Source: Rhizobium sp. Q54
GTDB taxonomy: Bacteria > Cyanobacteriota > Cyanobacteriia > Pseudanabaenales > Pseudanabaenaceae
NCBI GenBank assembly: GCA_943367755.1
Contig: CALRKB020000022.1
Span: 18,020-66,019, forward strand
Direction: 5' to 3'
Length of the DNA stretch: 48,000 bases
Shown: positions 1-48,000 of the stretch, one piece after another
Layout of the letters: each line of letters begins with the position of its first letter
How positions within the stretch are numbered: position 1 is the first letter of the stretch
Notes under the pieces: model-generated
Seen by the model: the letters and a program-made list of their open reading frames with translations, nothing else
Databases searched by the model: none
What the model was told of the DNA's origin: nothing
Program-made: the position numbers and the translations under genes

Positions 1-2045
1 GCGGTAGCCGTGCTGATAATTCCGCTGGCCTTACCGTGCAGAATGCTCCTGCTTTTTATCAAGCCCTCTCTAAGGATCAAGCGATCACGGTGGTAGATGC
101 TAAATCTATGACCCAAGGTAGCGTTACCAACCGCGTGATGGAACAGTTTGGTGCGGTTTCGCTGATTGCGGCTCCGATTATGTTCCAATCAGAATTACTG
201 GGATTTCTTTCCGTGGAAGGAGACAGTGCACGCCTCTGGACTGACGAAGAACGTAATTTTGTTAAAGGAGCAGCGCAGCTAGTAGCACTGACTGCACCGC
301 TAGAAGAGATGGAAGTAACATTGCAGCGCATCGCTTCCGATCAACTTCTCACCGCCGGCATCGCCAGAGCAATCTATTCAGATGCGGACTGGCAGGAGTC
401 ATTACGCATAGCCTCTGAGCAGCTATGCCATCGGCTTGGGGTGGAAAGATTTTGGATAGCTAATTATAATAAGGACACGGAAGACTTCGAGATCTACTAT
501 CAATATCATCCCAAGAATCGGCGTCCTATTCCTGTTTCCATGGGACAACTCTCCCCTGTAGACTGGCAAATGATGGAACATTCACAAGAGACTGTGACGG
601 TGGAAAATGTTGAGAGCGATTTGAAGTTCCTATCGTGGCGTCCTCTTCTGATGGATCTGGAAGTGCGATCGCTGATGCTTAGCAGTACTGCGGTAGGAAG
701 GAATCTCGAAAGTATTTTAGCGATCGGCCACGAATCACCGCGAGCCTGGTCGCGTCCTGAACGAGAGATGTTGCAGGCCGTGGCGCAGCAGGTGGGCTTG
801 ATTGTCCATCAGGGTGAACTCCAAAATCAAGCAGACGATCGCAATAAACTGCATCAAGCGATTCAGTTTGGCCTAGTGGCCCTGCAACAAGCATCTACCC
901 TAGAGAAGTTGCATCCCTTAGCAACGCAAATGATGGCACAGGTAATGACGGCACCGCTGTCCGTACTGGTGACCTGGCTGCCCGGCAGATTAGGGGGGCA
1001 AATTGCTGCTAGTTTTACCAGCCATGATGACTTCAGGCTACAAGCTTACGACACGATGCTGGAGCTTGAGAACGATCCGCTAGTGCAGTGGTGCTTACAA
1101 ACTGAGGGCATCCTACCTTTGAGCGTACACGATCTACTGGAACCAACCCGTCAGTGGCTGAATGCGCCAGGTATCAGTCAAATCATCGCGATCGCTTTGC
1201 GTACCACACCAGACCAACAACCCACCGGTATGCTAATTGTGGCAGACAAACAAAGTCGTCGCTGGTTAGATCGGCATATGCAGGCTTTTATGATGCTGAC
1301 TAACCAACTGGCATGGTCGCGCCGTCACCTGGTTCTTGTGGAGAATTTGCAGCACCATCGCCGCGAACTAGAACGTCTAAACTGGTATAAGCAACGTCGG
1401 ATTGAAGATGTGTATCGTTCCGTGGGGAGCGGTGTGCAGCGCTTGATCGAAATAGAATCGCGCGGAGTTGAGAGTGGTGCCTTAGGTGGTATGCGCTTGC
1501 AGCACTCATTGAAACAGCTACAAGCCTCTCTGTCGCCCCTACCACAAATCATTGGCAAGGAGCAGTGGCGGCTGCGCTCAAATTACGAAACTGCGCCCCT
1601 AGCAGGTCTGCTGAAGCGAGCACTCGAACGAGTTGATGCTTTAATTAAGCAACGTCAAATCTGGTCACAAGTACACAATCACGCCAATGTGATTATTGGT
1701 GGAGATATTGCCAAGATTGAAATGATCGTGCACGAGCTGCTGCTATTCGCCTGTGGTCGTTCGGAAGTAGGCGGTAGAATCGATCTCTGGTGTCGTCAAA
1801 TTGACGAGAAATTGATGGAGTTATCGATTACTGACTATGGCGATATCGATGCCAATCTATTAGAAGCATTGCAGGCAGGCAGGATCCCAGATCTACTTGC
1901 TCCTTCCGTCTTAGATCAACCGCCGGGACTGCATTTGGCAATCTGCCAGCATCTGATGCAAGAAGCGGGTGGTGAATTATCGCTATACAAACTAGAAGAC
2001 GATCGCATCCTGAGTCGTCTTATTCTGCCTGTTTCTTCTTCCTAG
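1..2045 (+). CDS. GAF-domain sensor protein with a degenerate histidine-kinase-like C-terminus; the 5' end probably lies outside the window
   Basis: The frame stays open from the window edge through the GTG at 36, with the stop at 2045. GAF-like blocks are present (FGAVSLIAAPIMFQSELLGFLSVE, ILAIGHESPRAWSRPEREMLQAVAQQVGL, GMLIVADKQSRRW). The C-terminus has a HATPase-like block (IEMIVHELLLFACGRS, ITDYGDID, GLHLAICQHLMQEAGGELSL). Confidence 0.6.
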   Translation, partial: GSRADNSAGLTVQNAPAFYQALSKDQAITVVDAKSMTQGSVTNRVMEQFGAVSLIAAPIMFQSELLGFLSVEGDSARLWTDEERNFVKGAAQLVALTAPLEEMEVTLQRIASDQLLTAGIARAIYSDADWQESLRIASEQLCHRLGVERFWIANYNKDTEDFEIYYQYHPKNRRPIPVSMGQLSPVDWQMMEHSQETVTVENVESDLKFLSWRPLLMDLEVRSLMLSSTAVGRNLESILAIGHESPRAWSRPEREMLQAVAQQVGLIVHQGELQNQADDRNKLHQAIQFGLVALQQASTLEKLHPLATQMMAQVMTAPLSVLVTWLPGRLGGQIAASFTSHDDFRLQAYDTMLELENDPLVQWCLQTEGILPLSVHDLLEPTRQWLNAPGISQIIAIALRTTPDQQPTGMLIVADKQSRRWLDRHMQAFMMLTNQLAWSRRHLVLVENLQHHRRELERLNWYKQRRIEDVYRSVGSGVQRLIEIESRGVESGALGGMRLQHSLKQLQASLSPLPQIIGKEQWRLRSNYETAPLAGLLKRALERVDALIKQRQIWSQVHNHANVIIGGDIAKIEMIVHELLLFACGRSEVGGRIDLWCRQIDEKLMELSITDYGDIDANLLEALQAGRIPDLLAPSVLDQPPGLHLAICQHLMQEAGGELSLYKLEDDRILSRLILPVSSS

Positions 2046-2154
2046 GATACTTACTCCCCCGTTACACATAATATAGCGGTTTTCAAATGAGAAAAGCATG
2101 GCAAAATCAAGAGAAAAATGTCAAAAGGAATAACAATCTCTCAAGACTTGCGTC

Positions 2155-2585
2155 AGCGGGTAGGGCAGGCACATAGGTCTGCCCGTACAGATGAAAGCAG
2201 GTATAGATGTCAATTTAGCCACCTTAGTCGCCATATAGTTCGCGATCGAACTTATGAATGGCTTCCATATCGTAGGGATTCTCAGATTGAGTTTCCTGGA
2301 TCTTTGTTGTTTTGTCGAAAGGGTCACCTGTCTCAGTTTTTGCGCTGCCTCCTTGGTTTCCCAGAGTATTTTCTGGACTGGGGATCGCTTTGTCCTTGCT
2401 ATTATCTCTAATCTCAGCGGATGAGGGTTGAGCGATCTCTGGGACTGAAGCCGCTTGAGCGAATAAGGGATTGCTAAAAGTAACTGCGATCGCGAGTATA
2501 GTCAAAGCCACAAATCGCAGAGTTATTTGCCAAAAAGATTTCAACATGGCATTTGCGTGGGTTTTGTGTATGAGCTTTTATCTAA
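2155..2585. repeat. Left copy of a ~430-bp inverted repeat (partner at 36232..36660)
   Basis: The reverse complement of 2155..2585 aligns by eye with 36232..36660 with scattered mismatches only. It covers the 107-aa ORF, about 40 bp upstream and about 70 bp downstream, including a GGGCAG(G/A)C-N6-GTCTGCCC hairpin. Confidence 0.85.
2224..2547 (-). CDS. Small secreted protein of unknown function (paralogue A)
   Basis: 107-aa ORF with a signal-peptide-like N-terminus (MLKSFWQITLRFVALTILAIAVTFSNPLFAQA). A second copy lies at 36269..36592. The two CDSs differ at 11 nt, 8 of them synonymous, which argues that both are real coding genes. Confidence 0.65.
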   Translation of the reverse strand: MLKSFWQITLRFVALTILAIAVTFSNPLFAQAASVPEIAQPSSAEIRDNSKDKAIPSPENTLGNQGGSAKTETGDPFDKTTKIQETQSENPYDMEAIHKFDRELYGD

Positions 2586-2667
2586 AGCCTTATCAAAGAT
2601 TGTAACTCAGTCTGATATGGCTGGAGAAATTATGACACCAGCATTAGCGATTCATGCCACCTTGAGT

Positions 2668-4830
2668 CTATGGTAACCCGAAGAATTTTTTGATGACAGG
2701 CAATAGCTTGACACCTGCCACAACCAAAGAAGTAGTTTTAGGCAATGCATCGACAATGCGTTTCAAGGCTCTCATCGCTTTTGCTGCCAGTCCTTGTTTC
2801 TCCTCTTCTTTTGGATGCGTCACTGCTTTTGCTAAAGCTGCGACCTGTTCGAGGGCATCTGCTTTATCCTCGTTGCTCATCTGTGGATCGGCATCAATCG
2901 CCTCTTGCAGTTGGGTTAACAACGCTTTGATGCCTGGTTCGTCAGATTTGGGATCGTCTGGTAACTGATTAATCGTGTTGGCAACACTACCGCTAATCTC
3001 ACCCAAGTTGACGGTCGAACCCGTAACGTTACCACCAATATTGACATTGCGGCTTTGGTCGATACTATCACTCATAGATTTACTCTCTGCTGTAGCTTTT
3101 ACATCAACACTAACAGGAACAGTAACGGGTCTGGCAGCTAAAAGGGTAACAATTTCTTTCATGTCTACACTTTGCTGGCGATAGATCACGATCTGATCGT
3201 CTTTAGCCTTCAATTCCGATTGATATTTCGCTTCGAGAGCCTTAAGCGCAACCTCATAATTTTCGGTAAACTCGCTATGAATCTTGGCTTTGTTGGCATC
3301 GGGTGGCACGTTCACTTTAACTACAACAACCCCATCACCCTTATTCTCAATACTCTGAATTGATAGTTCGATATCTTCATTGCCAACTTGCACCTTTTGG
3401 AATGAGTAGGTGAAAGCTTTCCAGTCAATACCATTGCGGAAGATGAGATCGACAGTATTAAAAACCTCTTCAAATAGCTTGGTAAATTCGCCTGGAGCAA
3501 AGCTCCCACTACTAGGGCGACGTTCTTGCTGACCGTTGAGCAAATAAGCATACTCGCAGATTGCGCCGTCGAGCTTTGTGGTGCTGTCAATATTCCAAGC
3601 CTCTAGACAAGCTCCTGTAAGATTTGCTGCGTTAAAATTAGCTCCCAATGCTTGGGTTTTCGTCAGGTTCGTGCATTCCAAACTAGCTCCCTGCAAAGTA
3701 GCTTCGCTGATATCAGCCTCAGATAAATTTGCATCGCTCAGATCAGCTCTATCCAGATTTGCACCCTTTAAATTTAGACTCGCGAAAGATATCTTGCTAC
3801 CTTGCAAAGACACAACTAAATCCCGAACCAGTGGGTTAAACAAGATCGTGCCACCAAATCTAGCTCGGTCAGATTTTCTAGCATAAGAAAAGCGCGTACG
3901 AGTTAAAATAGCTCTTTGGAAATCCGTACTCTTGAGCCATACTCCCGTAAAATTAGCTCCAGTTAAATCTGTATCGCGAAAGCTCGTACCGCCAATTGCA
4001 GCAAAGTCCAAAGCAGTTTCGAGAATGAGATTGAACTTGGGATCTCTCTCCCAAGCTCGCCAAGCGGTATAAATGGATAAAACGATCACGCCCCCAACTA
4101 CACATTTAGCCAACGAAGAAAAAGGCTCTGACTTCTCAGCCAAAAACTCAGGAAAAATTGAGATCAAAGACAAAAAAGAAGATGCCCAATTCCTATCAGC
4201 CCAATACAAAGCTACATTTACAACAACAATAACATTGCCAACTAAAACCAAACTCAAAAACTCAAACCGCCCCCATGCCTCAACTACAGGTAATAGTCCT
4301 ACTATAGTTATAGCTCCAGCTCCAGCAATAGCAATAGCAATAATTTCAGCTCCATTTCCAGCTAAAGTAAAAACCATAGCCTGTGCTATATCAGCAGTAT
4401 CGCCTACAACCTCAGTTATAGCTATAGACCAAATCAAAGCCCCAGCCCAAGCCAAAGTAATAGTACGAAATGTAGCTGTTGTATAGCCTTGAATTGTGAT
4501 TGCTAGAAATGAAACAAAAAAAGTAATTAGAGTAGTAATTGCCACATGCATTGGCATGATTTCGAAAAAATATAATACGAAGAATCCTACGGCTACACAA
4601 AAGAACCATAAAAAGTTTGATATTATGCAAAAAGTAATGAGATTCAAAGTTATCCATCGCTTTTGCAGTCCTGCTTTCGCCCCCGTAAAGTTCGCATCTC
4701 TGAGTTTCGCTCCCGTGAAGTTCGCGCCTCGGATGTCGGCATAGCTGAAGTTCGCACCTGAGAGATCCTGTTTTTTAAAGTTGCGCCCGAGCAGATTCTG
4801 TCCCGCAAAGTTTTTGGCTGTGTCTGACAT
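2668..4830 (-). CDS. Pentapeptide-repeat membrane protein
   Basis: 720-aa ORF. N-terminal A(D/N)LxG-type pentapeptide repeats (LSGANFSYADIRGANFTGAKLRDANFTGAK), then a multi-helix hydrophobic block (aa ~60-260), then a second long pentapeptide tract (ANLDRADLSDANLSEADISEATLQGASLECTNLTKTQALGANFNAANLTGA). Confidence 0.85.
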   Translation of the reverse strand: MSDTAKNFAGQNLLGRNFKKQDLSGANFSYADIRGANFTGAKLRDANFTGAKAGLQKRWITLNLITFCIISNFLWFFCVAVGFFVLYFFEIMPMHVAITTLITFFVSFLAITIQGYTTATFRTITLAWAGALIWSIAITEVVGDTADIAQAMVFTLAGNGAEIIAIAIAGAGAITIVGLLPVVEAWGRFEFLSLVLVGNVIVVVNVALYWADRNWASSFLSLISIFPEFLAEKSEPFSSLAKCVVGGVIVLSIYTAWRAWERDPKFNLILETALDFAAIGGTSFRDTDLTGANFTGVWLKSTDFQRAILTRTRFSYARKSDRARFGGTILFNPLVRDLVVSLQGSKISFASLNLKGANLDRADLSDANLSEADISEATLQGASLECTNLTKTQALGANFNAANLTGACLEAWNIDSTTKLDGAICEYAYLLNGQQERRPSSGSFAPGEFTKLFEEVFNTVDLIFRNGIDWKAFTYSFQKVQVGNEDIELSIQSIENKGDGVVVVKVNVPPDANKAKIHSEFTENYEVALKALEAKYQSELKAKDDQIVIYRQQSVDMKEIVTLLAARPVTVPVSVDVKATAESKSMSDSIDQSRNVNIGGNVTGSTVNLGEISGSVANTINQLPDDPKSDEPGIKALLTQLQEAIDADPQMSNEDKADALEQVAALAKAVTHPKEEEKQGLAAKAMRALKRIVDALPKTTSLVVAGVKLLPVIKKFFGLP

Positions 4831-5047
4831 GGCAGCAACGGTAGAGGTGTTGTGCCAATTCTACAGGATTTGACGATTGATGCTTACGGTAGACCTCACG
4901 ACGATGACCAACCTGCACGACAAAAATTAAAAGCAGGCGATCCTTACAAGACTTATAAACTTAGTTCAGATCTAAGTGCTTCCCAAGAGACAGTTCCTTC
5001 CCTCTCGATCTCGGTTTTGGCTGCTATAACTATCCTACTTCATAACT

Positions 5048-5407
5048 TTAGCTCACCCCTACCTCAGCAGTTATGACAGGATCGTTCATCTCATGCATAT
5101 CTGCTTGGCAAACAGTGACAGTTAGCCTAAGTCCTAAAGCATTTAACCAATTATTCAACTTGTAAATCCCCAAACTCCCCAAATCAGACAACACCGCGTC
5201 TAGTTCTTGTTGACGTTGTTTAGCTTGTTCTGAAGACTCGCCTAGAGCTTCAGCCACATGACTGAGTGCAAGTTTGAGTAGTTCTGGTTCTGGTTCTTGC
5301 TCTTCTAAATGAGTTTCAAGGTAGACAGCAGCATAGTTAGGATCTTTAAGATTTGAAATCAGGAAGTCATGATAACTATCACTTGTTGGTGCGATCGCGT
5401 TCTTCAT
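5048..5407 (-). CDS. Antitoxin of a HigBA-like pair (addiction-module antidote / DNA-binding family)
   Basis: 119-aa ORF immediately downstream of the toxin ORF and overlapping it by 29 nt. The N-terminal segment FLISNLKDPNYAAVYLETHLEE resembles the antidote family that pairs with this toxin type. Confidence 0.6.
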   Translation of the reverse strand: MKNAIAPTSDSYHDFLISNLKDPNYAAVYLETHLEEQEPEPELLKLALSHVAEALGESSEQAKQRQQELDAVLSDLGSLGIYKLNNWLNALGLRLTVTVCQADMHEMNDPVITAEVGVS

Positions 5408-5723
5408 AGTCAGTCCAATACTCCTTAGCTTTCCGTATATCTCTAGCTTGCGTACTTTTGTCTCCTCCGCAAAGAAGAATTACTATCATCGTACCAACTT
5501 GCCCAAAGTAGATGCGATAGCCCGGACCATAATCTATTCTTAGTTCATATACACCTAATCCCACCGACTGGCAATCACCCAAGTTACCTTGACTAACTCT
5601 GTCAAGCCTTTTATTGACAACAGTTTTCGTTTTAATATCTCGAAGGGAGTCAAACCATTCTGCAAAAGGTGCCTTTCCATACCTAGTGAGATAACGCCTG
5701 ATTTCTTTGGGCTGCGATGCCAT
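5379..5723 (-). CDS. Type II toxin, RelE/ParE superfamily (HigB-like addiction-module killer)
   Basis: 114-aa ORF with APFAEWFDSLRD, YELRIDYGPGYRIYF and ILLCGGDKSTQARDIRKAKEYW, the pattern I recognise for this toxin family. The toxin-first gene order is as in HigBA. Confidence 0.75.
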   Translation of the reverse strand: MASQPKEIRRYLTRYGKAPFAEWFDSLRDIKTKTVVNKRLDRVSQGNLGDCQSVGLGVYELRIDYGPGYRIYFGQVGTMIVILLCGGDKSTQARDIRKAKEYWTDYEERDRTNK

Positions 5724-5833
5724 ACCAGAGAATCTCCTTAAAGGACAATCGTCTCCCAGATGCTAATCGGGCTAAACCAAAGCTCGGTTGTTGAGTTTAC
5801 GTTTACCCAACAATTTCATCATATTGTGTTTTG

Positions 5834-7147
5834 TTAAATCTGATCTGCGAGTTCAACTTCCACAAACCGCAGGCGGGGATACTGGTAGGCAATTACAGGT
5901 AACAGCATCGATAAGGCTCCCAAAATCACAAACAGCAGCCCAATACCTCGACCAGGGCCAACACCAATGATTTGGCCGATGCTTCCTGCTAGAGCGCCAT
6001 TTGCCGCCATTAATGGCTCGAATACGCGGTCTGCTAACGGCCCCGCCATGATATAGGCGATCGGCTGTAAGAAATTAATCGTCATTCCTTCCAATGCAAA
6101 CACCCTGCCTTGAACTTCGGCGGCAACTTTCCGCTGCAAAATGACCTGGCTACAGCAATTCACAATTGGCGAGCCCAGCGCGAATAAGAAGGCAGCCACA
6201 GCTACTAGGGGGACAGAAGCACGTAACCCAGTCGCCGCAATACACAAACCACCCAGCATTTGAAACCCTAAGATGCTGCTAATTTGGTTTGATGGTCCGC
6301 CCCTAGTACTAATTAAGAGCGTACTGACGAGCATCCCAACCCCATCAATGAAAAGAATCGTACCGAGAGCAGCCGGAGATGCAAAAGAGAGAATGAGAGG
6401 CGTTAGCAACACGCTAATAATTGCCAGCAGGAAGTTGGCGACGGCGAAAAAGATAATTAACCCTAATAGTCCAGGTCGAGCCTTGACATACTTTAATCCG
6501 TAGGTAAACTCGTTCAGCATTGAATCTTTTTTGACTTCCACTTCCTCTGGATCGTCAGTTTTAATCTTCGGAAATCGCACAATCGATAAGGTAACAATCG
6601 AACAAAGGAAGGTAATAAAGTCAACTAATAGAACCCCTTGCAACTGAATCGTTACGAGTAATGCACCGCCGAGGATGGGGGGAATCAATAATTTTAGGGC
6701 ATCGGCTAGTTGGGTCAGACCGTTAGCACGAGTGAGATACTCTTTGGGTACTAACTGGGGAATGGCCGCGTTATAGGCTGGCCACTGCAAGCTGCCAAAG
6801 GTGGAACTGAAGGCGACAGCAATATAGACATGCCAGACTTCCAACCGACCAGAAAATAAGAGGATGGCGATCGCCAGCATACTCAAACCTGCACCGCAAT
6901 CGCTAATCATCATGCAATAGCGACGATTCCAACGATCTGCTAGAGCACCAGCCAGTGGGACAACCAACAACGGCGGCAGCGAACCAAATAGGAAAGCGAT
7001 CGCAAACTGGGTTACCGATCCAGTTTTTTGGTAGACCCAGACATCGAGGGCAAAACTGCTAAGACCAGAACCGACCATCGACACCATCTGTCCAAACCAG
7101 ACGAGCATAAACACTCGCATTTTGGTTTTGATGCCGTGCTTAATCAT
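5834..7147 (-). CDS. MFS transporter (EntS/MFS_3-like exporter), last gene of the NRPS operon
   Basis: 437-aa highly hydrophobic ORF with ~12 predicted helices and the MFS motif-A-like GALADRWNRR. Its ATG overlaps the NRPS stop (8-nt overlap at 7140..7147). Confidence 0.85.
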   Translation of the reverse strand: MIKHGIKTKMRVFMLVWFGQMVSMVGSGLSSFALDVWVYQKTGSVTQFAIAFLFGSLPPLLVVPLAGALADRWNRRYCMMISDCGAGLSMLAIAILLFSGRLEVWHVYIAVAFSSTFGSLQWPAYNAAIPQLVPKEYLTRANGLTQLADALKLLIPPILGGALLVTIQLQGVLLVDFITFLCSIVTLSIVRFPKIKTDDPEEVEVKKDSMLNEFTYGLKYVKARPGLLGLIIFFAVANFLLAIISVLLTPLILSFASPAALGTILFIDGVGMLVSTLLISTRGGPSNQISSILGFQMLGGLCIAATGLRASVPLVAVAAFLFALGSPIVNCCSQVILQRKVAAEVQGRVFALEGMTINFLQPIAYIMAGPLADRVFEPLMAANGALAGSIGQIIGVGPGRGIGLLFVILGALSMLLPVIAYQYPRLRFVEVELADQI

Positions 7148-10100
7148 TTTGGTTTCCTCGATTAATAGTCTGGGATGCTGCGAGACAAACTTGGAGCTTG
7201 TCAGCTAAAACTAGAACGTTGGGTTTGGTCACCATCGTGTGGTGGTCGCCAGGGATCCAGTGAACGTCTACTCCTTTAGTGGCCAACTTTTGCCAACCAG
7301 CGATCGCTTCTAAAGAATCTGACGCTATCCCTCCCTCAGCAAGGAAGAGATCGACTTTGCCGCCATAGAGCTGAGGATTGTAGTCATTGGCAGCGAGGAT
7401 GTGACCTTTGAATACCTGGAGGAGTCTTTGAGCTTGAACGACATCCAATTCAGGCGGGATTCCCAAGATCGCACCATTTTTGCGTGCGAGTAACTCTTCG
7501 AGAAAATCCACATCGTCGGCTTCATTTAATTCTTCGTATTCGGTAAACGGCGATGTATCTAGCAATACGATCGAAGATACTTCCTGTCCTTGAGCTTGGA
7601 GTTGCTGGGCAATCTCGAAGGCCACCAGCCCACCGAAACTCCAGCCACCAATCTGGTAGGGCCCCTGTGATTGAACAGTCTGCATCACTTGGATGTAATA
7701 AGCTGCCATGTCTTCCACCTTGGTGTGCAGATGCTGTTCCTCATCCAAGTCTAGGGATTCTAGTCCGTAGACTGGTTGGTCTGGGTCTAAATTACGCGCT
7801 AACTCCAGATAGGAGAGCACGGTGCCACCGCCGGGATGGACGAAAAATAAAGGCGGTTTGGTGCCATCGGGATGGAGTGGCATTAAAGTGGATAGGAAAG
7901 GAGAAGCTGTGGTAGTGGAGCGAATAATCTGTGCCAGATGTGCGATTGTTGCCCCTTGAAAGAGGGTGGCGAGGGAGAGCTTCTTGCCAAATTGCTGCTG
8001 AATTCGTGCCATCAAACTTACTGCTAAAAGCGAATGACCGCCGAGGTTAAAAAAGTTGTCTCGAACACCGATTGGACTTACATGTAGCACCTCTTCCCAA
8101 ATCTGCATTAATTGGAGTTCTAGGGCATCACTAGGGGGCACAAAGGTATCGCTAGTTCCCAGATCTGGTACGGGTAGAGCTTTGCGATCGACTTTGCCAT
8201 TGGGAGTGAGAGGGATCCGATCTAGAAAGACAAATGCCCCAGGTACCATATAATCTGGTAGTTTGTGGTTGAGGAAATCGCGCAAGTAGTTAATTGTCAG
8301 TGCTTGGTTAGAGACTATATAGGCGACTAAATACTTATTTCCTGGTTTATCTTCTCTATCGATAACTTTTACTGCTTGGATATCAGGATGTTGTGTCAGT
8401 ACTGCTTCAATTTCTCCCAACTCAATGCGGAAACCGCGAATCTTTACCTGGTAATCGATCCGACCCAGGAATTCGATATTACCGTCGGGAAGATAACGGG
8501 CATTATCCCCAGTTTTGTATAAGTGGGCAGATATAGTGGGATTAAATGGATTGTCTATGAAAGCTTGCCGTGTGAGTACCAGATCGTCCAAATAACCGCG
8601 TCCGACCCCAGCCCCACCAACATAGAGTTCGCCTGCTACACCAATTGGAACGGGTTGTAGTTGCATGTCGAGGATGTATAGTTGGGTATTTGCGATCGGA
8701 CGACCGATTGGTAGATTGAGGATTTCCGGTGCTGGTGCTCGATCGATTGGATAATGAGTGACATCATCGGAACATTCCGTCGGACCATAAGCATTCAGCA
8801 TGGGAATCTTGGGATAGTATTCTAACCACTGACGGCATAACTGGGGTGGTAATGTTTCACCCGTGAGTATTAACCACCGCAAAGATAGTCTCGGTAGGCT
8901 TGTACTGAGTTCGATGTATTGGAGGATCGCCCGTAACAGGGAGGGAACAATCTCTAGAATGGAAATATGCTGGTGCTCTACGAAGGAGAGTAACTGAGCT
9001 GGGTCGGCAGCAGTTTCGGTACTGACAATCTCGACTCTTGCGCCGACTAGCAAGGGAATCAGAAACTGCCAAATACTAATATCAAAGGTTTGAGCGGCTG
9101 TTTGGGCGACGATATCATGAGCAGTTAATCCCAAATCTTTCACTTTTGCATATAAATGATTCAACATTCCCTGATGTTCGAGCATCGCTCCTTTGGGCTT
9201 TCCGGTGGAGCCAGAGGTGTAAATAACATAAGCCAGGTTGGACGGAGAACAGCGAACAGGTAGGTTTTCACTGGAGTAATATTCTGTATTGAGCTGATGG
9301 AAATCTATCAATTGTGGTGAATTATCGAGGCTATTAGCGATCGCTGCCAACATTGATGTCCAAGAGCTAGATGTCAAGATTAACGACACTTGACTTTGTG
9401 ATATTACTTGCTGAATGCGTTCGGCTGGGTGATGGGGATTGAGCGGCAGGTATGCCCCACCCGCTTTAAACACTGCCAACATTGCGGTGAGGAAGTCGGG
9501 ATTGCGATCGCTCACCAAAGCCACGATCGTTTCCGCACCCACACCCAGCTCCACTAAATGTCTTGCCCATTGATTCGCCCGGACGTTTAATTGTTGATAG
9601 GTGAGGTGTCGATCTCCAAAGCTAACCGCGATCGCATCGGGAGTGCGGGCAACTTGCGCTTCGAATAACTGTGGGAAACACCGATCTAAGGGATAATCAG
9701 CTTGAGTTTGATTCCATGTTTCAACGATTTGCTGCTGTTCGATCGCACTCAAGATAGGTAATTGGGCAACTCGCTGCTGAGGATTAGCAACAATACTTTC
9801 AAGCAAAGTCTGAAAATTGACTGCCAGGCGCTCGATGGTACTGCGATCGAACAAATCCGTCTTGTATTCCCAACCGCACACCAATCCTGACTCTGATGAT
9901 TGAATGGATAGTGTGAGATCGAACTTAGCATTAATATTCTCTAACTCTAGGGGCTCAATCTGGAGTCCAGGTAGTTCCAATTTGCCGCTTGGTGTATTCT
10001 CCATTTCAAACATCACCTGAAACAGGGGTGAATAGCTCAGAGAACGCTCTGGCTGCAGTTCTTCGACTAATTTCTCGAAAGGTAAATCCTGGTGTTCGTA

Positions 10101-11291
10101 AGCCCCCAAGGTCATTTCCTTCACTAGTTCAAGCAGTTCATGGAAAGTCGGATTTTCTTCGAACTTGACACGTAGCGCTAGCGTATTGACAAAAAAACCA
10201 ATTAAGGATTCAACTTCTCTACGGTTGCGGTTCGCGATCGGCGAACCAATGACGATATCGTCTTGTCCGCTGTAACGGGAAAGTAGCGCCGCAAATGCAG
10301 CGAACATAGTCATAAACAGAGTCGCACCGGATTGTTGGCTGAGCCTATTGAGTTGCTGGCTTAATCCGTGATCGAGTGGAAATTCAACGAAACTACCGAC
10401 AAATGTCTGAACTGATGGGCGGGGGCGATCGGTAGGTAATTCCAATAGGGGAGGTGCCGCAGCTAACAGTTCTTTCCAAAAGTTGAGTTGTTTTTGGAGG
10501 ATATCTCCAGTCAGCCATTGCCTTTGCCAGCACGCAAAGTCCGCATATTGAATGGGTAAGGATGGTAAATGAGCGGGTTCGCCCGCACAGGAAGATCGAT
10601 ATAGCTCGGACAACTCAGCGATAAATACGCCCATCGACCAACCATCAGAAATAATGTGGTGCATGGCGATTAGCAATACATGAGATGTTTCAGATAACCG
10701 GAGTAAGGTAACTCGGAGCAAGGGAGCCACGGAGAGATCGAAGGCTTGCTGAGACTCAGCGATCGCTAATTGTTTCACTTGTTCGGATTGTTCTGGCTCT
10801 GGCAAGTGTTGTAAATCTATGACTGGGAGTGCGATCGTGGTATCGCTAGCGATCGCCTGGACGGGGGCATCATTCACTAACTTGAAGCTAGTCCGCAGCA
10901 CTTCATGGCGACGCACAATTTCTCGGACAGCCATCTCTAGCGCAGTAACATTCAGAGAACCAAAGAGGCGCAGGGAAACAGGGATATTATAAGTAGCACT
11001 CGCTCCTTCTAAGTGATCGAGGAACCACAGTCGAGATTGCGCAAAGGATACGGGTAAATCTTGGTTTCGCTGAATTGGGATAATAGAATCGCAAGTAGAA
11101 TTAACCTCCAGATTACTTTGCTGGAGAAAGTTGATAACCTCTGCTTTCCGTTCAGCCAGTTCAGCGCGTATTTCAGTTGTCAACGCTCCTTTAGGTGCAT
11201 TACAGCGCAAGCGAATTTCATCTTGACTCTCCAGCCATAATTTGATGTCTGAATTAGCTAAGTTAGATAAGAATTCTTCAATGGTTTTCAT
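7140..11291 (-). CDS. NRPS, termination module: N-terminal TubC-type docking domain, then C-A-T-TE
   Basis: Docking domain [41 protein letters not shown]. C-domain motif [10 protein letters not shown]. A-domain cores [72 protein letters not shown]. T-domain [12 protein letters not shown]. TE motif GGWSFGG. Confidence 0.95.
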   Translation of the reverse strand: [1383 protein letters not shown]

Positions 11292-11360
11292 ATATTCATT
11301 CTGTAATGTTATTTTGAACTGCTGAGGCTAGTGGTTAGATAATGCATCTCGCTATCTTTT

Positions 11361-14300
11361 CTATATTTCGATTTCTTCGCGATCATCCACGCGATCATCA
11401 GAATTGATTTGAAGCTTCTCGATGGTCGATCTCATCTTATCGATGTTCTTAGCTAGTTCTGCGACAGTAGGCAATTCAAATAAGCGACGCAGTGGCAGTT
11501 CTACCCCAAACAGCGCGCGTAGCCGGGATGCGATTTGAGTGGCAAGGAGGGAATGTCCGCCTAGTTCGAAGAAGTTATTATGGATCCCTACTTTGGGTAT
11601 GTTTAGAACTTCCACCCATAGTTTGGCTAATTCTGTTTGAGTAGGCGTGGCCGGAGGGACAAAATCACCGATCAGGCTGAGTTCTAGATCTGGCATAGGT
11701 AGAGCATTTCTGTCTACTTTCCCGTTGGGGGTGAGAGGAATAGCATCTAGAAACACAAATGCTCCTGGCACCATGTAGTCCGGGAGTTTCTGTTTGAGAA
11801 AATCGCGTAAGTCGCTAGTTACCACTCCTGGACTTACCACAGCGTAAGCAGCTAGATATTGATTCCCTGGCCGCTCTTCTCTGGCAATAACTGTCGCTTC
11901 CCTCACTTGAGGATGTTGATGCAGTATCGCCTCAACTTCTCCTAACTCAATCCGAAAACCACGAATCTTCACCTGGTAGTCGATGCGACCCAGAAATTCG
12001 ATGTTTCCATCGGGGAGATAACGTGCTCGATCGCCAGTTTTATACAATCGTTCGTCCACTGACCGAGACAAGGGACTAGGCATAAAGGCTTGCTGGGTTA
12101 GCTCTGGGGCATTCAAATAACCGCGTCCAACACCGGCACCGCCTACGTAGAGTTCGCCTGCTACACCGATTGGTACGGGTTGTAACTGTCGATCGAGAAT
12201 ATATAATTGGGTATTTGCGATCGGTCGTCCGATCGTTAGATTCAGGATTTCGGCTGGAGGTGTCTCATAAATTGGATAATGAGTGACATCATCGGAACAT
12301 TCCGTCGGCCCATAGGCATTCATCATCGAGATACTGGGATAATGCTCGAACCACTGACGGCATAACTGGGGTGACAAAGCTTCTCCCGTCAGCAATAACC
12401 ACCTCAAACTAGACATTGCGGGTAGTATAGCTCCGTCTTCTATTTGCTGAAGCAACATCCGTAATAAGGATGGTACGATCTCTAGAATGGAAACTTGCTG
12501 ACGTTGAACTAGCGAGAGTAACTGAGCTGGATCTGTGGCAATTTCGGTAGGGATAATCTCAACTGTGCCACCGACTAGCAGAGCGACGAGAAACTGCCAA
12601 ATACTGATATCAAAGGTTTGGGATGCAGTTTGGGCGATTATATCATTAGCGCTCAAATTTAAATCCATCACTTTCGCATACAAATGATTCAGCATCCCAC
12701 GATGTTCGAGCATGGCTCCCTTGGGTGTTCCGGTGGAGCCAGAGGTATAAATTACATAAGCTAAACTATTTGGGGCAGAGCGGATTGGGAGGTTGTCAAT
12801 TGAATAATCTAGCTGCTCTAAACCTTCGATGCATACCAATTGAGATGTGGTTTCCAATTTGTCAACGATTGGAGAAATTACCGATTCCCACTGCGGCTGG
12901 ACTAATACCAATGGCACTTGACTTTGTGATAATACTTGCTGTATCCGTTCTGCTGGATGATCGGGATTCAGCGGGAGATATGCCCCACCTGCCTTGAATA
13001 TTGCCAGCATCGCCGTCAAGAAATCAAGATTGCGATCGCACATTAAGGCGACGATTGTTTCTGCTCCCACACCCAATTCCACTAAATGTCGCGCCCACCG
13101 ATTCGCACGAGTATTTAATTGCTGGTAGGTTAGCTGTTGGTCTCCAAATACTACCGCGATCGCATCTGGAGTAGACTCTACCTGTTGCTCGAATAACTGG
13201 GGGAAACACTGCTCTAAGGGATAGTCAGCTTGAGTATTATTCCAATCGCTAAGTAGCTGCTGTTGTTCGATCGCACCCAAGATCGGTAATTGGACAACTC
13301 GCTGGTATGGGTTAGCGACAATACTTTCAAGTAATGTTTGGAAGTTGATTGCCAGCCGCTCGATCGTTCCGCGATCGAATAGGTCGCTGTTATATCCTAG
13401 TTCCCCAGCCAATCCCGTTTTGGTTTCTGCCATCGACAGAAATAGATCGTTTTGGGTAGAGAGATCTTCTAGCTCCAGTGGATTGAGCGTCAGCCCTGGG
13501 AGTTCCAATTTCCCCAGCGGGGCATTTTGCAAGACGAACATCACCTGAAATAGTAGCGCATGGCTGAGAGATCGCTCTGGCTGAAGTTCCTCGACCAGTT
13601 TCTCTAGGGGAAATTCTTGGTGGTCATAAGCTCCCAAAGTCATTTCTTTGACTCGTTCTATTAGCTCCAGAAAAGTAGGATTGCCTTGCAATTGAGTTCG
13701 TAGGGCTAAAGTATTAATAAAACAGCCAATCAGAGACTCGACTTCGCTATGGTTGCGGTTGGCAATGGGCGAACCAATGACGACATCATCCTGACCGCTA
13801 TAACGGGAAAGTAAAGTCGCAAATGCAGCCAATAGAATCATAAATAAGGTCGAGCCAGACTTCTGGCTCAGTTGCTTGAGTTGCTGCGTTAATTCCCAAT
13901 CGATGTGGAAATATTTGGTGCCACCTTTAAATGTCTGAATTGATGGGCGGGGGCGATCGGTAGTGAGGGTTAAAAATTTGGGCGCATCCGCCAATTGTTG
14001 TCGCCAGTAGTTGAGTTGAGTTGCCATTACCTCACCAGTCAGCCATTGTCGCTGCCAATCAGCAAAATCAGCATATTGAATTGGGAGTTTGGGAAGTCGC
14101 AAGGGACTATTCGCTGCGAAACCTTCATAGAAACTTCCCAGTTCTCGAAACAGGATGCCCACCGACCAACCATCAGCAGCAATGTGATGCATTACCAAGA
14201 GGAGGATGTGTTCCGCTTCGTTCAAGCGCAGCAAAGTAGCCCGCAACATCAAATCCGCAGCCAAGTTAAACGGTTGCTGGGGTTCCGTGCTTAAAATTCT

Positions 14301-14714
14301 TTGCACTTCAACTTCGCGATCATGATCGAACAACTGACTGAGATCGATTTCTGTTAGTTCTACCGACTGTCCTTCAGTAATTACTTGAAATAAATTCCCA
14401 TCAACTGAAGCAAAAGCAGTTCGCAGCGCTTCATGGCGATCGATGATCGCATTGAGGGTTTGGCTCAGTGCCTCTACATTCAAGTTCCCATGCAATCGCA
14501 CCGCGATCGAGATATTGAAAGGGATATTCGGCTCCAATTGATTCAAGAACCATAATCTTTGCTGAGAAAAAGACAGGGGAGCAGGATCTGAACTTTGTCT
14601 AGGGATAATTTTGGATTTTTTTGCTCCAAGATCGACTTTCTTGATCAGACGTTCTTGTAAGAGGGCGAGCTTTTCAGGAGAGAGATTAGCGATGCGTTGA
14701 TTGAAGTTACTCAT
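11361..14714 (-). CDS. NRPS, one elongation module C-A-T with an acidic C-terminal docking tail
   Basis: C-domain motif [10 protein letters not shown]. A-domain cores [62 protein letters not shown]. T-domain [12 protein letters not shown]. The C-terminal tail [12 protein letters not shown] fits a partner for the TubC-type docking domain of the next protein. Confidence 0.95.
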   Translation of the reverse strand: [1117 protein letters not shown]

Positions 14715-14773
14715 GGTTGGTTTAGTAGGGGAGAATAGAGAAGATTAAAGATTGAAGATCGAAGATTGAATTG

Positions 14774-17700
14774 TTAATTGTTAATTGTTAATTCCATTTC
14801 TTCTAATTCAGCTAAAATGCGATCCATTTCATCTTGGTCTGTGTCCTCAGCTAAGTGCTCGACGACAGCGATCGCTAGATCTGCGATGGTTTGCTTTTCA
14901 AACAGCGATCGCAATGGCAGTTGTACTTGCAATGAATCCTGGATGCGGGAAATAACTTGAGTTGCTAGCAGAGAGTGTCCGCCCAACTCGAAGAAGTTGT
15001 GGTAAACACCAACCTGCTCTAGTCCGAGGATTTCTGCCCAAATTGTTGCGAGTATTTCTTCTACTCCAGTACGGGGCGCTACTACATTTGGATCTAATAC
15101 GGATTGAGCTTGTTCTAGGTTTGCTAGTGCTTTCCTGTCTATCTTACCGTTGGGAGTCAAAGGTAGAGACTCCAGCATCACAAAAGCTGAGGGAATCATA
15201 AATTCAGCTAGGCGATCGCTCAGGAAATTCCGCAATTCGCTGGTAGAAATTAGTTCTGTACTGGGAACGATATAAGCGACTAAACGCTTCCCACCAGATT
15301 GGTCAATTCTGGCAACTACTACTACTTCCCGCACTTGGGGATGGAGACTCAACACCGCTTCTACTTCTCCCAATTCAATGCGGAAGCCGCGAATCTTCAC
15401 CTGTTGGTCGATTCGACCGAGAAACTCAATATTGCCGTCTGGTAAATAGCGAACTAAATCACCGGTTTTATAGAGTCGTCCAGAGTAGTCTTGACTAAAG
15501 GGATTAGGAATAAATTTCTCAGCAGTTAATTCTGGATGATTCAGGTAGCCTTGGGCCAAACTAATACCTCCAATATGCAGTTCTCCAGGAATCCCAATTG
15601 GAACTGGTTGGAGGTGGCGATCTAGAATGTAGGTTTGGATATTATTGATCGGTTTGCCGATGGGCGGTGGTGATTTAGTATCAGTGCTATCGGTGCAAAT
15701 AGCTGTTGTCGCACACACCGTCGATTCTGTCGGCCCGTAACCATTGAGAAAACGTCTTCCCTTCGACCATTGCGCCACCAAATCAGGAGGACAGGCTTCT
15801 CCCGCCACAATAATCGTGCGCAAGTCTGGATACTCACCACTTGGCATTGCCGCTAATGCGGAAGGAGAGAGGGTGACGTGGGTAATTTTGCGATCGCGCA
15901 GCAGATTCATCAGATTTGTCCCTGGAAGTAGGGATTCGCGGGTGTCTAGATACAGCGTAGCGCCAGCACATAGAGACATCACTACTTCCGAAATCGAAGC
16001 ATCGAAGCTAAACGAGGCAAATTGCAGCACGCGGCTATTGGGATGTACGTCGAAGATGCGAATCTGAGCGAGAGCAAGGTTGCATAATCCCTGATGGGCA
16101 ACGAGGACACCTTTCGGTTTGCCTGTAGAACCTGATGTATAAATCACATAGGCTAAGTTGTGAGGTTTTACCCCGCAGATCGGATTAGTATTTCGCGCCC
16201 GCGAAATTACACCCCAGTCTGTATCCAGGCAAACTGTTGGGACGGAGCGATCGGGTAAACTTGCCACCAATTTCGCTTGCGTCAGCAGCACCTCCACCTG
16301 GGAATCCGACAGCATGAAACTCAATCGATCTTGGGGATAGGCTGGATCTAGTGGCACATAAGCACCACCCGCCTTGAGAATTCCCAACAGTCCAACAATC
16401 ATTTCTAGGGAACGCTCGACACAGATTCCAACTAATACCTCCGGTTTCACTCCCAAGATTTTCAAGTAGTACGCCAGTTGATTCGCTCGATCGTTCAATT
16501 CGCGGTAAGTCAGTTGTGCGTTCTCAAACTGGACAGCGATCGCGTCTGGGGTCTTTTCGACCTGTGCTTCAAACAATTGATGGATACATTTATCCTGGGG
16601 ATAATCTGTTTGGGTGGCGTTCCAGTCAATCAGTAACTGCTGCTGTTCCGCAGTACTTAGCAGTGGTAATTGGGCGACTCGCTGTTGGGTATTAGCAACA
16701 ATTCCTGAGAGTAAAATCTGAAAATGCCTTGCCATCCGCTCGATCGTCGCTGGATCGAATAAGTCGCGATTGTAAATCAGTTCTCCAGTCAGTCCTGCTG
16801 CTGTTTCCTCCATCTGCAATGTCAGATCGAACTTGGCATTGACGTGCTCCATTTTAAAGGGAGTCATGGTTAAATCTGAAAGTTCCAGTTTCCCTACTGG
16901 AGCATTCTGCAAGACGAACATTACCTGAAACAAGGGGGTATAACTGAGGGAACGCTCTGGCTGCAGTTCTTCCACAAGTTTCTCGAAGGGCAGATCTTGA
17001 TGTTCGTATGCGGCCAAAGTCATTTCCCGCACTCGTTCTAGCAGTTCGGCAAAGGTCGGATTGCCATCTAGCTGCGTGCGCAAGACCAGGGTATTAACAA
17101 AAAATCCAATCAAGGATTCGATGCCGCTGTGATTGCGATTGGCGATTGGGGAACCGATCGCGATATCTTCTTGACCGCTATAACGCGAAAGTAAAGTCGC
17201 AAACGCTGCTAGCAAAGTCATAAATAGGGTTGCACCCGATCGCTGTGACAGAGTTTTAAGCTGCTGGGTTAACTCGCGATCGAGTTGAAAAGCTACACTA
17301 GCCCCTTGAAATGTCTGTATCGAAGGGCGAGGTCGATCGGTGGGGAGTTCCAGCAACGGGGGGACCGCATCTAATTGGTATTTCCAGTAATCGAGGTGAG
17401 TTTGGAGTACTTCCCCGGTCAACCATTGGCGCTGCCAACGAGCAAAGTCAGCATATTGGATTGGCAACTCAGGTAATTCGACAGGTTTCCCAGCACAGAA
17501 ACCCTGATACAGCGTAGATATCTCATCAATAAATATGCCCATCGACCAACCATCAGAAATAATGTGGTGCATGGTGAGGAGCAGCAGATGGGATTTTTCT
17601 TCCAATCGTACCAACGTAACTCGCAGCAAGGGAGCCATGCCTAGATCGAAGGTTTGCTGCGACTCCGTGATCGCAAACCGTTGCACTTGATCGGCCTGTT

Positions 17701-19915
17701 CCTCTGCTAGTAAGTGTTGTAAGTCTACCAAGGGAATAGAGATCGATAGATCGCTGGCAATCTCCTGGACTTGAACACCATCAACCATCTTAAAGCTAGT
17801 CCGCAATATTTCGTGGCGCTGCACGATCGCTTGTACTGCCATTTCTAACGCCGTGACGTCGAGATCGCCCGTCAACTGGAGCGGTTCTGGCATGTTATAG
17901 GTGGCGCTTCCACCTTCTAATTGATCGAGAAACCACAATCTTGTTTGAGCGAAGGATAAAGGTAAAGATTCATCGCGAGGAACTCGCACAATTGGCGGTG
18001 GTACGCGGTCGTTCAGCCATCCTTGTACTCTCATACCAGCTTCCTGATTAGCCTCAATTAATTCGCTGAATTGAGCGATCATAGGCAGTTCAAATAAGCT
18101 CCGCAAAGGCAGTTCTACCCCAAACAGCGATCGCAATTGGATAATTACCTGTGTCGCCAGCAGGGAATGTCCTCCCAACTCAAAGAAGTTGTCATGAATG
18201 CCTACTTGATGGATATTGAGAATTTCTGCCCATAGTTGTGCCAGCATTGCCTGTGTGGGAGTAGCAGGAGGGACAAAATCGGTATACCAATTTAGATCCA
18301 GATCTGGCACGGGTAGAGCCTGGCGATCTACTTTGCCATTGGGAGTTAGTGGCATCGATTCTAAGTAGACAAATGCTCCAGGTATCATATAGTCTGGCAA
18401 CCACTGGTTAAGAAAATCGCGCAAGTTGCTAGTTGTAACTGAGCGATCGGCGATCGCATAGGCAGCTAAATATAAATTTCCCAGGCGATCTGCTCTGGCA
18501 ATTACCACCGCTTCCTGCACTTGGGGATGTTGACTTAGAACCGCTTCAATTTCGCCCAACTCAATCCGAAAGCCGCGAATCTTTACCTGGCAGTCAATCC
18601 GCCCCAGAAATTCGATATTACCATCGGGGAGATAACGGGCGCGATCGCCAGTTTTATATAAACGCGCCGAGTCTGCGGGGTTAAAAGGGTTTGCAATAAA
18701 AGCCTGTGCCGTGAGAGTTGGATTATTCAAATAACCGCGTCCCACCCCAGCACCGCCCACATAAAGTTCGCCCGCCTCACCAATTGGCAAGGGTTGCAAC
18801 TGCGGATCGAGAATATATAATTGGGTATTGGAGACTGGACGACCGATTGGGAGATTTAGGATTTCCGATGCGGGTGGTTGGTAAATTGGATAATGAGTGA
18901 CATCATCCGAACATTCCGTTGGCCCATAGGCATTCATGATTGGAATACTGGGATAATACTCCAGCCACTGACGGCATAACTGGGGAGGCAGGGGTTCACC
19001 TGTAAGTAATAACCACCGCAAATTGGCTAGTTTGTGTCGAATCCCATCAAATTCTATTTGTTGGATAAGTGCGCGTAGTAGTGATGGCACGATCTCCAGA
19101 ATAGAAATGCACTGACGCTCTACAAGAGCAAGTAACTGAGTTGGGTCTGTAGTAATTTCGGTACTAATAATCTCAACTTTGCCACCAACGAGCAAAGCAA
19201 CGAGAAATTGCCAAATGCTAATATCAAAGGTTTGGGATGCTGTTTGGGCGACGATATTGCTAGCACTCAAATTCAAATCCACTATCTTCGCATATAAATG
19301 ATTCACCATCCCCCGTTGTTCGAGCATCGCTCCCTTAGGAGTGCCAGTGGAACCAGAAGTGTATATTACATAGGCTAGATTATTTGGAGTGCAGCGGATC
19401 GGCAGATTTTCCGTCGCACCTTCTACCCGATCTAAATCTTCGAGGCATAACAATTGGGGTTTAGTTTCTAATCCTTCGACAATTGGAGAAATTATCGCTT
19501 CCCATTTCTGCTCAGACAATAGCAACGCCACCTGACTTTGCGCTAATACCTGCTGCGTGCGCGTTGCGGGATAATCGGGATTTAGCGGTAGATATGCTCC
19601 ACCCGCTTTGAACACTGCTAACATCGCTGTTAGAAAATCGATATTGCGATCGCACATCAAGGCAACAATGGTTTCTGCCCCCACACCCAGTTCGACTAAA
19701 TGCCTTGCCCACCGATTTGCACGGGCATTTAATTGGTGGTAGGTTAGCTGTCGATCGTTAAATCTAACGGCGATCGCATCTGGGGTGCGCGATACCTGTT
19801 GCTCGAACAACTGGGAGAAACACTGGTCTAAGGGATAATCAGTCTTGGTATCGTTCCAATTGTGGAGCAACTGCTGCTCCGTGGTACTTAGTAGTGGGAG
19901 GTGCAAATTAGTCAT
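14774..19915 (-). CDS. NRPS, loading plus first elongation module: A-T-C-A-T
   Basis: Starts directly with a C-A-linker-like sequence ([28 protein letters not shown]) and an A domain. Two T domains ([14 protein letters not shown] twice), one C domain ([10 protein letters not shown]), and a second A domain with distinct cores ([44 protein letters not shown]). The ATG overlaps the upstream gene's stop (ATGA at 19912..19915). Confidence 0.95.
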   Translation of the reverse strand: [1713 protein letters not shown]

Positions 19916-20961
19916 GACACAGATACTCCAAATTCTTCTCGTTCTAACCAGGAAACTGGTAGAAATGACTTGATTGTGTCGCCCAGATTTTGTGCGATCG
20001 CGATTTTGTAGGCTAACTGTCCCACTGCTAAATCGAGCACGCCCAATCCAAATGGACTGAAGATCGCGAGTTGGTGATCGTCTTGGCGTGCAGGTGCAAC
20101 ACCATTGAGAATATCGCCTAGAGTACAGCGAATAAAATCGCGATTTCCTGTTTGTTGTTCGGCGAGGTGAATTGATGTTTGGGCGCGGGATACATGATCG
20201 ATATCATCAACAACGTTATCCGCCGCTAAGATGATTTCTGGGGACAAGTCTCGCAGGGAAATATGTAAGATGATCGTGCCGGGGTGACACTGAGAAAGGT
20301 CGGATATGTGCGGTTTGGCGGCGGTGGTGGCAAAAGAAACCACGGCAGAATTCCGAAAAACAGGATCGGATTCTGTAACAATAACTATCTCCAATTTCTC
20401 AGACAATTGCTGACACTTTCGTGTAAATTGTTCGGCGCGTTCTCGGCTCAGATCGTAAACTAGGACGGTTTCAATTTCTGGACAAGTGGTTAAGAGAAAC
20501 CGCAGGATTTCAAAATTAATTAACCCAGTCCCAATCATTCCCAGCGTCGTCAATTTTTGCTGGCCGCGTAATTGTTCCGCCGCGATCGCCGCACTTGCCG
20601 CAGTACGTTTGGCACTGATAATCGAGCTTTCCATAATTGCTTTGGTGTGGCCAGTTTGGGTGGAATTGAGGATTAAAGTAGCCGAAGCTCTTTCCATCCC
20701 CAAGGCGAGATTGTCTGGGAAAGAAGCAATCCATTTAATCCCCGTCGCATTCACCTCACCACCTAAATAAGCAGGTAAAGCAATAATCCGGTCTTTTTCA
20801 TGATTTGGGAATCGCAAAAAGCTGGAATGAGGCAAACAGCTATCACCTTTGGCATGGATTTGATAGGCTAATTTGACAGCTTCCAAGATCTCGCGATCGC
20901 GGTTTTGCAATAGGGTAAAAATCTCATTACCTCTTAAGAGCAGAATGTCATCATAATTCAT
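19912..20961 (-). CDS. sbnB: SbnB-like NAD-dependent dehydrogenase (ornithine cyclodeaminase / mu-crystallin family), L-2,3-diaminopropionate pathway
   Basis: The blocks RIIALPAYLGGEVNATGIKWIASFPDN and MERASATLILNSTQTGHTKAIMESSIISAKRTAASAAIAAEQL parallel S. aureus SbnB as I recall it. The gene is paired with an SbnA-like gene. I prefer the ATG at 20961 (MNYDDILLL), which lies downstream of the neighbour's stop, over the ORF-track start at 21033, which overlaps the upstream gene. Confidence 0.8.
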   Translation of the reverse strand: MNYDDILLLRGNEIFTLLQNRDREILEAVKLAYQIHAKGDSCLPHSSFLRFPNHEKDRIIALPAYLGGEVNATGIKWIASFPDNLALGMERASATLILNSTQTGHTKAIMESSIISAKRTAASAAIAAEQLRGQQKLTTLGMIGTGLINFEILRFLLTTCPEIETVLVYDLSRERAEQFTRKCQQLSEKLEIVIVTESDPVFRNSAVVSFATTAAKPHISDLSQCHPGTIILHISLRDLSPEIILAADNVVDDIDHVSRAQTSIHLAEQQTGNRDFIRCTLGDILNGVAPARQDDHQLAIFSPFGLGVLDLAVGQLAYKIAIAQNLGDTIKSFLPVSWLEREEFGVSVS

Positions 20962-20984
20962 GGCAAATTCCTGAAGATTTCTCT

Positions 20985-22094
20985 TTAATTTAGTGAATAC
21001 ATAGCAGCAGCACCAAAGTGTTCCTTGACCCAACTATCTGTATAAATTGTGTCGAGATAGCGTTCGCCGCGATCGCATAAAATCGCCGCACAAGTGGCAC
21101 CTGCGGGAATCTCTGTCAGCATTTTTCTGATTGCAGATATCACTGCACCCGATGAACCGCCAGCTAAGATAGCCTCACTCCGTAGCAATTGATAACAGCC
21201 ACTAATACATTCCATGTCGGATACGTGTATGACTCGATCCTCTAATCCAGGTTGGAACAATTCTGGAACTCGCGCCGCACCATGTCCGGGAATCAATCGT
21301 TTGCTGCGTTTGTCGCCAAAAATGACACTGCCTTTGGCATCAACAGCAATAATTTTGGTTTTGAGATTGTGGCTCTTGACATATTCCGAGCAGCCGCGCA
21401 GGGTGCCACACGTACCAGTAGCGCAGAATAAGTAGTCCAATTTACCGTCGAGAGCAGTAGCAATTTCGTGCATGGTCTGATGATGCGCGCGGACATTATT
21501 CATATTGGCGTACTGTTGACACCAAAAGCTCTTGGGAATTGAATTCAGTAATGACTTGACTCGATTAATACGAGCGGGTAGAAAATCACCAGTGATTGGG
21601 TCTGGTTCAGTGACTACATCAACTTCTGCGCCATAAGTTTTAAGGATTTTGATGTTCTGTTGGGTAGTTTTAGGATCGACAACACAGATTAGATGTAAAT
21701 TGAGTACGGCACAGGCTTGGGCTAGGCCAATTCCTAAATTTCCCGAACTGGATTCAATTATTGTATATCCGGCCTGAATATCTCCATTCTCAAATGCGCT
21801 TTTCAGCATATTTAGAGCTGGCCGATCTTTAACGCTACCACCAGGATTAAACATTTCCAACTTACCGAATAGTTGGAAATCAGCATCTTTGAAAACTTTT
21901 TCTAATTTAATTAGTGGTGTATTCCCCACCGTTGATAAAATCCCCGAATTCAATGGAAGGGCATTATGTTTTGAGGAGATGCCTACTAAATCGTGATCGC
22001 TTTGCTGCGTAACTATCAGTTGGGGGATTATAGGGGGAGCAGTTTTACTAGATCGCGAATGAGGTGGCTTAGTTTTGAACATTGGTTTTGACAT
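20985..22094 (-). CDS. sbnA: SbnA-like PLP-dependent enzyme (cysteine-synthase fold), L-2,3-diaminopropionate pathway
   Basis: The blocks GNTPLIKL, NPGGSVKDRPA, IIESSSGNLGIGLA, VVDPKTTQQNIKILKTYGAEV, IIAVDAKGSVIFGDK and ILCDRGERYLDTIYTDSWV closely track SbnA as I recall it. The likely start is the ATG at 22094 (MSKPMFK), preceded by a GGAG; the ORF-track start is 22163. Confidence 0.85.
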   Translation of the reverse strand: MSKPMFKTKPPHSRSSKTAPPIIPQLIVTQQSDHDLVGISSKHNALPLNSGILSTVGNTPLIKLEKVFKDADFQLFGKLEMFNPGGSVKDRPALNMLKSAFENGDIQAGYTIIESSSGNLGIGLAQACAVLNLHLICVVDPKTTQQNIKILKTYGAEVDVVTEPDPITGDFLPARINRVKSLLNSIPKSFWCQQYANMNNVRAHHQTMHEIATALDGKLDYLFCATGTCGTLRGCSEYVKSHNLKTKIIAVDAKGSVIFGDKRSKRLIPGHGAARVPELFQPGLEDRVIHVSDMECISGCYQLLRSEAILAGGSSGAVISAIRKMLTEIPAGATCAAILCDRGERYLDTIYTDSWVKEHFGAAAMYSLN

Positions 22095-22529
22095 ATCTAT
22101 TTTTCTCCGTGATGTCAGATATCTTGATTTTGTTTGAGCATTTCCCAAATCCAACTTCCACACAAATGGCCAAGTTCCTAGGAAGTTGATTTGAGGATTT
22201 ACTTAGTGAATGTGATGCCCAACTAGCATTTCAGTTGCTGCTTCCCTAACTGCAACAATAAGAAGTTCAGTAACCCTATTGAGATATTTCTGTCTGCTCA
22301 AAGCCCCAATTTTAGACCTTTGAGATCTCCTAATTATTTTTGTTCTGATGCCTTAAAATTGAGTAATTCTTCTCGCCTATCAAATTGGCTATAAAAACTC
22401 ATTTATAAAATAAAACCGATCTCTTTGCATTCATATAGCTAAGTATTCATTACTGATTGGGAATCAATTGTGAGTGAGATCAATCATTAACTGTGATTCT
22501 AGTCACATCTTGAAAATACAAATCAAAAT

Positions 22530-22673
22530 CAATACTTTCGCCAAGTCAAGAAGTCTCTGCCTAGGAGGAGATTGACTAGAATTAAGGTTCTGATCCATAG
22601 TATGTATAACATTTCACCCACTTGATTCTTTAAAAGACGTTTAACGTCATCAGTACCCAAAAAACCAGCCATG
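22530..22673 (-). CDS. Candidate 47-aa small ORF (MAGFLGTDDVKRLLKNQVGEMLYILWIRTLILVNLLLGRDFLTWRKY)
   Basis: Below the ORF-track length cutoff and found by hand translation. The ATG at 22673 has a strong AAGGAG 7 nt upstream. The C-terminal half is hydrophobic. It has the same orientation as the NRPS operon and lies upstream of it. Confidence 0.2.
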
Positions 22674-22858
22674 TTAATTCTCCTTAAGTATTCGATCTAG
22701 ATTGGGTTAGTCAATGTCTTAGCAACATAATTAGATGAACTAAACTTGATTTAATTAGAGTTCTCATTCGTCTATTGCAATTAGTACGTAGCTGCTAAAC
22801 AGTTGGATCGAGCTTCAGGGAAAAAAATTTTAAATCATGTCAGAATCACAGAAATATT

Positions 22859-23006
22859 ATGAATGTTATCTATCGATTACAGGGTAGCGAATTGGAATGG
22901 GATACCAACAAAATCTAAGGCAACATCAAATATATTGTTACCTTTGGGGGATGCAGCATAAGTTTTCTTGGCCCCTTCTACCAAAGCGGTGATGCTACTG
23001 TTAAAT
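22859..23006 (+). pseudogene. Remnant of a BrnT-like (DUF497) toxin gene
   Basis: Hand translation gives MNVIYRLQGSELEWDTNKI*GNIKYIVTFGGCSISFLGPFYQSGDATVK*. The pattern EWDxxK...NIK...(V)TF...(V)F(L)DPF-like matches BrnT N-termini. There is an in-frame TAA at 22916..22918, and the remnant is cut short before pepA. Confidence 0.35.
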
Positions 23007-23052
23007 AGCCAGGTATAATGCTTGCTGGTTGCGTCCTTAGGAATGTACTAAC

Positions 23053-24612
23053 GTGGAAATTAACTTGTTGGCTGGTAGTGCTAGCGATTGGTCAGGTGAT
23101 GGTTTGGCGATCGCGCTATTTCAGCAAGATGGGGAAGATACTGGCATACTCAGTACGGCACTAATCGATCTAGATACGCATAAGCTTGCAGGTACTCTCC
23201 AGGAACTAGTTAGCGAAACCGAATTTAAAGGGGAGATGGGATCGACGGCTAACGCTAGAGTCGGGGCAAATGCCACTATTCGCAAAGTGATGCTAATTGG
23301 CCTGGGTGAACCATCTAAGGCGACGGAAGACACTTGGCGTAAAGCCGCAGCCCAAGCAGCTAAATGGGGTATTCAGTCTAAATGCAAGAGTTTGGCTCTA
23401 TCTGTACCTCTGTATAACCAGGACGAAGCGCTGACAACGCAGTCTTTAGCTGAAGGGATTTTGCTTGCTACGCATCAGGATAAACGCTTTAAATCGAAAG
23501 GTGACGGCAAGAACGATACTAAAAGTGCTGACGGTGCCAAATCTGAAATCAAACTAGAACGAGTCGATCTACTTGGCTTTGCTGCACCCGCCGCTAGAGA
23601 TGGCTTGGAGAAAGCCCAAAAGATCTGTAGTGGCGCGATCGCCGCACGAGAACTAGTGTCAGCTCCAGCCAATGTCGTAACGCCTATAACCTTGGCCGAG
23701 ACTGCCAGAGCGATCGCTGTGACATACAAAGATTGCATGAGTGTCAAAATTCTGGAAAAAGCGGAATGCGAAGCTCTAGGTATGGGCGCATTTCTTGGTG
23801 TTGCCCAAGCCTCCGATCTGCCGCCTAAGTTTATTCATCTCACCTATAAGCCAGAAGGTAACGAATCTCCCAAGCATAAGCTGGCCATTATTGGCAAGGG
23901 TATCACCTTCGACTCCGGGGGGCTGAATATCAAAGCGGGTGTGGGCAGCAGCATTGAAATGATGAAAACAGATATGGGTGGAGCTGCCGCTACGCTCGGT
24001 GCCGCAAGCGCGATCGCCCAACTCCGCCCCAGCGCAATCGAAGTCCACTTCATCATTGCTGCTTGCGAAAACATGATCAGTGGCAAGGCAATTCACCCTG
24101 GCGACATTCTTACCGCCTCTAACGGCAAAACCATCGAAGTGAATAATACCGATGCGGAAGGACGACTTACCCTCGCTGATGCGCTTGTGTATGCGGATAA
24201 GTTAGGTGTGGATGCGATCGTCGATCTCGCGACCCTAACAGGTGCCTGCGTTGTGGCATTAGGAGATAGCATTGCGGGTCTATGGTCAAACAGTGACGAG
24301 CTAGCAGCCCAAATCCAGGCTGCCTCCCAAAAGGCAGGGGAAAAATTCTGGCGCATGCCATTGGAGGAACCCTACTTCGATCAATTGAAGTCCGTGGTGG
24401 CCGATTTTAAGAATACTGGTGCTCGGGCAGGCGGCTCAATTACGGCATCTTTATTCCTGAAACAGTTTGTTGATAAGACTCCTGCTTGGGCACATCTTGA
24501 TGTGGCGGGTCCAGTGTGGACAGAGAAAGAGAATGGTTACCTTAATGCGGGTGGGACTGGCTATCCCGTGCGTACCCTGGTTAATCTGGTTACGAGCATT
24601 GCAGATAGCTAA
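23053..24612 (+). CDS. pepA: Leucyl aminopeptidase (M17 family)
   Basis: 519-aa ORF (GTG start) with the M17 signature [14 protein letters not shown] and [24 protein letters not shown]. Confidence 0.95.
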
Positions 24613-24711
24613 AGCAGTGTACGAAAACCGCGATCGCAGGACTTACGTAAAAGCTCAAACCTATTCAAACAAGTCAATTCGGCAGTCTAGAATTTGACCT
24701 CTCTCTAACCC

Positions 24712-24736
24712 CCTCTTCCCGTGAAGAGGTTTTTTT
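24712..24736 (+). terminator. Rho-independent terminator downstream of pepA
   Basis: CCTCTTC-CCGT-GAAGAGG followed by TTTTTTT, about 100 nt after the pepA stop. Confidence 0.65.
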
Positions 24737-24825
24737 AAGCCTTATATTCTCGTTACTTTTCCCTCTCCTACTCTGCTAATGTCTAAACTCCAATTGTCAG
24801 TGATGAAAAGCACATAATTTGTGTG

Positions 24826-24837
24826 ATTGATATCAAT
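24826..24837. promoter_or_regulatory. Perfect 12-bp palindrome ATTGATATCAAT upstream of the RiPP precursor gene (candidate operator)
   Basis: Self-complementary 12-mer about 95 nt upstream of the ATG at 24932. A second palindrome, GTATG-TTTG-CATAC, lies about 25 nt further downstream. No factor can be assigned. Confidence 0.2.
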
Positions 24838-24931
24838 TCATAAGTGAACTTAATGTTCAAGTATGTTTGCATACATCTTTTTCACATGAAATGATGTCCA
24901 ACAAAACTCAATTTCTCAAAGGAGAAACCAC

Positions 24932-25222
24932 ATGATAACAAAAACTGCACCCCAGATAACAACCGATCTCGAACAGTTTTACTTGGAGCTGTTGAAAGAC
25001 CCGATGCTGCAAGAGCGGCTTAAAGCAGCAACAGATCCAGATAGTCTTTGCGAACTAGCTGTAAAGTTGGGAGACGAGAAAGGCTACTTTTTCACTAAAG
25101 AGGAAGTCTTAGCTGCAATGGCAATAGAAGTTGCCATTGGGAATGAGTGGATTGAGGCTCTGGCCGATGATGGTGAAGGTGAGGATGTGCCGATGACATA
25201 TACACTAAGTGCCTGCTACTAA
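24932..25222 (+). CDS. RiPP precursor peptide with a Nif11-like leader and a short Thr/Ser/Cys/Tyr-rich C-terminal core
   Basis: 96-aa ORF with AAGGAGA 7 nt upstream of the ATG. The N-terminal segment LEQFYLELLKDPMLQERLKAATDPDSLCELAVKLGDEKGYFFTKEEV fits the Nif11-type leader pattern. The C-terminus is ...WIEALADDGEGEDVPMTYTLSACY. It is the first gene of the YcaO operon. Confidence 0.8.
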   Translation: MITKTAPQITTDLEQFYLELLKDPMLQERLKAATDPDSLCELAVKLGDEKGYFFTKEEVLAAMAIEVAIGNEWIEALADDGEGEDVPMTYTLSACY

Positions 25223-25268
25223 ATTTTGTGATAGTTATAGCGTCTTTTAGAATCTAAAAGAGATTTAT

Positions 25269-25326
25269 TTATGGGGGTGAAGGGGTTCTACCCCTTCTTG
25301 GGGGCGTTGCCCCCAAATCCCCTATT
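25269..25326. repeat. G/C-tract nested-hairpin element, copy 1
   Basis: TTATGGGGGTGAAGGGG-TTCTA-CCCCTTCTTGGGGG-CGTTG-CCCCCAAATCCCCTAT, containing AAGGGG/CCCCTT and TTGGGGG/CCCCCAA stems. A related copy lies at 26667..26751. Confidence 0.7.
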
Positions 25327-25500
25327 CGTTGGCAATAGAAGTTGCCATTGGAAGCTTATTTTTTGCCTTCCTAGTAAGTATTTTGATTTAACTTTTTCTG
25401 ATAAAGATTTTAGCCGAAACCCCTGAAATGGTAACACGGTATCTCCATCTCAGTTGGAAGTTTTAGGGTCGGTAGTTCATCTCAAATAAGAGCAAACTAT

Positions 25501-26613
25501 ATGAAGTATTCCATGGAAAGTTACCTAAAAATCGTTGTCTCCCAACTACATCCTGACCTGGTTTCTCCCGAAGCTTTGTCCCACATCCAGTCTCTCACCC
25601 AAGTTTTACCTTCTTCGTCTTTGGCTGGGCTTGAATGTCGTTTGGGAGCAAACCAATCGGGAGTTGACTTCCAAGTCCGTCTCCCATGCCTTGACCAAAA
25701 ATTACCAGAAAGTTTTTCAATCGCTCCAGCATGGCAATTTTTGCAAGACTTTTATCAGAATTGGACGATACCCAATTCTTCACTGCAGCAAGAGATTAGA
25801 AATGTTGGGCTGGAATTTGACGTGAACGAACGGATGCCTCAAGTCCCCATTCCCTCTATCTTCCTGCAATTTAGAGAGGAAAATCCTCTTGATGCTGAAA
25901 GACTACTACAAATGGTCAGGCTCCTTAACCATCAGATTTCTCCACTGCTTGAGTCGAATCTGCGCTGTTGTGCTGATTCCTTACCTGTTGGGACAATGAT
26001 TAGCCATCTCGGAGCAATGTTATCTCGCGTAGCCAAAGCTGTCAGGGTGAATGTCCAGGGAATTTCTCCAAATCAATTATTAGATTACCTAATGCAAATT
26101 GGCTGGACAGATTCAATACATACATTCTCTACTCTTGTATCGACTGTATCAGAGTTCACTGATACAGTTATCCTAAGTTTTGATATGGGAGATACTATTC
26201 TGCCTAGAATTGGTTTGGAATGTTTTCTGAATAAACAGCCCTACACTGAACCACGATGGGAGCGATTTTTAGACTATTTGGTTGAAAAAGGAGTGTGTAC
26301 TCCAGCTAAGAAAAATGCTTTTCTGACTTGGCCTGGATTGTCCCAGAAACCATCTGTTCCAGACCTATGGCCCAGTAATATTAGCGTTGGAGATCGCTTC
26401 TTAGGTGCTAGAGCGTCTAGCGTCTTTTGGCGAAAGGTTAGCCATATAAAACTGATCTATCAACCAGGTATGCCATTGGAAGCCAAAGGATATCTAGCTT
26501 TTGGTCATAACTGGTTTGCTTCTGATGTCCTGACTGAGAAGAAGCAAAAATCTGAAGAGTTTAAGGAGCAAAATTTGCTAATTAGCGACACAACTCAACC
26601 AGTTGTTTCCTAA
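25501..26613 (+). CDS. Orphan 370-aa protein of the RiPP operon (function unknown; diverged ABBA-type prenyltransferase is only a hypothesis)
   Basis: Long ORF co-directional with the operon. I recognise no family motif. A recurring strand-like motif is present (AGLECRLG, VGLEFDVN, IGLECFLN, plus AVRVNVQG, HIKLIYQP, AKGYLAF). There is no DDxxD motif. Confidence 0.6.
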   Translation: MKYSMESYLKIVVSQLHPDLVSPEALSHIQSLTQVLPSSSLAGLECRLGANQSGVDFQVRLPCLDQKLPESFSIAPAWQFLQDFYQNWTIPNSSLQQEIRNVGLEFDVNERMPQVPIPSIFLQFREENPLDAERLLQMVRLLNHQISPLLESNLRCCADSLPVGTMISHLGAMLSRVAKAVRVNVQGISPNQLLDYLMQIGWTDSIHTFSTLVSTVSEFTDTVILSFDMGDTILPRIGLECFLNKQPYTEPRWERFLDYLVEKGVCTPAKKNAFLTWPGLSQKPSVPDLWPSNISVGDRFLGARASSVFWRKVSHIKLIYQPGMPLEAKGYLAFGHNWFASDVLTEKKQKSEEFKEQNLLISDTTQPVVS

Positions 26614-26666
26614 ATAATCTAGCCTTAAGCGTCAATATAGCGCTTTTCAATTAAGAAAGGGTTCGC

Positions 26667-26751
26667 TTATGGGGTGAAGGGGCGGAACCCCTTCTTGGGG
26701 ATGCGTACGGAACGTAGGCGTAGACGTAGACGTTAGCCCCAAATCCCCTAT
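26667..26751. repeat. G/C-tract nested-hairpin element, copy 2 (with an internal CGTAG(G/A)-rich insert)
   Basis: CTTATGGGGTGAAGGGG-CGGAA-CCCCTTCTTGGGG...GCCCCAAATCCCCTATA shares both ends with copy 1. The centre holds ATGCGTACGGAACGTAGGCGTAGACGTAGACGTTA. Confidence 0.7.
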
Positions 26752-26783
26752 ACAAAGTATTAAAAAATGAGGGAAGAGACACC

Positions 26784-27809
26784 ATGATTAATAGATCGAT
26801 AGTAGTAAACAGAAATCAGATTGATGTTGCTATTTCAAAGGCACTCAATTTTATCGCTCGAAATCAACTGCCTTACGGAGAAATTAAAACCTACTTTTCC
26901 ACTGATGAAAGGATGAAAAATCGGTGTGTATTTGATAGCTCACCATTTGTCACAGCATTGGTTGTATACTGTATCAGTTTTGTGGAAGATCCAAAAGTCA
27001 AGGAAATAACCCGAAAAGCAGTCCAATTCCTTGTAGAGGAGAAAGAAATACCAGGTCTGTGGCGATTTTGGTCTTCGAGAAACCCGAAGCACAAGAGACT
27101 TCCTCCTGATTTAGACGATACTGCCTGCATTGCCTTCATTTTAAAGCAATATTATTCTCCTTTGCTTTATTCATTTCTTTTTGGTTCTAATCAAACAATT
27201 CTTCTCAATAATAGAAATGAACAGGGACTTTTTTATACTTGGATCGTACCGCCCGGACATCAAAATAATTGGGTTGATAGTGTAGTTAATGCTAATGTGC
27301 TATTTTACCTGGGCGATTGCGAAGAAACTAAGGCAGTCTGCGATTATTTGCAAGATCTGGTATTAAGCGATCGCGAAAAGGGTTCCGATCGTTCCTATCT
27401 CAGAGATTTATGCCTTTACTATTTCATGTCTAGAGCATATTTTCAGGGTGCGCGCAGACTTAAGGACGCAAAAGACGCTGTCTCAAACAAAACGATTTCC
27501 TTGCAACAAGAAGATGGTTCTTTTGGTGACGATCTGAGTACTGCTCTTGCGGTTTGTACACTGCTCAACTATCAGTATAGTGATGAAACCATTCTTGATC
27601 GCGCAGCTCAGAGTCTTGTGGAGCGCCAGCAAGAAGATGGGGCTTGGTCAAAAATCGCTATGGTAACTGGTTGCTTTTGGACTGAAGGCGCAGGAGAAAC
27701 CGGAAATTGGCTAGCAGGTTATTGGGGATCTGAGGAGCTAACAACTGCTCTCTGCATTGAAGCTTTGGCAAAATATCGAGCTTTTGAAAAAAACGTTTGT
27801 CACCCCTAA
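26784..27809 (+). CDS. Single-domain squalene-hopene-cyclase / prenyltransferase-repeat (alpha/alpha-toroid) protein with a DxDDTA motif; class II terpene-cyclase-like
   Basis: 341 aa. PPDLDDTACIAFIL (D109-L-D-D-T-A, nt 27108..27125) mirrors the SHC catalytic DxDDTA. QW-like repeats are present: LVERQQEDGAWS, ISLQQEDGSFG, FIARNQLPYGE, FLVEEKEIPGLWRFW. Confidence 0.7.
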   Translation: MINRSIVVNRNQIDVAISKALNFIARNQLPYGEIKTYFSTDERMKNRCVFDSSPFVTALVVYCISFVEDPKVKEITRKAVQFLVEEKEIPGLWRFWSSRNPKHKRLPPDLDDTACIAFILKQYYSPLLYSFLFGSNQTILLNNRNEQGLFYTWIVPPGHQNNWVDSVVNANVLFYLGDCEETKAVCDYLQDLVLSDREKGSDRSYLRDLCLYYFMSRAYFQGARRLKDAKDAVSNKTISLQQEDGSFGDDLSTALAVCTLLNYQYSDETILDRAAQSLVERQQEDGAWSKIAMVTGCFWTEGAGETGNWLAGYWGSEELTTALCIEALAKYRAFEKNVCHP

Positions 27810-27868
27810 TTAATCGCATTTAAGTTCAGATATAACTTTCAAAACCCAAAATCTCAGAGAGGTAATTT

Positions 27869-30103
27869 ATGTTCAAAAAACCCCAATTTAAGCCTCATTT
27901 CCACATTGAAGTTGTAGAACCCAGTACCGTCTATCTCATGAGCGAGCAAGGGCATTTTGCTTTGAGTGGTAACTTCTATACCTTGTTAACTCCCTTGCTA
28001 AATGGTCAGTATACAGTTGATGAAATTGTTGAGCGGCTAAAAGCACATAAATCACTGTTTGGTATTTATCACGCATTAACCAACTTGGAAAGTCAGGGCT
28101 ACCTTACCGAAGCTGTAGACATCCCGACTGAAGTGGCAGCCTTTTGGAGTTTGCAGGGCGTAGAGCCTGGAATAGCCGTTAGTAAACTTCAAGATACCAG
28201 AGTTTCTGTAACTGCCTTCGGTAAAGTGAAAACAGAACCGTTTATCTCTGCGTTAGAGTCTCTGAACATCGAGGTTAGTAACGATGGAGACCTCACCGTA
28301 GTATTGACTGATGACTATCTACAACCGGGTTTAGGTGAGTTTAACTCCCAATCCTTACTCAGTCAAAAGCCTTGGATGCTTGTCAAACCTGTCGGTGCAA
28401 CCATCTGGGTCGGACCAATTTTTGTTCCGGGTCAAACGGGTTGTTGGCAATGTTTAGCTCAACGCTTGCAGACTAATCGTGAAGTCGAAACTGTCGTCGG
28501 TCAGCAAAAAGGAATTGTAGATCCCTTTCCCACCTCTCGGTCAATTTTACCAACCCACTTCCAGATCGGCGTAAATTTGGCAGCAACGGAAGTTGCCAAA
28601 TGGATAGCCCAGGAGGGAAACCACGAACAGCTAGAGGGCAAGTTGTTGACATTGGATCTAGCCTCACTGTCCATGCAGCACCACGTTTTAGTTAAACGTC
28701 CACAATGTCCAGCTTGTGGAGAGAAAGCTGCTTTTGAGTATCACAAATCCAAACCAATCGTGCTCGAAAGTCAGAAGAAGCGATTCACCGCAGATGGCGG
28801 CCACCGCTGTTTCACACCAGAGCAAACGCTTAAGAAATACGAACATCATATCAGCCCGATTACGGGAGTAGTCCGCGCTCTTCCCAAAAAGAAGATTGAT
28901 AGCGATCTAATTCACGTTTACGGTGCCGTTCACTCGCTGAGAAAAAATCTGGGTAGTTTAGCCGATCTACGTAGTAGTCTACGTCAAAACAGTGCTGGCA
29001 AGGGAAAGACGGACCAGCAGTCCAAAGTAAGCGGTCTTTGTGAAGCGATTGAGCGATATTCTGGCGTTTTCACGGGCGAAGAAATCTGCATCAAAGGTAC
29101 TTATACCCAACTGGAATCAGCCGCCATTCACCCAAATACATGTATGCTCTTTAGCGCCAACCAATACCAAAACCGCCAAGATTGGAACCAACAGCACGGC
29201 AGTTTTGCCTGGGTACCCAAACCCTTTAACGAGGAGCGAGAAATTGAGTGGACATCGGTTTGGTCGCTGACTCACCAACAGTTCAAGTATGTGCCAACTG
29301 CTTACTGTTACTATGGCTATCCGCTTCCCGATGACCATCGCTTCTGTCGCGGAGATTCCAACGGTAATGCTGCGGGCAATACCTTAGAAGAAGCGATTCT
29401 GCAAGGATTTATGGAGTTGGTAGAACGAGACTGCGTGGCGTTATGGTGGTACAACCGCATCAAACGACCCGCTGTGGATTTAAACAGTTTTGATGAACCC
29501 TACCTGTTAGACCTGAAAGACTATTACCAAACTCAATACCGCGACCTCTGGGTGTTGGATATCACTAACGATCTGAATATTCCCTGCTTTGCCGCGATTT
29601 CTCGACGAACTCAAGGATCTTCTGAGGAGATACTTTTGGGCTTTGGCACTCATTTCGATGCTAAAGTTGCCATGCTTAGGGCAGTTACTGAGATGAACCA
29701 AACATTGGGCATCGAACTGGACAATGGCAAAGCCGTGCCTGACGATCCAGATTGGCAGTATTGGCTTAGGAATGCCACATTAGAAAACCAGCCTTACCTA
29801 GTGGGAGATCGCCAAGTTCCTGTAAAAGTTTACTCAGATTATCCACGATACTGTCAAGATGACCTACGACAAGACGTACTCACCTGCGTAGACATTGCCG
29901 CACGACACGGCATGGAAACCCTTGTCCTCGACCAAACCCGCCCAGATATTGGTTTAAACGTCGTCAAGGTGATCGTTCCTGGAATGCGCCACTTTTGGAA
30001 TCGGTTTGCTCCAGGGCGGCTGTATGACGTTCCCGTGAGCATGGGTTGGTTGCAAGAACCTCTGACAGAAGAACAACTCAACCCAATACCGATGTTTTTC
30101 TAA
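27869..30103 (+). CDS. Fused E1-like/RRE plus YcaO cyclodehydratase of the cyanobactin heterocyclase type (PatD/LynD/TruD-like)
   Basis: 744 aa. Long blocks match PatD/LynD as I recall them: FKPHFHIEVVEPSTVYL, LLNGQYTVDEIVERL, VVLTDDYLQP, GCWQCLAQRLQTNREVE, RPQCPACG, GKGKTDQQSKVSGLCEAIERYSG, GDSNGNAAGNTLEEAILQGFMELVERD, DQTRPDIGLNVVKVIVPGMRHFW, and the C-terminal NPIPMFF. Confidence 0.9.
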   Translation: MFKKPQFKPHFHIEVVEPSTVYLMSEQGHFALSGNFYTLLTPLLNGQYTVDEIVERLKAHKSLFGIYHALTNLESQGYLTEAVDIPTEVAAFWSLQGVEPGIAVSKLQDTRVSVTAFGKVKTEPFISALESLNIEVSNDGDLTVVLTDDYLQPGLGEFNSQSLLSQKPWMLVKPVGATIWVGPIFVPGQTGCWQCLAQRLQTNREVETVVGQQKGIVDPFPTSRSILPTHFQIGVNLAATEVAKWIAQEGNHEQLEGKLLTLDLASLSMQHHVLVKRPQCPACGEKAAFEYHKSKPIVLESQKKRFTADGGHRCFTPEQTLKKYEHHISPITGVVRALPKKKIDSDLIHVYGAVHSLRKNLGSLADLRSSLRQNSAGKGKTDQQSKVSGLCEAIERYSGVFTGEEICIKGTYTQLESAAIHPNTCMLFSANQYQNRQDWNQQHGSFAWVPKPFNEEREIEWTSVWSLTHQQFKYVPTAYCYYGYPLPDDHRFCRGDSNGNAAGNTLEEAILQGFMELVERDCVALWWYNRIKRPAVDLNSFDEPYLLDLKDYYQTQYRDLWVLDITNDLNIPCFAAISRRTQGSSEEILLGFGTHFDAKVAMLRAVTEMNQTLGIELDNGKAVPDDPDWQYWLRNATLENQPYLVGDRQVPVKVYSDYPRYCQDDLRQDVLTCVDIAARHGMETLVLDQTRPDIGLNVVKVIVPGMRHFWNRFAPGRLYDVPVSMGWLQEPLTEEQLNPIPMFF

Positions 30104-30120
30104 ATTTAAGGATCTTTCAT

Positions 30121-31581
30121 ATGTCACAGCAATTCCTCCTATCTCTTAAAAAAGACATTTCCTGCATTGAATCAGACGAAACCGATCGACTCATTCTCCA
30201 ATCCTTAACCCATGCTTTGACCTTTAAACAGGTACAGTCGGGATTGAAAACAGCGCTCAGGACGCTAGCAGATGGTGGTGCCACCTTGGCAGAACTGAGC
30301 CAAATGGTACAGCAGGACGATGGAAATTTTCCTGCACTCCAGTTTTATACCTACCTGCAAAGATTCACCCACTGCGGCTGGCTTTGTCATTCAGCCTTAG
30401 CAGAAGGTCTGCCGATCGCCATTGCTATACCCATCACCTCAGATTATCAATTTCCTTATACTGAGGTCGTTGTCGAGTCCAGGTATATACTTTCCCGCTT
30501 TGCCTATTGCCACTCGGTTGAAGGGCAACTGGTACTGGAGTCACCGCTGTCTCAATCACAAGTGCTATTACTGAATTGGCAAGGAGCAGTTCTGGTGACA
30601 CAGTTAGCCAGACCTCAAAGCTGTCATGACATCCTGGCTGCAGTTCCAGGAATTTCCCTAAAAACAGTGCAGCAGTTTGTCAGCCTACTTTTAGGTGCCC
30701 AAATGCTCTCTGAGGTGGGTGAAGACAGTACTATCCAAGAACAAGCCAATACTACCCTCGCCCAATGGGAATTTCACGACCTTCTGTTTCATAGCTGCAG
30801 CCGACAAGGGAGACATGCCAATCCTTTCGGCAGAACTTATCGCTTTTTAGGCAAAATTGAGCCATTGCCTGCAATCAAACCTCGGATGTCTGAGGAGGCG
30901 ATCTCGCTATATAAACCTGACCTGGAAATCCTCAAAACGACGGAGGTATCGTTGACTCAGATTCTAGAAACAAGAAAGTCAATTCGGGAGTACGGAGAAA
31001 CTCCGATCGCTGCCCAAAAACTAGGAGAGTTTCTCTACCGCTGTGCCAGAGTCAAACACTTGAAGCAGGAAGAGCATGGAGAAATTACTCGCCGTCCTTA
31101 TCCCGGTGGAGGGGCACTATACGAACTAGAACTTTACCCCATAGTCAACCGTTGTGAGGGAATTTCCTCTGGTTTATATCACTACGATCCTTTAGCACAT
31201 CAACTGTGTCGGATTTCTGACAGAACCGAAACTGTAGATGCGCTACTCAAAAATGCTTGGCAATCAATGGGGCAGCAAGGTATACCTCAAGTTCTGATTG
31301 TGATTGCCGCCCGTTTTCAAAGGATGGCTTGGAAGTACGAATCGATGGCTTATGCAGCGATGCTCAAGAACGTCGGGGTTCTGTACCAAACTATGTACCT
31401 GGTGGCAACAGCTATGGAATTAGCTCCTTGCGGTCTTGGAGGTGGCAATTCTGATTTATTTGCGAAGGCGGCAGGATGTGACTACTACTCCGAAACGTCT
31501 ATCGGAGAGTTTGCTTTGGGTAGTCGGCTACAAGCCTTGTTGCTTCCAGATTACGAATCCACTATCACTCCTCGTGGATGA
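30121..31581 (+). CDS. SagB-type FMN-dependent azoline dehydrogenase (stand-alone oxidase, ThcOx-like architecture)
   Basis: Nitroreductase-fold core: TRKSIREY, RRPYPGGGALYELELYP, VIAARFQRMAWKYESMAYAAMLKNVGVLYQTMYLVA, CGLGGG. It has a long N-terminal extension. I prefer the ATG at 30121 (AAGGA upstream, 17 nt after the YcaO stop) over the ORF-track start at 30046, which overlaps the YcaO gene. Confidence 0.85.
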   Translation: MSQQFLLSLKKDISCIESDETDRLILQSLTHALTFKQVQSGLKTALRTLADGGATLAELSQMVQQDDGNFPALQFYTYLQRFTHCGWLCHSALAEGLPIAIAIPITSDYQFPYTEVVVESRYILSRFAYCHSVEGQLVLESPLSQSQVLLLNWQGAVLVTQLARPQSCHDILAAVPGISLKTVQQFVSLLLGAQMLSEVGEDSTIQEQANTTLAQWEFHDLLFHSCSRQGRHANPFGRTYRFLGKIEPLPAIKPRMSEEAISLYKPDLEILKTTEVSLTQILETRKSIREYGETPIAAQKLGEFLYRCARVKHLKQEEHGEITRRPYPGGGALYELELYPIVNRCEGISSGLYHYDPLAHQLCRISDRTETVDALLKNAWQSMGQQGIPQVLIVIAARFQRMAWKYESMAYAAMLKNVGVLYQTMYLVATAMELAPCGLGGGNSDLFAKAAGCDYYSETSIGEFALGSRLQALLLPDYESTITPRG

Positions 31582-33287
31582 AGCCGACTGACTCGTTTAA
31601 AAGGAGCAAAACTGTGAATTTTGTTAGACACTTGCTACAAGCCTCCTGGGCTACAGTCACGATCACCGCGATCGCAGGAATAATTAGTGGTGGATGTACT
31701 GTCTTTCTGATCGCTCTCATCGCTACAGCGATGCGTCAATCTCAGCCACCTTCTCTCCTGGAGATCGGGGGATTTATTGGGTTGTGCTGCATTCAACTGA
31801 TAACTCGCTTCATCTCGGAGGTGTCTTTAACTCGACTAGGCCAGGAAATGACATGCCACCTTCAGATGCTTCTAAGTCAACGCATTCTTGCCTCATCGCT
31901 CCGTCAGATCGAAACCATGGGTGCACCTGTACTGCTAGCATCTCTGACTGAGGATATCCAGGTCATATCGAACTTCGTCACGTTCATTCCTTTTGTCTGC
32001 ATCAATATTGTCTTTGTCAGTGGCTGTCTTCTCTATCTAGTCTGGCTTTCAGGAATACTCTTTCTTGTCCTGCTAGTCTTTCTGGGGCTGGGAATCATCA
32101 GCTTTCAGTTCCTTCAGACAAAAGCGATCTCCAAACTTAAATTAGCCCGCCAGCAGCAAGATCGTCTATTCCAACACTTCCGCGCCATGACCGAGGGCAT
32201 CAAGGAACTCAAGATGCATAGCGATCGCCGCCAGGCATTTCTCAATGAGGATCTAAAACTTACTGCTATTACCGCTAAAAACTACAAAATTGCCGGGATG
32301 ACAATCTACATTGGGGCAGCTAGTTGGGGGCAAGCGTTACAGTTCCTAATTATGGGCGTATTGCTGTTTCTTATGCCTAGTCTCCAACCAATTTCTCGCT
32401 CGGTTTTGTCAGCTTATGTGCTCACATTTATTTACATGGGCCCCTACGTGGGGCAAATTTTGAGCTTGTTGCCTAACTGGGGGAAAGCAAAGATTGCTTT
32501 ACTTAAAATCTCCGACCTCGGACTGCTCCTGGAGAGAAGTGCTGAACCTAGTGCTTTTAGCGTATCTGAGTCTGGTTCATCCTGGCAAAAGTTAGAGTTG
32601 CTGGGAGTTACCCATATCTACCGCTCTGAGCACGATGATAGTAACTTTACTCTCGGCCCACTCAATCTGACATTAAGTGCAGGCAAACTAGTTTTTATTA
32701 TTGGAGGAAATGGTAGCGGTAAATCAACCTTAGCCAAGTTACTAACTGGGTTATACCTTCCCGAATTTGGAGAAATTCGGCTTGACAGTCGTTTGATTGA
32801 TGATGCTAATAGGGAGTGGTATCGGCAGCATTTTTCGGTGGTATTCTCAGATTTTTATTTATTTGAACGTTTCCTAGGACTGCAGCAAGTTGACGAACGG
32901 GTACAGGAATATTTATTCAAACTTCAACTTGAGCATAAAGTCAAGGTTGAAGATGGTAAACTCTCAACTATAAATCTATCGCAAGGACAGCGTAAACGGC
33001 TGGCACTCCTGACAGCTTATCTAGAAGATCGCCCTATCTATTTATTTGATGAATGGGCTTCTGACCAAGACCCTATCTTTAAAAAGACTTTCTACGAAGA
33101 ACTTTTACCAATACTCAAGGCTAAAGGCAAAACCGTTTTAGTTATTAGCCATGACGAGAAATATTTTGGTGTAGCCGACCAGATCCTGAGATTAGATTAC
33201 GGTCAGATTGTTGAAAACAGTTTTGGACTAGCGAGGCAAGAAGAGTGTTTTTGTGGAAGCGATAACTTGGCCGATCGCCTGCCGTAA
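31578..33287 (+). CDS. Cyclic-peptide-type ABC exporter (SyrD/PvdE-like half transporter), no C39 peptidase domain
   Basis: 569 aa, with an N-terminal six-helix-like TMD followed by an NBD: Walker A GGNGSGKST, signature LSQGQRKRLAL, Walker B IYLFDEWASDQD. The ATG overlaps the oxidase stop (ATGA). Confidence 0.9.
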   Translation: MKPTDSFKRSKTVNFVRHLLQASWATVTITAIAGIISGGCTVFLIALIATAMRQSQPPSLLEIGGFIGLCCIQLITRFISEVSLTRLGQEMTCHLQMLLSQRILASSLRQIETMGAPVLLASLTEDIQVISNFVTFIPFVCINIVFVSGCLLYLVWLSGILFLVLLVFLGLGIISFQFLQTKAISKLKLARQQQDRLFQHFRAMTEGIKELKMHSDRRQAFLNEDLKLTAITAKNYKIAGMTIYIGAASWGQALQFLIMGVLLFLMPSLQPISRSVLSAYVLTFIYMGPYVGQILSLLPNWGKAKIALLKISDLGLLLERSAEPSAFSVSESGSSWQKLELLGVTHIYRSEHDDSNFTLGPLNLTLSAGKLVFIIGGNGSGKSTLAKLLTGLYLPEFGEIRLDSRLIDDANREWYRQHFSVVFSDFYLFERFLGLQQVDERVQEYLFKLQLEHKVKVEDGKLSTINLSQGQRKRLALLTAYLEDRPIYLFDEWASDQDPIFKKTFYEELLPILKAKGKTVLVISHDEKYFGVADQILRLDYGQIVENSFGLARQEECFCGSDNLADRLP

Positions 33288-33309
33288 CTGATAACTTCCC
33301 AACGGCAGG
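33278..33309. terminator. Hairpin between the convergent ABC and DMT genes (possible bidirectional terminator)
   Basis: CCTGCCGT-N16-ACGGCAGG, an 8-bp stem spanning the ABC stop codon. There is no clear U-tract on either strand. Confidence 0.3.
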
Positions 33310-33319
33310 TGTATAGGCT

Positions 33320-34219
33320 TTATGTAACAGCGATTTGAGTGCGCTTCCCCATTGCTACACAAACAATTACTCCCACAGCAAAACTGAGAGTTGTAATTGA
33401 CAGATGTTCGCCGAGGAATGCTGCTGATGCCAGGATGGTCAGAAATGGCTGAAGCAACTGAATTTGTCCAACGCGAGCAATCCCACCTAGGGATAGCCCT
33501 TGATACCAAGCAAAAAATCCAAGCAACATACTGAAAATGCTCACATAGATAAATCCCAGCACAGCATTAACTGAAATTAAGGAGAAAGATGATGGTGCGT
33601 GTTGGATCGCGATTGGCAGTAACACAGGTGTGGATAACACAAGAGACCAACAAATGACTTGCCACGAGCCAAAGCTACGTGCCAAAATCGCTCCTTCTGC
33701 ATACCCCAAACCTGCTGCTGCAACTGCTCCCAACAAGGCCAGATCCGCTAATCGAATTGAGCCACTACCCGACCAGAGTGCAAAAGCAATTACCAGTAGA
33801 CTACCCAAACTTGCAAAAAACCATAACATGATGGAAGGCCGTTCGCCCGCTCGCCATACGCCACAAAGAGCAGTTGATAGCGGCAATAGACCAGTAATGA
33901 CCGCTCCATAAGAAGCTGGCGCATCGCGCATGGCGATCGCAGACAGTAGAGGAAACCCAATCACTACCCCAACAATGACAATACAAAATCTGGGTAGTGA
34001 TCGCAACGGGGGGATTTTTTGGCGGGTAACCACTAACAGAACTATTGATAGCCCTGCGGCAATGATCGCTCGTCCCAAACCCACAAAAACTGGATCGAAG
34101 CCTGAACCAGCCATAACAGCAACTCTAGTCGCTGGTAAGGTAAGACTAAAAATTAGTACACCCAGAAACCCATAAGCAAAACCCATCAATTCTTTCTGGG
34201 ACTGTGGATGCGTATTCAT
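33320..34219 (-). CDS. DMT superfamily (EamA-like) transporter
   Basis: About 10 hydrophobic helices in two EamA-like halves. The likely start is the ATG at 34219 (MNTHPQSQ); the ORF-track start is 34252. Confidence 0.8.
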   Translation of the reverse strand: MNTHPQSQKELMGFAYGFLGVLIFSLTLPATRVAVMAGSGFDPVFVGLGRAIIAAGLSIVLLVVTRQKIPPLRSLPRFCIVIVGVVIGFPLLSAIAMRDAPASYGAVITGLLPLSTALCGVWRAGERPSIMLWFFASLGSLLVIAFALWSGSGSIRLADLALLGAVAAAGLGYAEGAILARSFGSWQVICWSLVLSTPVLLPIAIQHAPSSFSLISVNAVLGFIYVSIFSMLLGFFAWYQGLSLGGIARVGQIQLLQPFLTILASAAFLGEHLSITTLSFAVGVIVCVAMGKRTQIAVT

Positions 34220-34299
34220 TCCGCGCCTCGAACAATCCCCTAACTTTAGCATTCGCAGATTAACTTAAAACCAAGCCCTTGATGCCTCCAACCCAATAA

Positions 34300-35511
34300 C
34301 TAAGCAATACTGCTGCGTTTGCGTGCTTCTTTGTAGGAAGTAGCAACATTTTTCAGTCCTGACTTCACCAGGTGTTGCTCCAGAATGGCAAAAAAACGGT
34401 AGCGATCGCTCCCAGTTACTACCGCTTGATTGTGTGCTTCCGCAAGGACGACGGGATAACCATAGCCCTTTTGCACTTGCGCCAAAATCAAACTAAGTGC
34501 TTGAAACCTGAGGTCAGGATCTAAGGCTGTCCATTCTGGCATTTCCACTCTGGCAATTTCCGTACCCACATGCAGATAGCAGAAATACACTGTATGTTCG
34601 CCATATTCTTGCAGGATACGCGCACTGCTCCGCCAGAGCGGACTAACTTCTCCTGGTTGCAGGAAACGATGCCAGAGCGTCGCATCTCGTAAGGGTTGCA
34701 GCACACTACAGGGAGCGCGATCGATACTTTGGTTGGTAGTACTAATGCAGTGGGTATTACAGTCTGGCTGAGCGAAAGGGCAGGCTTGGAGACGCAAAAA
34801 GTTAGTTGCCTCCGTACTGCGAGGCGCACTGATATATCCCACCATCGGAATGCGATCCTGGCGCAACCGCTCCCACGCCGCCAGTATATCCGGCAGAATT
34901 TTTGCCCTTGCTTCTGGCGGTAACATTTCCAAAGACCAATGAATCAAGGAACCGTCGCTCATAGCTAGGACAGGCCCAAACAGCGGATGAAGACTTTTCT
35001 GCTCGCAGGCCAAATCGGCTAGAGCAATCGCTTCAGCCACATTCCGCTTGAGTGTCATCCACTCCTCGGTTTGGATCCCCCACTGCCTCGCGCCATAGAG
35101 ATCTTCAGGTTTGTAATATACCTCTGGCCGATTATCAAGCACGGGATAGATACTGGAGCCATAGTGCAGAGCGACTCTGCCGACATTAATTAAGTAGCAA
35201 TAGGCAATCTCGTGGCGGCTAGGCGCAATCTGGGAACCATCAGTAGCTACAACCGTATGCGGCGAAGTAATCGGCGCGATCGCATGTTGGCTCTCTAGCG
35301 GTTCCACGGGCTCAGCGCAGTTAAATGCCAGGCGATCGCCCCATGCCTGTCGTTGTTGCCGTCGCAAAACTTGATGCGCGATCGCATCCTGAAATAGAGA
35401 CTCCGCCAGATCTAGCTTGTGGGCGAGTGATTTTGCCTCATGCGCTAGTTGCTCTGACATCCCTTGCATTTGTGCCGCTACTTTGAGCAAATCCAGCATA
35501 ATTATCGTCAC
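34300..35511 (-). CDS. NurA-domain nuclease-like protein
   Basis: 403 aa. VVATDGSQI and MSDGSLIHW resemble the Asp-Gly-Ser catalytic blocks of NurA 5'-3' nucleases. I recognise the overall family from conserved cyanobacterial homologues, but only loosely. Confidence 0.5.
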   Translation of the reverse strand: MTIIMLDLLKVAAQMQGMSEQLAHEAKSLAHKLDLAESLFQDAIAHQVLRRQQRQAWGDRLAFNCAEPVEPLESQHAIAPITSPHTVVATDGSQIAPSRHEIAYCYLINVGRVALHYGSSIYPVLDNRPEVYYKPEDLYGARQWGIQTEEWMTLKRNVAEAIALADLACEQKSLHPLFGPVLAMSDGSLIHWSLEMLPPEARAKILPDILAAWERLRQDRIPMVGYISAPRSTEATNFLRLQACPFAQPDCNTHCISTTNQSIDRAPCSVLQPLRDATLWHRFLQPGEVSPLWRSSARILQEYGEHTVYFCYLHVGTEIARVEMPEWTALDPDLRFQALSLILAQVQKGYGYPVVLAEAHNQAVVTGSDRYRFFAILEQHLVKSGLKNVATSYKEARKRSSIA

Positions 35512-35649
35512 CGCAGATGAATATCTCTATTTTGGCGGTAATAACTCCGAGGTGGTGTCCTGGATCTGTAGATCAAGTTTTCGGAAAAATTGTGCTGTGT
35601 GCTTTGTCACGGCTGAAATGGCTATTACTTCGGTATAGCGTTGCATTGT

Positions 35650-36080
35650 ATAGCAATTTTCAGATGAGAATGGTACGGGCATCACACTCCGCAAACCAAC
35701 CAGAGATAATTGAGCATTGGTATCGATTTCTGCGCCAACGCCTTCATTGGACGCTCCCTCAACTTTCTACCCCTGCTCAGATGGAAACTTGGTCAGCCTT
35801 GATGCCTTTACTCACTTGGCAATTGTGGCTAGCTCGTGATGTTGTCCAAGACTCTCCTCTCCCTTGGCAGAAAACCATGACTAAATTATCTCCTGGTCGA
35901 GTCACCAATGCTTTTGCTCTAGTTTTGGTGAGGATTGGCTCTCCTGCTCCTCACTCCATACATCGCGGAAAGTCTCCAGGTTGGCCCCTTGGAAGAAAAC
36001 GGACGCAACGGATTCGTTATCCCACTATCAAAAAACGCTATGCCAAGCCTGTCAAAAAAGCTACAGCAGCAACTGCATAG
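35650..36080 (+). pseudogene. C-terminal remnant of a DDE transposase (IS4/IS701-like; family not resolved)
   Basis: The translation IIEHWYRFLRQRLHWTLPQL...LMPLLTWQLWLARDVV...PLPWQKTMTKLSPGRV...IGSPAPHSIHRGKSPGWPLGRKRTQRIRYPTIKKR matches the conserved tail, downstream of the catalytic Glu region, of cyanobacterial transposases. The N-terminal two thirds are absent, and I saw no terminal inverted repeats. Confidence 0.5.
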
Positions 36081-36231
36081 CTGAACTTCTGCTCTTTTAT
36101 CCTCTTTCTCGCTAGTTTCTATCTATCGGGATACTTCTTGTTGCCTTTTAGTCTAAACTCCAGTATTAAGTAAACTAGCTATCCATCGGTTTAGAGGATT
36201 ATACTGAACACCAAAAATCAGTTATGATCCT

Positions 36232-36660
36232 TAAATAAAAGCTCGCACACAAAAAACACGCAAATGCCATGTTGAAATCTTTTTGGCAAATAACACTGCG
36301 ATTTGTGGCTTTGACTATACTCGCGATCGCAGTTACTTTTAGTAATCCCTTATTCGTTCAAGCGGCTTCAGTCCCAGAGATCGCTCAACCCTCATCTGCT
36401 GAGATTAGAGATGATAGCAAGGACAAGGCGATTCCTAGTCCAGAAAATACACTGGGAAACCAAGGAGGCAGCGCAAAAACTGAGACAGGTGCCCCTTTCG
36501 ACAAAACAACAAAGATCCAGGAAACTCAATCTGAGAATCCCTACGATATGGAAGCCATTCATAAGTTCGATCGAGAACTATATGGCGACTAAGGTGGCTA
36601 AATTGATATCTATCTCTGCTTTCATCTGTACGGGCAGACCTATGTGTCTGCCCTACCCGC
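36232..36660. repeat. Right copy of the ~430-bp inverted repeat (partner at 2155..2585)
   Basis: See the left copy. Similarity ends at the multicopper oxidase stop codon (36660..36662). Confidence 0.85.
36269..36592 (+). CDS. Small secreted protein of unknown function (paralogue B)
   Basis: 107 aa, differing from paralogue A at 3 residues (A30V, N49D, D75A), with the same signal-peptide-like N-terminus. It is followed by the hairpin GGGCAGAC-CTATGT-GTCTGCCC at 36632..36653. Confidence 0.65.
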   Translation: MLKSFWQITLRFVALTILAIAVTFSNPLFVQAASVPEIAQPSSAEIRDDSKDKAIPSPENTLGNQGGSAKTETGAPFDKTTKIQETQSENPYDMEAIHKFDRELYGD

Positions 36661-38177
36661 TATAGAGGCGGTGCTGGCAGCGGTTTGGCTGGGGCTGACA
36701 TGGGGTCTTTACCACCTTGTCCCACTTCAAACTGGGTCATCATGTCATGATCCTCATGCACGATATTATGACAGTGCATCATGTATTTACCGCGATTGGG
36801 CGCAAACTGGGCAATTACCCGAACAGTCTGGTTCTCACCAACCAAGAAAACATCCTTCCAGCCACGCTCGTAGGGCAGCGGTGGTAGGCCATTGCGATCG
36901 AGGATCTGCAAATCGACGAGGTGGATGTGGACGGGATGAATCCAGCCACCTCCAACCCCAACTAGATTCCAAATTTCGATATCTCCTAAACCTGGATTGG
37001 CATCAACTCGTTTGGGGTTCCAAGTTTGACCGTTAATCAGCCATTGTCCACCACCGCGATCGAACCTAAAAGTTCTTGTGCGCACTGCAGAAGCTGGATC
37101 GAGACGAATGACCTGGCGCAGCTTCTCAGGAATAACGCTATCATCGCTTTCTTGACGCACGACATCAAAGCACATAATTTCATGCGTGCGAGAATCGGTA
37201 TCGAGATTATTTGGAAAAAGGGGATTCCTGAGGATCACCCGAGTATTAATGGGGTATTTAGAAAAATCAATGATAAAGCCATAGCGCTCTGCCATTGCTA
37301 CACGCAGAGTTTTGGTTCGAACTGGAGCCTCCAATAGTCCAGCATCGGAGCCAATTACGATCAAGTCGTCGCCTGTACTGAGGGAAAGTTGACAGGTACG
37401 AGAAGCGCCAGCATTAAGCACGCGGAAGCGATATTTACGGTTAGCGACCTCCATACGAGGCCAAGGCACTCCGTTTACTAACATCACATCGCCATAGATA
37501 CCCCTTTGCCCTTTGTCATCAAAAATCAGCGATCCATCGATCGCAAATTTCTTATCTTGAATGATTAATGGCACCTCATATTCACCCTGGGGCAGATTCA
37601 AACTTTGTTCAACACTATCGTCAACAATGTACATCCCTGCTAATCCCATGTAGACATTGTGGGAAGTATGGTGAATGGCATGGTCGTGATACCAAAGCGT
37701 AGAGGCGCGGTTGTTGGGATACTTATAATCCTTATAGTAACCAGGGCGAATTAAATCCTCTGCATAGCCATCATATTCTGGGTCGGAAGCCATGCCATGC
37801 AAATGGATTGAGGTATCTACATCTAGATTATTGATGAAGCGGACAACTGATAGCCGATCGCGATTTTGTCTAATCGTCGGCCCAGGAATACTCCCGTTGT
37901 AGCTCCAGACATCTGTCTTGACATTAGGTAAAATATCAACCTGACATTTTTTCATTACGATTTCGTAATAATCAGTAGGAGTATCTTTGCCATTAACGTC
38001 TTTTGTAATTCCACTACGCACGGGCTTAAGCACATCTGGGATGCGAAATGACTGCTTAAAGCGTGGAATCTGTGGGCTTAGTTGGGCAAGGGCAAGATCT
38101 GGAAATCCGAAGGGTGAAAGTAGCGCTCCACCACTGACCAAACCGAGTTTGATCGCTTCTCGTCTAGTAATTTTCAT
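36660..38177 (-). CDS. Multicopper oxidase with a Tat signal peptide
   Basis: Twin-arginine leader MKITRREAIKLGLVSGGALL...ALA. Copper-ligand motifs WYHDHAIHHT, HPVHIHLVD and MMHCHNIVHEDHDMM. Confidence 0.9.
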   Translation of the reverse strand: MKITRREAIKLGLVSGGALLSPFGFPDLALAQLSPQIPRFKQSFRIPDVLKPVRSGITKDVNGKDTPTDYYEIVMKKCQVDILPNVKTDVWSYNGSIPGPTIRQNRDRLSVVRFINNLDVDTSIHLHGMASDPEYDGYAEDLIRPGYYKDYKYPNNRASTLWYHDHAIHHTSHNVYMGLAGMYIVDDSVEQSLNLPQGEYEVPLIIQDKKFAIDGSLIFDDKGQRGIYGDVMLVNGVPWPRMEVANRKYRFRVLNAGASRTCQLSLSTGDDLIVIGSDAGLLEAPVRTKTLRVAMAERYGFIIDFSKYPINTRVILRNPLFPNNLDTDSRTHEIMCFDVVRQESDDSVIPEKLRQVIRLDPASAVRTRTFRFDRGGGQWLINGQTWNPKRVDANPGLGDIEIWNLVGVGGGWIHPVHIHLVDLQILDRNGLPPLPYERGWKDVFLVGENQTVRVIAQFAPNRGKYMMHCHNIVHEDHDMMTQFEVGQGGKDPMSAPAKPLPAPPL

Positions 38178-38312
38178 ATAGCAATCCTAGATCGTTCGTG
38201 ATTTTAGGGATTTGTTTCACAATCCAAATAGGATCGCTAAAGCTAATCGATCCATCAACTTCTATTGAATATATCCCATCTGTCACAGAATAAAGTTGCT
38301 AAGAGATAATTA

Positions 38313-38327
38313 TTGACAATTTGTCAA
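38313..38327. promoter_or_regulatory. Perfect palindrome TTGACAA-T-TTGTCAA upstream of the multicopper oxidase gene (candidate operator)
   Basis: 15-bp dyad about 140 nt upstream of the MCO start (38177) and 4 nt beyond the DnaJ-gene stop. It contains a TTGACA -35-like hexamer on both strands. Confidence 0.25.
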
Positions 38328-38330
38328 AGT

Positions 38331-39059
38331 TTAAAAAGTACTTCTTTGCCTATTTAAGTTTTGCATGGCGGCTTGAGCGTAGCTGCGCATTTCTTCGGCA
38401 ATTCGCCACATTTCTTGGCCAGTGTGCAGATGGCGATCGTCATAGTTTAGTGTGAAGTAATTTAGTTCCTCAATGCCGTCCCCCAGAACGCTGAGGCAGT
38501 GATAAAGATGGGTGGCAACGCTCGCTACTGAGGTGGGATTTGGCATGGCTCGAAACAAGATCTGCGCCTTGCTAAACGAACCACGACATTCGTCAATGTA
38601 GTCTTGGAAATTACCCATGAGTTCATCATCATAGGGATCGGCAGCTAGATCGTCTATTTGTTCGTCAATGACATCAATAATTTCACTAATCAAATCAGAG
38701 ATAGGGGTATAGACCTGCTCAATCCACAGATCTAACTTTTGATCTTCATCGAGGCCAGTTGGACGTGCCGATCTAGGCGATCGCGCCGATCTAGGCGATC
38801 GCCCCCATGGAGAATTAACCACCTTGGGTCTGGCAATGCCGATGCTGCGATCGTAGCGATCGCGGGTTTGCGGATTGCTGAGCACTTCATAGGCAACATT
38901 AATTGCTGATATGCGATCGTGGCTTAACAGATCGTGGTTGCAGTCAGGATGAAACTGTTTTACCAACTTTCTATAAGCATGCTTAATGTCAGACTGTGTA
39001 GCCTGATGGCTTATTTCTAAGGTATGGTAGTGTGTATTGCGATCGGTTGATGGCGACAT
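38331..39059 (-). CDS. J-domain (DnaJ-like) protein
   Basis: N-terminal J domain: HYHTLEISHQATQSDIKHAYRKLVKQFHPDCN...AYEVLSNPQTRDRYD. The rest is not DnaJ-like (no Zn finger). Confidence 0.85.
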   Translation of the reverse strand: MSPSTDRNTHYHTLEISHQATQSDIKHAYRKLVKQFHPDCNHDLLSHDRISAINVAYEVLSNPQTRDRYDRSIGIARPKVVNSPWGRSPRSARSPRSARPTGLDEDQKLDLWIEQVYTPISDLISEIIDVIDEQIDDLAADPYDDELMGNFQDYIDECRGSFSKAQILFRAMPNPTSVASVATHLYHCLSVLGDGIEELNYFTLNYDDRHLHTGQEMWRIAEEMRSYAQAAMQNLNRQRSTF

Positions 39060-39165
39060 ATTTGCTATTTTATCGCGCGGTCATTTACCAGTAGATTTTG
39101 CGCCAACTCCCCGATCTAGAGCCTTCTTGTGCCATGATCTTGCGTGAAGTCGATCGATAAACATT

Positions 39166-39807
39166 GTGACTGCCTGGTTAAGTTTACTCCAACAACAACG
39201 TGTCATTGCTGTAATTCGCGCTACAACAGCTAGTATCGCGCGTGAGAGTGCTTTGGCTGCTGCTGCCGGTGGCATTAAGCTGATGGAGATCACCTGGAAT
39301 ACTGATAATGCAGAATCTTTGATTCCAAAATTACAAAGCGAACTGCCCGACTGCAAAATTGGTACGGGGACGATCCTCAATCTTGATATGGCGACAAGAG
39401 CGATCGCCAGTGGGTGCAGTTTTATATTTACGCCCCATACCAGCGTAGAGATTATCGAGCTGGGTCGCACCGCCAATGTACCAGTTATTGCCGGAGCCTT
39501 AACTCCCACGGAAATTTTAACGGCGTGGCAGGCGGGAGCCGCAGCAGTGAAGGTATTCCCGATCAAGTCAGTGGGTGGCGTCAGTTATCTGGAATGCCTG
39601 CAACCCGTATTAGGCAATATCCCCTTAATTCCTACGGGCGGAGTTACGGTCGCAAACACTAGCTTATTTTTGCAAAGTGGCGCGATCGCCGTTGGCATCT
39701 CCAGCGACCTGTTCTTGCCCGCCACAGTCAAGGAGGATGACTGGACAGCTGTCATATCTAAGGCGCAGTTGCTTATGCAACAGGTACAGCCATTTCAGGG
39801 ACGGTAG
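39166..39807 (+). CDS. eda: KDPG / KHG aldolase
   Basis: 213 aa (GTG start) with VIAVIR, GGIKLMEITWNT, GTGTILN, FIFTPH, IAGALTPTEILTAWQAGAAAVKVFP and IPTGGV, typical of Eda family aldolases. Confidence 0.85.
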   Translation: MTAWLSLLQQQRVIAVIRATTASIARESALAAAAGGIKLMEITWNTDNAESLIPKLQSELPDCKIGTGTILNLDMATRAIASGCSFIFTPHTSVEIIELGRTANVPVIAGALTPTEILTAWQAGAAAVKVFPIKSVGGVSYLECLQPVLGNIPLIPTGGVTVANTSLFLQSGAIAVGISSDLFLPATVKEDDWTAVISKAQLLMQQVQPFQGR

Positions 39808-41455
39808 GGGCAGGTTTTGCAATCGCATGCTGAGAAGCTTCAAGATGCTCGATCAATTTGCCTACGGGTAAGGGGCCAAGCAGATGTTGCCAGGGCAATA
39901 CCCTCTCCCTTGACCATTCCTGATGCACATAGGATTCTAAACTTGGCAGTTGACCGCGCAGTTCCTTAAATGCCCGCTTGTACATGCCATCGCTAGGAAC
40001 TGCACCGCCGCTGTAGGTATACACTAGCCGCAGCAAAGCCTGAATCCGTCGATCGCCCCTGGAAATTAGCGCCTGAATCACGGAGTCCTTATAACCTTCG
40101 GGGCGAAAATCAATGCCTTTTGGGGCTAGTTGTTTTTGGAGATACTTCAGCTTTCGATCAGCATTTTTCTCGACTCCCATCCACTGCCATGGGGTATGGG
40201 ACTTGGGCACAAATGTGCTACAGCCAAAACTAATCCGCAGTTTGGGGGCCACTTTTTTGAGCGATCGCAGCATTTCCACGGTTTCGTCAATATCGTGATC
40301 GATTTCACCAGGGACACCCACCATGCCATATAGCTTGAGTGCGCTCAAACCTCCAGCCTGAGCATTTACTGCCGCTTGCAGGATTTCGTCATTGTGCAGC
40401 TTTTTGTTGATAATTTGACGTAGGCGTTCGGAACCGCTCTCTACAGCTACAGTTACCGAGCGACTATCGCGATTAGCTAGAGTTTGCGCTAATTTCAGTG
40501 TCAGCGTATTGGTGCGCACTGAGGCCAGACTGAGCCGTACTGAGTCAAACTGCGATCGCGAAATAAAATCTAAGAGCGTTTCAAATTCTGGATGCTGCGT
40601 AATCGAAGCGCCCAGTAAGCCCAGGCGATTTGTCACTTTTAAGCCCCTTTCAATTGCCGGAATTAGACTTCCCTCGGCGCTAGGGGTGCGAAATGGCAGT
40701 GTTAAGTAGCTGGCTAGGCAGAAACGACACATTTCGGGACAACTGCGTGCAACTTCCACCATATAGATGCTCTCCCAGGCTGCTTTGGCCGTGACAACGG
40801 TGGAAGCGGAAAGTGTATTCCCCCTATAGGTTTGTTTGGTAATTGTAGTGGGAATATTCGGCTCAATGGGCTGAATTGTGGCGATCGCCCCTTCTGCGCA
40901 TGCATAACTAACAGCGTAGAGGCTAGGTACGTAGATACCAGGCACTTGGGCTAAATGTCTGAGTTGAGTTTGGTGGGGTTGGTGGCGCACTTCTTGATAG
41001 GCTGACAACATATTGCCAATTAGCTCCTCACCATCGCCCAGCAGGATAAAATCAAACCAATCCGCAAACGGCTCAGGGTTGGCTGTTAAAACTGGCCCCC
41101 CACCAAAAACTAGGGGACGAATCCCCATGGGATGCGTACCGCCGCGATCTGCACTGCTAATTGGTATATCTAAATCTTCTAATGCAGCTAGAATATTGAT
41201 GTAATCAAGTTCCCAGGAGAAAGAAAATCCTAATAATTCAGGGTAGCGGGGTAAGGGTTCGCAGACATCAGTAAACCAACGACTAACAGACACTTCGGGG
41301 CGCATAGCTAGATCCGCCCAGATGGTCTGATAGCCCAGGCTCGTAATACCAACAGTGTAGGTATTGGGGAAAGCAAAGACTATCGGGATAGCACTATCGT
41401 GGGGTGTGGCAGGCGCAAACAAGTAGCATTCGGAACTAAAATTACTCTGACTCAA
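39773..41455 (-). CDS. Radical SAM protein (B12-binding-domain-type, conserved cyanobacterial family)
   Basis: 560 aa with the CxxxCxxC cluster motif ARSCPEMCRFCLASY and GLLGASIT / ESGSERLR-type radical SAM core blocks. Confidence 0.8.
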   Translation of the reverse strand: MSQSNFSSECYLFAPATPHDSAIPIVFAFPNTYTVGITSLGYQTIWADLAMRPEVSVSRWFTDVCEPLPRYPELLGFSFSWELDYINILAALEDLDIPISSADRGGTHPMGIRPLVFGGGPVLTANPEPFADWFDFILLGDGEELIGNMLSAYQEVRHQPHQTQLRHLAQVPGIYVPSLYAVSYACAEGAIATIQPIEPNIPTTITKQTYRGNTLSASTVVTAKAAWESIYMVEVARSCPEMCRFCLASYLTLPFRTPSAEGSLIPAIERGLKVTNRLGLLGASITQHPEFETLLDFISRSQFDSVRLSLASVRTNTLTLKLAQTLANRDSRSVTVAVESGSERLRQIINKKLHNDEILQAAVNAQAGGLSALKLYGMVGVPGEIDHDIDETVEMLRSLKKVAPKLRISFGCSTFVPKSHTPWQWMGVEKNADRKLKYLQKQLAPKGIDFRPEGYKDSVIQALISRGDRRIQALLRLVYTYSGGAVPSDGMYKRAFKELRGQLPSLESYVHQEWSRERVLPWQHLLGPLPVGKLIEHLEASQHAIAKPAPTVPEMAVPVA

Positions 41456-41585
41456 AGTTAGGTGTGGTAAAACTACAGCTATCAGTTTTAAGGTAGCAGA
41501 TCCATAAATACTGGGAACAATACCTAGTGATTAATTCCTGTCCGCCCCCAGTTGGGGCAGCTATTCAATCTATACAGTGTAGATT

Positions 41586-44420
41586 ATGGAGTTTTGGTTT
41601 AAGTTTCAGCAATGGTTAGAAGCCTTTATCGAGGCTCAGGTTTACTTGCCCACCTGTGATGCCGCAACCCTTGATGCAGCGATCGCTCTTGATGCAGGGG
41701 TGGCTATCCTGGCTCAAGAACTATGGCTGACTCAACTGCAACTCCAAGCGCTTGCAGATCGCGCCAACAGTCACAATCACAATCACAATACCTTGGCCGA
41801 TCTGGAGTTGAGGCTAATCCCTGAATACCACTACAAATTGGCGGAATTTAGGCGACAGTTGGTTGAAAGCCTATCAGGATCTGAGCCTGATTCTGGGCAA
41901 TGGCGGCGATCGCAGCAGCAGGAACTCCAGCAAAAACTTCGCACCACCGAACTGCAAATCATCCTGGCGATCCGAGCCAGCGATCGCGGTTCAGCGATCG
42001 CGCCCCACGCATTAAAACATGATGCAGCGGGATCGCTCACTTGGGAAACCGTTAGCCAACTACTCTCTAAGCCAACATCAGCGAACTCTGAGTTAAGTGG
42101 GTCTGGCATTGTACCTTTACAGATTCTCCTGCACATCCCAACCCTAAACTCTGAGGATAATTTGCTTGGCCTTGCTGACATCTTTAAAGAGTTGGAAGCG
42201 CGGTTACAGCATTTCTGCCAAACCTATGCCACACAGGGCAGACCAGTTCAGTTACTAGCGAGAGATTGGTTTAGTCCGACCTTTTCCGGTCAGGCTGCCA
42301 TTAATGATTTATTTATACTACTAAAAACAGAGCCAATTCTAGCTTTAGAATCCGATGTATTTGCTGAGACTCTATATCTCCATCTAGGCTATTGGGGATT
42401 GTCATCTGCTGACTATCGTTATCAACCATCAGCGCTAGAAATTGACTTGCGGGAATGTCTCAATAGTTTTGCCAAAAAATCCGCTGTGGATTGGTGGAAG
42501 GGCTTAAAGCAAGCTACAGCTAAGGGGATGTCACCGGAACAGTATAGTCAAAACTGCGATCCAGGTACGGTTCAGATATTTATCGATAACCTGAAAGCGA
42601 TCGAACAGGAGCAAAAAGTGCGGCAAAGTGGCATGACAGTCAATCCATTAGACCTGCTCTATACATTTCAACTACAGGACTTCACGCGATTACGAGAGCA
42701 TGTTGCTAATTTCTATTGCATTCTCCTAGGACTCCATCTCGATGAGTATTTTCTTTTAAATCTCATGCCAAAATCAAGACTGAGTCCGATATTACCACAA
42801 ATGCTATCTCAACTATTGACTGAGATGCCACCCCAAGAGATAGCCCAAGTAGAGAAGCAGATTGTGATGCGGTACCAGTCACTCTATAAACTTCTAGCGA
42901 AAAGAGAACCTTTGAGCTATCCAGATCTATGCCTAGATCTAGCTCTGAGTCTTAGTGATTTACCCGAACGGGCATGGGCAAAATCACAGATCGAGAACTC
43001 CATAATCAGTTGGCTGGAATTGCGGGGCATCTCGCATATGCATGGAGTTAGCGAGTTTGCTAATCTGCTCGATGCTACAATTGCGCATGCAACTTTAGCA
43101 GATCGGGGATATCTCAATAAATTAAATCAGTGTCTGGCTACCATCGGTTATAACCGTTCAATTAGCCTGGGGGCAAACTGGTTTGACCAGGGGACGAGTA
43201 AATATGAAGCGGACGACTACAAGGGCGCGATCGCCGATTTTACGCAAGCAATTGAACTCGATGATTTGCATGTAGAAGCGTACTTGCAACGAGGACAGGC
43301 ATACACTAATTTGGGGAAATATCAGCAAGCAATTGATGATTATAGTAAGGCCATAGAATTAAGCCCTAATTCTGCTAAAGCTTACAATTATCGCGGTAAC
43401 GCCTACCGAGAATTAGGTGAGTGTAAAATTGCGATCACCGATTACGATCGCTCGATCGCTATCGATCCAAATTCCTCTACCGCAAAGAGCGATCGCCGGG
43501 TTACGTTAGACATAATGGCAGAGGCAGATCGACAACATTTGGGAGGGAATAGCCATAGTCGCGAATTTGAATATGAAGTAGTCCGACTCAACTCAAATGG
43601 GAAAGGAATCAATCGCCGCATCAATTGCGCCAAACTCCTGATCCAGAATATTGAAGCTGAAAGGATTCCACCTGTCAGTATCGAAATGGTTTATATCCCT
43701 AGTGGAGTATGTTTTATGGGTTCGTCTGAGCGGGAACCAGGTCGCGATTTTAGCGAGGGCCCGCAGCATTGGGTAACTATGCCAAGCTTTTTTATGAGCA
43801 AATCGCAAATAACTCAGGCACAGTGGTATGCGGTAGCAAATCTTCCTCCTTCCGATCGAATGTCACCTCTGAATCTCAATCTCGATCCATCTCATTTCAA
43901 GGGTTTAGACCGACCCGTTGAGAGTATTTCATGGTTTGAAGCAGTAGAGTTTTGCGCACGACTTGCTCAAGCGACGGGATTAAATTACCGCTTGCCCAGT
44001 GAAGCCGAATGGGAATATGCTTGTCGTGGTGGCACCAAGACTCCATTTTCCTGTGGACATACTATTTCTACCGATCTAGCTAACTATGATGGCACTTCTG
44101 CCTACGGTTTTGGTGCTATGGGTGAATATCGCAATCAGACATTACCGATATGCAGTTTTCGCGTAGGGAATCCCTTTGGTCTATTTGATATGCATGGACA
44201 GGTATGGGAATGGTGTGCAGATCGTTGGCATGACAACTATGAGGGGGCTCCCACTAATGGACAAATTTGGCAAACAGGTGGAGATGATGAATTTCGGATT
44301 GTGAGAGGTGGGTCGTGGTTTAATAATCCAGGTCGCTGTCGTGCTGCTGTGCGCGGCAAGTACTCACCTGACGTTTGGTTAGATCAAATTGGATTTCGGA
44401 TCGTGATGCCAACATGGTAG
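41586..44420 (+). CDS. Large multidomain protein: unknown ~520-aa N-terminal region, TPR repeats, C-terminal FGE-sulfatase (SUMF1/EgtB/PvdO-like) domain
   Basis: TPR units: YKGAIADFTQAIELDD, AYLQRGQAYTNLGKYQQAIDDYSKAIELSPN, AYNYRGNAYRELGECKIAITDYDRSIAIDPN. FGE domain: YRLPSEAEWEYACRGG, GLFDMHGQVWEWCADRW, RIVRGGSWFNNPGRCRAAVRG. Confidence 0.8.
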   Translation: MEFWFKFQQWLEAFIEAQVYLPTCDAATLDAAIALDAGVAILAQELWLTQLQLQALADRANSHNHNHNTLADLELRLIPEYHYKLAEFRRQLVESLSGSEPDSGQWRRSQQQELQQKLRTTELQIILAIRASDRGSAIAPHALKHDAAGSLTWETVSQLLSKPTSANSELSGSGIVPLQILLHIPTLNSEDNLLGLADIFKELEARLQHFCQTYATQGRPVQLLARDWFSPTFSGQAAINDLFILLKTEPILALESDVFAETLYLHLGYWGLSSADYRYQPSALEIDLRECLNSFAKKSAVDWWKGLKQATAKGMSPEQYSQNCDPGTVQIFIDNLKAIEQEQKVRQSGMTVNPLDLLYTFQLQDFTRLREHVANFYCILLGLHLDEYFLLNLMPKSRLSPILPQMLSQLLTEMPPQEIAQVEKQIVMRYQSLYKLLAKREPLSYPDLCLDLALSLSDLPERAWAKSQIENSIISWLELRGISHMHGVSEFANLLDATIAHATLADRGYLNKLNQCLATIGYNRSISLGANWFDQGTSKYEADDYKGAIADFTQAIELDDLHVEAYLQRGQAYTNLGKYQQAIDDYSKAIELSPNSAKAYNYRGNAYRELGECKIAITDYDRSIAIDPNSSTAKSDRRVTLDIMAEADRQHLGGNSHSREFEYEVVRLNSNGKGINRRINCAKLLIQNIEAERIPPVSIEMVYIPSGVCFMGSSEREPGRDFSEGPQHWVTMPSFFMSKSQITQAQWYAVANLPPSDRMSPLNLNLDPSHFKGLDRPVESISWFEAVEFCARLAQATGLNYRLPSEAEWEYACRGGTKTPFSCGHTISTDLANYDGTSAYGFGAMGEYRNQTLPICSFRVGNPFGLFDMHGQVWEWCADRWHDNYEGAPTNGQIWQTGGDDEFRIVRGGSWFNNPGRCRAAVRGKYSPDVWLDQIGFRIVMPTW

Positions 44421-44607
44421 GACTTACGCCGAAATAAACCTTGAACTAAAGTACCCTACGGGAGGCAAGCTACTGGCTCTGAGCTAAAGTCATCTTGCTC
44501 TCACTTCTGCTCTGCCCAACTGGTATTGATACAGGATTTGTCTGTATAACACCCCTTATAGGATGATTATACGGAAATAGTCAAGGTAAAACAACAACTG
44601 ATGTCGC

Positions 44608-45531
44608 CTAAACTGTACCACTGACTTCCACAATCACCGATCGCAACCACTGGCAGTCAGAGGAATTGTCAGTACTGCGATGCCAACGCATAAATACTGA
44701 AAAAGCATCGAGGGGGAGCGGCAGTGGTAGAAGCTTCAGACCTCGATCTCCGATAAAGGTCTGTGCCACCCTTTCAGCGAGAGTAGCCACCAGATCGGTC
44801 TGCGCCAGAATATACGGTGCTGTGAGAAAATGTGGAATGGAAAGTGCAATATGCCGTTTTAGATTCTGCTTGGCCAGCAAGCTGTCCACACGTCCAACTC
44901 GATCTTCCTTAATCGAAACCAGGAGATGAGAGGCAGTGAGATATTCCTCTAATGATAAGGAATTCTCAAGCGTGGGACGATCGCGACGGCATACGCAAAC
45001 ATAGTTATCTTGAAACAGAAACTGTTCTTTGTGCCACTGAATTTGCTCGGGAAAGAATCCACACGCTAGATCGATTTCACCACTATCCATCAAGGAAAAC
45101 AGTTTTTGCCGATCGCCAGATCTGATCTGCAAGCTAACATTGGGAGCGATCGCTTGGAGAGTTTGCATTAATTTCGGTAGTAACGTGAATTCTACATAGT
45201 CCGACATGCCAACCGCAAAGACGCGATCGCTCATAACTGGATTAAAGGTTGGTCGATCTAGCAGAGCCGCTTGAATTTGCTGCAAGGTGGGGTGCAATTG
45301 TTGCGCCAGTGCGATCGCTTTAGGAGTTGCGCGTAATCCTGCGGTTGTTCTCACAAACAACTCATCCCCAACTAAATTGCGCAACCGAGACAGCGCATTA
45401 CTGGTAGCGGGCTGGCTCAAGCCCAATCGTTTGCCCGCACGAGTGACATGCTGCTCCGTCATCAAAGCATCAAAGACAACCAGTAGGTTTAAATCAATGC
45501 CAGCAAGATTGATATGGTGAATATCGCTCAT
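44608..45531 (-). CDS. LysR-family transcriptional regulator
   Basis: HTH region DLNLLVVFDALMTEQHVTRAGKRLGLSQPATSNALSRLR followed by a LysR substrate-binding domain. I prefer the ATG at 45531 (MSDIHH) over the ORF-track start at 45624, which would overlap the divergent gene. Confidence 0.9.
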   Translation of the reverse strand: MSDIHHINLAGIDLNLLVVFDALMTEQHVTRAGKRLGLSQPATSNALSRLRNLVGDELFVRTTAGLRATPKAIALAQQLHPTLQQIQAALLDRPTFNPVMSDRVFAVGMSDYVEFTLLPKLMQTLQAIAPNVSLQIRSGDRQKLFSLMDSGEIDLACGFFPEQIQWHKEQFLFQDNYVCVCRRDRPTLENSLSLEEYLTASHLLVSIKEDRVGRVDSLLAKQNLKRHIALSIPHFLTAPYILAQTDLVATLAERVAQTFIGDRGLKLLPLPLPLDAFSVFMRWHRSTDNSSDCQWLRSVIVEVSGTV

Positions 45532-45612
45532 ATAAATTATCCATTGGACAAATCTATAATGCTCGATCCAGGATAGATTGGTGAAGTTTTTGCAATTTAG
45601 GACAGCAATGCC

Positions 45613-46332
45613 GTGAGTAAGCAAATTTTAACGATCGTGGCAAACCCCTCAATTTCAACCACATTAGGATGGCCTGTGGGATTCTGGGCATCAGAACTAA
45701 TTCATCCCTATGATGTATTCACCAAAGCTGGCTTTCAGGTGACGATCGCTAGCCCTAACGGCGGTAAAGTTGAGTTTGATAGCCTCAGCGATCCGCGCGA
45801 TGCATCTGGTTATTCCAAAGCCGACACCCTTTCTCTGGAGTACATAAACCAGCCTGCATTCATGCAATTGCTGGAAAACACCCCAGAGATCGCCACGCTG
45901 AACCCAACAGACTTTGATGCGATCGTTGTGTGTGGTGGGCAATCCCCCATGTTCACATTTAGACAAAACGCCGCCCTAGCGGATTTATTCATGCAATTCT
46001 ACACAGCTAACAAACCTAGTGCAGCCCTCTGTCACGGCACTTGTTTGCTCCTGGAAACTCGACTTGCCAACGGATCGCCCCTGATTCAGGGTAAGACGAT
46101 TACAGGCTTTGCCAACAGCGAAGAAGACTATGCCGATCAGGTTGTAGGACAAAAGGTGATGCCATTCCGCATTGAGGATGAAGCTACCAAACTGGGGGCT
46201 GATTTTGTCACCAAAACTGCATTTACCCCCTATGCCGTACGGGACGGACTCCTGATTACCGGGCAGCAGCAAAACTCTGGTGCAGAGACTGCCAAATTAG
46301 TATTGGAAGTATTGAGCGCAATCGGAGATTAA
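45613..46332 (+). CDS. DJ-1/PfpI-family (type 1 glutamine amidotransferase-like) protein
   Basis: 239 aa (GTG start) with FDAIVVCGGQSP and a nucleophile-elbow-like SAALCHGTCLL. It is divergent from the LysR gene. Confidence 0.8.
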   Translation: MSKQILTIVANPSISTTLGWPVGFWASELIHPYDVFTKAGFQVTIASPNGGKVEFDSLSDPRDASGYSKADTLSLEYINQPAFMQLLENTPEIATLNPTDFDAIVVCGGQSPMFTFRQNAALADLFMQFYTANKPSAALCHGTCLLLETRLANGSPLIQGKTITGFANSEEDYADQVVGQKVMPFRIEDEATKLGADFVTKTAFTPYAVRDGLLITGQQQNSGAETAKLVLEVLSAIGD

Positions 46333-46334
46333 TC

Positions 46335-46970
46335 ATGAAAATTACATTTATTGGGATTGGACAGGTGGGTTCTGCCCTGGCAGGACGATTGCTGGAGTTG
46401 GGACACACCGTCACGATTGCTGCCCGCGATCCCAATTCAAACAGTGTCAAAACTGCACTTGCCAGATTCCCTGGGTTGAGAGTTCTATCGCCTCAAGTCG
46501 CGATCGCAGAGGCGGAGGTGATTTTCCTGGCTACTCCATTTAGCGCCAATCGGGCCGCTCTTGTTGAAGTGGGCGATCTATCCAGCAAAATTCTGGTTGA
46601 TTGCACCAATCCCGTGGGTGCAAATCTCAGCCACGGTCTCCAAAGCACCCAATCCGGCAGCGAACTCGTACAAAGCTTTGTGCCTAATGCCAAGGTAGTG
46701 AAGGCGTTCACAATCTATGGATTTGAGAACTTTGAGAATAGTATCTATCCTGGCTATGGCAACCTCAAACCAGCCATGCTAATTGCTGGGAATGATGCAA
46801 CGGCTAAGCAAGTCGTCGCATCACTTTGCCAAGACTTGGGTTGGGAACCCGTCGATACAGGCGATCTTTCCATGAGCTTACATCTGGAACATATGACGCT
46901 CCTGTGGATTCAGATGGCGAGAGTTCAGGGGCTGGGCTCTGGGTTTGTATGGGCAAAGCTTCAGAGGTAA
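46335..46970 (+). CDS. NAD(P)-binding oxidoreductase (NADPH-dependent F420 reductase-like fold)
   Basis: N-terminal Rossmann motif MKITFIGIGQVGSALAGRLLELGHTVTIAARD. 211 aa, starting 2 nt after the previous stop. Confidence 0.75.
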   Translation: MKITFIGIGQVGSALAGRLLELGHTVTIAARDPNSNSVKTALARFPGLRVLSPQVAIAEAEVIFLATPFSANRAALVEVGDLSSKILVDCTNPVGANLSHGLQSTQSGSELVQSFVPNAKVVKAFTIYGFENFENSIYPGYGNLKPAMLIAGNDATAKQVVASLCQDLGWEPVDTGDLSMSLHLEHMTLLWIQMARVQGLGSGFVWAKLQR

Positions 46971-47100
46971 CCCAAAAAATTCAGCTGCATAAAGTTCCGA
47001 CTTTGATGGTAGAGCCTCGGGTATAAGCTAGTACCTAGTATTATGGATATCAAGCGCCGATACATTTCGGAAAAGCCAAGCCAGCTAGAGGAAGATATCA

Positions 47101-47724
47101 ATGGTTGCGATCTCCAATAAAACACTCACCTTTGAAGAATTTCTAGATTGGGATGATGCTTCCGACAGGTCGTTCGAGCTGATTAACGGAGTAGCCATGC
47201 CCCTAAGCGAACCCAACGCCAAACATGAGGATGTAGTTGATGGGCTATGTCGTCTTTTAGCTAACCATTGCCAGGCACTTACCTTACCCTATATTCCCCG
47301 ACAGGGTAAGCAGGTCAGACTCAAAACACCCTACGGAGAAAATGAGTCCAGTCGCAAAGCAGACATTGTAGTTTTCCACAAGGAAGAATGGGAAAGAATG
47401 CGCCAAAGTTCTGCCTCAGCCGCAGCCTATATCGCACCACCATTAGCGATCGAGGTTGTCAGTACCAATTGGCGCGATGATTATCGAATCAAATTGAATG
47501 AGTACGAAACCTTGGGGGTGCTGGAGTATTGGATTGTCGATTATGCTGGTCTGGGTGGCGTGCAATATATTGGATCGCCTAAGCAGCCTACTGTGACAGT
47601 CAATCGCTTAATAGATGACGAATATCAAGCCCAGCAGTATCAAGGAGATATCCCCATCATTTCGCCAACATTTCCGCAATTGGAGCTATCCACAAGCCAA
47701 ATCGTTGCCATGACCGAAAGTTGA
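47101..47724 (+). CDS. Uma2-family (DUF820) endonuclease-like protein
   Basis: TFEEFLDWDD...FELINGV...KHEDVV...KADIVVF...PLAIEVVSTNWRDDYRIKLNEYETLGVLEYWIVDY is the PD-(D/E)xK pattern typical of this abundant cyanobacterial family. Confidence 0.85.
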   Translation: MVAISNKTLTFEEFLDWDDASDRSFELINGVAMPLSEPNAKHEDVVDGLCRLLANHCQALTLPYIPRQGKQVRLKTPYGENESSRKADIVVFHKEEWERMRQSSASAAAYIAPPLAIEVVSTNWRDDYRIKLNEYETLGVLEYWIVDYAGLGGVQYIGSPKQPTVTVNRLIDDEYQAQQYQGDIPIISPTFPQLELSTSQIVAMTES

Positions 47725-47868
47725 GCGCAGAAAAACTGCGCCTTGCCCCATCGTGCTGAAGACATCGGTGAAACTGAGTGCTACGCTTTATGGTGAAAAT
47801 ATGGTTAAGAGGCAATAATTTAATTGAAACCAACAAGCCCTGCCATAAGCTCTTAAGATCCTAAATAT

Positions 47869-48000
47869 ATGAATTCTGCCCAAGCCCTTACTCATCTTGA
47901 CGAAACAGGTACTGTCCGTATGGTTGATGTCTCTGCTAAGGAGCCAACCCTGCGACGCGCGATCGCCAGTTGCGAAATTGCGATGCAAACTACCACCCTG
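47869..48000 (+). CDS. moaC: Cyclic pyranopterin monophosphate synthase, N-terminal part (runs off the window)
   Basis: Hand translation gives MNSAQALTHLDETGTVRMVDVSAKEPTLRRAIASCEIAMQTTTL, matching the MoaC N-terminus (LTHxxxxGxxxMVDVSxKxxTxRxA). Confidence 0.7.
   Translation, partial: MNSAQALTHLDETGTVRMVDVSAKEPTLRRAIASCEIAMQTTTL

Follow-up and report, generated by a model that had tools for sequence, protein, structure and literature searches.

The window, by which we mean the whole 48-kb stretch of DNA analysed here, contains a single tight operon on the minus strand (5834-22163) that probably forms a self-contained unit for the synthesis of a non-ribosomal tetrapeptide together with its own unusual building block, L-2,3-diaminopropionate (L-Dap). 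The genes are arranged in the order sbnA, sbnB, three NRPS genes and an MFS exporter. The predicted product is likely to be an all-L Dap-Tyr-Dap-Dap, a small and strongly basic peptide, and the operon is a new example of an already known pathway type.

Operon organisation and predicted diaminopropionate supply

The first gene, sbnA (20985..22094), encodes a PLP-dependent N-(2-amino-2-carboxyethyl)-L-glutamate synthase for step 1 of L-2,3-diaminopropionate synthesis (TIGR03945 and PDB matches) and is followed by sbnB (19912..20961), which encodes an NAD+-dependent dehydrogenase of the ornithine cyclodeaminase family that releases L-Dap and 2-oxoglutarate (TIGR03944 and PDB matches). According to Pfam, the NRPS genes have the architectures A-T-C-A-T (NRPS1, 14774..19915, 1713 aa, modules 1 and 2), C-A-T (NRPS2, 11361..14714, 1117 aa, module 3) and dock-C-A-T-TE (NRPS3, 7140..11291, 1383 aa, module 4 and release). 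The last gene (5834..7147) codes for a DHA3-type MFS efflux transporter (PF07690 and PF05977), which is the presumed peptide exporter. All six genes are on the minus strand. Gene order, strand and domain architecture agree with those given in an earlier note on this DNA, as does its description of the junctions as overlapping or short. The sbnB stop and the NRPS1 start overlap by 4 nt and the NRPS3 stop and the MFS gene by 8 nt, while the gap between sbnA and sbnB is 23 nt and the two further intergenic gaps are 59 and 69 nt. sbnB is translationally coupled to NRPS1.

For sbnA, an alternative start is the GTG at 22163; the ATG at 22094 yields a protein of 369 aa, the exact sequence of which is present in NCBI. 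The start of sbnB is most likely the ATG at 20961 rather than the TTG at 21033, so that there is no overlap between sbnB and sbnA. A scan for promoters and terminators gave results at chance level (29 found versus 27.8 expected), an Rfam search produced no match, and megablast of the operon against plasmids returned only trivial matches to NRPS motifs. The nearest genomes are from Chamaesiphon, and a comparison of NRPS1 with its orthologue in Chamaesiphon sp. VAR_4 (locus L001) yielded a dN/dS ratio of 0.11, indicating purifying selection. A multicopper oxidase is located 15 kb from the operon, on unrelated ground.

The PLP enzyme had previously been taken to be of the SbnA type rather than a cysteine synthase, and the NCBIfam models bear this out. 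It scored 436.8 bits on TIGR03945, for which the equivalog cut-off is 349.95, as compared with 219-233 bits on the CysK models and 188 bits on CysM, and the order was reversed for the true CysK control loci L009 and L013 (432 and 402 bits on CysK versus 227 and 247 on SbnA). The best match in PDB was S. aureus SbnA (5D84-87, 280 bits), with CBS and CysK structures at about 171 bits. The identity of SbnB was equally well upheld, with 418 bits on TIGR03944 (equivalog cut-off 326.9) and S. aureus SbnB (4M54) as the top PDB match at 161 bits, followed by alanine dehydrogenase at 113 bits. Kobylarz et al. reportedly assigned, in 2016, PLP-Lys47, Arg132, Tyr152 and Ser185 as active-site residues of S. 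aureus SbnA. When the operon's protein was aligned to 5D87, the equivalents of the PLP-Lys, Arg132 and Tyr152 were found to be kept, and the equivalent of Ser185 was Gly (motif ATGTCGT). The formation of L-Dap from O-phospho-L-serine and L-Glu is established for SbnA and SbnB of S. aureus, and family membership predicts the same Dap-forming chemistry for the two proteins of the operon.

Assembly-line domains and adenylation codes

The C-A-T modules are collinear, their core motifs are intact and the last is followed by a TE, which makes the three NRPS proteins a type I modular system. NRPS1 consists of A1 (18281-19858), T1 (18041-18238), C2 (16631-17968), A2 (15143-16573) and T2 (14870-15055), and NRPS2 of the LCL-type C3 (13251-14588), A3 (11718-13193) and T3 (11448-11633). 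NRPS3 begins with a TubC_N docking domain (11118-11282), to which C4 (9723-11063), A4 (8193-9665), T4 (7926-8114) and a type I thioesterase (7227-7853) are added. Core motifs A3, A4, A5 and A10 are intact in the adenylation domains, GGHSL occurs in each of the four T domains and HHxxxDG in each of the three C domains, and the TE contains GWSFGG, with the Ser nucleophile, and GDHH. The acidic C-terminal tail of NRPS2 probably docks to NRPS3.

Pfam detected no epimerisation or methyltransferase domains in the NRPS genes, in agreement with the earlier note, and there are no tailoring genes in the operon. The window as a whole contains neither an E domain nor a methyltransferase, and in the absence of the latter the view that BMAA itself is unsupported was correct. 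Nor did Pfam identify a starter C domain or an acyl ligase in NRPS1, so the N-terminus of the peptide would be a free amine. The best solved relatives of C3 were Txo2, Txo1 and TycC6 (363-274 bits), as compared with 180 bits for the C domain that follows the E domain of PvdL and 140 bits for SrfA-C. The nearest solved relatives of the TE were AB3403 and NocB. Monobactams of the sulfazecin type are characterised by a sulfotransferase and a SulM-type TE that forms the beta-lactam on a C-terminal Dap. A monobactam-type reading was rejected, since there is no sulfotransferase and the TE is of the Ser type, with the SulM TE absent among its PDB matches at E < 1e-10. A reading with a pyoverdine-like chromophore was also rejected, given that there is no E domain and that no PvdP- or PvdO-type genes lie beside the operon.

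Stachelhaus codes were read from a MAFFT alignment to the GrsA segment. The code was DIWELTADD(K) for modules 1 and 3, DIWEITADD(K) for module 4, where the motif is WLILTGE, and the Tyr-like DASTIAGVC(K) for module 2; each of the four A domains has the position-10 Lys, from PNGK[VI]DR. The module 2 code is the one read previously, and the assignment of DIWELTADD to modules 1, 3 and 4 holds for modules 1 and 3, whereas module 4 differs at position 5. The earlier note had also given DIWELTADDK as the code of the L-2,4-diaminobutyrate (Dab) module of PvdL, and the PvdL chains in PDB (9up2, 9lco-q) do carry DIWELTADD, with the motifs FDISVWQ..VLE..MLPTGE..NAYGPAECSDD. The code in P. aeruginosa fragments is the same as in PvdL. 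The code strings, whether diamino or Tyr-like, had no full-text match in the literature, where codes sit in tables and figures, and a paper on P. syringae pyoverdine gives no PvdL code. The A domains of modules 1, 3 and 4 are paralogous, with 72-76% mutual identity, and their codes (DIWE[LI]TADD) have the features of 'mode 3', which are Asp at positions 8 and 9 and Glu or Gln at position 4. Given the identity of SbnA and SbnB and the code match to PvdL, the X-Tyr-X-X peptide with cationic X that was proposed earlier stands.

In the proposed pathway, SbnA would join O-phospho-L-serine to L-glutamate, and SbnB would oxidatively split the adduct into L-Dap and 2-oxoglutarate. The A domains of modules 1, 3 and 4 would load Dap, with its side-chain ammonium held by the Asp pair at code positions 8 and 9, while module 2 would load a Tyr-like aromatic residue. 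Condensation by three LCL-type C domains, with no epimerase, would give all-L Dap-Tyr-Dap-Dap starting from the free N-terminal amine, after which the Ser-type TE would free the peptide as a hydrolysed chain or as a ring closed on a Dap amine, and the co-translated MFS pump would export it. Of these elements, we infer the choice of Dap over Dab, the Tyr at position 2 and the mode of release. The MFS protein scored 110.8 bits on PF07690, with an additional match to PF05977, and 227.6 bits on TIGR00900, which is below the cut-off; the JGI names in its 90% cluster are 'DHA3 family, macrolide efflux'.

Related clusters and characterised systems

Four cyanobacterial cluster architectures have the code family beside SbnA/SbnB, and so do a Bacillus plasmid, one actinomycete and two contigs from metagenomes. 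Searching from SbnA led to loci in Chamaesiphon (L001 and L002), Coleofasciculus (L004), Nostoc (L006) and Rhizonema (L007), which vary in architecture but each contain a DIWE[LI]TADD domain. The Chamaesiphon loci are orthologous, and the MFS protein of the Nostoc locus is homologous to that of the operon (58% identity). Plasmid p1 of B. cereus SB1 (L122) carries an orphan NRPS with the code DVWEVNADD along with SbnI-like, sbnA and sbnB genes; its identification as the zwittermicin cluster was rejected since there is no PKS upstream. The cyanobacterial and B. cereus loci are like the operon in that SbnA and SbnB adjoin an NRPS with a D[IV]WE[LIV][TN]ADD domain, but the module numbers and partner residues vary. 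Some of these uncharacterised loci have extra PhyH, TauD, JmjC, methyltransferase or type II TE genes or ABC exporters, and there is no known product for any of them.

Context look-ups were also made from the A domains. An SbnA-type gene was located within 10 kb in three of ten cases (L027, L028 and L032), each time beside an OCD-family (SbnB-like) gene or gene fragment, and a class III aminotransferase in none of the ten. The other seven contained neither SbnAB nor the aminotransferase and were uninformative; the flanks were filled by NRPS genes in five and by unrelated genes in two (L029 and L033). SbnAB-linked NRPSs on Streptomyces plasmids have other codes (DA[LW]QFAT[VI]D), and mode 3 is therefore not the sole partner of SbnAB. 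A metagenome scan with an SbnA alignment relied on patterns that were too general, such that 77 of the 80 loci were CysK/CBS-like, with 30-38% identity and no SbnB homologue nearby; the remaining three were SbnA-like and located on short contigs without NRPS genes.

Among the characterised systems, staphyloferrin B of S. aureus provides the best structural and HMM matches to the SbnA and SbnB of the operon, and the two genes are adjacent there as well. However, the assembly of staphyloferrin B relies on NIS (IucA/IucC) synthetases with no NRPS, and the window differs in having no SbnI-like serine kinase or uptake genes, besides the Gly in place of Ser185. The tuberactinomycins capreomycin and viomycin resemble the predicted product in that each short NRPS peptide contains several Dap residues, made by the SbnA/SbnB-like CmnB/CmnK. 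As in these peptides, ring closure via a Dap side-chain amine would be possible. CmnB and CmnK are nevertheless much weaker matches to the operon's SbnA and SbnB (143 and 77 bits), and genes for capreomycidine, carbamoyl transfer and desaturation are absent from the operon.

In-cluster Dap synthesis that feeds an NRPS A domain is also a feature of sulfazecin, where SulG/SulH are the SbnB/SbnA homologues and SulM A3 (PDB 9N1U/9N1V) is the A domain. Sulfazecin has one Dap, which is C-terminal and N-sulfonated and is turned into a beta-lactam by the thioesterase of SulM (PMC11298585 and PMC12042044), whereas the operon has three predicted Dap modules, a Ser-type TE and no sulfotransferase. Module 4 of PvdL, which loads L-Dab, has the code of the operon's diamino modules, A4 alone differing, and is immediately preceded by a Tyr module (DAST..VCK type). 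PvdL differs in that Dab is supplied by PvdH, a diaminobutyrate aminotransferase, instead of SbnAB, in that it carries an acyl-starter module and passes its product on to further NRPSs, and in that an E domain and the following C domain flank the Tyr-Dab junction, whereas the C domains of the operon are LCL-type with no E domain.

Probable substrate and possible role of the predicted peptide

We consider it likely that modules 1, 3 and 4 use Dap, which is favoured over Dab by the SbnAB-linked code family, the lack of a diaminobutyrate aminotransferase in the window and a second shell resembling that of SulM A3. The latter domain (code DVWEMNADD) has been crystallised with L-Dap held by Asp2443 and Asp2444 (PDB 9N1V; PMC12042044). 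The operon domains share with it the Glu at code position 4, the Asp pair at positions 8 and 9 and a spacing of 29 residues between positions 4 and 5, and differ from it at positions 2, 5 and 6 (Ile, Leu/Ile and Thr versus Val, Met and Asn; pocket identity about 36%). The N2411T variant of SulM A3, with Thr at position 6 like the operon domains, was 18% more active on Dap, and the domain was assayed with Dab as well as with Dap analogues (PMC12042044). The same study saw the mode-3 pocket in no characterised cluster except sulfazecin; the present analysis adds PvdL and many orphan clusters linked to SbnAB.

The second shell was compared using a 34-residue signature, which for SulM A3 was read from residue 235 onward only. 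H210, A213, T326, T333 and H334 are common to all 12 SbnAB-linked domains, including the three in the window, and SulM A3 has the same residues at 326, 333 and 334. The seven Pseudomonas PvdL-type sequences all have N210, S213, A326, A333 and either F or L at 334, and seven second-shell positions differ consistently between PvdL and the operon domains. These PvdL-specific residues may reflect ancestry rather than function, since they were sampled from a single lineage. In the tree, a mode-3 clade including SulM A3 and A1/A3/A4 was supported by a bootstrap value of 91% and was sister to Ser-type domains; within this clade SulM A3 was basal and PvdL nested, the internal nodes being weakly supported.

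It is unlikely that the Asp-Asp domains instead load Dab like PvdL module 4, to yield Dab-Tyr-Dab-Dab with SbnA and SbnB serving otherwise or for a minor congener, even though modules 1 and 3 share their ten-residue code with the PvdL PDB chain and the P. aeruginosa fragments. The pocket segment is moreover nearer to PvdL, its best solved-structure match, than to SulM A3 (231 versus 201 bits, 49.6% versus 35.7% identity), and code-based predictors would call Dab, as antiSMASH does for PvdL (PMC12195549). Yet the ORFs of the 48-kb window, the only portion of the genome seen, include no aminotransferase, whether for diaminobutyrate or otherwise, unlike Pseudomonas, in which pvdH adjoins pvdL (PMC3207962), and the coupled Dap pathway would be left without a consumer because the operon encodes no other user of Dap. 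The recurrence of the code family beside SbnAB across unrelated taxa, the agreement at positions 326, 333 and 334 with the Dap-binding SulM A3 rather than PvdL, and the absence of any equivalent of the E domain in PvdL's Tyr module and of the C domain after it also argue for Dap. Relaxed domains that take Dap as well as Dab, and perhaps also Ser, with a product mixture set by precursor supply, seem more improbable still. In PvdL the identical first-shell code is used for Dab, and a nearly identical one is used for Dap in SulM A3, Asp mutants of which keep modest Ser/Thr activity (PMC12042044), and the sister relationship to Ser-type domains points in the same direction; however, the pocket of SulM A3 has been characterised as tight and as binding other diamino acids with lower affinity, and the in-cluster supply would make Dap dominant in vivo anyway.

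Whichever diamino acid is loaded, we doubt that the peptide acts as a metallophore such as a siderophore, an idea that draws on staphyloferrin B as the best-known setting of SbnA/SbnB and on the SbnA homologues that occur on Pseudonocardia and Agrobacterium plasmids in IucA/IucC siderophore loci with receptors. The related Rhizonema locus has an Asp module along with TauD and JmjC hydroxylases, as is typical of siderophores with beta-hydroxy-Asp, and siderophore roles have been proposed for cyanobacterial 2,3-DAP (Mantas et al. 2022, cited in PMC9414260). The siderophore-like product suggested in the earlier note nevertheless finds no support in the 48-kb window, which is without a TonB-dependent receptor, periplasmic binding protein or ABC importer and without hydroxylase, N-oxygenase, catechol or salicylate genes. 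In addition, the MFS protein scored 96 bits on EntS, far below the cut-off of 324, and, apart from one phenol, the predicted peptide would offer none of the classical ligands for Fe(III).

SbnA and SbnB had already been reported from a few cyanobacterial genomes (Mantas et al. 2022, cited in PMC9414260), with no link to a defined peptide. With the operon there is now a specific locus at which peptide-bound 2,3-diaminopropionate of a cyanobacterium can be tested, a matter that touches on the debated source of the DAP, DAB and BMAA signals recorded in hydrolysates. Irrespective of its function, a small polycationic peptide containing three Dap residues would be new as a natural product. The ten-residue code, a widely used predictor, is ambiguous between diamino acids, with the same code used for Dab in PvdL and a near-identical pocket for Dap in SulM A3, and genomic context combined with second-shell residues 326, 333 and 334 may separate Dap from Dab domains. 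More tentatively, the widespread mode-3 domains outside Pseudomonas PvdL (D[IV]WE[LIVM][TN]ADD) could generally be relatives of Ser-activating domains with specificity for Dap. In that case, predictors that assign Dab to them on the basis of PvdL would be systematically wrong, and the operon would make an undescribed tri-Dap/Tyr peptide, possibly ring-closed via a Dap side-chain amine or oligomerised by the TE, that would be a genuine peptide-bound source of 2,3-DAP in some cyanobacterial hydrolysates.

Operon organization and precursor enzymes

Six co-directional genes were identified on the minus strand between positions 5834 and 22163 from the ORF listing and from Pfam and NCBIfam scans. 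These are sbnA (20985-22094; the ATG form of 369 aa is the one recorded in NCBI, and the ORF extends to a GTG at 22163), sbnB (19912-20961; Pfam and NCBIfam), three NRPS genes with Pfam domain orders A-T-C-A-T (NRPS1, 14774-19915), C-A-T (NRPS2, 11361-14714) and TubC_N dock-C-A-T-TE (NRPS3, 7140-11291), and a gene for an MFS transporter (5834-7147; Pfam and NCBIfam). Adjacent genes overlap by 4 nt (sbnB/NRPS1) and 8 nt (NRPS3/MFS gene), and the remaining gaps are 23, 59 and 69 nt. All NRPS catalytic motifs are intact, including adenylation motifs A3, A4, A5 and A10, four copies of GGHSL, three of HHxxxDG, and GWSFGG and GDHH in the TE. Within the operon, neither Pfam nor NCBIfam detected an E domain, an MT domain, a starter C domain, an acyl ligase, an MbtH gene or a tailoring gene. 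A promoter scan of the window yielded hits at chance level and an Rfam scan gave no match.

The flanks consist of unrelated genes, with a divergent leucyl aminopeptidase gene upstream, and a toxin-antitoxin pair and a gene for a pentapeptide-repeat protein downstream. The pair (5048-5723, minus strand) lies directly downstream of the MFS gene, where a gene for a RelE/ParE-family toxin (TIGR02683, 126.9 bits) overlaps that of a presumed antitoxin of 119 aa, and marks the edge of the cluster. The closest genomes belong to Chamaesiphon spp., and in one of these (locus L001) the order of sbnA, sbnB and the NRPS genes is identical to that of the window, as are the first three specificity codes. An additional DUF2808 ORF sits between sbnA and sbnB at this locus. 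The dN/dS ratio for NRPS1 and its L001 orthologue was 0.11, with dS close to saturation, indicating that the genes are under purifying selection.

The earlier note had asked whether the SbnA-like protein might instead be a cysteine synthase, and the TIGR03945 score, the ranking of PDB matches and the CysK controls all identified it as SbnA. It scored 436.8 bits against TIGR03945 (cut-off 349.95) and 219 against the CysK model, and its top solved structure was Staphylococcus aureus SbnA (280 bits), followed by CBS and CysK (about 171) and CmnB (143). For two true CysK genes in the same genome scan (L009 and L013) the order was reversed, the CysK model scoring above the SbnA model. Equivalents of the PLP-binding Lys, Arg132 and Tyr152 of the S. 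aureus enzyme are retained, and Ser185 is replaced by Gly, which is a small caveat. A further difference from the S. aureus enzyme is that the window protein (gene at 20985-22163) is extended at its N-terminus by some 50-70 residues, among which Pro, Ser and Lys are abundant. SbnB scored 418 bits against TIGR03944 (cut-off 326.9), with S. aureus SbnB (4M54) as its top structure.

Specificity codes and the Asp-Asp pocket

Specificity codes were read from an alignment to GrsA for the adenylation domains of NRPS1 (A1 and A2), NRPS2 (A3) and NRPS3 (A4), all four of which contain the A10 Lys. The code DIWELTADD that the earlier note had given for modules 1, 3 and 4 was recovered for A1 and A3, while A4 reads DIWEITADD, the Ile of WLILTGE having been missed; the code DASTIAGVC for A2 was read identically. 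The classical Tyr(3) code is reportedly DASTVAAVCK, going back to Stachelhaus and colleagues in 1999. A2 matches it at 8 of 10 positions and is therefore called Tyr-like, with moderate confidence.

The statement in the earlier note that DIWELTADD occurs in PvdL, the pyoverdine chromophore synthetase, proved accurate: PvdL chains in the PDB (9up2, 9lco, 9lcp and 9lcq) carry this code, are the top solved match to the pocket segment of the window and are near-identical to fragments from Pseudomonas aeruginosa. The product of PvdL is Glu-D-Tyr-Dab (PMC12195549), where Dab is L-2,4-diaminobutyrate. The A3 domain of SulM, from sulfazecin biosynthesis, carries the code DVWEMNADD, and its crystal structure contains bound L-2,3-diaminopropionate (Dap), the beta-amine of which is gripped by the Asp pair at code positions 8 and 9 in what is termed mode 3; the substitution N2411T, which places Thr at code position 6 as in the window, raised the activity with Dap, and BLAST homologues have Ile at code position 2, again as in the window (PMC12042044). 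According to its authors, mode 3 is found in no other characterised cluster (PMC12042044), in contrast to which the PvdL code implies that the mode-3 family holds both Dap and Dab members. Judged by its residues, the window pocket belongs to this family, in which one member is verified for Dap and one is assigned to Dab from its product.

A related code, VIW[EQ]ITADD, was seen in seven hits from Bradyrhizobium and others (P0010, P0025, P0027, P0029, P0030, P0041 and P0118). These domains lack Asp235, the otherwise invariant binder of the alpha-amine, an indication that their substrate has no free alpha-amino group.

Dap or Dab as substrate

We consider it probable that A1, A3 and A4 load Dap. 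Loading of Dab, as in PvdL, appears unlikely, even though the first-shell code is the same as in PvdL and the overall identity of the window domains is higher with PvdL (49.6%) than with SulM A3 (35.7%). Against Dab, the translationally coupled SbnAB pair has no alternative consumer within the operon, and no class III aminotransferase was found in the 48-kb window, whereas pvdL is adjoined by pvdH (PMC3207962). Relaxed specificity of the three domains seems less likely still.

The second shell was compared using a 34-residue signature, the positions of which we take to be those of the NRPSpredictor2 list. H210, A213, T326, T333 and H334 are common to all 12 SbnAB-linked domains, and SulM A3, represented by its sequence from residue 235 on only, has the same T326, T333 and H334. 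By comparison, N210, S213, A326 and A333 occur throughout the seven Pseudomonas sequences, position 334 being F or L. Among 120 family hits, DD[VI]TH was present in 80 and DDVA[FL] in only 6. These residues favour Dap for the window domains, with positions 326, 333 and 334 as a proposed means of discriminating between Dap and Dab, and with the reservation, which weighs against Dap, that the PvdL-specific ones are known from one lineage.

The mode-3 domains formed a clade with 91% bootstrap support in a neighbour-joining tree, with Ser-type DVWHxSLVD domains as sister group, SulM A3 in a basal position and PvdL nested within. Since Ser and Dap are isosteric, this topology is consistent with ancestral use of Dap and derived use of Dab in PvdL, and it favours Dap for the window domains; the internal nodes are weak, a point that weighs against Dap. 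The paralogous A1, A3 and A4 domains are 72-76% identical (about 75% at the DNA level), indicative of old duplications.

The recurrence of the code family near SbnAB likewise favours Dap. Loci retrieved with SbnA from Coleofasciculus, Nostoc and Rhizonema have quite unlike architectures, and every one contains a DIWE[LI]TADD domain. When the search was run outward from the A domain, an SbnA-type gene, checked by HMM, lay less than 10 kb away in 3 of 10 context look-ups (L027, L028 and the actinomycete L032), adjoined by an OCD-family (SbnB-like) gene or fragment. The code DVWEVNADD was found in an orphan NRPS cluster with SbnI-like, sbnA and sbnB genes on a Bacillus cereus plasmid. Against Dap, SbnA-linked NRPSs on Streptomyces plasmids carry other codes, so that mode 3 is not obligatory for this substrate.

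In the two Streptomyces plasmids, the A domains closest to sbnA read DALQFATVD (L120, 31789-32460) and DAWQFATID (L121, 21891-22553) and lie within an NRPS gene located after an MbtH gene; L121 also contains an ornithine carbamoyltransferase gene. These codes may be an alternative way in which actinomycetes accommodate Dap or a derivative of it. The B. cereus cluster (SB1 plasmid p1, NZ_CP045607.2; 8494-9192 and 19155-22062) encodes a penicillin-acylase-family protein, three NRPSs, a TE, a PPTase, the ParB-N (SbnI-like) protein, SbnA and SbnB, and its remaining codes are Thr and two of Asn/Asp type. With no PKS upstream, it is distinct from the zwittermicin cluster. The Rhizonema sp. PD37 locus (12153-17354) has a stand-alone gene for a class I SAM methyltransferase, assigned at class level only, directly after sbnB, as well as NRPS genes that include an Asp-code module (DLTKIGHVG) and a TauD fusion at the C-terminus; a JmjC/cupin hydroxylase gene comes after them. 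It looks like a beta-hydroxy-Asp siderophore cluster, and the methyltransferase is a possible lead for the formation of N-methyl-Dap, a BMAA-type residue.

Predicted product and neighbouring genes

The C domain after the Tyr module most resembles LCL-type domains, with Txo2, Txo1 and TycC6 scoring 363-274 bits, compared with 180 for the post-E C domain of PvdL and 140 for SrfA-C. As the operon lacks an E domain, an all-L peptide is expected. The TE belongs to the ordinary Ser-type I thioesterases, with AB3403 and NocB as nearest solved relatives; the TE of SulM was not among its PDB matches. It would release the peptide by hydrolysis or by cyclisation, perhaps through the side-chain amine of a Dap residue. 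For the predicted tri-cationic tetrapeptide Dap3-Tyr, [M+H]+ was computed as 440.2252 in the linear and 422.2146 in the cyclic form, and for the Dab3-Tyr alternative as 482.2722 and 464.2616.

The siderophore-like role proposed in the earlier note is not borne out, as the window lacks receptor, uptake, hydroxylase and chelating-group genes; the MFS protein resembles EntS only distantly. The front end is like that of sulfazecin, with an SbnAB-type supply leading to a mode-3 A domain. Membership tests rejected a monobactam cluster, a pyoverdine-type cluster and an NIS siderophore cluster. The presence of SbnA/SbnB in a few cyanobacteria was already known from genome mining (Mantas et al. 2022, as summarised in PMC9414260). 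The product of the operon is probably new, and the operon offers a useful lesson on code-based substrate prediction.

Some more distant genes have no evident tie to the operon. Those for a multicopper oxidase (36660-38177) and for a radical SAM protein containing Radical_SAM_N2 (39773-41455) are on the minus strand, and that for a TPR plus FGE-sulfatase/EgtB-like protein (41586-44420) is on the plus strand. A separate RiPP-type cluster is located 3 kb from the operon on the plus strand (24932-33287). It encodes a Nif11-family precursor (24932-25222), an unassigned protein of 370 aa (25501-26613) and one of 341 aa (26784-27809) in which squalene-hopene-cyclase-like repeats occur. Its other genes specify a fused leader-binding/YcaO cyclodehydratase (27869-30103; TIGR03604, 276 bits), an azoline oxidase of the ThcOx type (30046-31581) and, for export, an ABC transporter (31578-33287). 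The cluster probably makes a thiazole/oxazole peptide.

Follow-up and report, generated by a model that had tools for sequence, protein, structure and literature searches.

The window, which is the whole 48,000-nucleotide stretch analyzed here, carries six open reading frames, A to F, all on the plus strand between positions 24932 and 33287. We computed gene content and boundaries, homology, folds, conservation of catalytic motifs, synteny and gene fusions, and the enrichment of aromatic residues at precursor C termini. The ORF check agreed exactly with the coordinates and common direction given in a first-pass annotation of this DNA. That annotation had called the genes tightly spaced, which is true of C to F (gaps of 59, 17, and -4 nt). 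However, A and B are 278 nt apart and B and C are 170 nt apart, and each of these two gaps contains one copy of a structured palindromic repeat, with no strand assigned (four matches, against zero expected). Copy 1 (D1/I2; 25271 to 25325) lies directly 3' of the precursor gene, has a fold energy of -38.4 kcal/mol (z, -3.8), and may be an attenuator or an RNA-stability hairpin. Pseudanabaena sp. PCC 6802 retains this element behind its own precursor gene. Copy 2 (26669 to 26745) is missing from the B-C spacer of PCC 6802, which is only 13 nt long.

PCC 6802 has the identical six genes in the same order, and the flanks are wholly different. Therefore, the six genes form a discrete cluster rather than a chance arrangement. 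Rearranged versions of the cluster are present in Cyanosarcina and Prochloron. Domain scans of the 30 largest ORFs of the window found no subtilisin, PatA/G, or C39 domain. The window had been described as having neither a protease nor a C39 domain; this is right for PatA/PatG and C39, but an M17 leucyl aminopeptidase gene with its own terminator is located just upstream of the operon (23053 to 24612). That gene is absent from every related locus. There is no polyprenyl diphosphate synthase gene within the six-gene cluster.

Precursor, azole enzymes, and exporter

Gene A (24932 to 25222) encodes a 96-aa precursor with a Nif11 leader (Pfam Nif11, E = 1.9e-8). Its translation gives a Nif11-type leader, the acidic linker EWIEALADDGEGEDVP, and the C-terminal core (M)TYTLSACY. 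The predicted core octapeptide TYTLSACY (25196 to 25219) contains one Cys, two Thr, and one Ser as heterocyclizable residues, plus Tyr91 and the C-terminal Tyr96. It is likely the site of both azole formation (Cys95, possibly Ser/Thr) and Tyr prenylation. The sole Trp of the precursor, W73, is in the linker and the core has none; the acceptor in the core is likely Tyr, not Trp. The orthologous precursor of PCC 6802 ends in VPITYTLSACY. Related precursors keep the leader and have a hypervariable tail, with Tyr at or near the C terminus. An aromatic end (Tyr or Trp) was found in 20 of the 36 distinct precursor tails adjoining B homologues, compared with 2.4 expected (P of about 1e-14).

Gene D (27869 to 30103) encodes a 744-aa fused E1-like/RRE and YcaO cyclodehydratase of the cyanobactin D type (Pfam and NCBIfam). 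Its Pfam domains are a winged HTH, an E1-like domain, and YcaO (E = 8e-108). The protein matches MusD, LynD, and TruD over the full length (E = 6e-264 to 3e-257), which bears out its earlier likening to the PatD/LynD/TruD heterocyclases. Gene E (30121 to 31581) encodes a 486-aa FMN-dependent azoline oxidase of the ThcOx/CyaGox type (Pfam, NCBIfam, and PDB). ThcOx HTH_57, ThcOx, and nitroreductase domains were identified by Pfam, and the matches to SagB (TIGR03605, E = 6.5e-55) and CyaGox (5lq4, E = 1e-116) agree with the SagB/nitroreductase core recognized before. Gene F (31578 to 33287) encodes a 569-aa ABC exporter of the cyclic-peptide-transporter family (TIGR01194, 449 bits versus a cut-off of 286). 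Both its assignment as an exporter and its ATGA overlap with E were confirmed. Pfam and NCBIfam searches found no C39 peptidase domain in F, and the overlap with E leaves no space for an N-terminal domain. F is conserved in PCC 6802 and in three related loci (L008, L013, and L016).

Proteins B and C

The 370-aa product of gene B (25501 to 26613) had been regarded as an orphan. At the sequence level it has no match in Pfam, NCBIfam, or PDB chains, and these searches detected no similarity to characterized prenyltransferases. However, its AF2 model (pLDDT 85) has five alpha-alpha-beta-beta repeats, and the best 50 Foldseek matches in the PDB are all ABBA prenyltransferases, including EpzP, NphB/Orf2, IptA, AmbP1, and DMATS (E of about 2e-6, probability 1.0); the match is moderate, with a TM of about 0.5 and an rmsd of about 7 Å. 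The family is large, with 3,841 representatives at 50% identity, and its domains are also found in fusion with methyltransferases or class II cyclases. A Nif11 precursor is encoded directly 5' of the B homologue in 26 of 57 loci, and in essentially all loci with a B at least 44% identical. On its modeled fold, B is predicted to be an ABBA (PT-barrel) prenyltransferase that acts on a peptide, and the prenylation is probably Nif11-leader dependent.

Gene C (26784 to 27809) encodes a 341-aa single-domain class II terpene cyclase of the AstC/drimenol-synthase-like clade, as assigned by AF2, Foldseek, and a family profile. The Pfam match is weak (SQHop_cyclase_C, E = 2.3e-5) and under the curated cut-off. 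The AF2 model (pLDDT 92.5) matches drimenol synthase 9m7d (E = 2e-14, TM 0.72) and also the single-domain cyclases 8pak and MstE 6sbb. The family profile aligns with the AsDMS cyclase domain at positions 35 to 309 of 318 (E = 3.7e-25), and C homologues carry the precomputed Pfam label PF28380 AstC-like_C. The catalytic acid motif DLDDTA (residues 109 to 114; 27108 to 27125) is intact. D109 and D111 are invariant (alignment A2), and the motif aligns with DDLDTT of AsDMS, in which the column of the D333N mutant corresponds to D111. D-x-D-D is retained in nearly all of 90 C-family members. Judged from sequence, C looks catalytically competent. The AlphaFold/Foldseek check placed both extra proteins in known folds, and the class II terpene-cyclase fold proposed earlier for C now has stronger evidence.

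The neighborhood test was positive for both genes. B adjoins C in the window, PCC 6802, Cyanosarcina, Prochloron, L027, and L122; C is truncated or partial beside B in L013 and L055; and in L006 and L089 some 2.3 kb separates the two. Of the closest C homologues, at least 13 are on contigs of the same size as those of B homologues, and the NCBI locus tags of one pair, JO235_04630 and JO235_04635, are adjacent. Fused proteins of 717 to 737 aa, with a B-type prenyltransferase and a class II cyclase, occur in L035, L037, and L038. B aligns over its full length with the N-terminal half of the 718-aa B-family protein P0280 (37% identity); the C-terminal half of P0280 is weakly similar to C. Adjacency and fusions thus support the view that B and C work together, and B is the logical partner of the cyclase. 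Distant C homologues have an adjacent B homologue in only 2 to 3 of 80 metagenome loci, and the wider C family has other prenyltransferase partners, with polyprenyl-synthase-like neighbors in 25 loci and also UbiA fusions. In the sister YcaO cluster L016, a geranylgeranyl-reductase-family gene (TIGR02032, 207 bits, over the cut-off) lies between B and the heterocyclase; in L009, the gene in this slot is frameshifted. Because such a gene fills the B-heterocyclase slot in sister clusters, the added group appears to be a long isoprenoid.

Proposed pathway and alternatives

We favor, with moderate confidence, the view that A to F are a self-contained Nif11-leader TOMM operon, for a linear azole peptide, with a two-enzyme isoprenoid module. 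In this scenario, the 96-aa precursor would be made and its Nif11 leader would recruit the enzymes. The LynD-like E1/YcaO protein D would cyclodehydrate Cys95, and possibly Ser/Thr, of TYTLSACY, and the ThcOx-like FMN oxidase E would aromatize the azolines. With FPP or GGPP as donor, B would prenylate a Tyr at or near the C terminus with a C15 or C20 chain. While the chain is bound to the peptide, C may then use the DLDD acid to protonate its terminal double bond and cyclize it into a drimane- or labdane-like unit of two or more rings. The leader would be removed by an unlinked protease, and F would export the product, likely a small, thiazole-containing azole peptide with a cyclized farnesyl or geranylgeranyl group on Tyr. 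We infer the acceptor residue, chain length, step order, cyclized product, and route of leader removal. The first-pass interpretation is therefore partly supported. Its linear azol(in)e peptide pathway built from cyanobactin parts stands, with cyanobactin-type heterocyclase and oxidase homologues acting on a Nif11 precursor and no PatA/PatG or C39.

C could instead act on a free prenyl diphosphate and cyclize FPP or GGPP; the drimenyl- or copalyl-type diphosphate so formed would go to B or leave as a separate terpenoid. We consider this unlikely. The cyclase domains that C matches best, those of drimenol synthase, drimenyl diphosphate synthase, and AstC, take free FPP, and many distant C homologues have a polyprenyl-synthase-like neighbor instead of B. 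However, drimenyl- and copalyl-type diphosphates are not allylic, as ABBA prenyltransferases need for ionization, and C, a single domain, has no HAD phosphatase domain such as drimenol synthases carry. B-family domains occur in one polypeptide with cyclases, and the characterized fusion, NctPC, cyclizes after transfer, as reported in PMC13290415. Moreover, the polyprenyl-synthase-like neighbors may be ComQ/ChrPC-type peptide prenyltransferases, because small RiPP-like ORFs often accompany them.

More doubtful still is a reading in which B, like cyanobactin F enzymes, attaches nothing longer than a C5 or C10 prenyl group, and C has no cyclase role here but might be a lipid-binding, immunity, or scaffolding protein or an inactive relic. 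Most characterized peptide ABBA prenyltransferases do use DMAPP or GPP (reviewed in PMC13290415), MppC prefers GPP (PMC12715784), and C is truncated in L013 and has DLDV in some family members. However, B-linked C homologues at 60 to 80% identity conserve D-x-D-D and the whole fold, and the geranylgeranyl-reductase-family gene in the sister clusters points to a long chain. Even a geranyl group could be cyclized by a class II enzyme.

Least probable is that B is no prenyltransferase but a PT-barrel for another leader-dependent reaction or for leader binding only, with C acting on something unrelated, as the lack of a sequence link to an assayed prenyltransferase in Pfam, NCBIfam, and PDB searches, the modest structural match, and the existence of catalytically inactive ABBA proteins such as PatF would allow. 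Against this, B has about 34 invariant residues on or beside the predicted barrel strands, rich in Arg, Lys, Tyr, Asp, and Glu as is typical of diphosphate-binding ABBA enzymes; it repeatedly partners three kinds of isoprenoid-tailoring enzyme (two cyclase clades and the geranylgeranyl reductase); and the fused homologue type NctPC is described in a review as a prenyltransferase of the ABBA fold that resembles cyanobactin enzymes little (PMC13290415).

Comparison with known systems

The operon had been thought to have no characterized RiPP counterpart with such a tailoring enzyme. This claim fails, since the prenyltransferase-cyclase maturases NctPC and ChrPC were characterized in 2024 (Hubrich et al. 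2024, Chem 10:3224, via PMC13290415 and PMC13647313). As reported there, NctPC combines an ABBA prenyltransferase with an MstE-like cyclase, and Trp is geranylgeranylated before the chain is cyclized (PMC13290415). Because the pairing was already described, the operon is not new in kind; A to F itself is uncharacterized. Both systems have, in a RiPP cluster, an ABBA prenyltransferase with low similarity to cyanobactin enzymes and a single-domain class II cyclase. The operon differs from NctPC/ChrPC in that B and C are two separate genes, the likely acceptor is Tyr rather than Trp, and a YcaO heterocyclase and an azoline oxidase are added. The fused proteins of L035, L037, and L038 have an MstE-like domain (E = 2e-72 to MstE) whose motif is DADS, whereas C belongs to the other clade, with DLDD, and scores 92 bits to AsDMS and 18 bits to MstE.

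The protease-less state, previously read as a re-tooled cyanobactin locus, is a described property of the NHLP/Nif11 TOMMs, which make linear azol(in)e peptides (Haft, Basu and Mitchell 2010; Cox et al. 2015, PMC4603692); accounts of Nif11 azole clusters that lack PatA/G date from 2015 or earlier (PMC4603692). The operon shares with this group the Nif11 leader, the fused cyanobactin-like D protein, the dehydrogenase, and the lack of PatA/PatG. It differs in having Gly-Asn in precursor A where relatives have Gly-Gly, an exporter without C39, and the extra prenyltransferase and cyclase module. With the cyanobactins (pat, tru, lyn, mus, and thc) it shares full-length similarity of D to LynD/TruD/MusD and of E to ThcOx/CyaGox, and ABBA-fold prenylation is also a cyanobactin trait. 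However, a PatA/PatG protease or macrocyclase and a PatE-type precursor are absent, B lacks a Pfam, NCBIfam, or PDB sequence match, and prenylation is probably leader dependent.

MppC of Moorena producens, a soluble ABBA Trp C5-geranyltransferase that is Nif11-leader dependent, binds the leader via aromatic residues near 336 to 340 (PMC12715784). Compared by description, B holds invariant H336 and W338 and then F339 at matching positions, and is likewise a predicted soluble ABBA prenyltransferase on a Nif11-leader precursor. MppC belongs to a lanthipeptide rather than a YcaO cluster and lacks a cyclase partner. The characterized precedents NctPC and MppC use Trp (PMC13290415, PMC12715784), which the core here lacks. 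Finally, C shares with AsDMS, SsDMS, and AstC, its best matches, the beta-domain class II cyclase fold and an aligned catalytic Asp motif. Those enzymes have a HAD domain at the N terminus and use free FPP, whereas C stands alone as a 341-aa domain encoded in a RiPP operon.

Extent of the cluster and its precursor

Genes A to F were present as six co-directional open reading frames on the plus strand, at exactly the coordinates of the first-pass annotation, and domain scans bore out the identities it had given to A, D, E, and F. Gene A (24932 to 25222) encodes a precursor with a Nif11 leader (Pfam Nif11, E = 1.9e-8). Gene D (27869 to 30103) encodes a fused winged-helix/E1-like/YcaO cyclodehydratase (YcaO, E = 8e-108; TIGR03882, E = 2e-51) that matches MusD, LynD, and TruD, the heterocyclases of cyanobactin pathways, from end to end (E = 6e-264 to 3e-257). 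Gene E (30121 to 31581) encodes an azoline oxidase with the complete ThcOx architecture (CyaGox, 5lq4, E = 1e-116), and gene F (31578 to 33287) encodes a cyclic-peptide-type ABC exporter (TIGR01194, 449 bits). F overlaps E and accompanies the RiPP genes in other genomes.

Both B and C have annotated counterparts in Pseudanabaena sp. PCC 6802 with more than 90% identity. That genome carries equivalents of A to F in identical gene order but with wholly different flanks, namely, catalase and Uma2 on one side and DHO dehydrogenase, GvpG, and DapB on the other. Therefore, the cluster consists of exactly A to F. A single joint cluster of the RiPP genes and the minus-strand NRPS genes of the window was rejected, as the NRPS genes do not travel with the RiPP genes in other genomes. 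These genes form a separate cluster (5834 to 22163, minus strand) that is missing beside the PCC 6802 copy of the RiPP cluster. It encodes three NRPS proteins (a TubC_N docking domain and a thioesterase occur in the last of them), an MFS exporter, and an ornithine-cyclodeaminase-like protein and PLP enzyme that resemble the SbnB/SbnA pair and would supply 2,3-diaminopropionate.

Contrary to the first-pass annotation, the six genes are not all tightly spaced. The gaps between A and B (278 nt) and between B and C (170 nt) each contain a structured palindromic repeat. The first copy (25271 to 25325), after the precursor gene, is kept in PCC 6802, and the second (26669 to 26745) is an insertion specific to the Rhizobium sp. 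Q54 genome. Both are copies of a nested element, TATGGGGTGAAGGGG...CCCCTTCTTGGGG...CCCCAAATCCCCTAT, with fold energies of about -38 kcal/mol (z = -3.8 and -2.6). One possibility is a short mobile repeat with a second role as an attenuator. The A-B spacer also holds, at 25330 to 25351, an exact 22-nt copy of the A coding sequence at 25119 to 25140 (codons MAIEVAIG). This duplicate reads ...LAIEVAIGSLFFAFLVSILI*, and the PCC 6802 spacer differs there. It may be a remnant of an additional precursor gene or the trace of a recombination event.

The core of A, about eight to nine residues including TYTLSACY, lies at the extreme C terminus with no follower sequence and offers one Cys, one Ser, and two Thr residues. 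The PCC 6802 precursor likewise ends in TYTLSACY. The last 23 residues of A lack Trp but contain Tyr91 and Tyr96. Tyr is kept in close relatives, and in the YcaO-bearing subgroup of loci the precursor always has a Tyr at or near its C terminus. Among 36 distinct precursor tails found beside homologues of B, 20 end in an aromatic residue, versus 2.4 expected (P ~ 1e-14).

The locus had been read as an azole pathway without a protease, and the scans agree. No Peptidase_S8, PatA, or PatG protein was found among the six cluster proteins and 20 other large open reading frames of the window, and no C39 protein was found among the latter. Pfam and NCBIfam scans found no C39 domain in F, which has no room for one because it overlaps E by ATGA. 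The regions flanking the cluster in PCC 6802 likewise encode no PatA/PatG-type protease, and no peptidase accompanies the cluster. An M17 leucyl aminopeptidase is encoded directly upstream of A (23053 to 24612) and was considered as the missing leader peptidase. It was rejected because it has its own strong intrinsic terminator (24712 to 24736, a 7-bp stem followed by T7) and is found in none of 138 related loci and not in the PCC 6802 flanks. Its absence from related loci marks it as a housekeeping neighbor.

Folds and motifs of the two predicted tailoring proteins

The 370-aa gene B (25501 to 26613) had been called an orphan. However, a profile built from B and 33 homologues found 3,841 representatives at 50% identity, 1,450 of them below 1e-30, and the protein has an ABBA prenyltransferase fold. 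B has no Pfam or NCBIfam match at an E value of 0.1 or below, its family profile found nothing among PDB chains at an E value of 10 or below, and sequence-level membership in the cyanobactin F, CloQ/NphB, or DMATS family was not found. The AlphaFold2 model of B (pLDDT 85) has five alpha-alpha-beta-beta repeats, in the order of an ABBA barrel. In a Foldseek search of the PDB, the best 50 matches were all ABBA (PT-barrel) prenyltransferases (probability 1.0, E ~ 2e-6, TM ~ 0.5); the matches include EpzP, NphB/Orf2, IptA, AmbP1, DMATS, PriB, and AtaPT. The modeled fold also speaks against a protease and against a protein that does no more than bind the leader, and both identities were rejected for B.

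Arg, Lys, Tyr, Asp, and Glu are prominent among the invariant residues of the B family, a composition that would fit the expected diphosphate binding. Nif11-type precursors lie immediately upstream of B homologues in cyanobacteria, Beggiatoa-like gammaproteobacteria, and other phyla, and this genomic context is consistent with a peptide prenyltransferase. The B family is very large and has no Pfam or NCBIfam model, which gives the assignment a value beyond this locus. Many of its members are about 634 aa long and carry a C-terminal SAM-methyltransferase domain; others have 707 to 737 aa. A dense RiPP locus on a 21.9-kb TARA scaffold (L005) encodes more than 12 precursors of the Nif11 type, the majority with a C-terminal Trp. 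It also encodes two prenyltransferase-methyltransferase fusions, two B homologues that stand alone, a radical SAM protein, a sulfotransferase, and several Fe/2OG enzymes resembling WelO5.

For the 341-aa protein of gene C (26784 to 27809), the terpene-cyclase fold proposed from sequence was recovered by structure prediction. The AlphaFold2 model (pLDDT 92.5) has the (alpha/alpha)6 beta-domain fold, and in Foldseek it comes closest to drimenol synthase, in the cyclase domain of that enzyme (E = 2e-14, TM 0.72). A TM of 0.70 was obtained for two single-domain cyclases, 8pak and MstE. Single-domain cyclases of Cystobacter and Archangium, drimenyl diphosphate synthase, and squalene-hopene cyclase are among the best PDB matches. 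The C-family profile matched the drimenol synthase cyclase domain over nearly its entire length (E = 3.7e-25) and AstC at E = 2e-11, but MstE only at E = 0.01.

The DxDD motif is also present. Residues 109 to 114 of C read DLDDTA, and D109 and D111 are invariant in the family alignment. The motif aligns with DDLDTT of the drimenol synthase AsDMS, with D111 in the column of the D333N mutant, and D-x-D-D is kept in almost all of 90 C-family members examined. Because the motif is present, conserved, and aligned with the catalytic motif of AsDMS, C looks like a catalytically competent class II cyclase and not merely a protein of that fold. A LanC-like cyclase, a protein-prenyltransferase beta subunit, and a glycoside hydrolase were rejected as identities of C, since these ranked low in Foldseek (E of 1e-5 or higher) and DxDD is present.

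Pairing of B and C and the position after B

The window, PCC 6802, Cyanosarcina radialis, and Prochloron all have B next to C, and in several metagenomic loci, non-cyanobacterial ones included, the two genes are adjacent or near each other. At least 13 of the closest C homologues come from contigs equal in size to those of B homologues, and one such pair has adjacent NCBI locus tags. Fusions of a B-type domain with a class II cyclase domain occur in Iningainema, Rivularia, and Aerosakkonema, and Nif11-like peptides adjoin two of them. The fused cyclase domain is MstE-like (E = 2e-72), has a DADS motif, and belongs to a clade other than that of C.

In the broader C family, B is a neighbor in only 2 to 3 of 80 loci; polyprenyl-synthase-like proteins are neighbors in 25 loci and small RiPP-like open reading frames in 18, and several members are fused to UbiA domains. 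The C family is thus recurrently paired with other prenyltransferase types and therefore behaves as a general prenyl-chain-cyclising module. Many soil metagenome loci (L063 to L138; for example, L077, 3101 to 4168, and L128, 156 to 461) show a recurrent arrangement, in which the neighbors of the C homologue are a polyprenyl-synthase-like protein and an open reading frame of about 100 aa with weak similarity to the Frankia-type RiPP precursor family. This arrangement may be a split form of a system of the ChrPC type, a trans-IDS-like prenyltransferase with a cyclase. C-family cyclase domains are also part of multidomain proteins of very large size (L074, 5241 to 9614; L081, 1729 to 4464; L094; and L100). 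These proteins further contain UbiA prenyltransferase, thioesterase, PhyH, and TPR domains, which suggests membrane-associated meroterpenoid machinery not related to RiPPs. Cyclase-bearing relatives of the window cluster encode extra flavoproteins (L008, 5382 to 6983; L013, 11535 to 13013; L021, 5554 to 6870) that it does not have. Among those of Cyanosarcina, Nostoc FACHB-892, and Prochloron, one is amine-oxidase/HpnE-like and the others are FAD-monooxygenase-like; they may oxidise or epoxidise the terpene.

Other enzymes take the place of C in sister clusters, where the gene after the prenyltransferase (L016, 10893 to 12053; L009, 11117 to 12329; L002, 11295 to 12104) encodes a geranylgeranyl-reductase-family flavoprotein or a SAM methyltransferase. 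The sister Nif11-B-YcaO-oxidase cluster of Nostoc (L016) has the reductase-family protein (TIGR02032, 207 bits, above the cut-off), L009 has a frameshifted gene of that family, and a Kovacikia cluster has the methyltransferase. At this position, enzymes that tailor the lipid or the peptide are swapped for one another. Because a geranylgeranyl-reductase-family gene can fill it, the sister clusters lend indirect support to the idea that B would install a long isoprenoid chain that is tailored afterwards. That three enzyme types (cyclase, geranylgeranyl-reductase-family enzyme, and methyltransferase) share one slot would point to Nif11 isoprenoid lipopeptides as a large and modular family, so far without a name, with about 3,800 prenyltransferase representatives.

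Proposed pathway and relation to known systems

We suggest that D and E would turn Cys95 of the core, and possibly Ser/Thr, into azoles. B, docked on the Nif11 leader, would put a farnesyl or geranylgeranyl group onto Tyr96 or Tyr91, and C would protonate the terminal alkene via D111 and cyclise the prenyl chain. The most economical guess for the product of C is a drimane-type bicycle, because of the closest relatives of C. An unlinked protease would then remove the leader, and F would export the product. The gene-level facts in this scheme are computed; the acceptor residue, chain length, step order, and product are what we infer.

Among the prenyltransferase-cyclase RiPP systems, which were described only recently, the locus represents an uncharacterised variant. 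The first-pass interpretation holds in that the pathway is an azole pathway without a protease and with a terpene-cyclase-fold enzyme. In two respects it was mistaken: the cyclase has its prenyltransferase partner in the "orphan", and a characterised precedent exists. Hubrich and colleagues are said to predict, in their 2024 abstract, cyclic isoprenoid units for the proteusin, Nif11, and lasso families. The cluster type may already be in the bioinformatic survey of Hubrich et al. 2024. Our search of the available literature found nothing on the combination of YcaO, terpene cyclase, and prenyltransferase, and nothing linking PCC 6802 with cyanobactins. We think it possible, at somewhat less than an even chance, that these are the first RiPPs to join YcaO azoles with a terpenoid cyclised on Tyr, and that a second class II cyclase clade, AstC/drimenol-synthase-like, was independently recruited to the family of Nif11-dependent ABBA prenyltransferases.

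The first description of ribosomal peptides with cyclised terpene groups dates from 2024, and only a few examples are characterised. A to F form a compact, directly expressible candidate whose short core would unite azoles with a polycyclic isoprenoid, and a stand-alone cyclase and a stand-alone leader-guided prenyltransferase would be handier biocatalysts than fusions. The cluster is a good genome-mining lead of moderate interest. A conceptual precedent exists, so it is no new category of biology, and each of its chemical steps is a prediction.

The cluster shares with cyanobactins a PatD/LynD-type heterocyclase and a ThcOx-type oxidase. However, cyanobactin clusters include PatA/PatG-type proteases for N- and C-terminal cleavage and macrocyclisation, which the window cluster lacks, and their PatE-type precursor has protease recognition sequences flanking the core, whereas A is of the Nif11 type. 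Clusters of NHLP/Nif11 TOMMs also have cyanobactin-like D proteins and no PatA/G proteases (Cox et al. 2015, PMC4603692). Their Nif11-like leader, fused E1-like/YcaO protein, SagB-type dehydrogenase, and core Cys/Ser/Thr residues all recur in the window cluster. However, they have a Gly-Gly leader site and a C39-peptidase ABC transporter, whereas A reads Gly-Asn (AIGN-EW, compared with AMGG-EY at the same site in relatives) and so has no Gly-Gly, and F has no C39 domain. MppC, a lanthipeptide geranyltransferase, is an ABBA prenyltransferase that depends strictly on a Nif11 leader, bound by aromatic residues near positions 336 to 340 (PMC12715784). At these positions, B carries invariant His and Trp residues (H336 and W338) and, next to the latter, F339.

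The first-pass annotation knew of no characterised RiPP pathway with such a tailoring enzyme, but the maturases NctPC and ChrPC provide one. According to a 2026 review (PMC13290415), NctPC combines an ABBA-fold prenyltransferase, whose similarity to the cyanobactin enzymes is low, with an MstE-like cyclase in one fused protein. NctPC attaches a geranylgeranyl group to Trp and then cyclises the chain, and ChrPC carries out the same reactions via a trans-IDS-like prenyltransferase. Another paper (PMC13647313) names "steromaze" among known terpene-RiPP hybrids. In these systems, as secondary sources summarise Hubrich et al. 2024, a peptide prenyltransferase of ABBA or trans-IDS-like fold lies beside or is fused to a class II cyclase near the precursor, which the order A-B-C and the folds of B and C fit. 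The peptide receives a C15-C20 prenyl group that is cyclised afterwards, and the acceptor is a core Trp, whereas the window core has Tyr and no Trp. The window cluster differs from them in its split genes, its other cyclase clade, its probable Tyr acceptor, and its added YcaO/oxidase chemistry.

Follow-up and report, generated by a model that had tools for sequence, protein, structure and literature searches.

The locus analysed here raises the question of why a gene for a class II terpene-cyclase-like protein lies inside a RiPP operon, and what the substrate of such an enzyme could be. In the window, by which we mean the whole stretch of 48,000 nucleotides, a sequence-only reading had pointed to a 341-residue open reading frame (26784-27809, plus strand; C hereafter) with a DLDDTA motif and QW-like repeats, all of which are present in the sequence as claimed; the same gene is called in an independent public assembly (L081). 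That reading made no mention of the upstream gene P, which we propose, on the basis of its structural model, to encode the enzyme that attaches an isoprenoid chain to the peptide. We consider it likely that C is catalytically active as a class II terpene cyclase of the beta-monodomain type, and that it forms, with P as the first half, a prenyltransferase-cyclase maturase split over two genes (Table 1).

Table 1. Features of the cluster in the window, in order of position.
Feature	Position	Strand	Details or basis
Terminator-like hairpin and T-run	24712..24729	+	7-bp stem, 4 G-C pairs, then TTTTTTT
Precursor peptide, 96 aa, Nif11-type leader and short core ending ...EDVPMTYTLSACY (stop), C-terminal Tyr	24932..25222	+	Pfam Nif11, E 1.9e-8
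P, ABBA-fold (PT-barrel) prenyltransferase, 370 aa	25501..26613	+	AF2 and Foldseek; unannotated
C, alpha/alpha barrel resembling class II terpene cyclases, monodomain (beta-only)	26784..27809	+	341 aa, ATG start
DLDDTA motif of C, aa 109-114; D111 the predicted general acid	27108..27125	+	Alignment, conservation
Fused cyclodehydratase, 744 aa: winged-helix leader-binding, E1-like and YcaO domains	27869..30103	+	TIGR/Pfam
ThcOx/SagB-type FMN azoline oxidase (azoline to azole)	30121..31581	+	Start per L081 gene call
Cyclic-peptide-type ABC exporter without C39 peptidase domain	31614..33287	+	TIGR01194, E 2.8e-134; L081 gene call

Structural comparison of the C model (AF2, pLDDT 95.2) using Foldseek found only class II cyclases among its best 37 PDB matches (TMq 0.56-0.74), including the Aquimarina spongiae drimenol synthase AsDMS, the monodomain structures 8pak/8paj, 6ij1, MstE, SsDMS, SHC, OSC, and CPS. 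The placement of MstE, 8pak/8paj, and AsDMS among the best of these matches agrees with the earlier description of C as a single-toroid, monodomain class II cyclase. At the sequence level, the profile of the C family detected AsDMS with an E-value of 2.5e-25 over ~280 residues (35-316). Profile and structure model were both needed because direct family and PDB searches are weak: C scores 24.1 bits against the Pfam model SQHop_cyclase_C, just under its threshold of 26.1, which is why the protein is routinely annotated as 'hypothetical', and a single-sequence search of the PDB gave E-values of 0.04-1.7 only. Likewise, scanning C against Pfam and NCBIfam returned squalene-cyclase matches only, all of them sub-threshold. 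The family is large and occurs in bacteria as well as archaea: a profile search at E<=1e-30 gave 1007 cluster representatives, and clustering at 50% identity leaves at least 1000 clusters.

The DLDDTA motif of C lies in the context PPDLDDTACIAFIL. In the family profile, D109, L110, D111, and D112 align to D321, L322, D323, and T324 of AsDMS, where D323 is the general acid (PMC12232559); the D111 column also holds D376 of SHC, whose motif PDVDDTAVV is aligned there, and the Asn of the crystallised 'D333N' mutant. The motif is no chance match, since characterised class II cyclases carry theirs in the homologous column, and the alignment of D111 with a proven general acid lends weight to the proposed role of DxDD as the protonating acid motif of C. 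Over 344 family members, D109 is invariant (344/344, 100%), D111 is retained in 340 (99%), and D112 in 317 (92%). The sequence-only reading had named loss of the DxDD motif among homologues as grounds for rejecting its assignment, and this condition applies only at the margin: conservation holds for the first and middle Asp and is incomplete for the last, which is replaced by V, T, C, S, or A in the remaining 8% of members. These include close, YcaO-linked orthologues carrying DSDA, DLDV, or DVDV. YcaO linkage of C was found in 3-4 of 80 genome loci, all in the closest cyanobacterial clade, so the same comparison among YcaO-linked homologues is limited to that clade; there, D-x-D is constant and the fourth residue is variable. 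AsDMS itself carries DxDT at this position. The key residues of the four QW-like stretches are invariant or nearly so (Q28/G32; F82/E86/G91/W93; G245; Q282/G286/W288), the profile places region 243-284 of C against the squalene-hopene cyclase QW repeats, and 17 columns of the family alignment are at least 85% aromatic. Taken together, the fold, the homology, and the alignment and conservation of the catalytic aspartates computed here suggest that C is itself catalytically active.

The product of the upstream gene P, which has roughly 200 homologues, matches no Pfam or NCBIfam model, including those of the LynF/PatF type. Its structural model (AF2, pLDDT 86.5) displays five alpha-alpha-beta-beta repeats, with invariant Arg, Lys, Tyr, Asp, and Glu residues placed on the barrel strands, and its best 46 PDB matches in Foldseek are all aromatic ABBA prenyltransferases, among them EpzP, NphB, FamD1, AmbP1/3, IptA, DMATS1, and the cyanobactin enzyme PirF; the identity to known ABBA enzymes is 8-14%, with TM scores of only 0.35-0.53. 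P accordingly shares the ABBA barrel of the cyanobactin and other peptide prenyltransferases (PagF, LynF, PirF, LimF) and of the lanthipeptide enzyme MppC, but at the sequence level no similarity to any of them is detectable, as searches of TIGR/NCBIfam and Pfam gave no match. Prenylation of Tyr is the established chemistry of PagF and LynF. Tyr O-prenylation also appears among the RiPP chemistries listed in PMC13290415, and MppC recognises a Nif11 leader (PMC12715784). In contrast to the role proposed for P, the known ABBA peptide prenyltransferases add C5-C10 groups, without later cyclisation.

The RiPP operon in which C had been placed is confirmed, with a Nif11 precursor, an E1-like/YcaO cyclodehydratase, a ThcOx/SagB oxidase, and an ABC exporter all found. 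The precursor, which scores under the cut-off of TIGR03798, lies upstream of P with a gap of 278 nt, and P and C are separate open reading frames with 170 nt between them. The cyclodehydratase matches TIGR03604 (E 3e-82), TIGR03882 (E 2e-51), Pfam YcaO (E 8e-108), and a DUF4423-like winged helix, and is predicted from these matches to form azolines from Cys, Ser, and Thr; the oxidase matches Pfam ThcOx, HTH_57, and Nitroreductase as well as TIGR03605 (E 7e-55). The mechanical ORF starts of the oxidase and the exporter are 30046 and 31578, respectively. With TIGR03604, TIGR03882, and TIGR03605 above their cut-offs and Cys/Ser/Thr-rich cores, the cluster has the features of the NHLP-Nif11 group of TOMMs. 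The hairpin, which lies 3' of an M17 aminopeptidase gene, is a consensus match only and likely marks the 5' boundary of the operon; a promoter and terminator scan of the region gave site counts no higher than in shuffled sequence. A small ORF at 25271-25426 was considered as a second precursor and rejected, being without Nif11 or core-like features.

At least eight cyanobacterial loci share the gene order precursor-P-C-YcaO-ThcOx (L081, L082, L084, L086, L090, L091, L092, and L002), and L003 contains the same genes, but with the precursor and P placed after the ABC gene. We compared 12 precursors, namely that of the window and 11 homologues from syntenic loci. Their cores are hypervariable and rich in Cys, Ser, and Thr, and none of the 12 contains Trp in the core. 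A terminal Tyr is found in eight, and the other four have a Tyr 1-6 residues from the end, so that all 12 precursors carry a terminal or near-terminal Tyr. The earlier suggestion of Tyr as a possible prenyl acceptor is strengthened by this sequence comparison, and we regard Tyr as probably the acceptor.

These observations are consistent with a pathway in which the peptide is probably prenylated by P before the attached chain is protonated and cyclised by C. According to this model, P would take a housekeeping prenyl diphosphate as donor and attach its C15-C20 isoprenoid chain to the precursor with its Nif11 leader, most likely at the conserved Tyr with which the core ends (...TYTLSACY). Since no prenyl diphosphate synthase was found in the cluster, the prenyl donor is expected to come from primary metabolism. 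The peptide-tethered chain would then be bound by C in a barrel predicted to be lined with aromatic residues, D111 of D109-x-D111-D112 would protonate the terminal C=C bond, and the ensuing carbocation cascade, which the phenol may quench, would yield a polycyclic terpene. The YcaO/ThcOx pair would convert Cys, Ser, and Thr to azoles, and the ABC transporter would export the product. The activity itself, the chain length, the acceptor residue, and the order of steps given here are those we infer.

Cyclised terpenes on ribosomal peptides were unknown before 2024, when cyclised geranylgeranyl groups were reported on them, according to the review PMC13290415. The enzymes concerned, NctPC and ChrPC, are bifunctional prenyltransferase-cyclase RiPP maturases, and 'steromaze' is the name given to the product (Hubrich et al. 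2024, Chem 10:3224, as cited in PMC13290415 and PMC13647313). As described in PMC13290415, NctPC combines in one protein an MstE-like cyclase and an ABBA prenyltransferase of low similarity to those of the cyanobactin pathways; it geranylgeranylates a RiPP Trp, and the chain is then cyclised. The principle was already published in 2024, and the locus in the window is a split, azole-linked, apparently Tyr-directed variant of it. As these secondary sources describe NctPC and ChrPC, their pathways and ours share a class II cyclase of the monodomain type paired with a peptide prenyltransferase, a large structured leader (Nif11 here), and the cyclisation, proposed in our case, of a long isoprenoid once attached to the peptide, while P also resembles NctPC in its ABBA barrel and its low similarity to cyanobactin prenyltransferases. 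Compared by description only, the window differs from them in that P and C are split into two genes, its cores lack Trp and conserve a terminal Tyr instead, azole-forming YcaO/ThcOx enzymes take part in the pathway, and the cyclase falls in an AsDMS/AstC-like clade (profile E 2.5e-25) and is not close to MstE (E 5e-5). In the literature we found, through secondary mentions, only two characterised maturases of this kind, both fused and both Trp-directed.

In support of a functional link between P and C, P-type and C-type domains also occur in one polypeptide, in P0280, P0298, and P0261. P0280 (691 aa), which was recovered by an exhaustive profile search, contains a P domain 31% identical to the P of the window (E 5e-48) and a C domain 41% identical to its cyclase (E 6e-73) with DLDDT present, and its neighbours are a Nif11 precursor, a PqqD/RRE protein, and P450s. 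The order of domains is P-C in P0298 and C-P in P0261. Searching with a concatenated P+C query gave mostly single-domain matches, with only the distant fusions P0257, P0261, and P0262. Fused P-C homologues in L088 and L089 adjoin Nif11 genes as well, and the Nif11 peptides beside them carry a D-W motif. The C family also forms fusions with prenyltransferases of the UbiA and the DMATS-like type, and its members adjoin polyprenyl synthases and P450s. The wider family spans ~260 species, mostly in non-RiPP contexts, and family membership alone is therefore no proof of a peptide substrate.

The closest characterised sequence relatives of C are AsDMS and the fungal AstC (profile E 2.5e-25 and 3.4e-11), both HAD-fused class II beta-domain cyclases (Pfam PF28380, AstC-like_C), and several members of the C family show faint precomputed PF28380 matches. 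C shares with them a beta-only cyclase domain and a general-acid motif in the same column, and AsDMS, like the C family, tolerates change at the fourth motif position; in contrast to both enzymes, C lacks the HAD phosphatase domain. This kinship bears on the order of the steps, because AsDMS has diphosphate-binding arginines and acts on free FPP. By analogy, C could cyclise a free prenyl diphosphate such as GGPP to, for example, a copalyl-type product that keeps its allylic diphosphate, as AsDMS and CPP synthases do, after which P would transfer the cyclised terpenyl group to the peptide. The fusions and the synteny are compatible with either sequence of steps. However, the phosphate-binding residues R368, R370, and R415 of AsDMS correspond in the C family to N/D, D, and a variable residue, respectively, a loss that fits a non-diphosphate substrate of C. 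The characterised RiPP precedent also prenylates before it cyclises (PMC13290415), and the monodomain MstE works on an aryl-bound chain, as judged from its PDB titles. Cyclisation ahead of transfer is thus unlikely in our view.

The merosterolic acid pathway of Scytonema uses the monodomain class II terpene cyclase MstE (PDB 6sbb-6sbg), which is likewise cyanobacterial, of the same size as C, and built as a single beta-domain barrel (TMq ~0.70-0.72). Its substrate, a geranylgeranyl dihydroxybenzoate, carries the polyprenyl chain on a phenolic ring and has no diphosphate, resembling what we propose for C. The two proteins share only 14-16% structural identity, with E-values of 0.6 in phmmer and 5e-5 by profile. 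Unlike the substrate proposed for C, that of MstE is a small molecule, and its gene resides in a meroterpenoid rather than a RiPP cluster. P and C might correspondingly form a small-molecule sub-pathway in the style of merosterolic acid, acting on a non-peptide aromatic acceptor and lying merely inside or beside an azole-peptide operon. Such an arrangement would be in line with the non-RiPP contexts of most of the C family, where UbiA prenyltransferases, P450s, and glycosyl- or sulfotransferases are found, and with the P+C pairs of Acidobacteria and archaea (L017, L023), where the few neighbouring genes scanned include none of RiPP type. In the window, however, the precursor gene precedes P and C and the YcaO gene follows them, all on one strand, with only short gaps and without a convincing terminator in between. 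This order is kept in the syntenic cyanobacterial loci even though the flanking genes differ. Moreover, no gene for the biosynthesis of an aromatic acceptor is present, the terminal Tyr is conserved within hypervariable cores that have no other candidate modifying enzyme, and the fused homologue P0280 also adjoins a Nif11 precursor and an RRE protein. On this evidence we judge a non-peptide acceptor improbable.

Finally, alpha/alpha toroids serve many functions and C has weak Pfam matches to TED, cobalamin-binding, and epimerase toroids, yet a non-catalytic role (scaffold, chaperone, or immunity) or a chemistry like that of LanC or of a protein prenyltransferase beta subunit is very improbable, because the near-invariant D-x-D together with the further conserved polar and aromatic residues favours catalysis, neither LanC nor a protein prenyltransferase beta subunit occurs among the best 50 fold matches of C, and the family alignment contains no conserved His column and no Zn-ligand triad, its only frequent Cys column being C115 (83%). 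The same grounds speak against the earlier suggestion that the toroid might bind the peptide or take part in prenyl transfer.

Prenylation by P followed by cyclisation by C would add a second, lipid-type modification to an otherwise familiar type of cluster. The operon of the window lacks the PatA/PatG proteases of the cyanobactin pathways and resembles the NHLP/Nif11 TOMM clusters (Haft 2010; Cox 2015, PMC4603692) in its Nif11 leader, its ThcOx-like oxidase, its hypervariable cores, and its fused cyclodehydratase related to cyanobactin D without PatA/G proteases. Terpene or squalene-cyclase-like genes in this group are unmentioned in the 2015 survey (PMC4603692). Tentatively, the product may be a linear peptide with azoles and, on its C-terminal Tyr, a long isoprenoid chain. 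Ring formation would fall to C, a cyclase from the AsDMS/AstC-like clade that works in trans with P, an ABBA prenyltransferase encoded on its own and assigned to no family; we found no report of such an azole-peptide/Tyr-terpene hybrid in the literature. If this is true, it would be, as far as we found, the first case of a polycyclic terpene anchored to Tyr in a ribosomal peptide, and also the first in which TOMM chemistry is combined with that of a terpene cyclase. The C family would then be a large, uncharacterised cyclase clade working on acceptor-bound prenyl chains, recruited independently by UbiA, P-type ABBA, and DMATS-like prenyltransferases.

Confirmation would assign a function to two 'hypothetical' proteins, one of which (P) belongs to a family without a Pfam or NCBIfam model, widen the acceptor scope and scaffold space for genetically encodable terpene-peptide hybrids, and provide a prenyltransferase and a cyclase as separate, portable parts for peptide engineering. 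The C family, which is very large, essentially uncharacterised, and repeatedly fused to prenyltransferases, also offers a starting point in the search for meroterpenoid and lipopeptide pathways. The locus itself presents a split, genetically simple P and C pair in a near-relative of a culture-collection strain, as the operon is near-identical to one in the culturable, axenic strain Pseudanabaena sp. PCC 6802.

The predicted structure of the toroid protein (C) places it among the class II terpene cyclases. Its AlphaFold2 model, built from an alignment of 112 of the 649 matches in the homologue search, reached a pLDDT of 95.2 and a pTM of 0.94, and each of the 37 best PDB matches from Foldseek was a class II terpene cyclase. 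The best was the drimenol synthase AsDMS (Foldseek E 1e-14, TMq 0.73), followed by the monodomain cyclases 8pak/8paj, 6ij1 and the merosterolic acid cyclase MstE (TMq 0.70-0.72), and then by SsDMS, squalene-hopene cyclase, oxidosqualene cyclase and ent-CPP synthases, while neither LanC nor a protein prenyltransferase beta subunit appeared among the top 50. The C-family profile likewise matched AsDMS (E 2.5e-25, residues 35-316), with D109-L-D111-D112 of C aligned to D321-L-D323-T324; the D111 column is Asn in the crystallised 'D333N' mutant. In AsDMS, D323 is the general acid, and strict conservation among class II cyclases is confined to the 'middle' Asp of an 'occasionally variable DXDD motif' (PMC12232559). 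Here, D109 and D111 were among the 12 invariant columns of the 112-sequence alignment. Over 344 family members, D109 is retained in all and D111 in 340 (the exceptions being three Glu and one Gly), whereas D112 is found in 317 and is otherwise V/T/C/S/A/N; close orthologues linked to YcaO genes carry DSDA, DLDV or DVDV. The sequence-only reading, for which loss of the DxDD motif in orthologues would have spoken against a cyclase, therefore held for the first and third positions and failed only at the dispensable fourth. At the residues with which AsDMS binds phosphate (R368, R370 and R415), the C family carries N/D, D and a variable residue, respectively, which suggests, at the level of sequence, that the substrate of C is not a free diphosphate; prior cyclization of a free diphosphate, with transfer afterwards, is in our view unlikely. 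Zinc-toroid chemistry was excluded for C, as the family alignment contains no conserved His column and its sole frequent Cys reaches 83%.

The reading frame of C is genuine, with an ATG start and 341 aa, and the same gene is called in an independent public assembly. DLDDTA occupies residues 109-114 (context PPDLDDTACIAFIL), and all four proposed QW-like stretches were recovered, with key residues that are invariant or nearly so across the family (Q28/G32; F82/E86/G91/W93; G245; Q282/G286/W288); 17 family columns are at least 85% aromatic. C clusters at 90% identity or above with WP_019499726.1 of Pseudanabaena sp. PCC 6802, labelled 'hypothetical protein'. Routine annotation overlooks C because its best Pfam match, SQHop_cyclase_C, scores 24.1 bits, under the cut-off of 26.1. 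The family comprises 1007 representatives at E<=1e-30 and, in the genome scan, 263 species, archaea included. Since it is this large and no characterised member was found beyond the distant relatives AsDMS and AstC (a fungal protein), it merits attention in its own right. A one-residue insertion in C, W163 (nt 27270-27272), shared by only 5 of 344 members, lies just ahead of the conserved V-D-S-V-V-N-A-N segment, in a loop that in AsDMS binds phosphate at the active-site mouth.

The gene content around C, with a Nif11 precursor, YcaO cyclodehydratase, ThcOx/SagB oxidase and ABC exporter, confirms the RiPP context proposed earlier and belongs to the NHLP/Nif11 branch of thiazole/oxazole-modified peptides; a 2015 survey of this branch mentions no terpene-type gene (PMC4603692). 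The sequence-only reading had overlooked the prenyltransferase-fold neighbour P, directly upstream of C. P has approximately 200 homologues, mostly cyanobacterial, none with a Pfam domain in the P region. Its model (pLDDT 86.5) displays five alpha-alpha-beta-beta repeats, with invariant Arg/Lys/Tyr/Asp/Glu residues on the barrel strands, and every one of its 46 best Foldseek PDB matches is an aromatic prenyltransferase of the ABBA type (identity 8-14%, TM 0.35-0.53); they include EpzP, NphB/Orf2, FamD1, AmbP1/3, IptA, DMATS1, PirF (a cyanobactin geranyltransferase) and fungal DMATS enzymes. In about one-third of the listed homologues (P0150-P0198, others), P is fused to a UbiE-like SAM methyltransferase in a protein of 600-650 aa, reminiscent of the methyltransferase-prenyltransferase fusions of cyanobactin pathways, and in some cases fused and stand-alone copies share a contig (P0230/P0236, P0160/P0196).

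Features of the operon and its surroundings, in window coordinates
Feature	Position	Strand	Remark
MFS transporter	5834-7147	-	NRPS cluster
NRPS gene, C-A-T-TE + TubC docking domain	7140-11291	-	
NRPS gene, C-A-T	11361-14714	-	
NRPS gene, two adenylation modules	14774-19915	-	
Ornithine-cyclodeaminase-like gene	19912-21033	-	NRPS cluster
PLP-dependent cysteine-synthase-like gene	20985-22163	-	NRPS cluster
M17 leucyl aminopeptidase	23053-24612	+	immediately upstream of precursor
Terminator-like hairpin	24712-24729		precedes operon genes, all + strand
Nif11-leader precursor, core ...EDVPMTYTLSACY*	24932-25222	+	family assignment
P, 370 aa	25501-26613	+	no Pfam or NCBIfam match
C, toroid	26784-27809	+	
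Fused winged-helix/E1-like/YcaO cyclodehydratase	27869-30103	+	family assignment
ThcOx/SagB azoline oxidase	30121-31581	+	family assignment
Cyclic-peptide ABC exporter	31614-33287	+	family assignment
EamA transporter	33320-34252	-	downstream
NurA-domain nuclease-like protein	34300-35511	-	downstream

P and C are linked by both fusion and synteny. The 691-aa protein P0280 is 31% identical to P over its N-terminal half (E 5e-48) and 41% identical to C over its C-terminal half (E 6e-73, motif DLDDT), and adjoins a Nif11 peptide, a PqqD/RRE protein and two P450s. P0298 is a second P-C fusion, P0261 a C-P fusion, and P0262 a P homologue fused to an MstE-like cyclase beside a Nif11 gene. A gene order running from the precursor(s) through P, C and YcaO to ThcOx recurs at L081, L082, L084, L086, L090, L091, L092 and L002, and L003 holds the same genes in another order. 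Elsewhere, in many Nostocales and Oscillatoriales, C-family proteins are fused to UbiA prenyltransferases, with PhyH, TPR, thioesterase or methyltransferase domains in addition; other fusions are to a DMATS-like domain, P450s or acyltransferases. P450s lie beside the C-family gene in 25 of 80 loci, and polyprenyl synthases adjoin the family in Rubrobacter. That P and C might form a small-molecule meroterpenoid sub-pathway we regard as improbable.

The 12 precursors of the window clade have hypervariable, Cys/Ser/Thr-rich cores, none containing Trp. Tyr is the last residue in eight (...SACY, ...CGCY, ...QYSY, ...NNGY, ...PSGY, ...GGVY, ...CGCY, ...GCAY) and precedes the C-terminus by one to six residues in the other four. 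A D-W motif, by contrast, is present in the Nif11 peptides that adjoin fused P-C proteins. As Cys, Ser and Thr are accounted for by YcaO and ThcOx, no candidate enzyme other than P is available to modify the conserved Tyr.

The sequence-only reading of C as a class II cyclase acting in a RiPP pathway thus gained support from independent computational lines (fold, homology, acid, fusions, synteny and Tyr), and a non-catalytic or otherwise different role for the toroid appears very improbable. For the cyclase pathway, we infer activities, chain length, acceptor atom and step order as follows. The leader-bound precursor would receive from P, probably on its terminal Tyr, a C15-C20 chain drawn from a housekeeping prenyl diphosphate; the tethered chain would be housed in C, where D111 would protonate the distal double bond and trigger a cation cascade to a polycyclic terpene. 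YcaO and ThcOx would install the azoles, and the ABC transporter would export the product.

The principle of a cyclised terpene on a RiPP is already known. A 2026 review describes two prenyltransferase-cyclase maturases from work by Hubrich et al.: NctPC, which geranylgeranylates a RiPP Trp and then cyclises the chain, and ChrPC, whose prenyltransferase domain is trans-IDS-like (PMC13290415); the product is cited as 'steromaze' in another article (PMC13647313). The genome mining by Hubrich et al. may already list the cluster type seen here. Four differences set the window apart from these descriptions: P and C are separate genes, whereas by the review's description they are fused in NctPC/ChrPC; the cyclase is of the AsDMS/AstC-like and not the MstE-like clade (profile E 2.5e-25 vs 5e-5); cyclase and azole chemistry are joined, unlike in NctPC/ChrPC as reviewed; and the candidate acceptor is a conserved Tyr, compared with Trp in NctPC.

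The tailoring gene after ThcOx varies among syntenic loci: a P450 at L082 (12783-14150), an FAD-binding protein at L084 (9740-11239), and an approximately 480-520-aa protein with no Pfam match at L086 (7483-8934), L090 (12752-14233) and L092 (8815-10374), all three types being absent from the window. This variation suggests clade-specific extra tailoring, possibly terpene oxidation. At L084, a LytB/IspH gene (13161-13615), which acts last in the MEP isoprenoid pathway, sits ~1.5 kb downstream of the cluster and may reflect a local rise in isoprenoid supply or coincidence.

Giant proteins of 900-1800 aa, in which a C-family domain is embedded with UbiA prenyltransferase, PhyH dioxygenase, TPR and sometimes thioesterase/methyltransferase domains, occur in many filamentous cyanobacteria (L013, L025, L032, L034, L036, L037, and further L039, L044, L053, L055, L059, L060). 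They resemble meroterpenoid factories contained in one polypeptide, and no published description of them was found. P0267, P0287 and P0356 (650-670 aa; cyclase domain 38-44% identical to C) carry an N-terminal domain of ~340 aa, with neither a Pfam match nor similarity to P, that may be another type of prenyltransferase partner. The family also extends to methanogenic archaea (L023 and L038, Methanoregulaceae) and a further archaeon (L069); at L023, a homologue of P (8050-9177) lies ~750 nt upstream of the cyclase beside sugar-nucleotide enzymes, and the neighbours scanned there include no RiPP genes.

Directly upstream of the operon lies a separate NRPS cluster (5834-22163, minus strand). Its ornithine-cyclodeaminase-like and cysteine-synthase-like genes presumably resemble SbnB/SbnA, which make L-2,3-diaminopropionate, and such an OCD+PALP pair adjoins the RiPP cluster at L091 as well. 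An M17 aminopeptidase gene also lies immediately upstream of the precursor at L091 (4374-5924); because the operon holds no dedicated leader protease and its exporter no C39 domain, leader trimming could fall to this enzyme, which may equally be just a housekeeping gene kept alongside the cluster. Downstream, the NurA-domain and EamA genes, both also present on the public contig L081, probably delimit the cluster on its 3' side.
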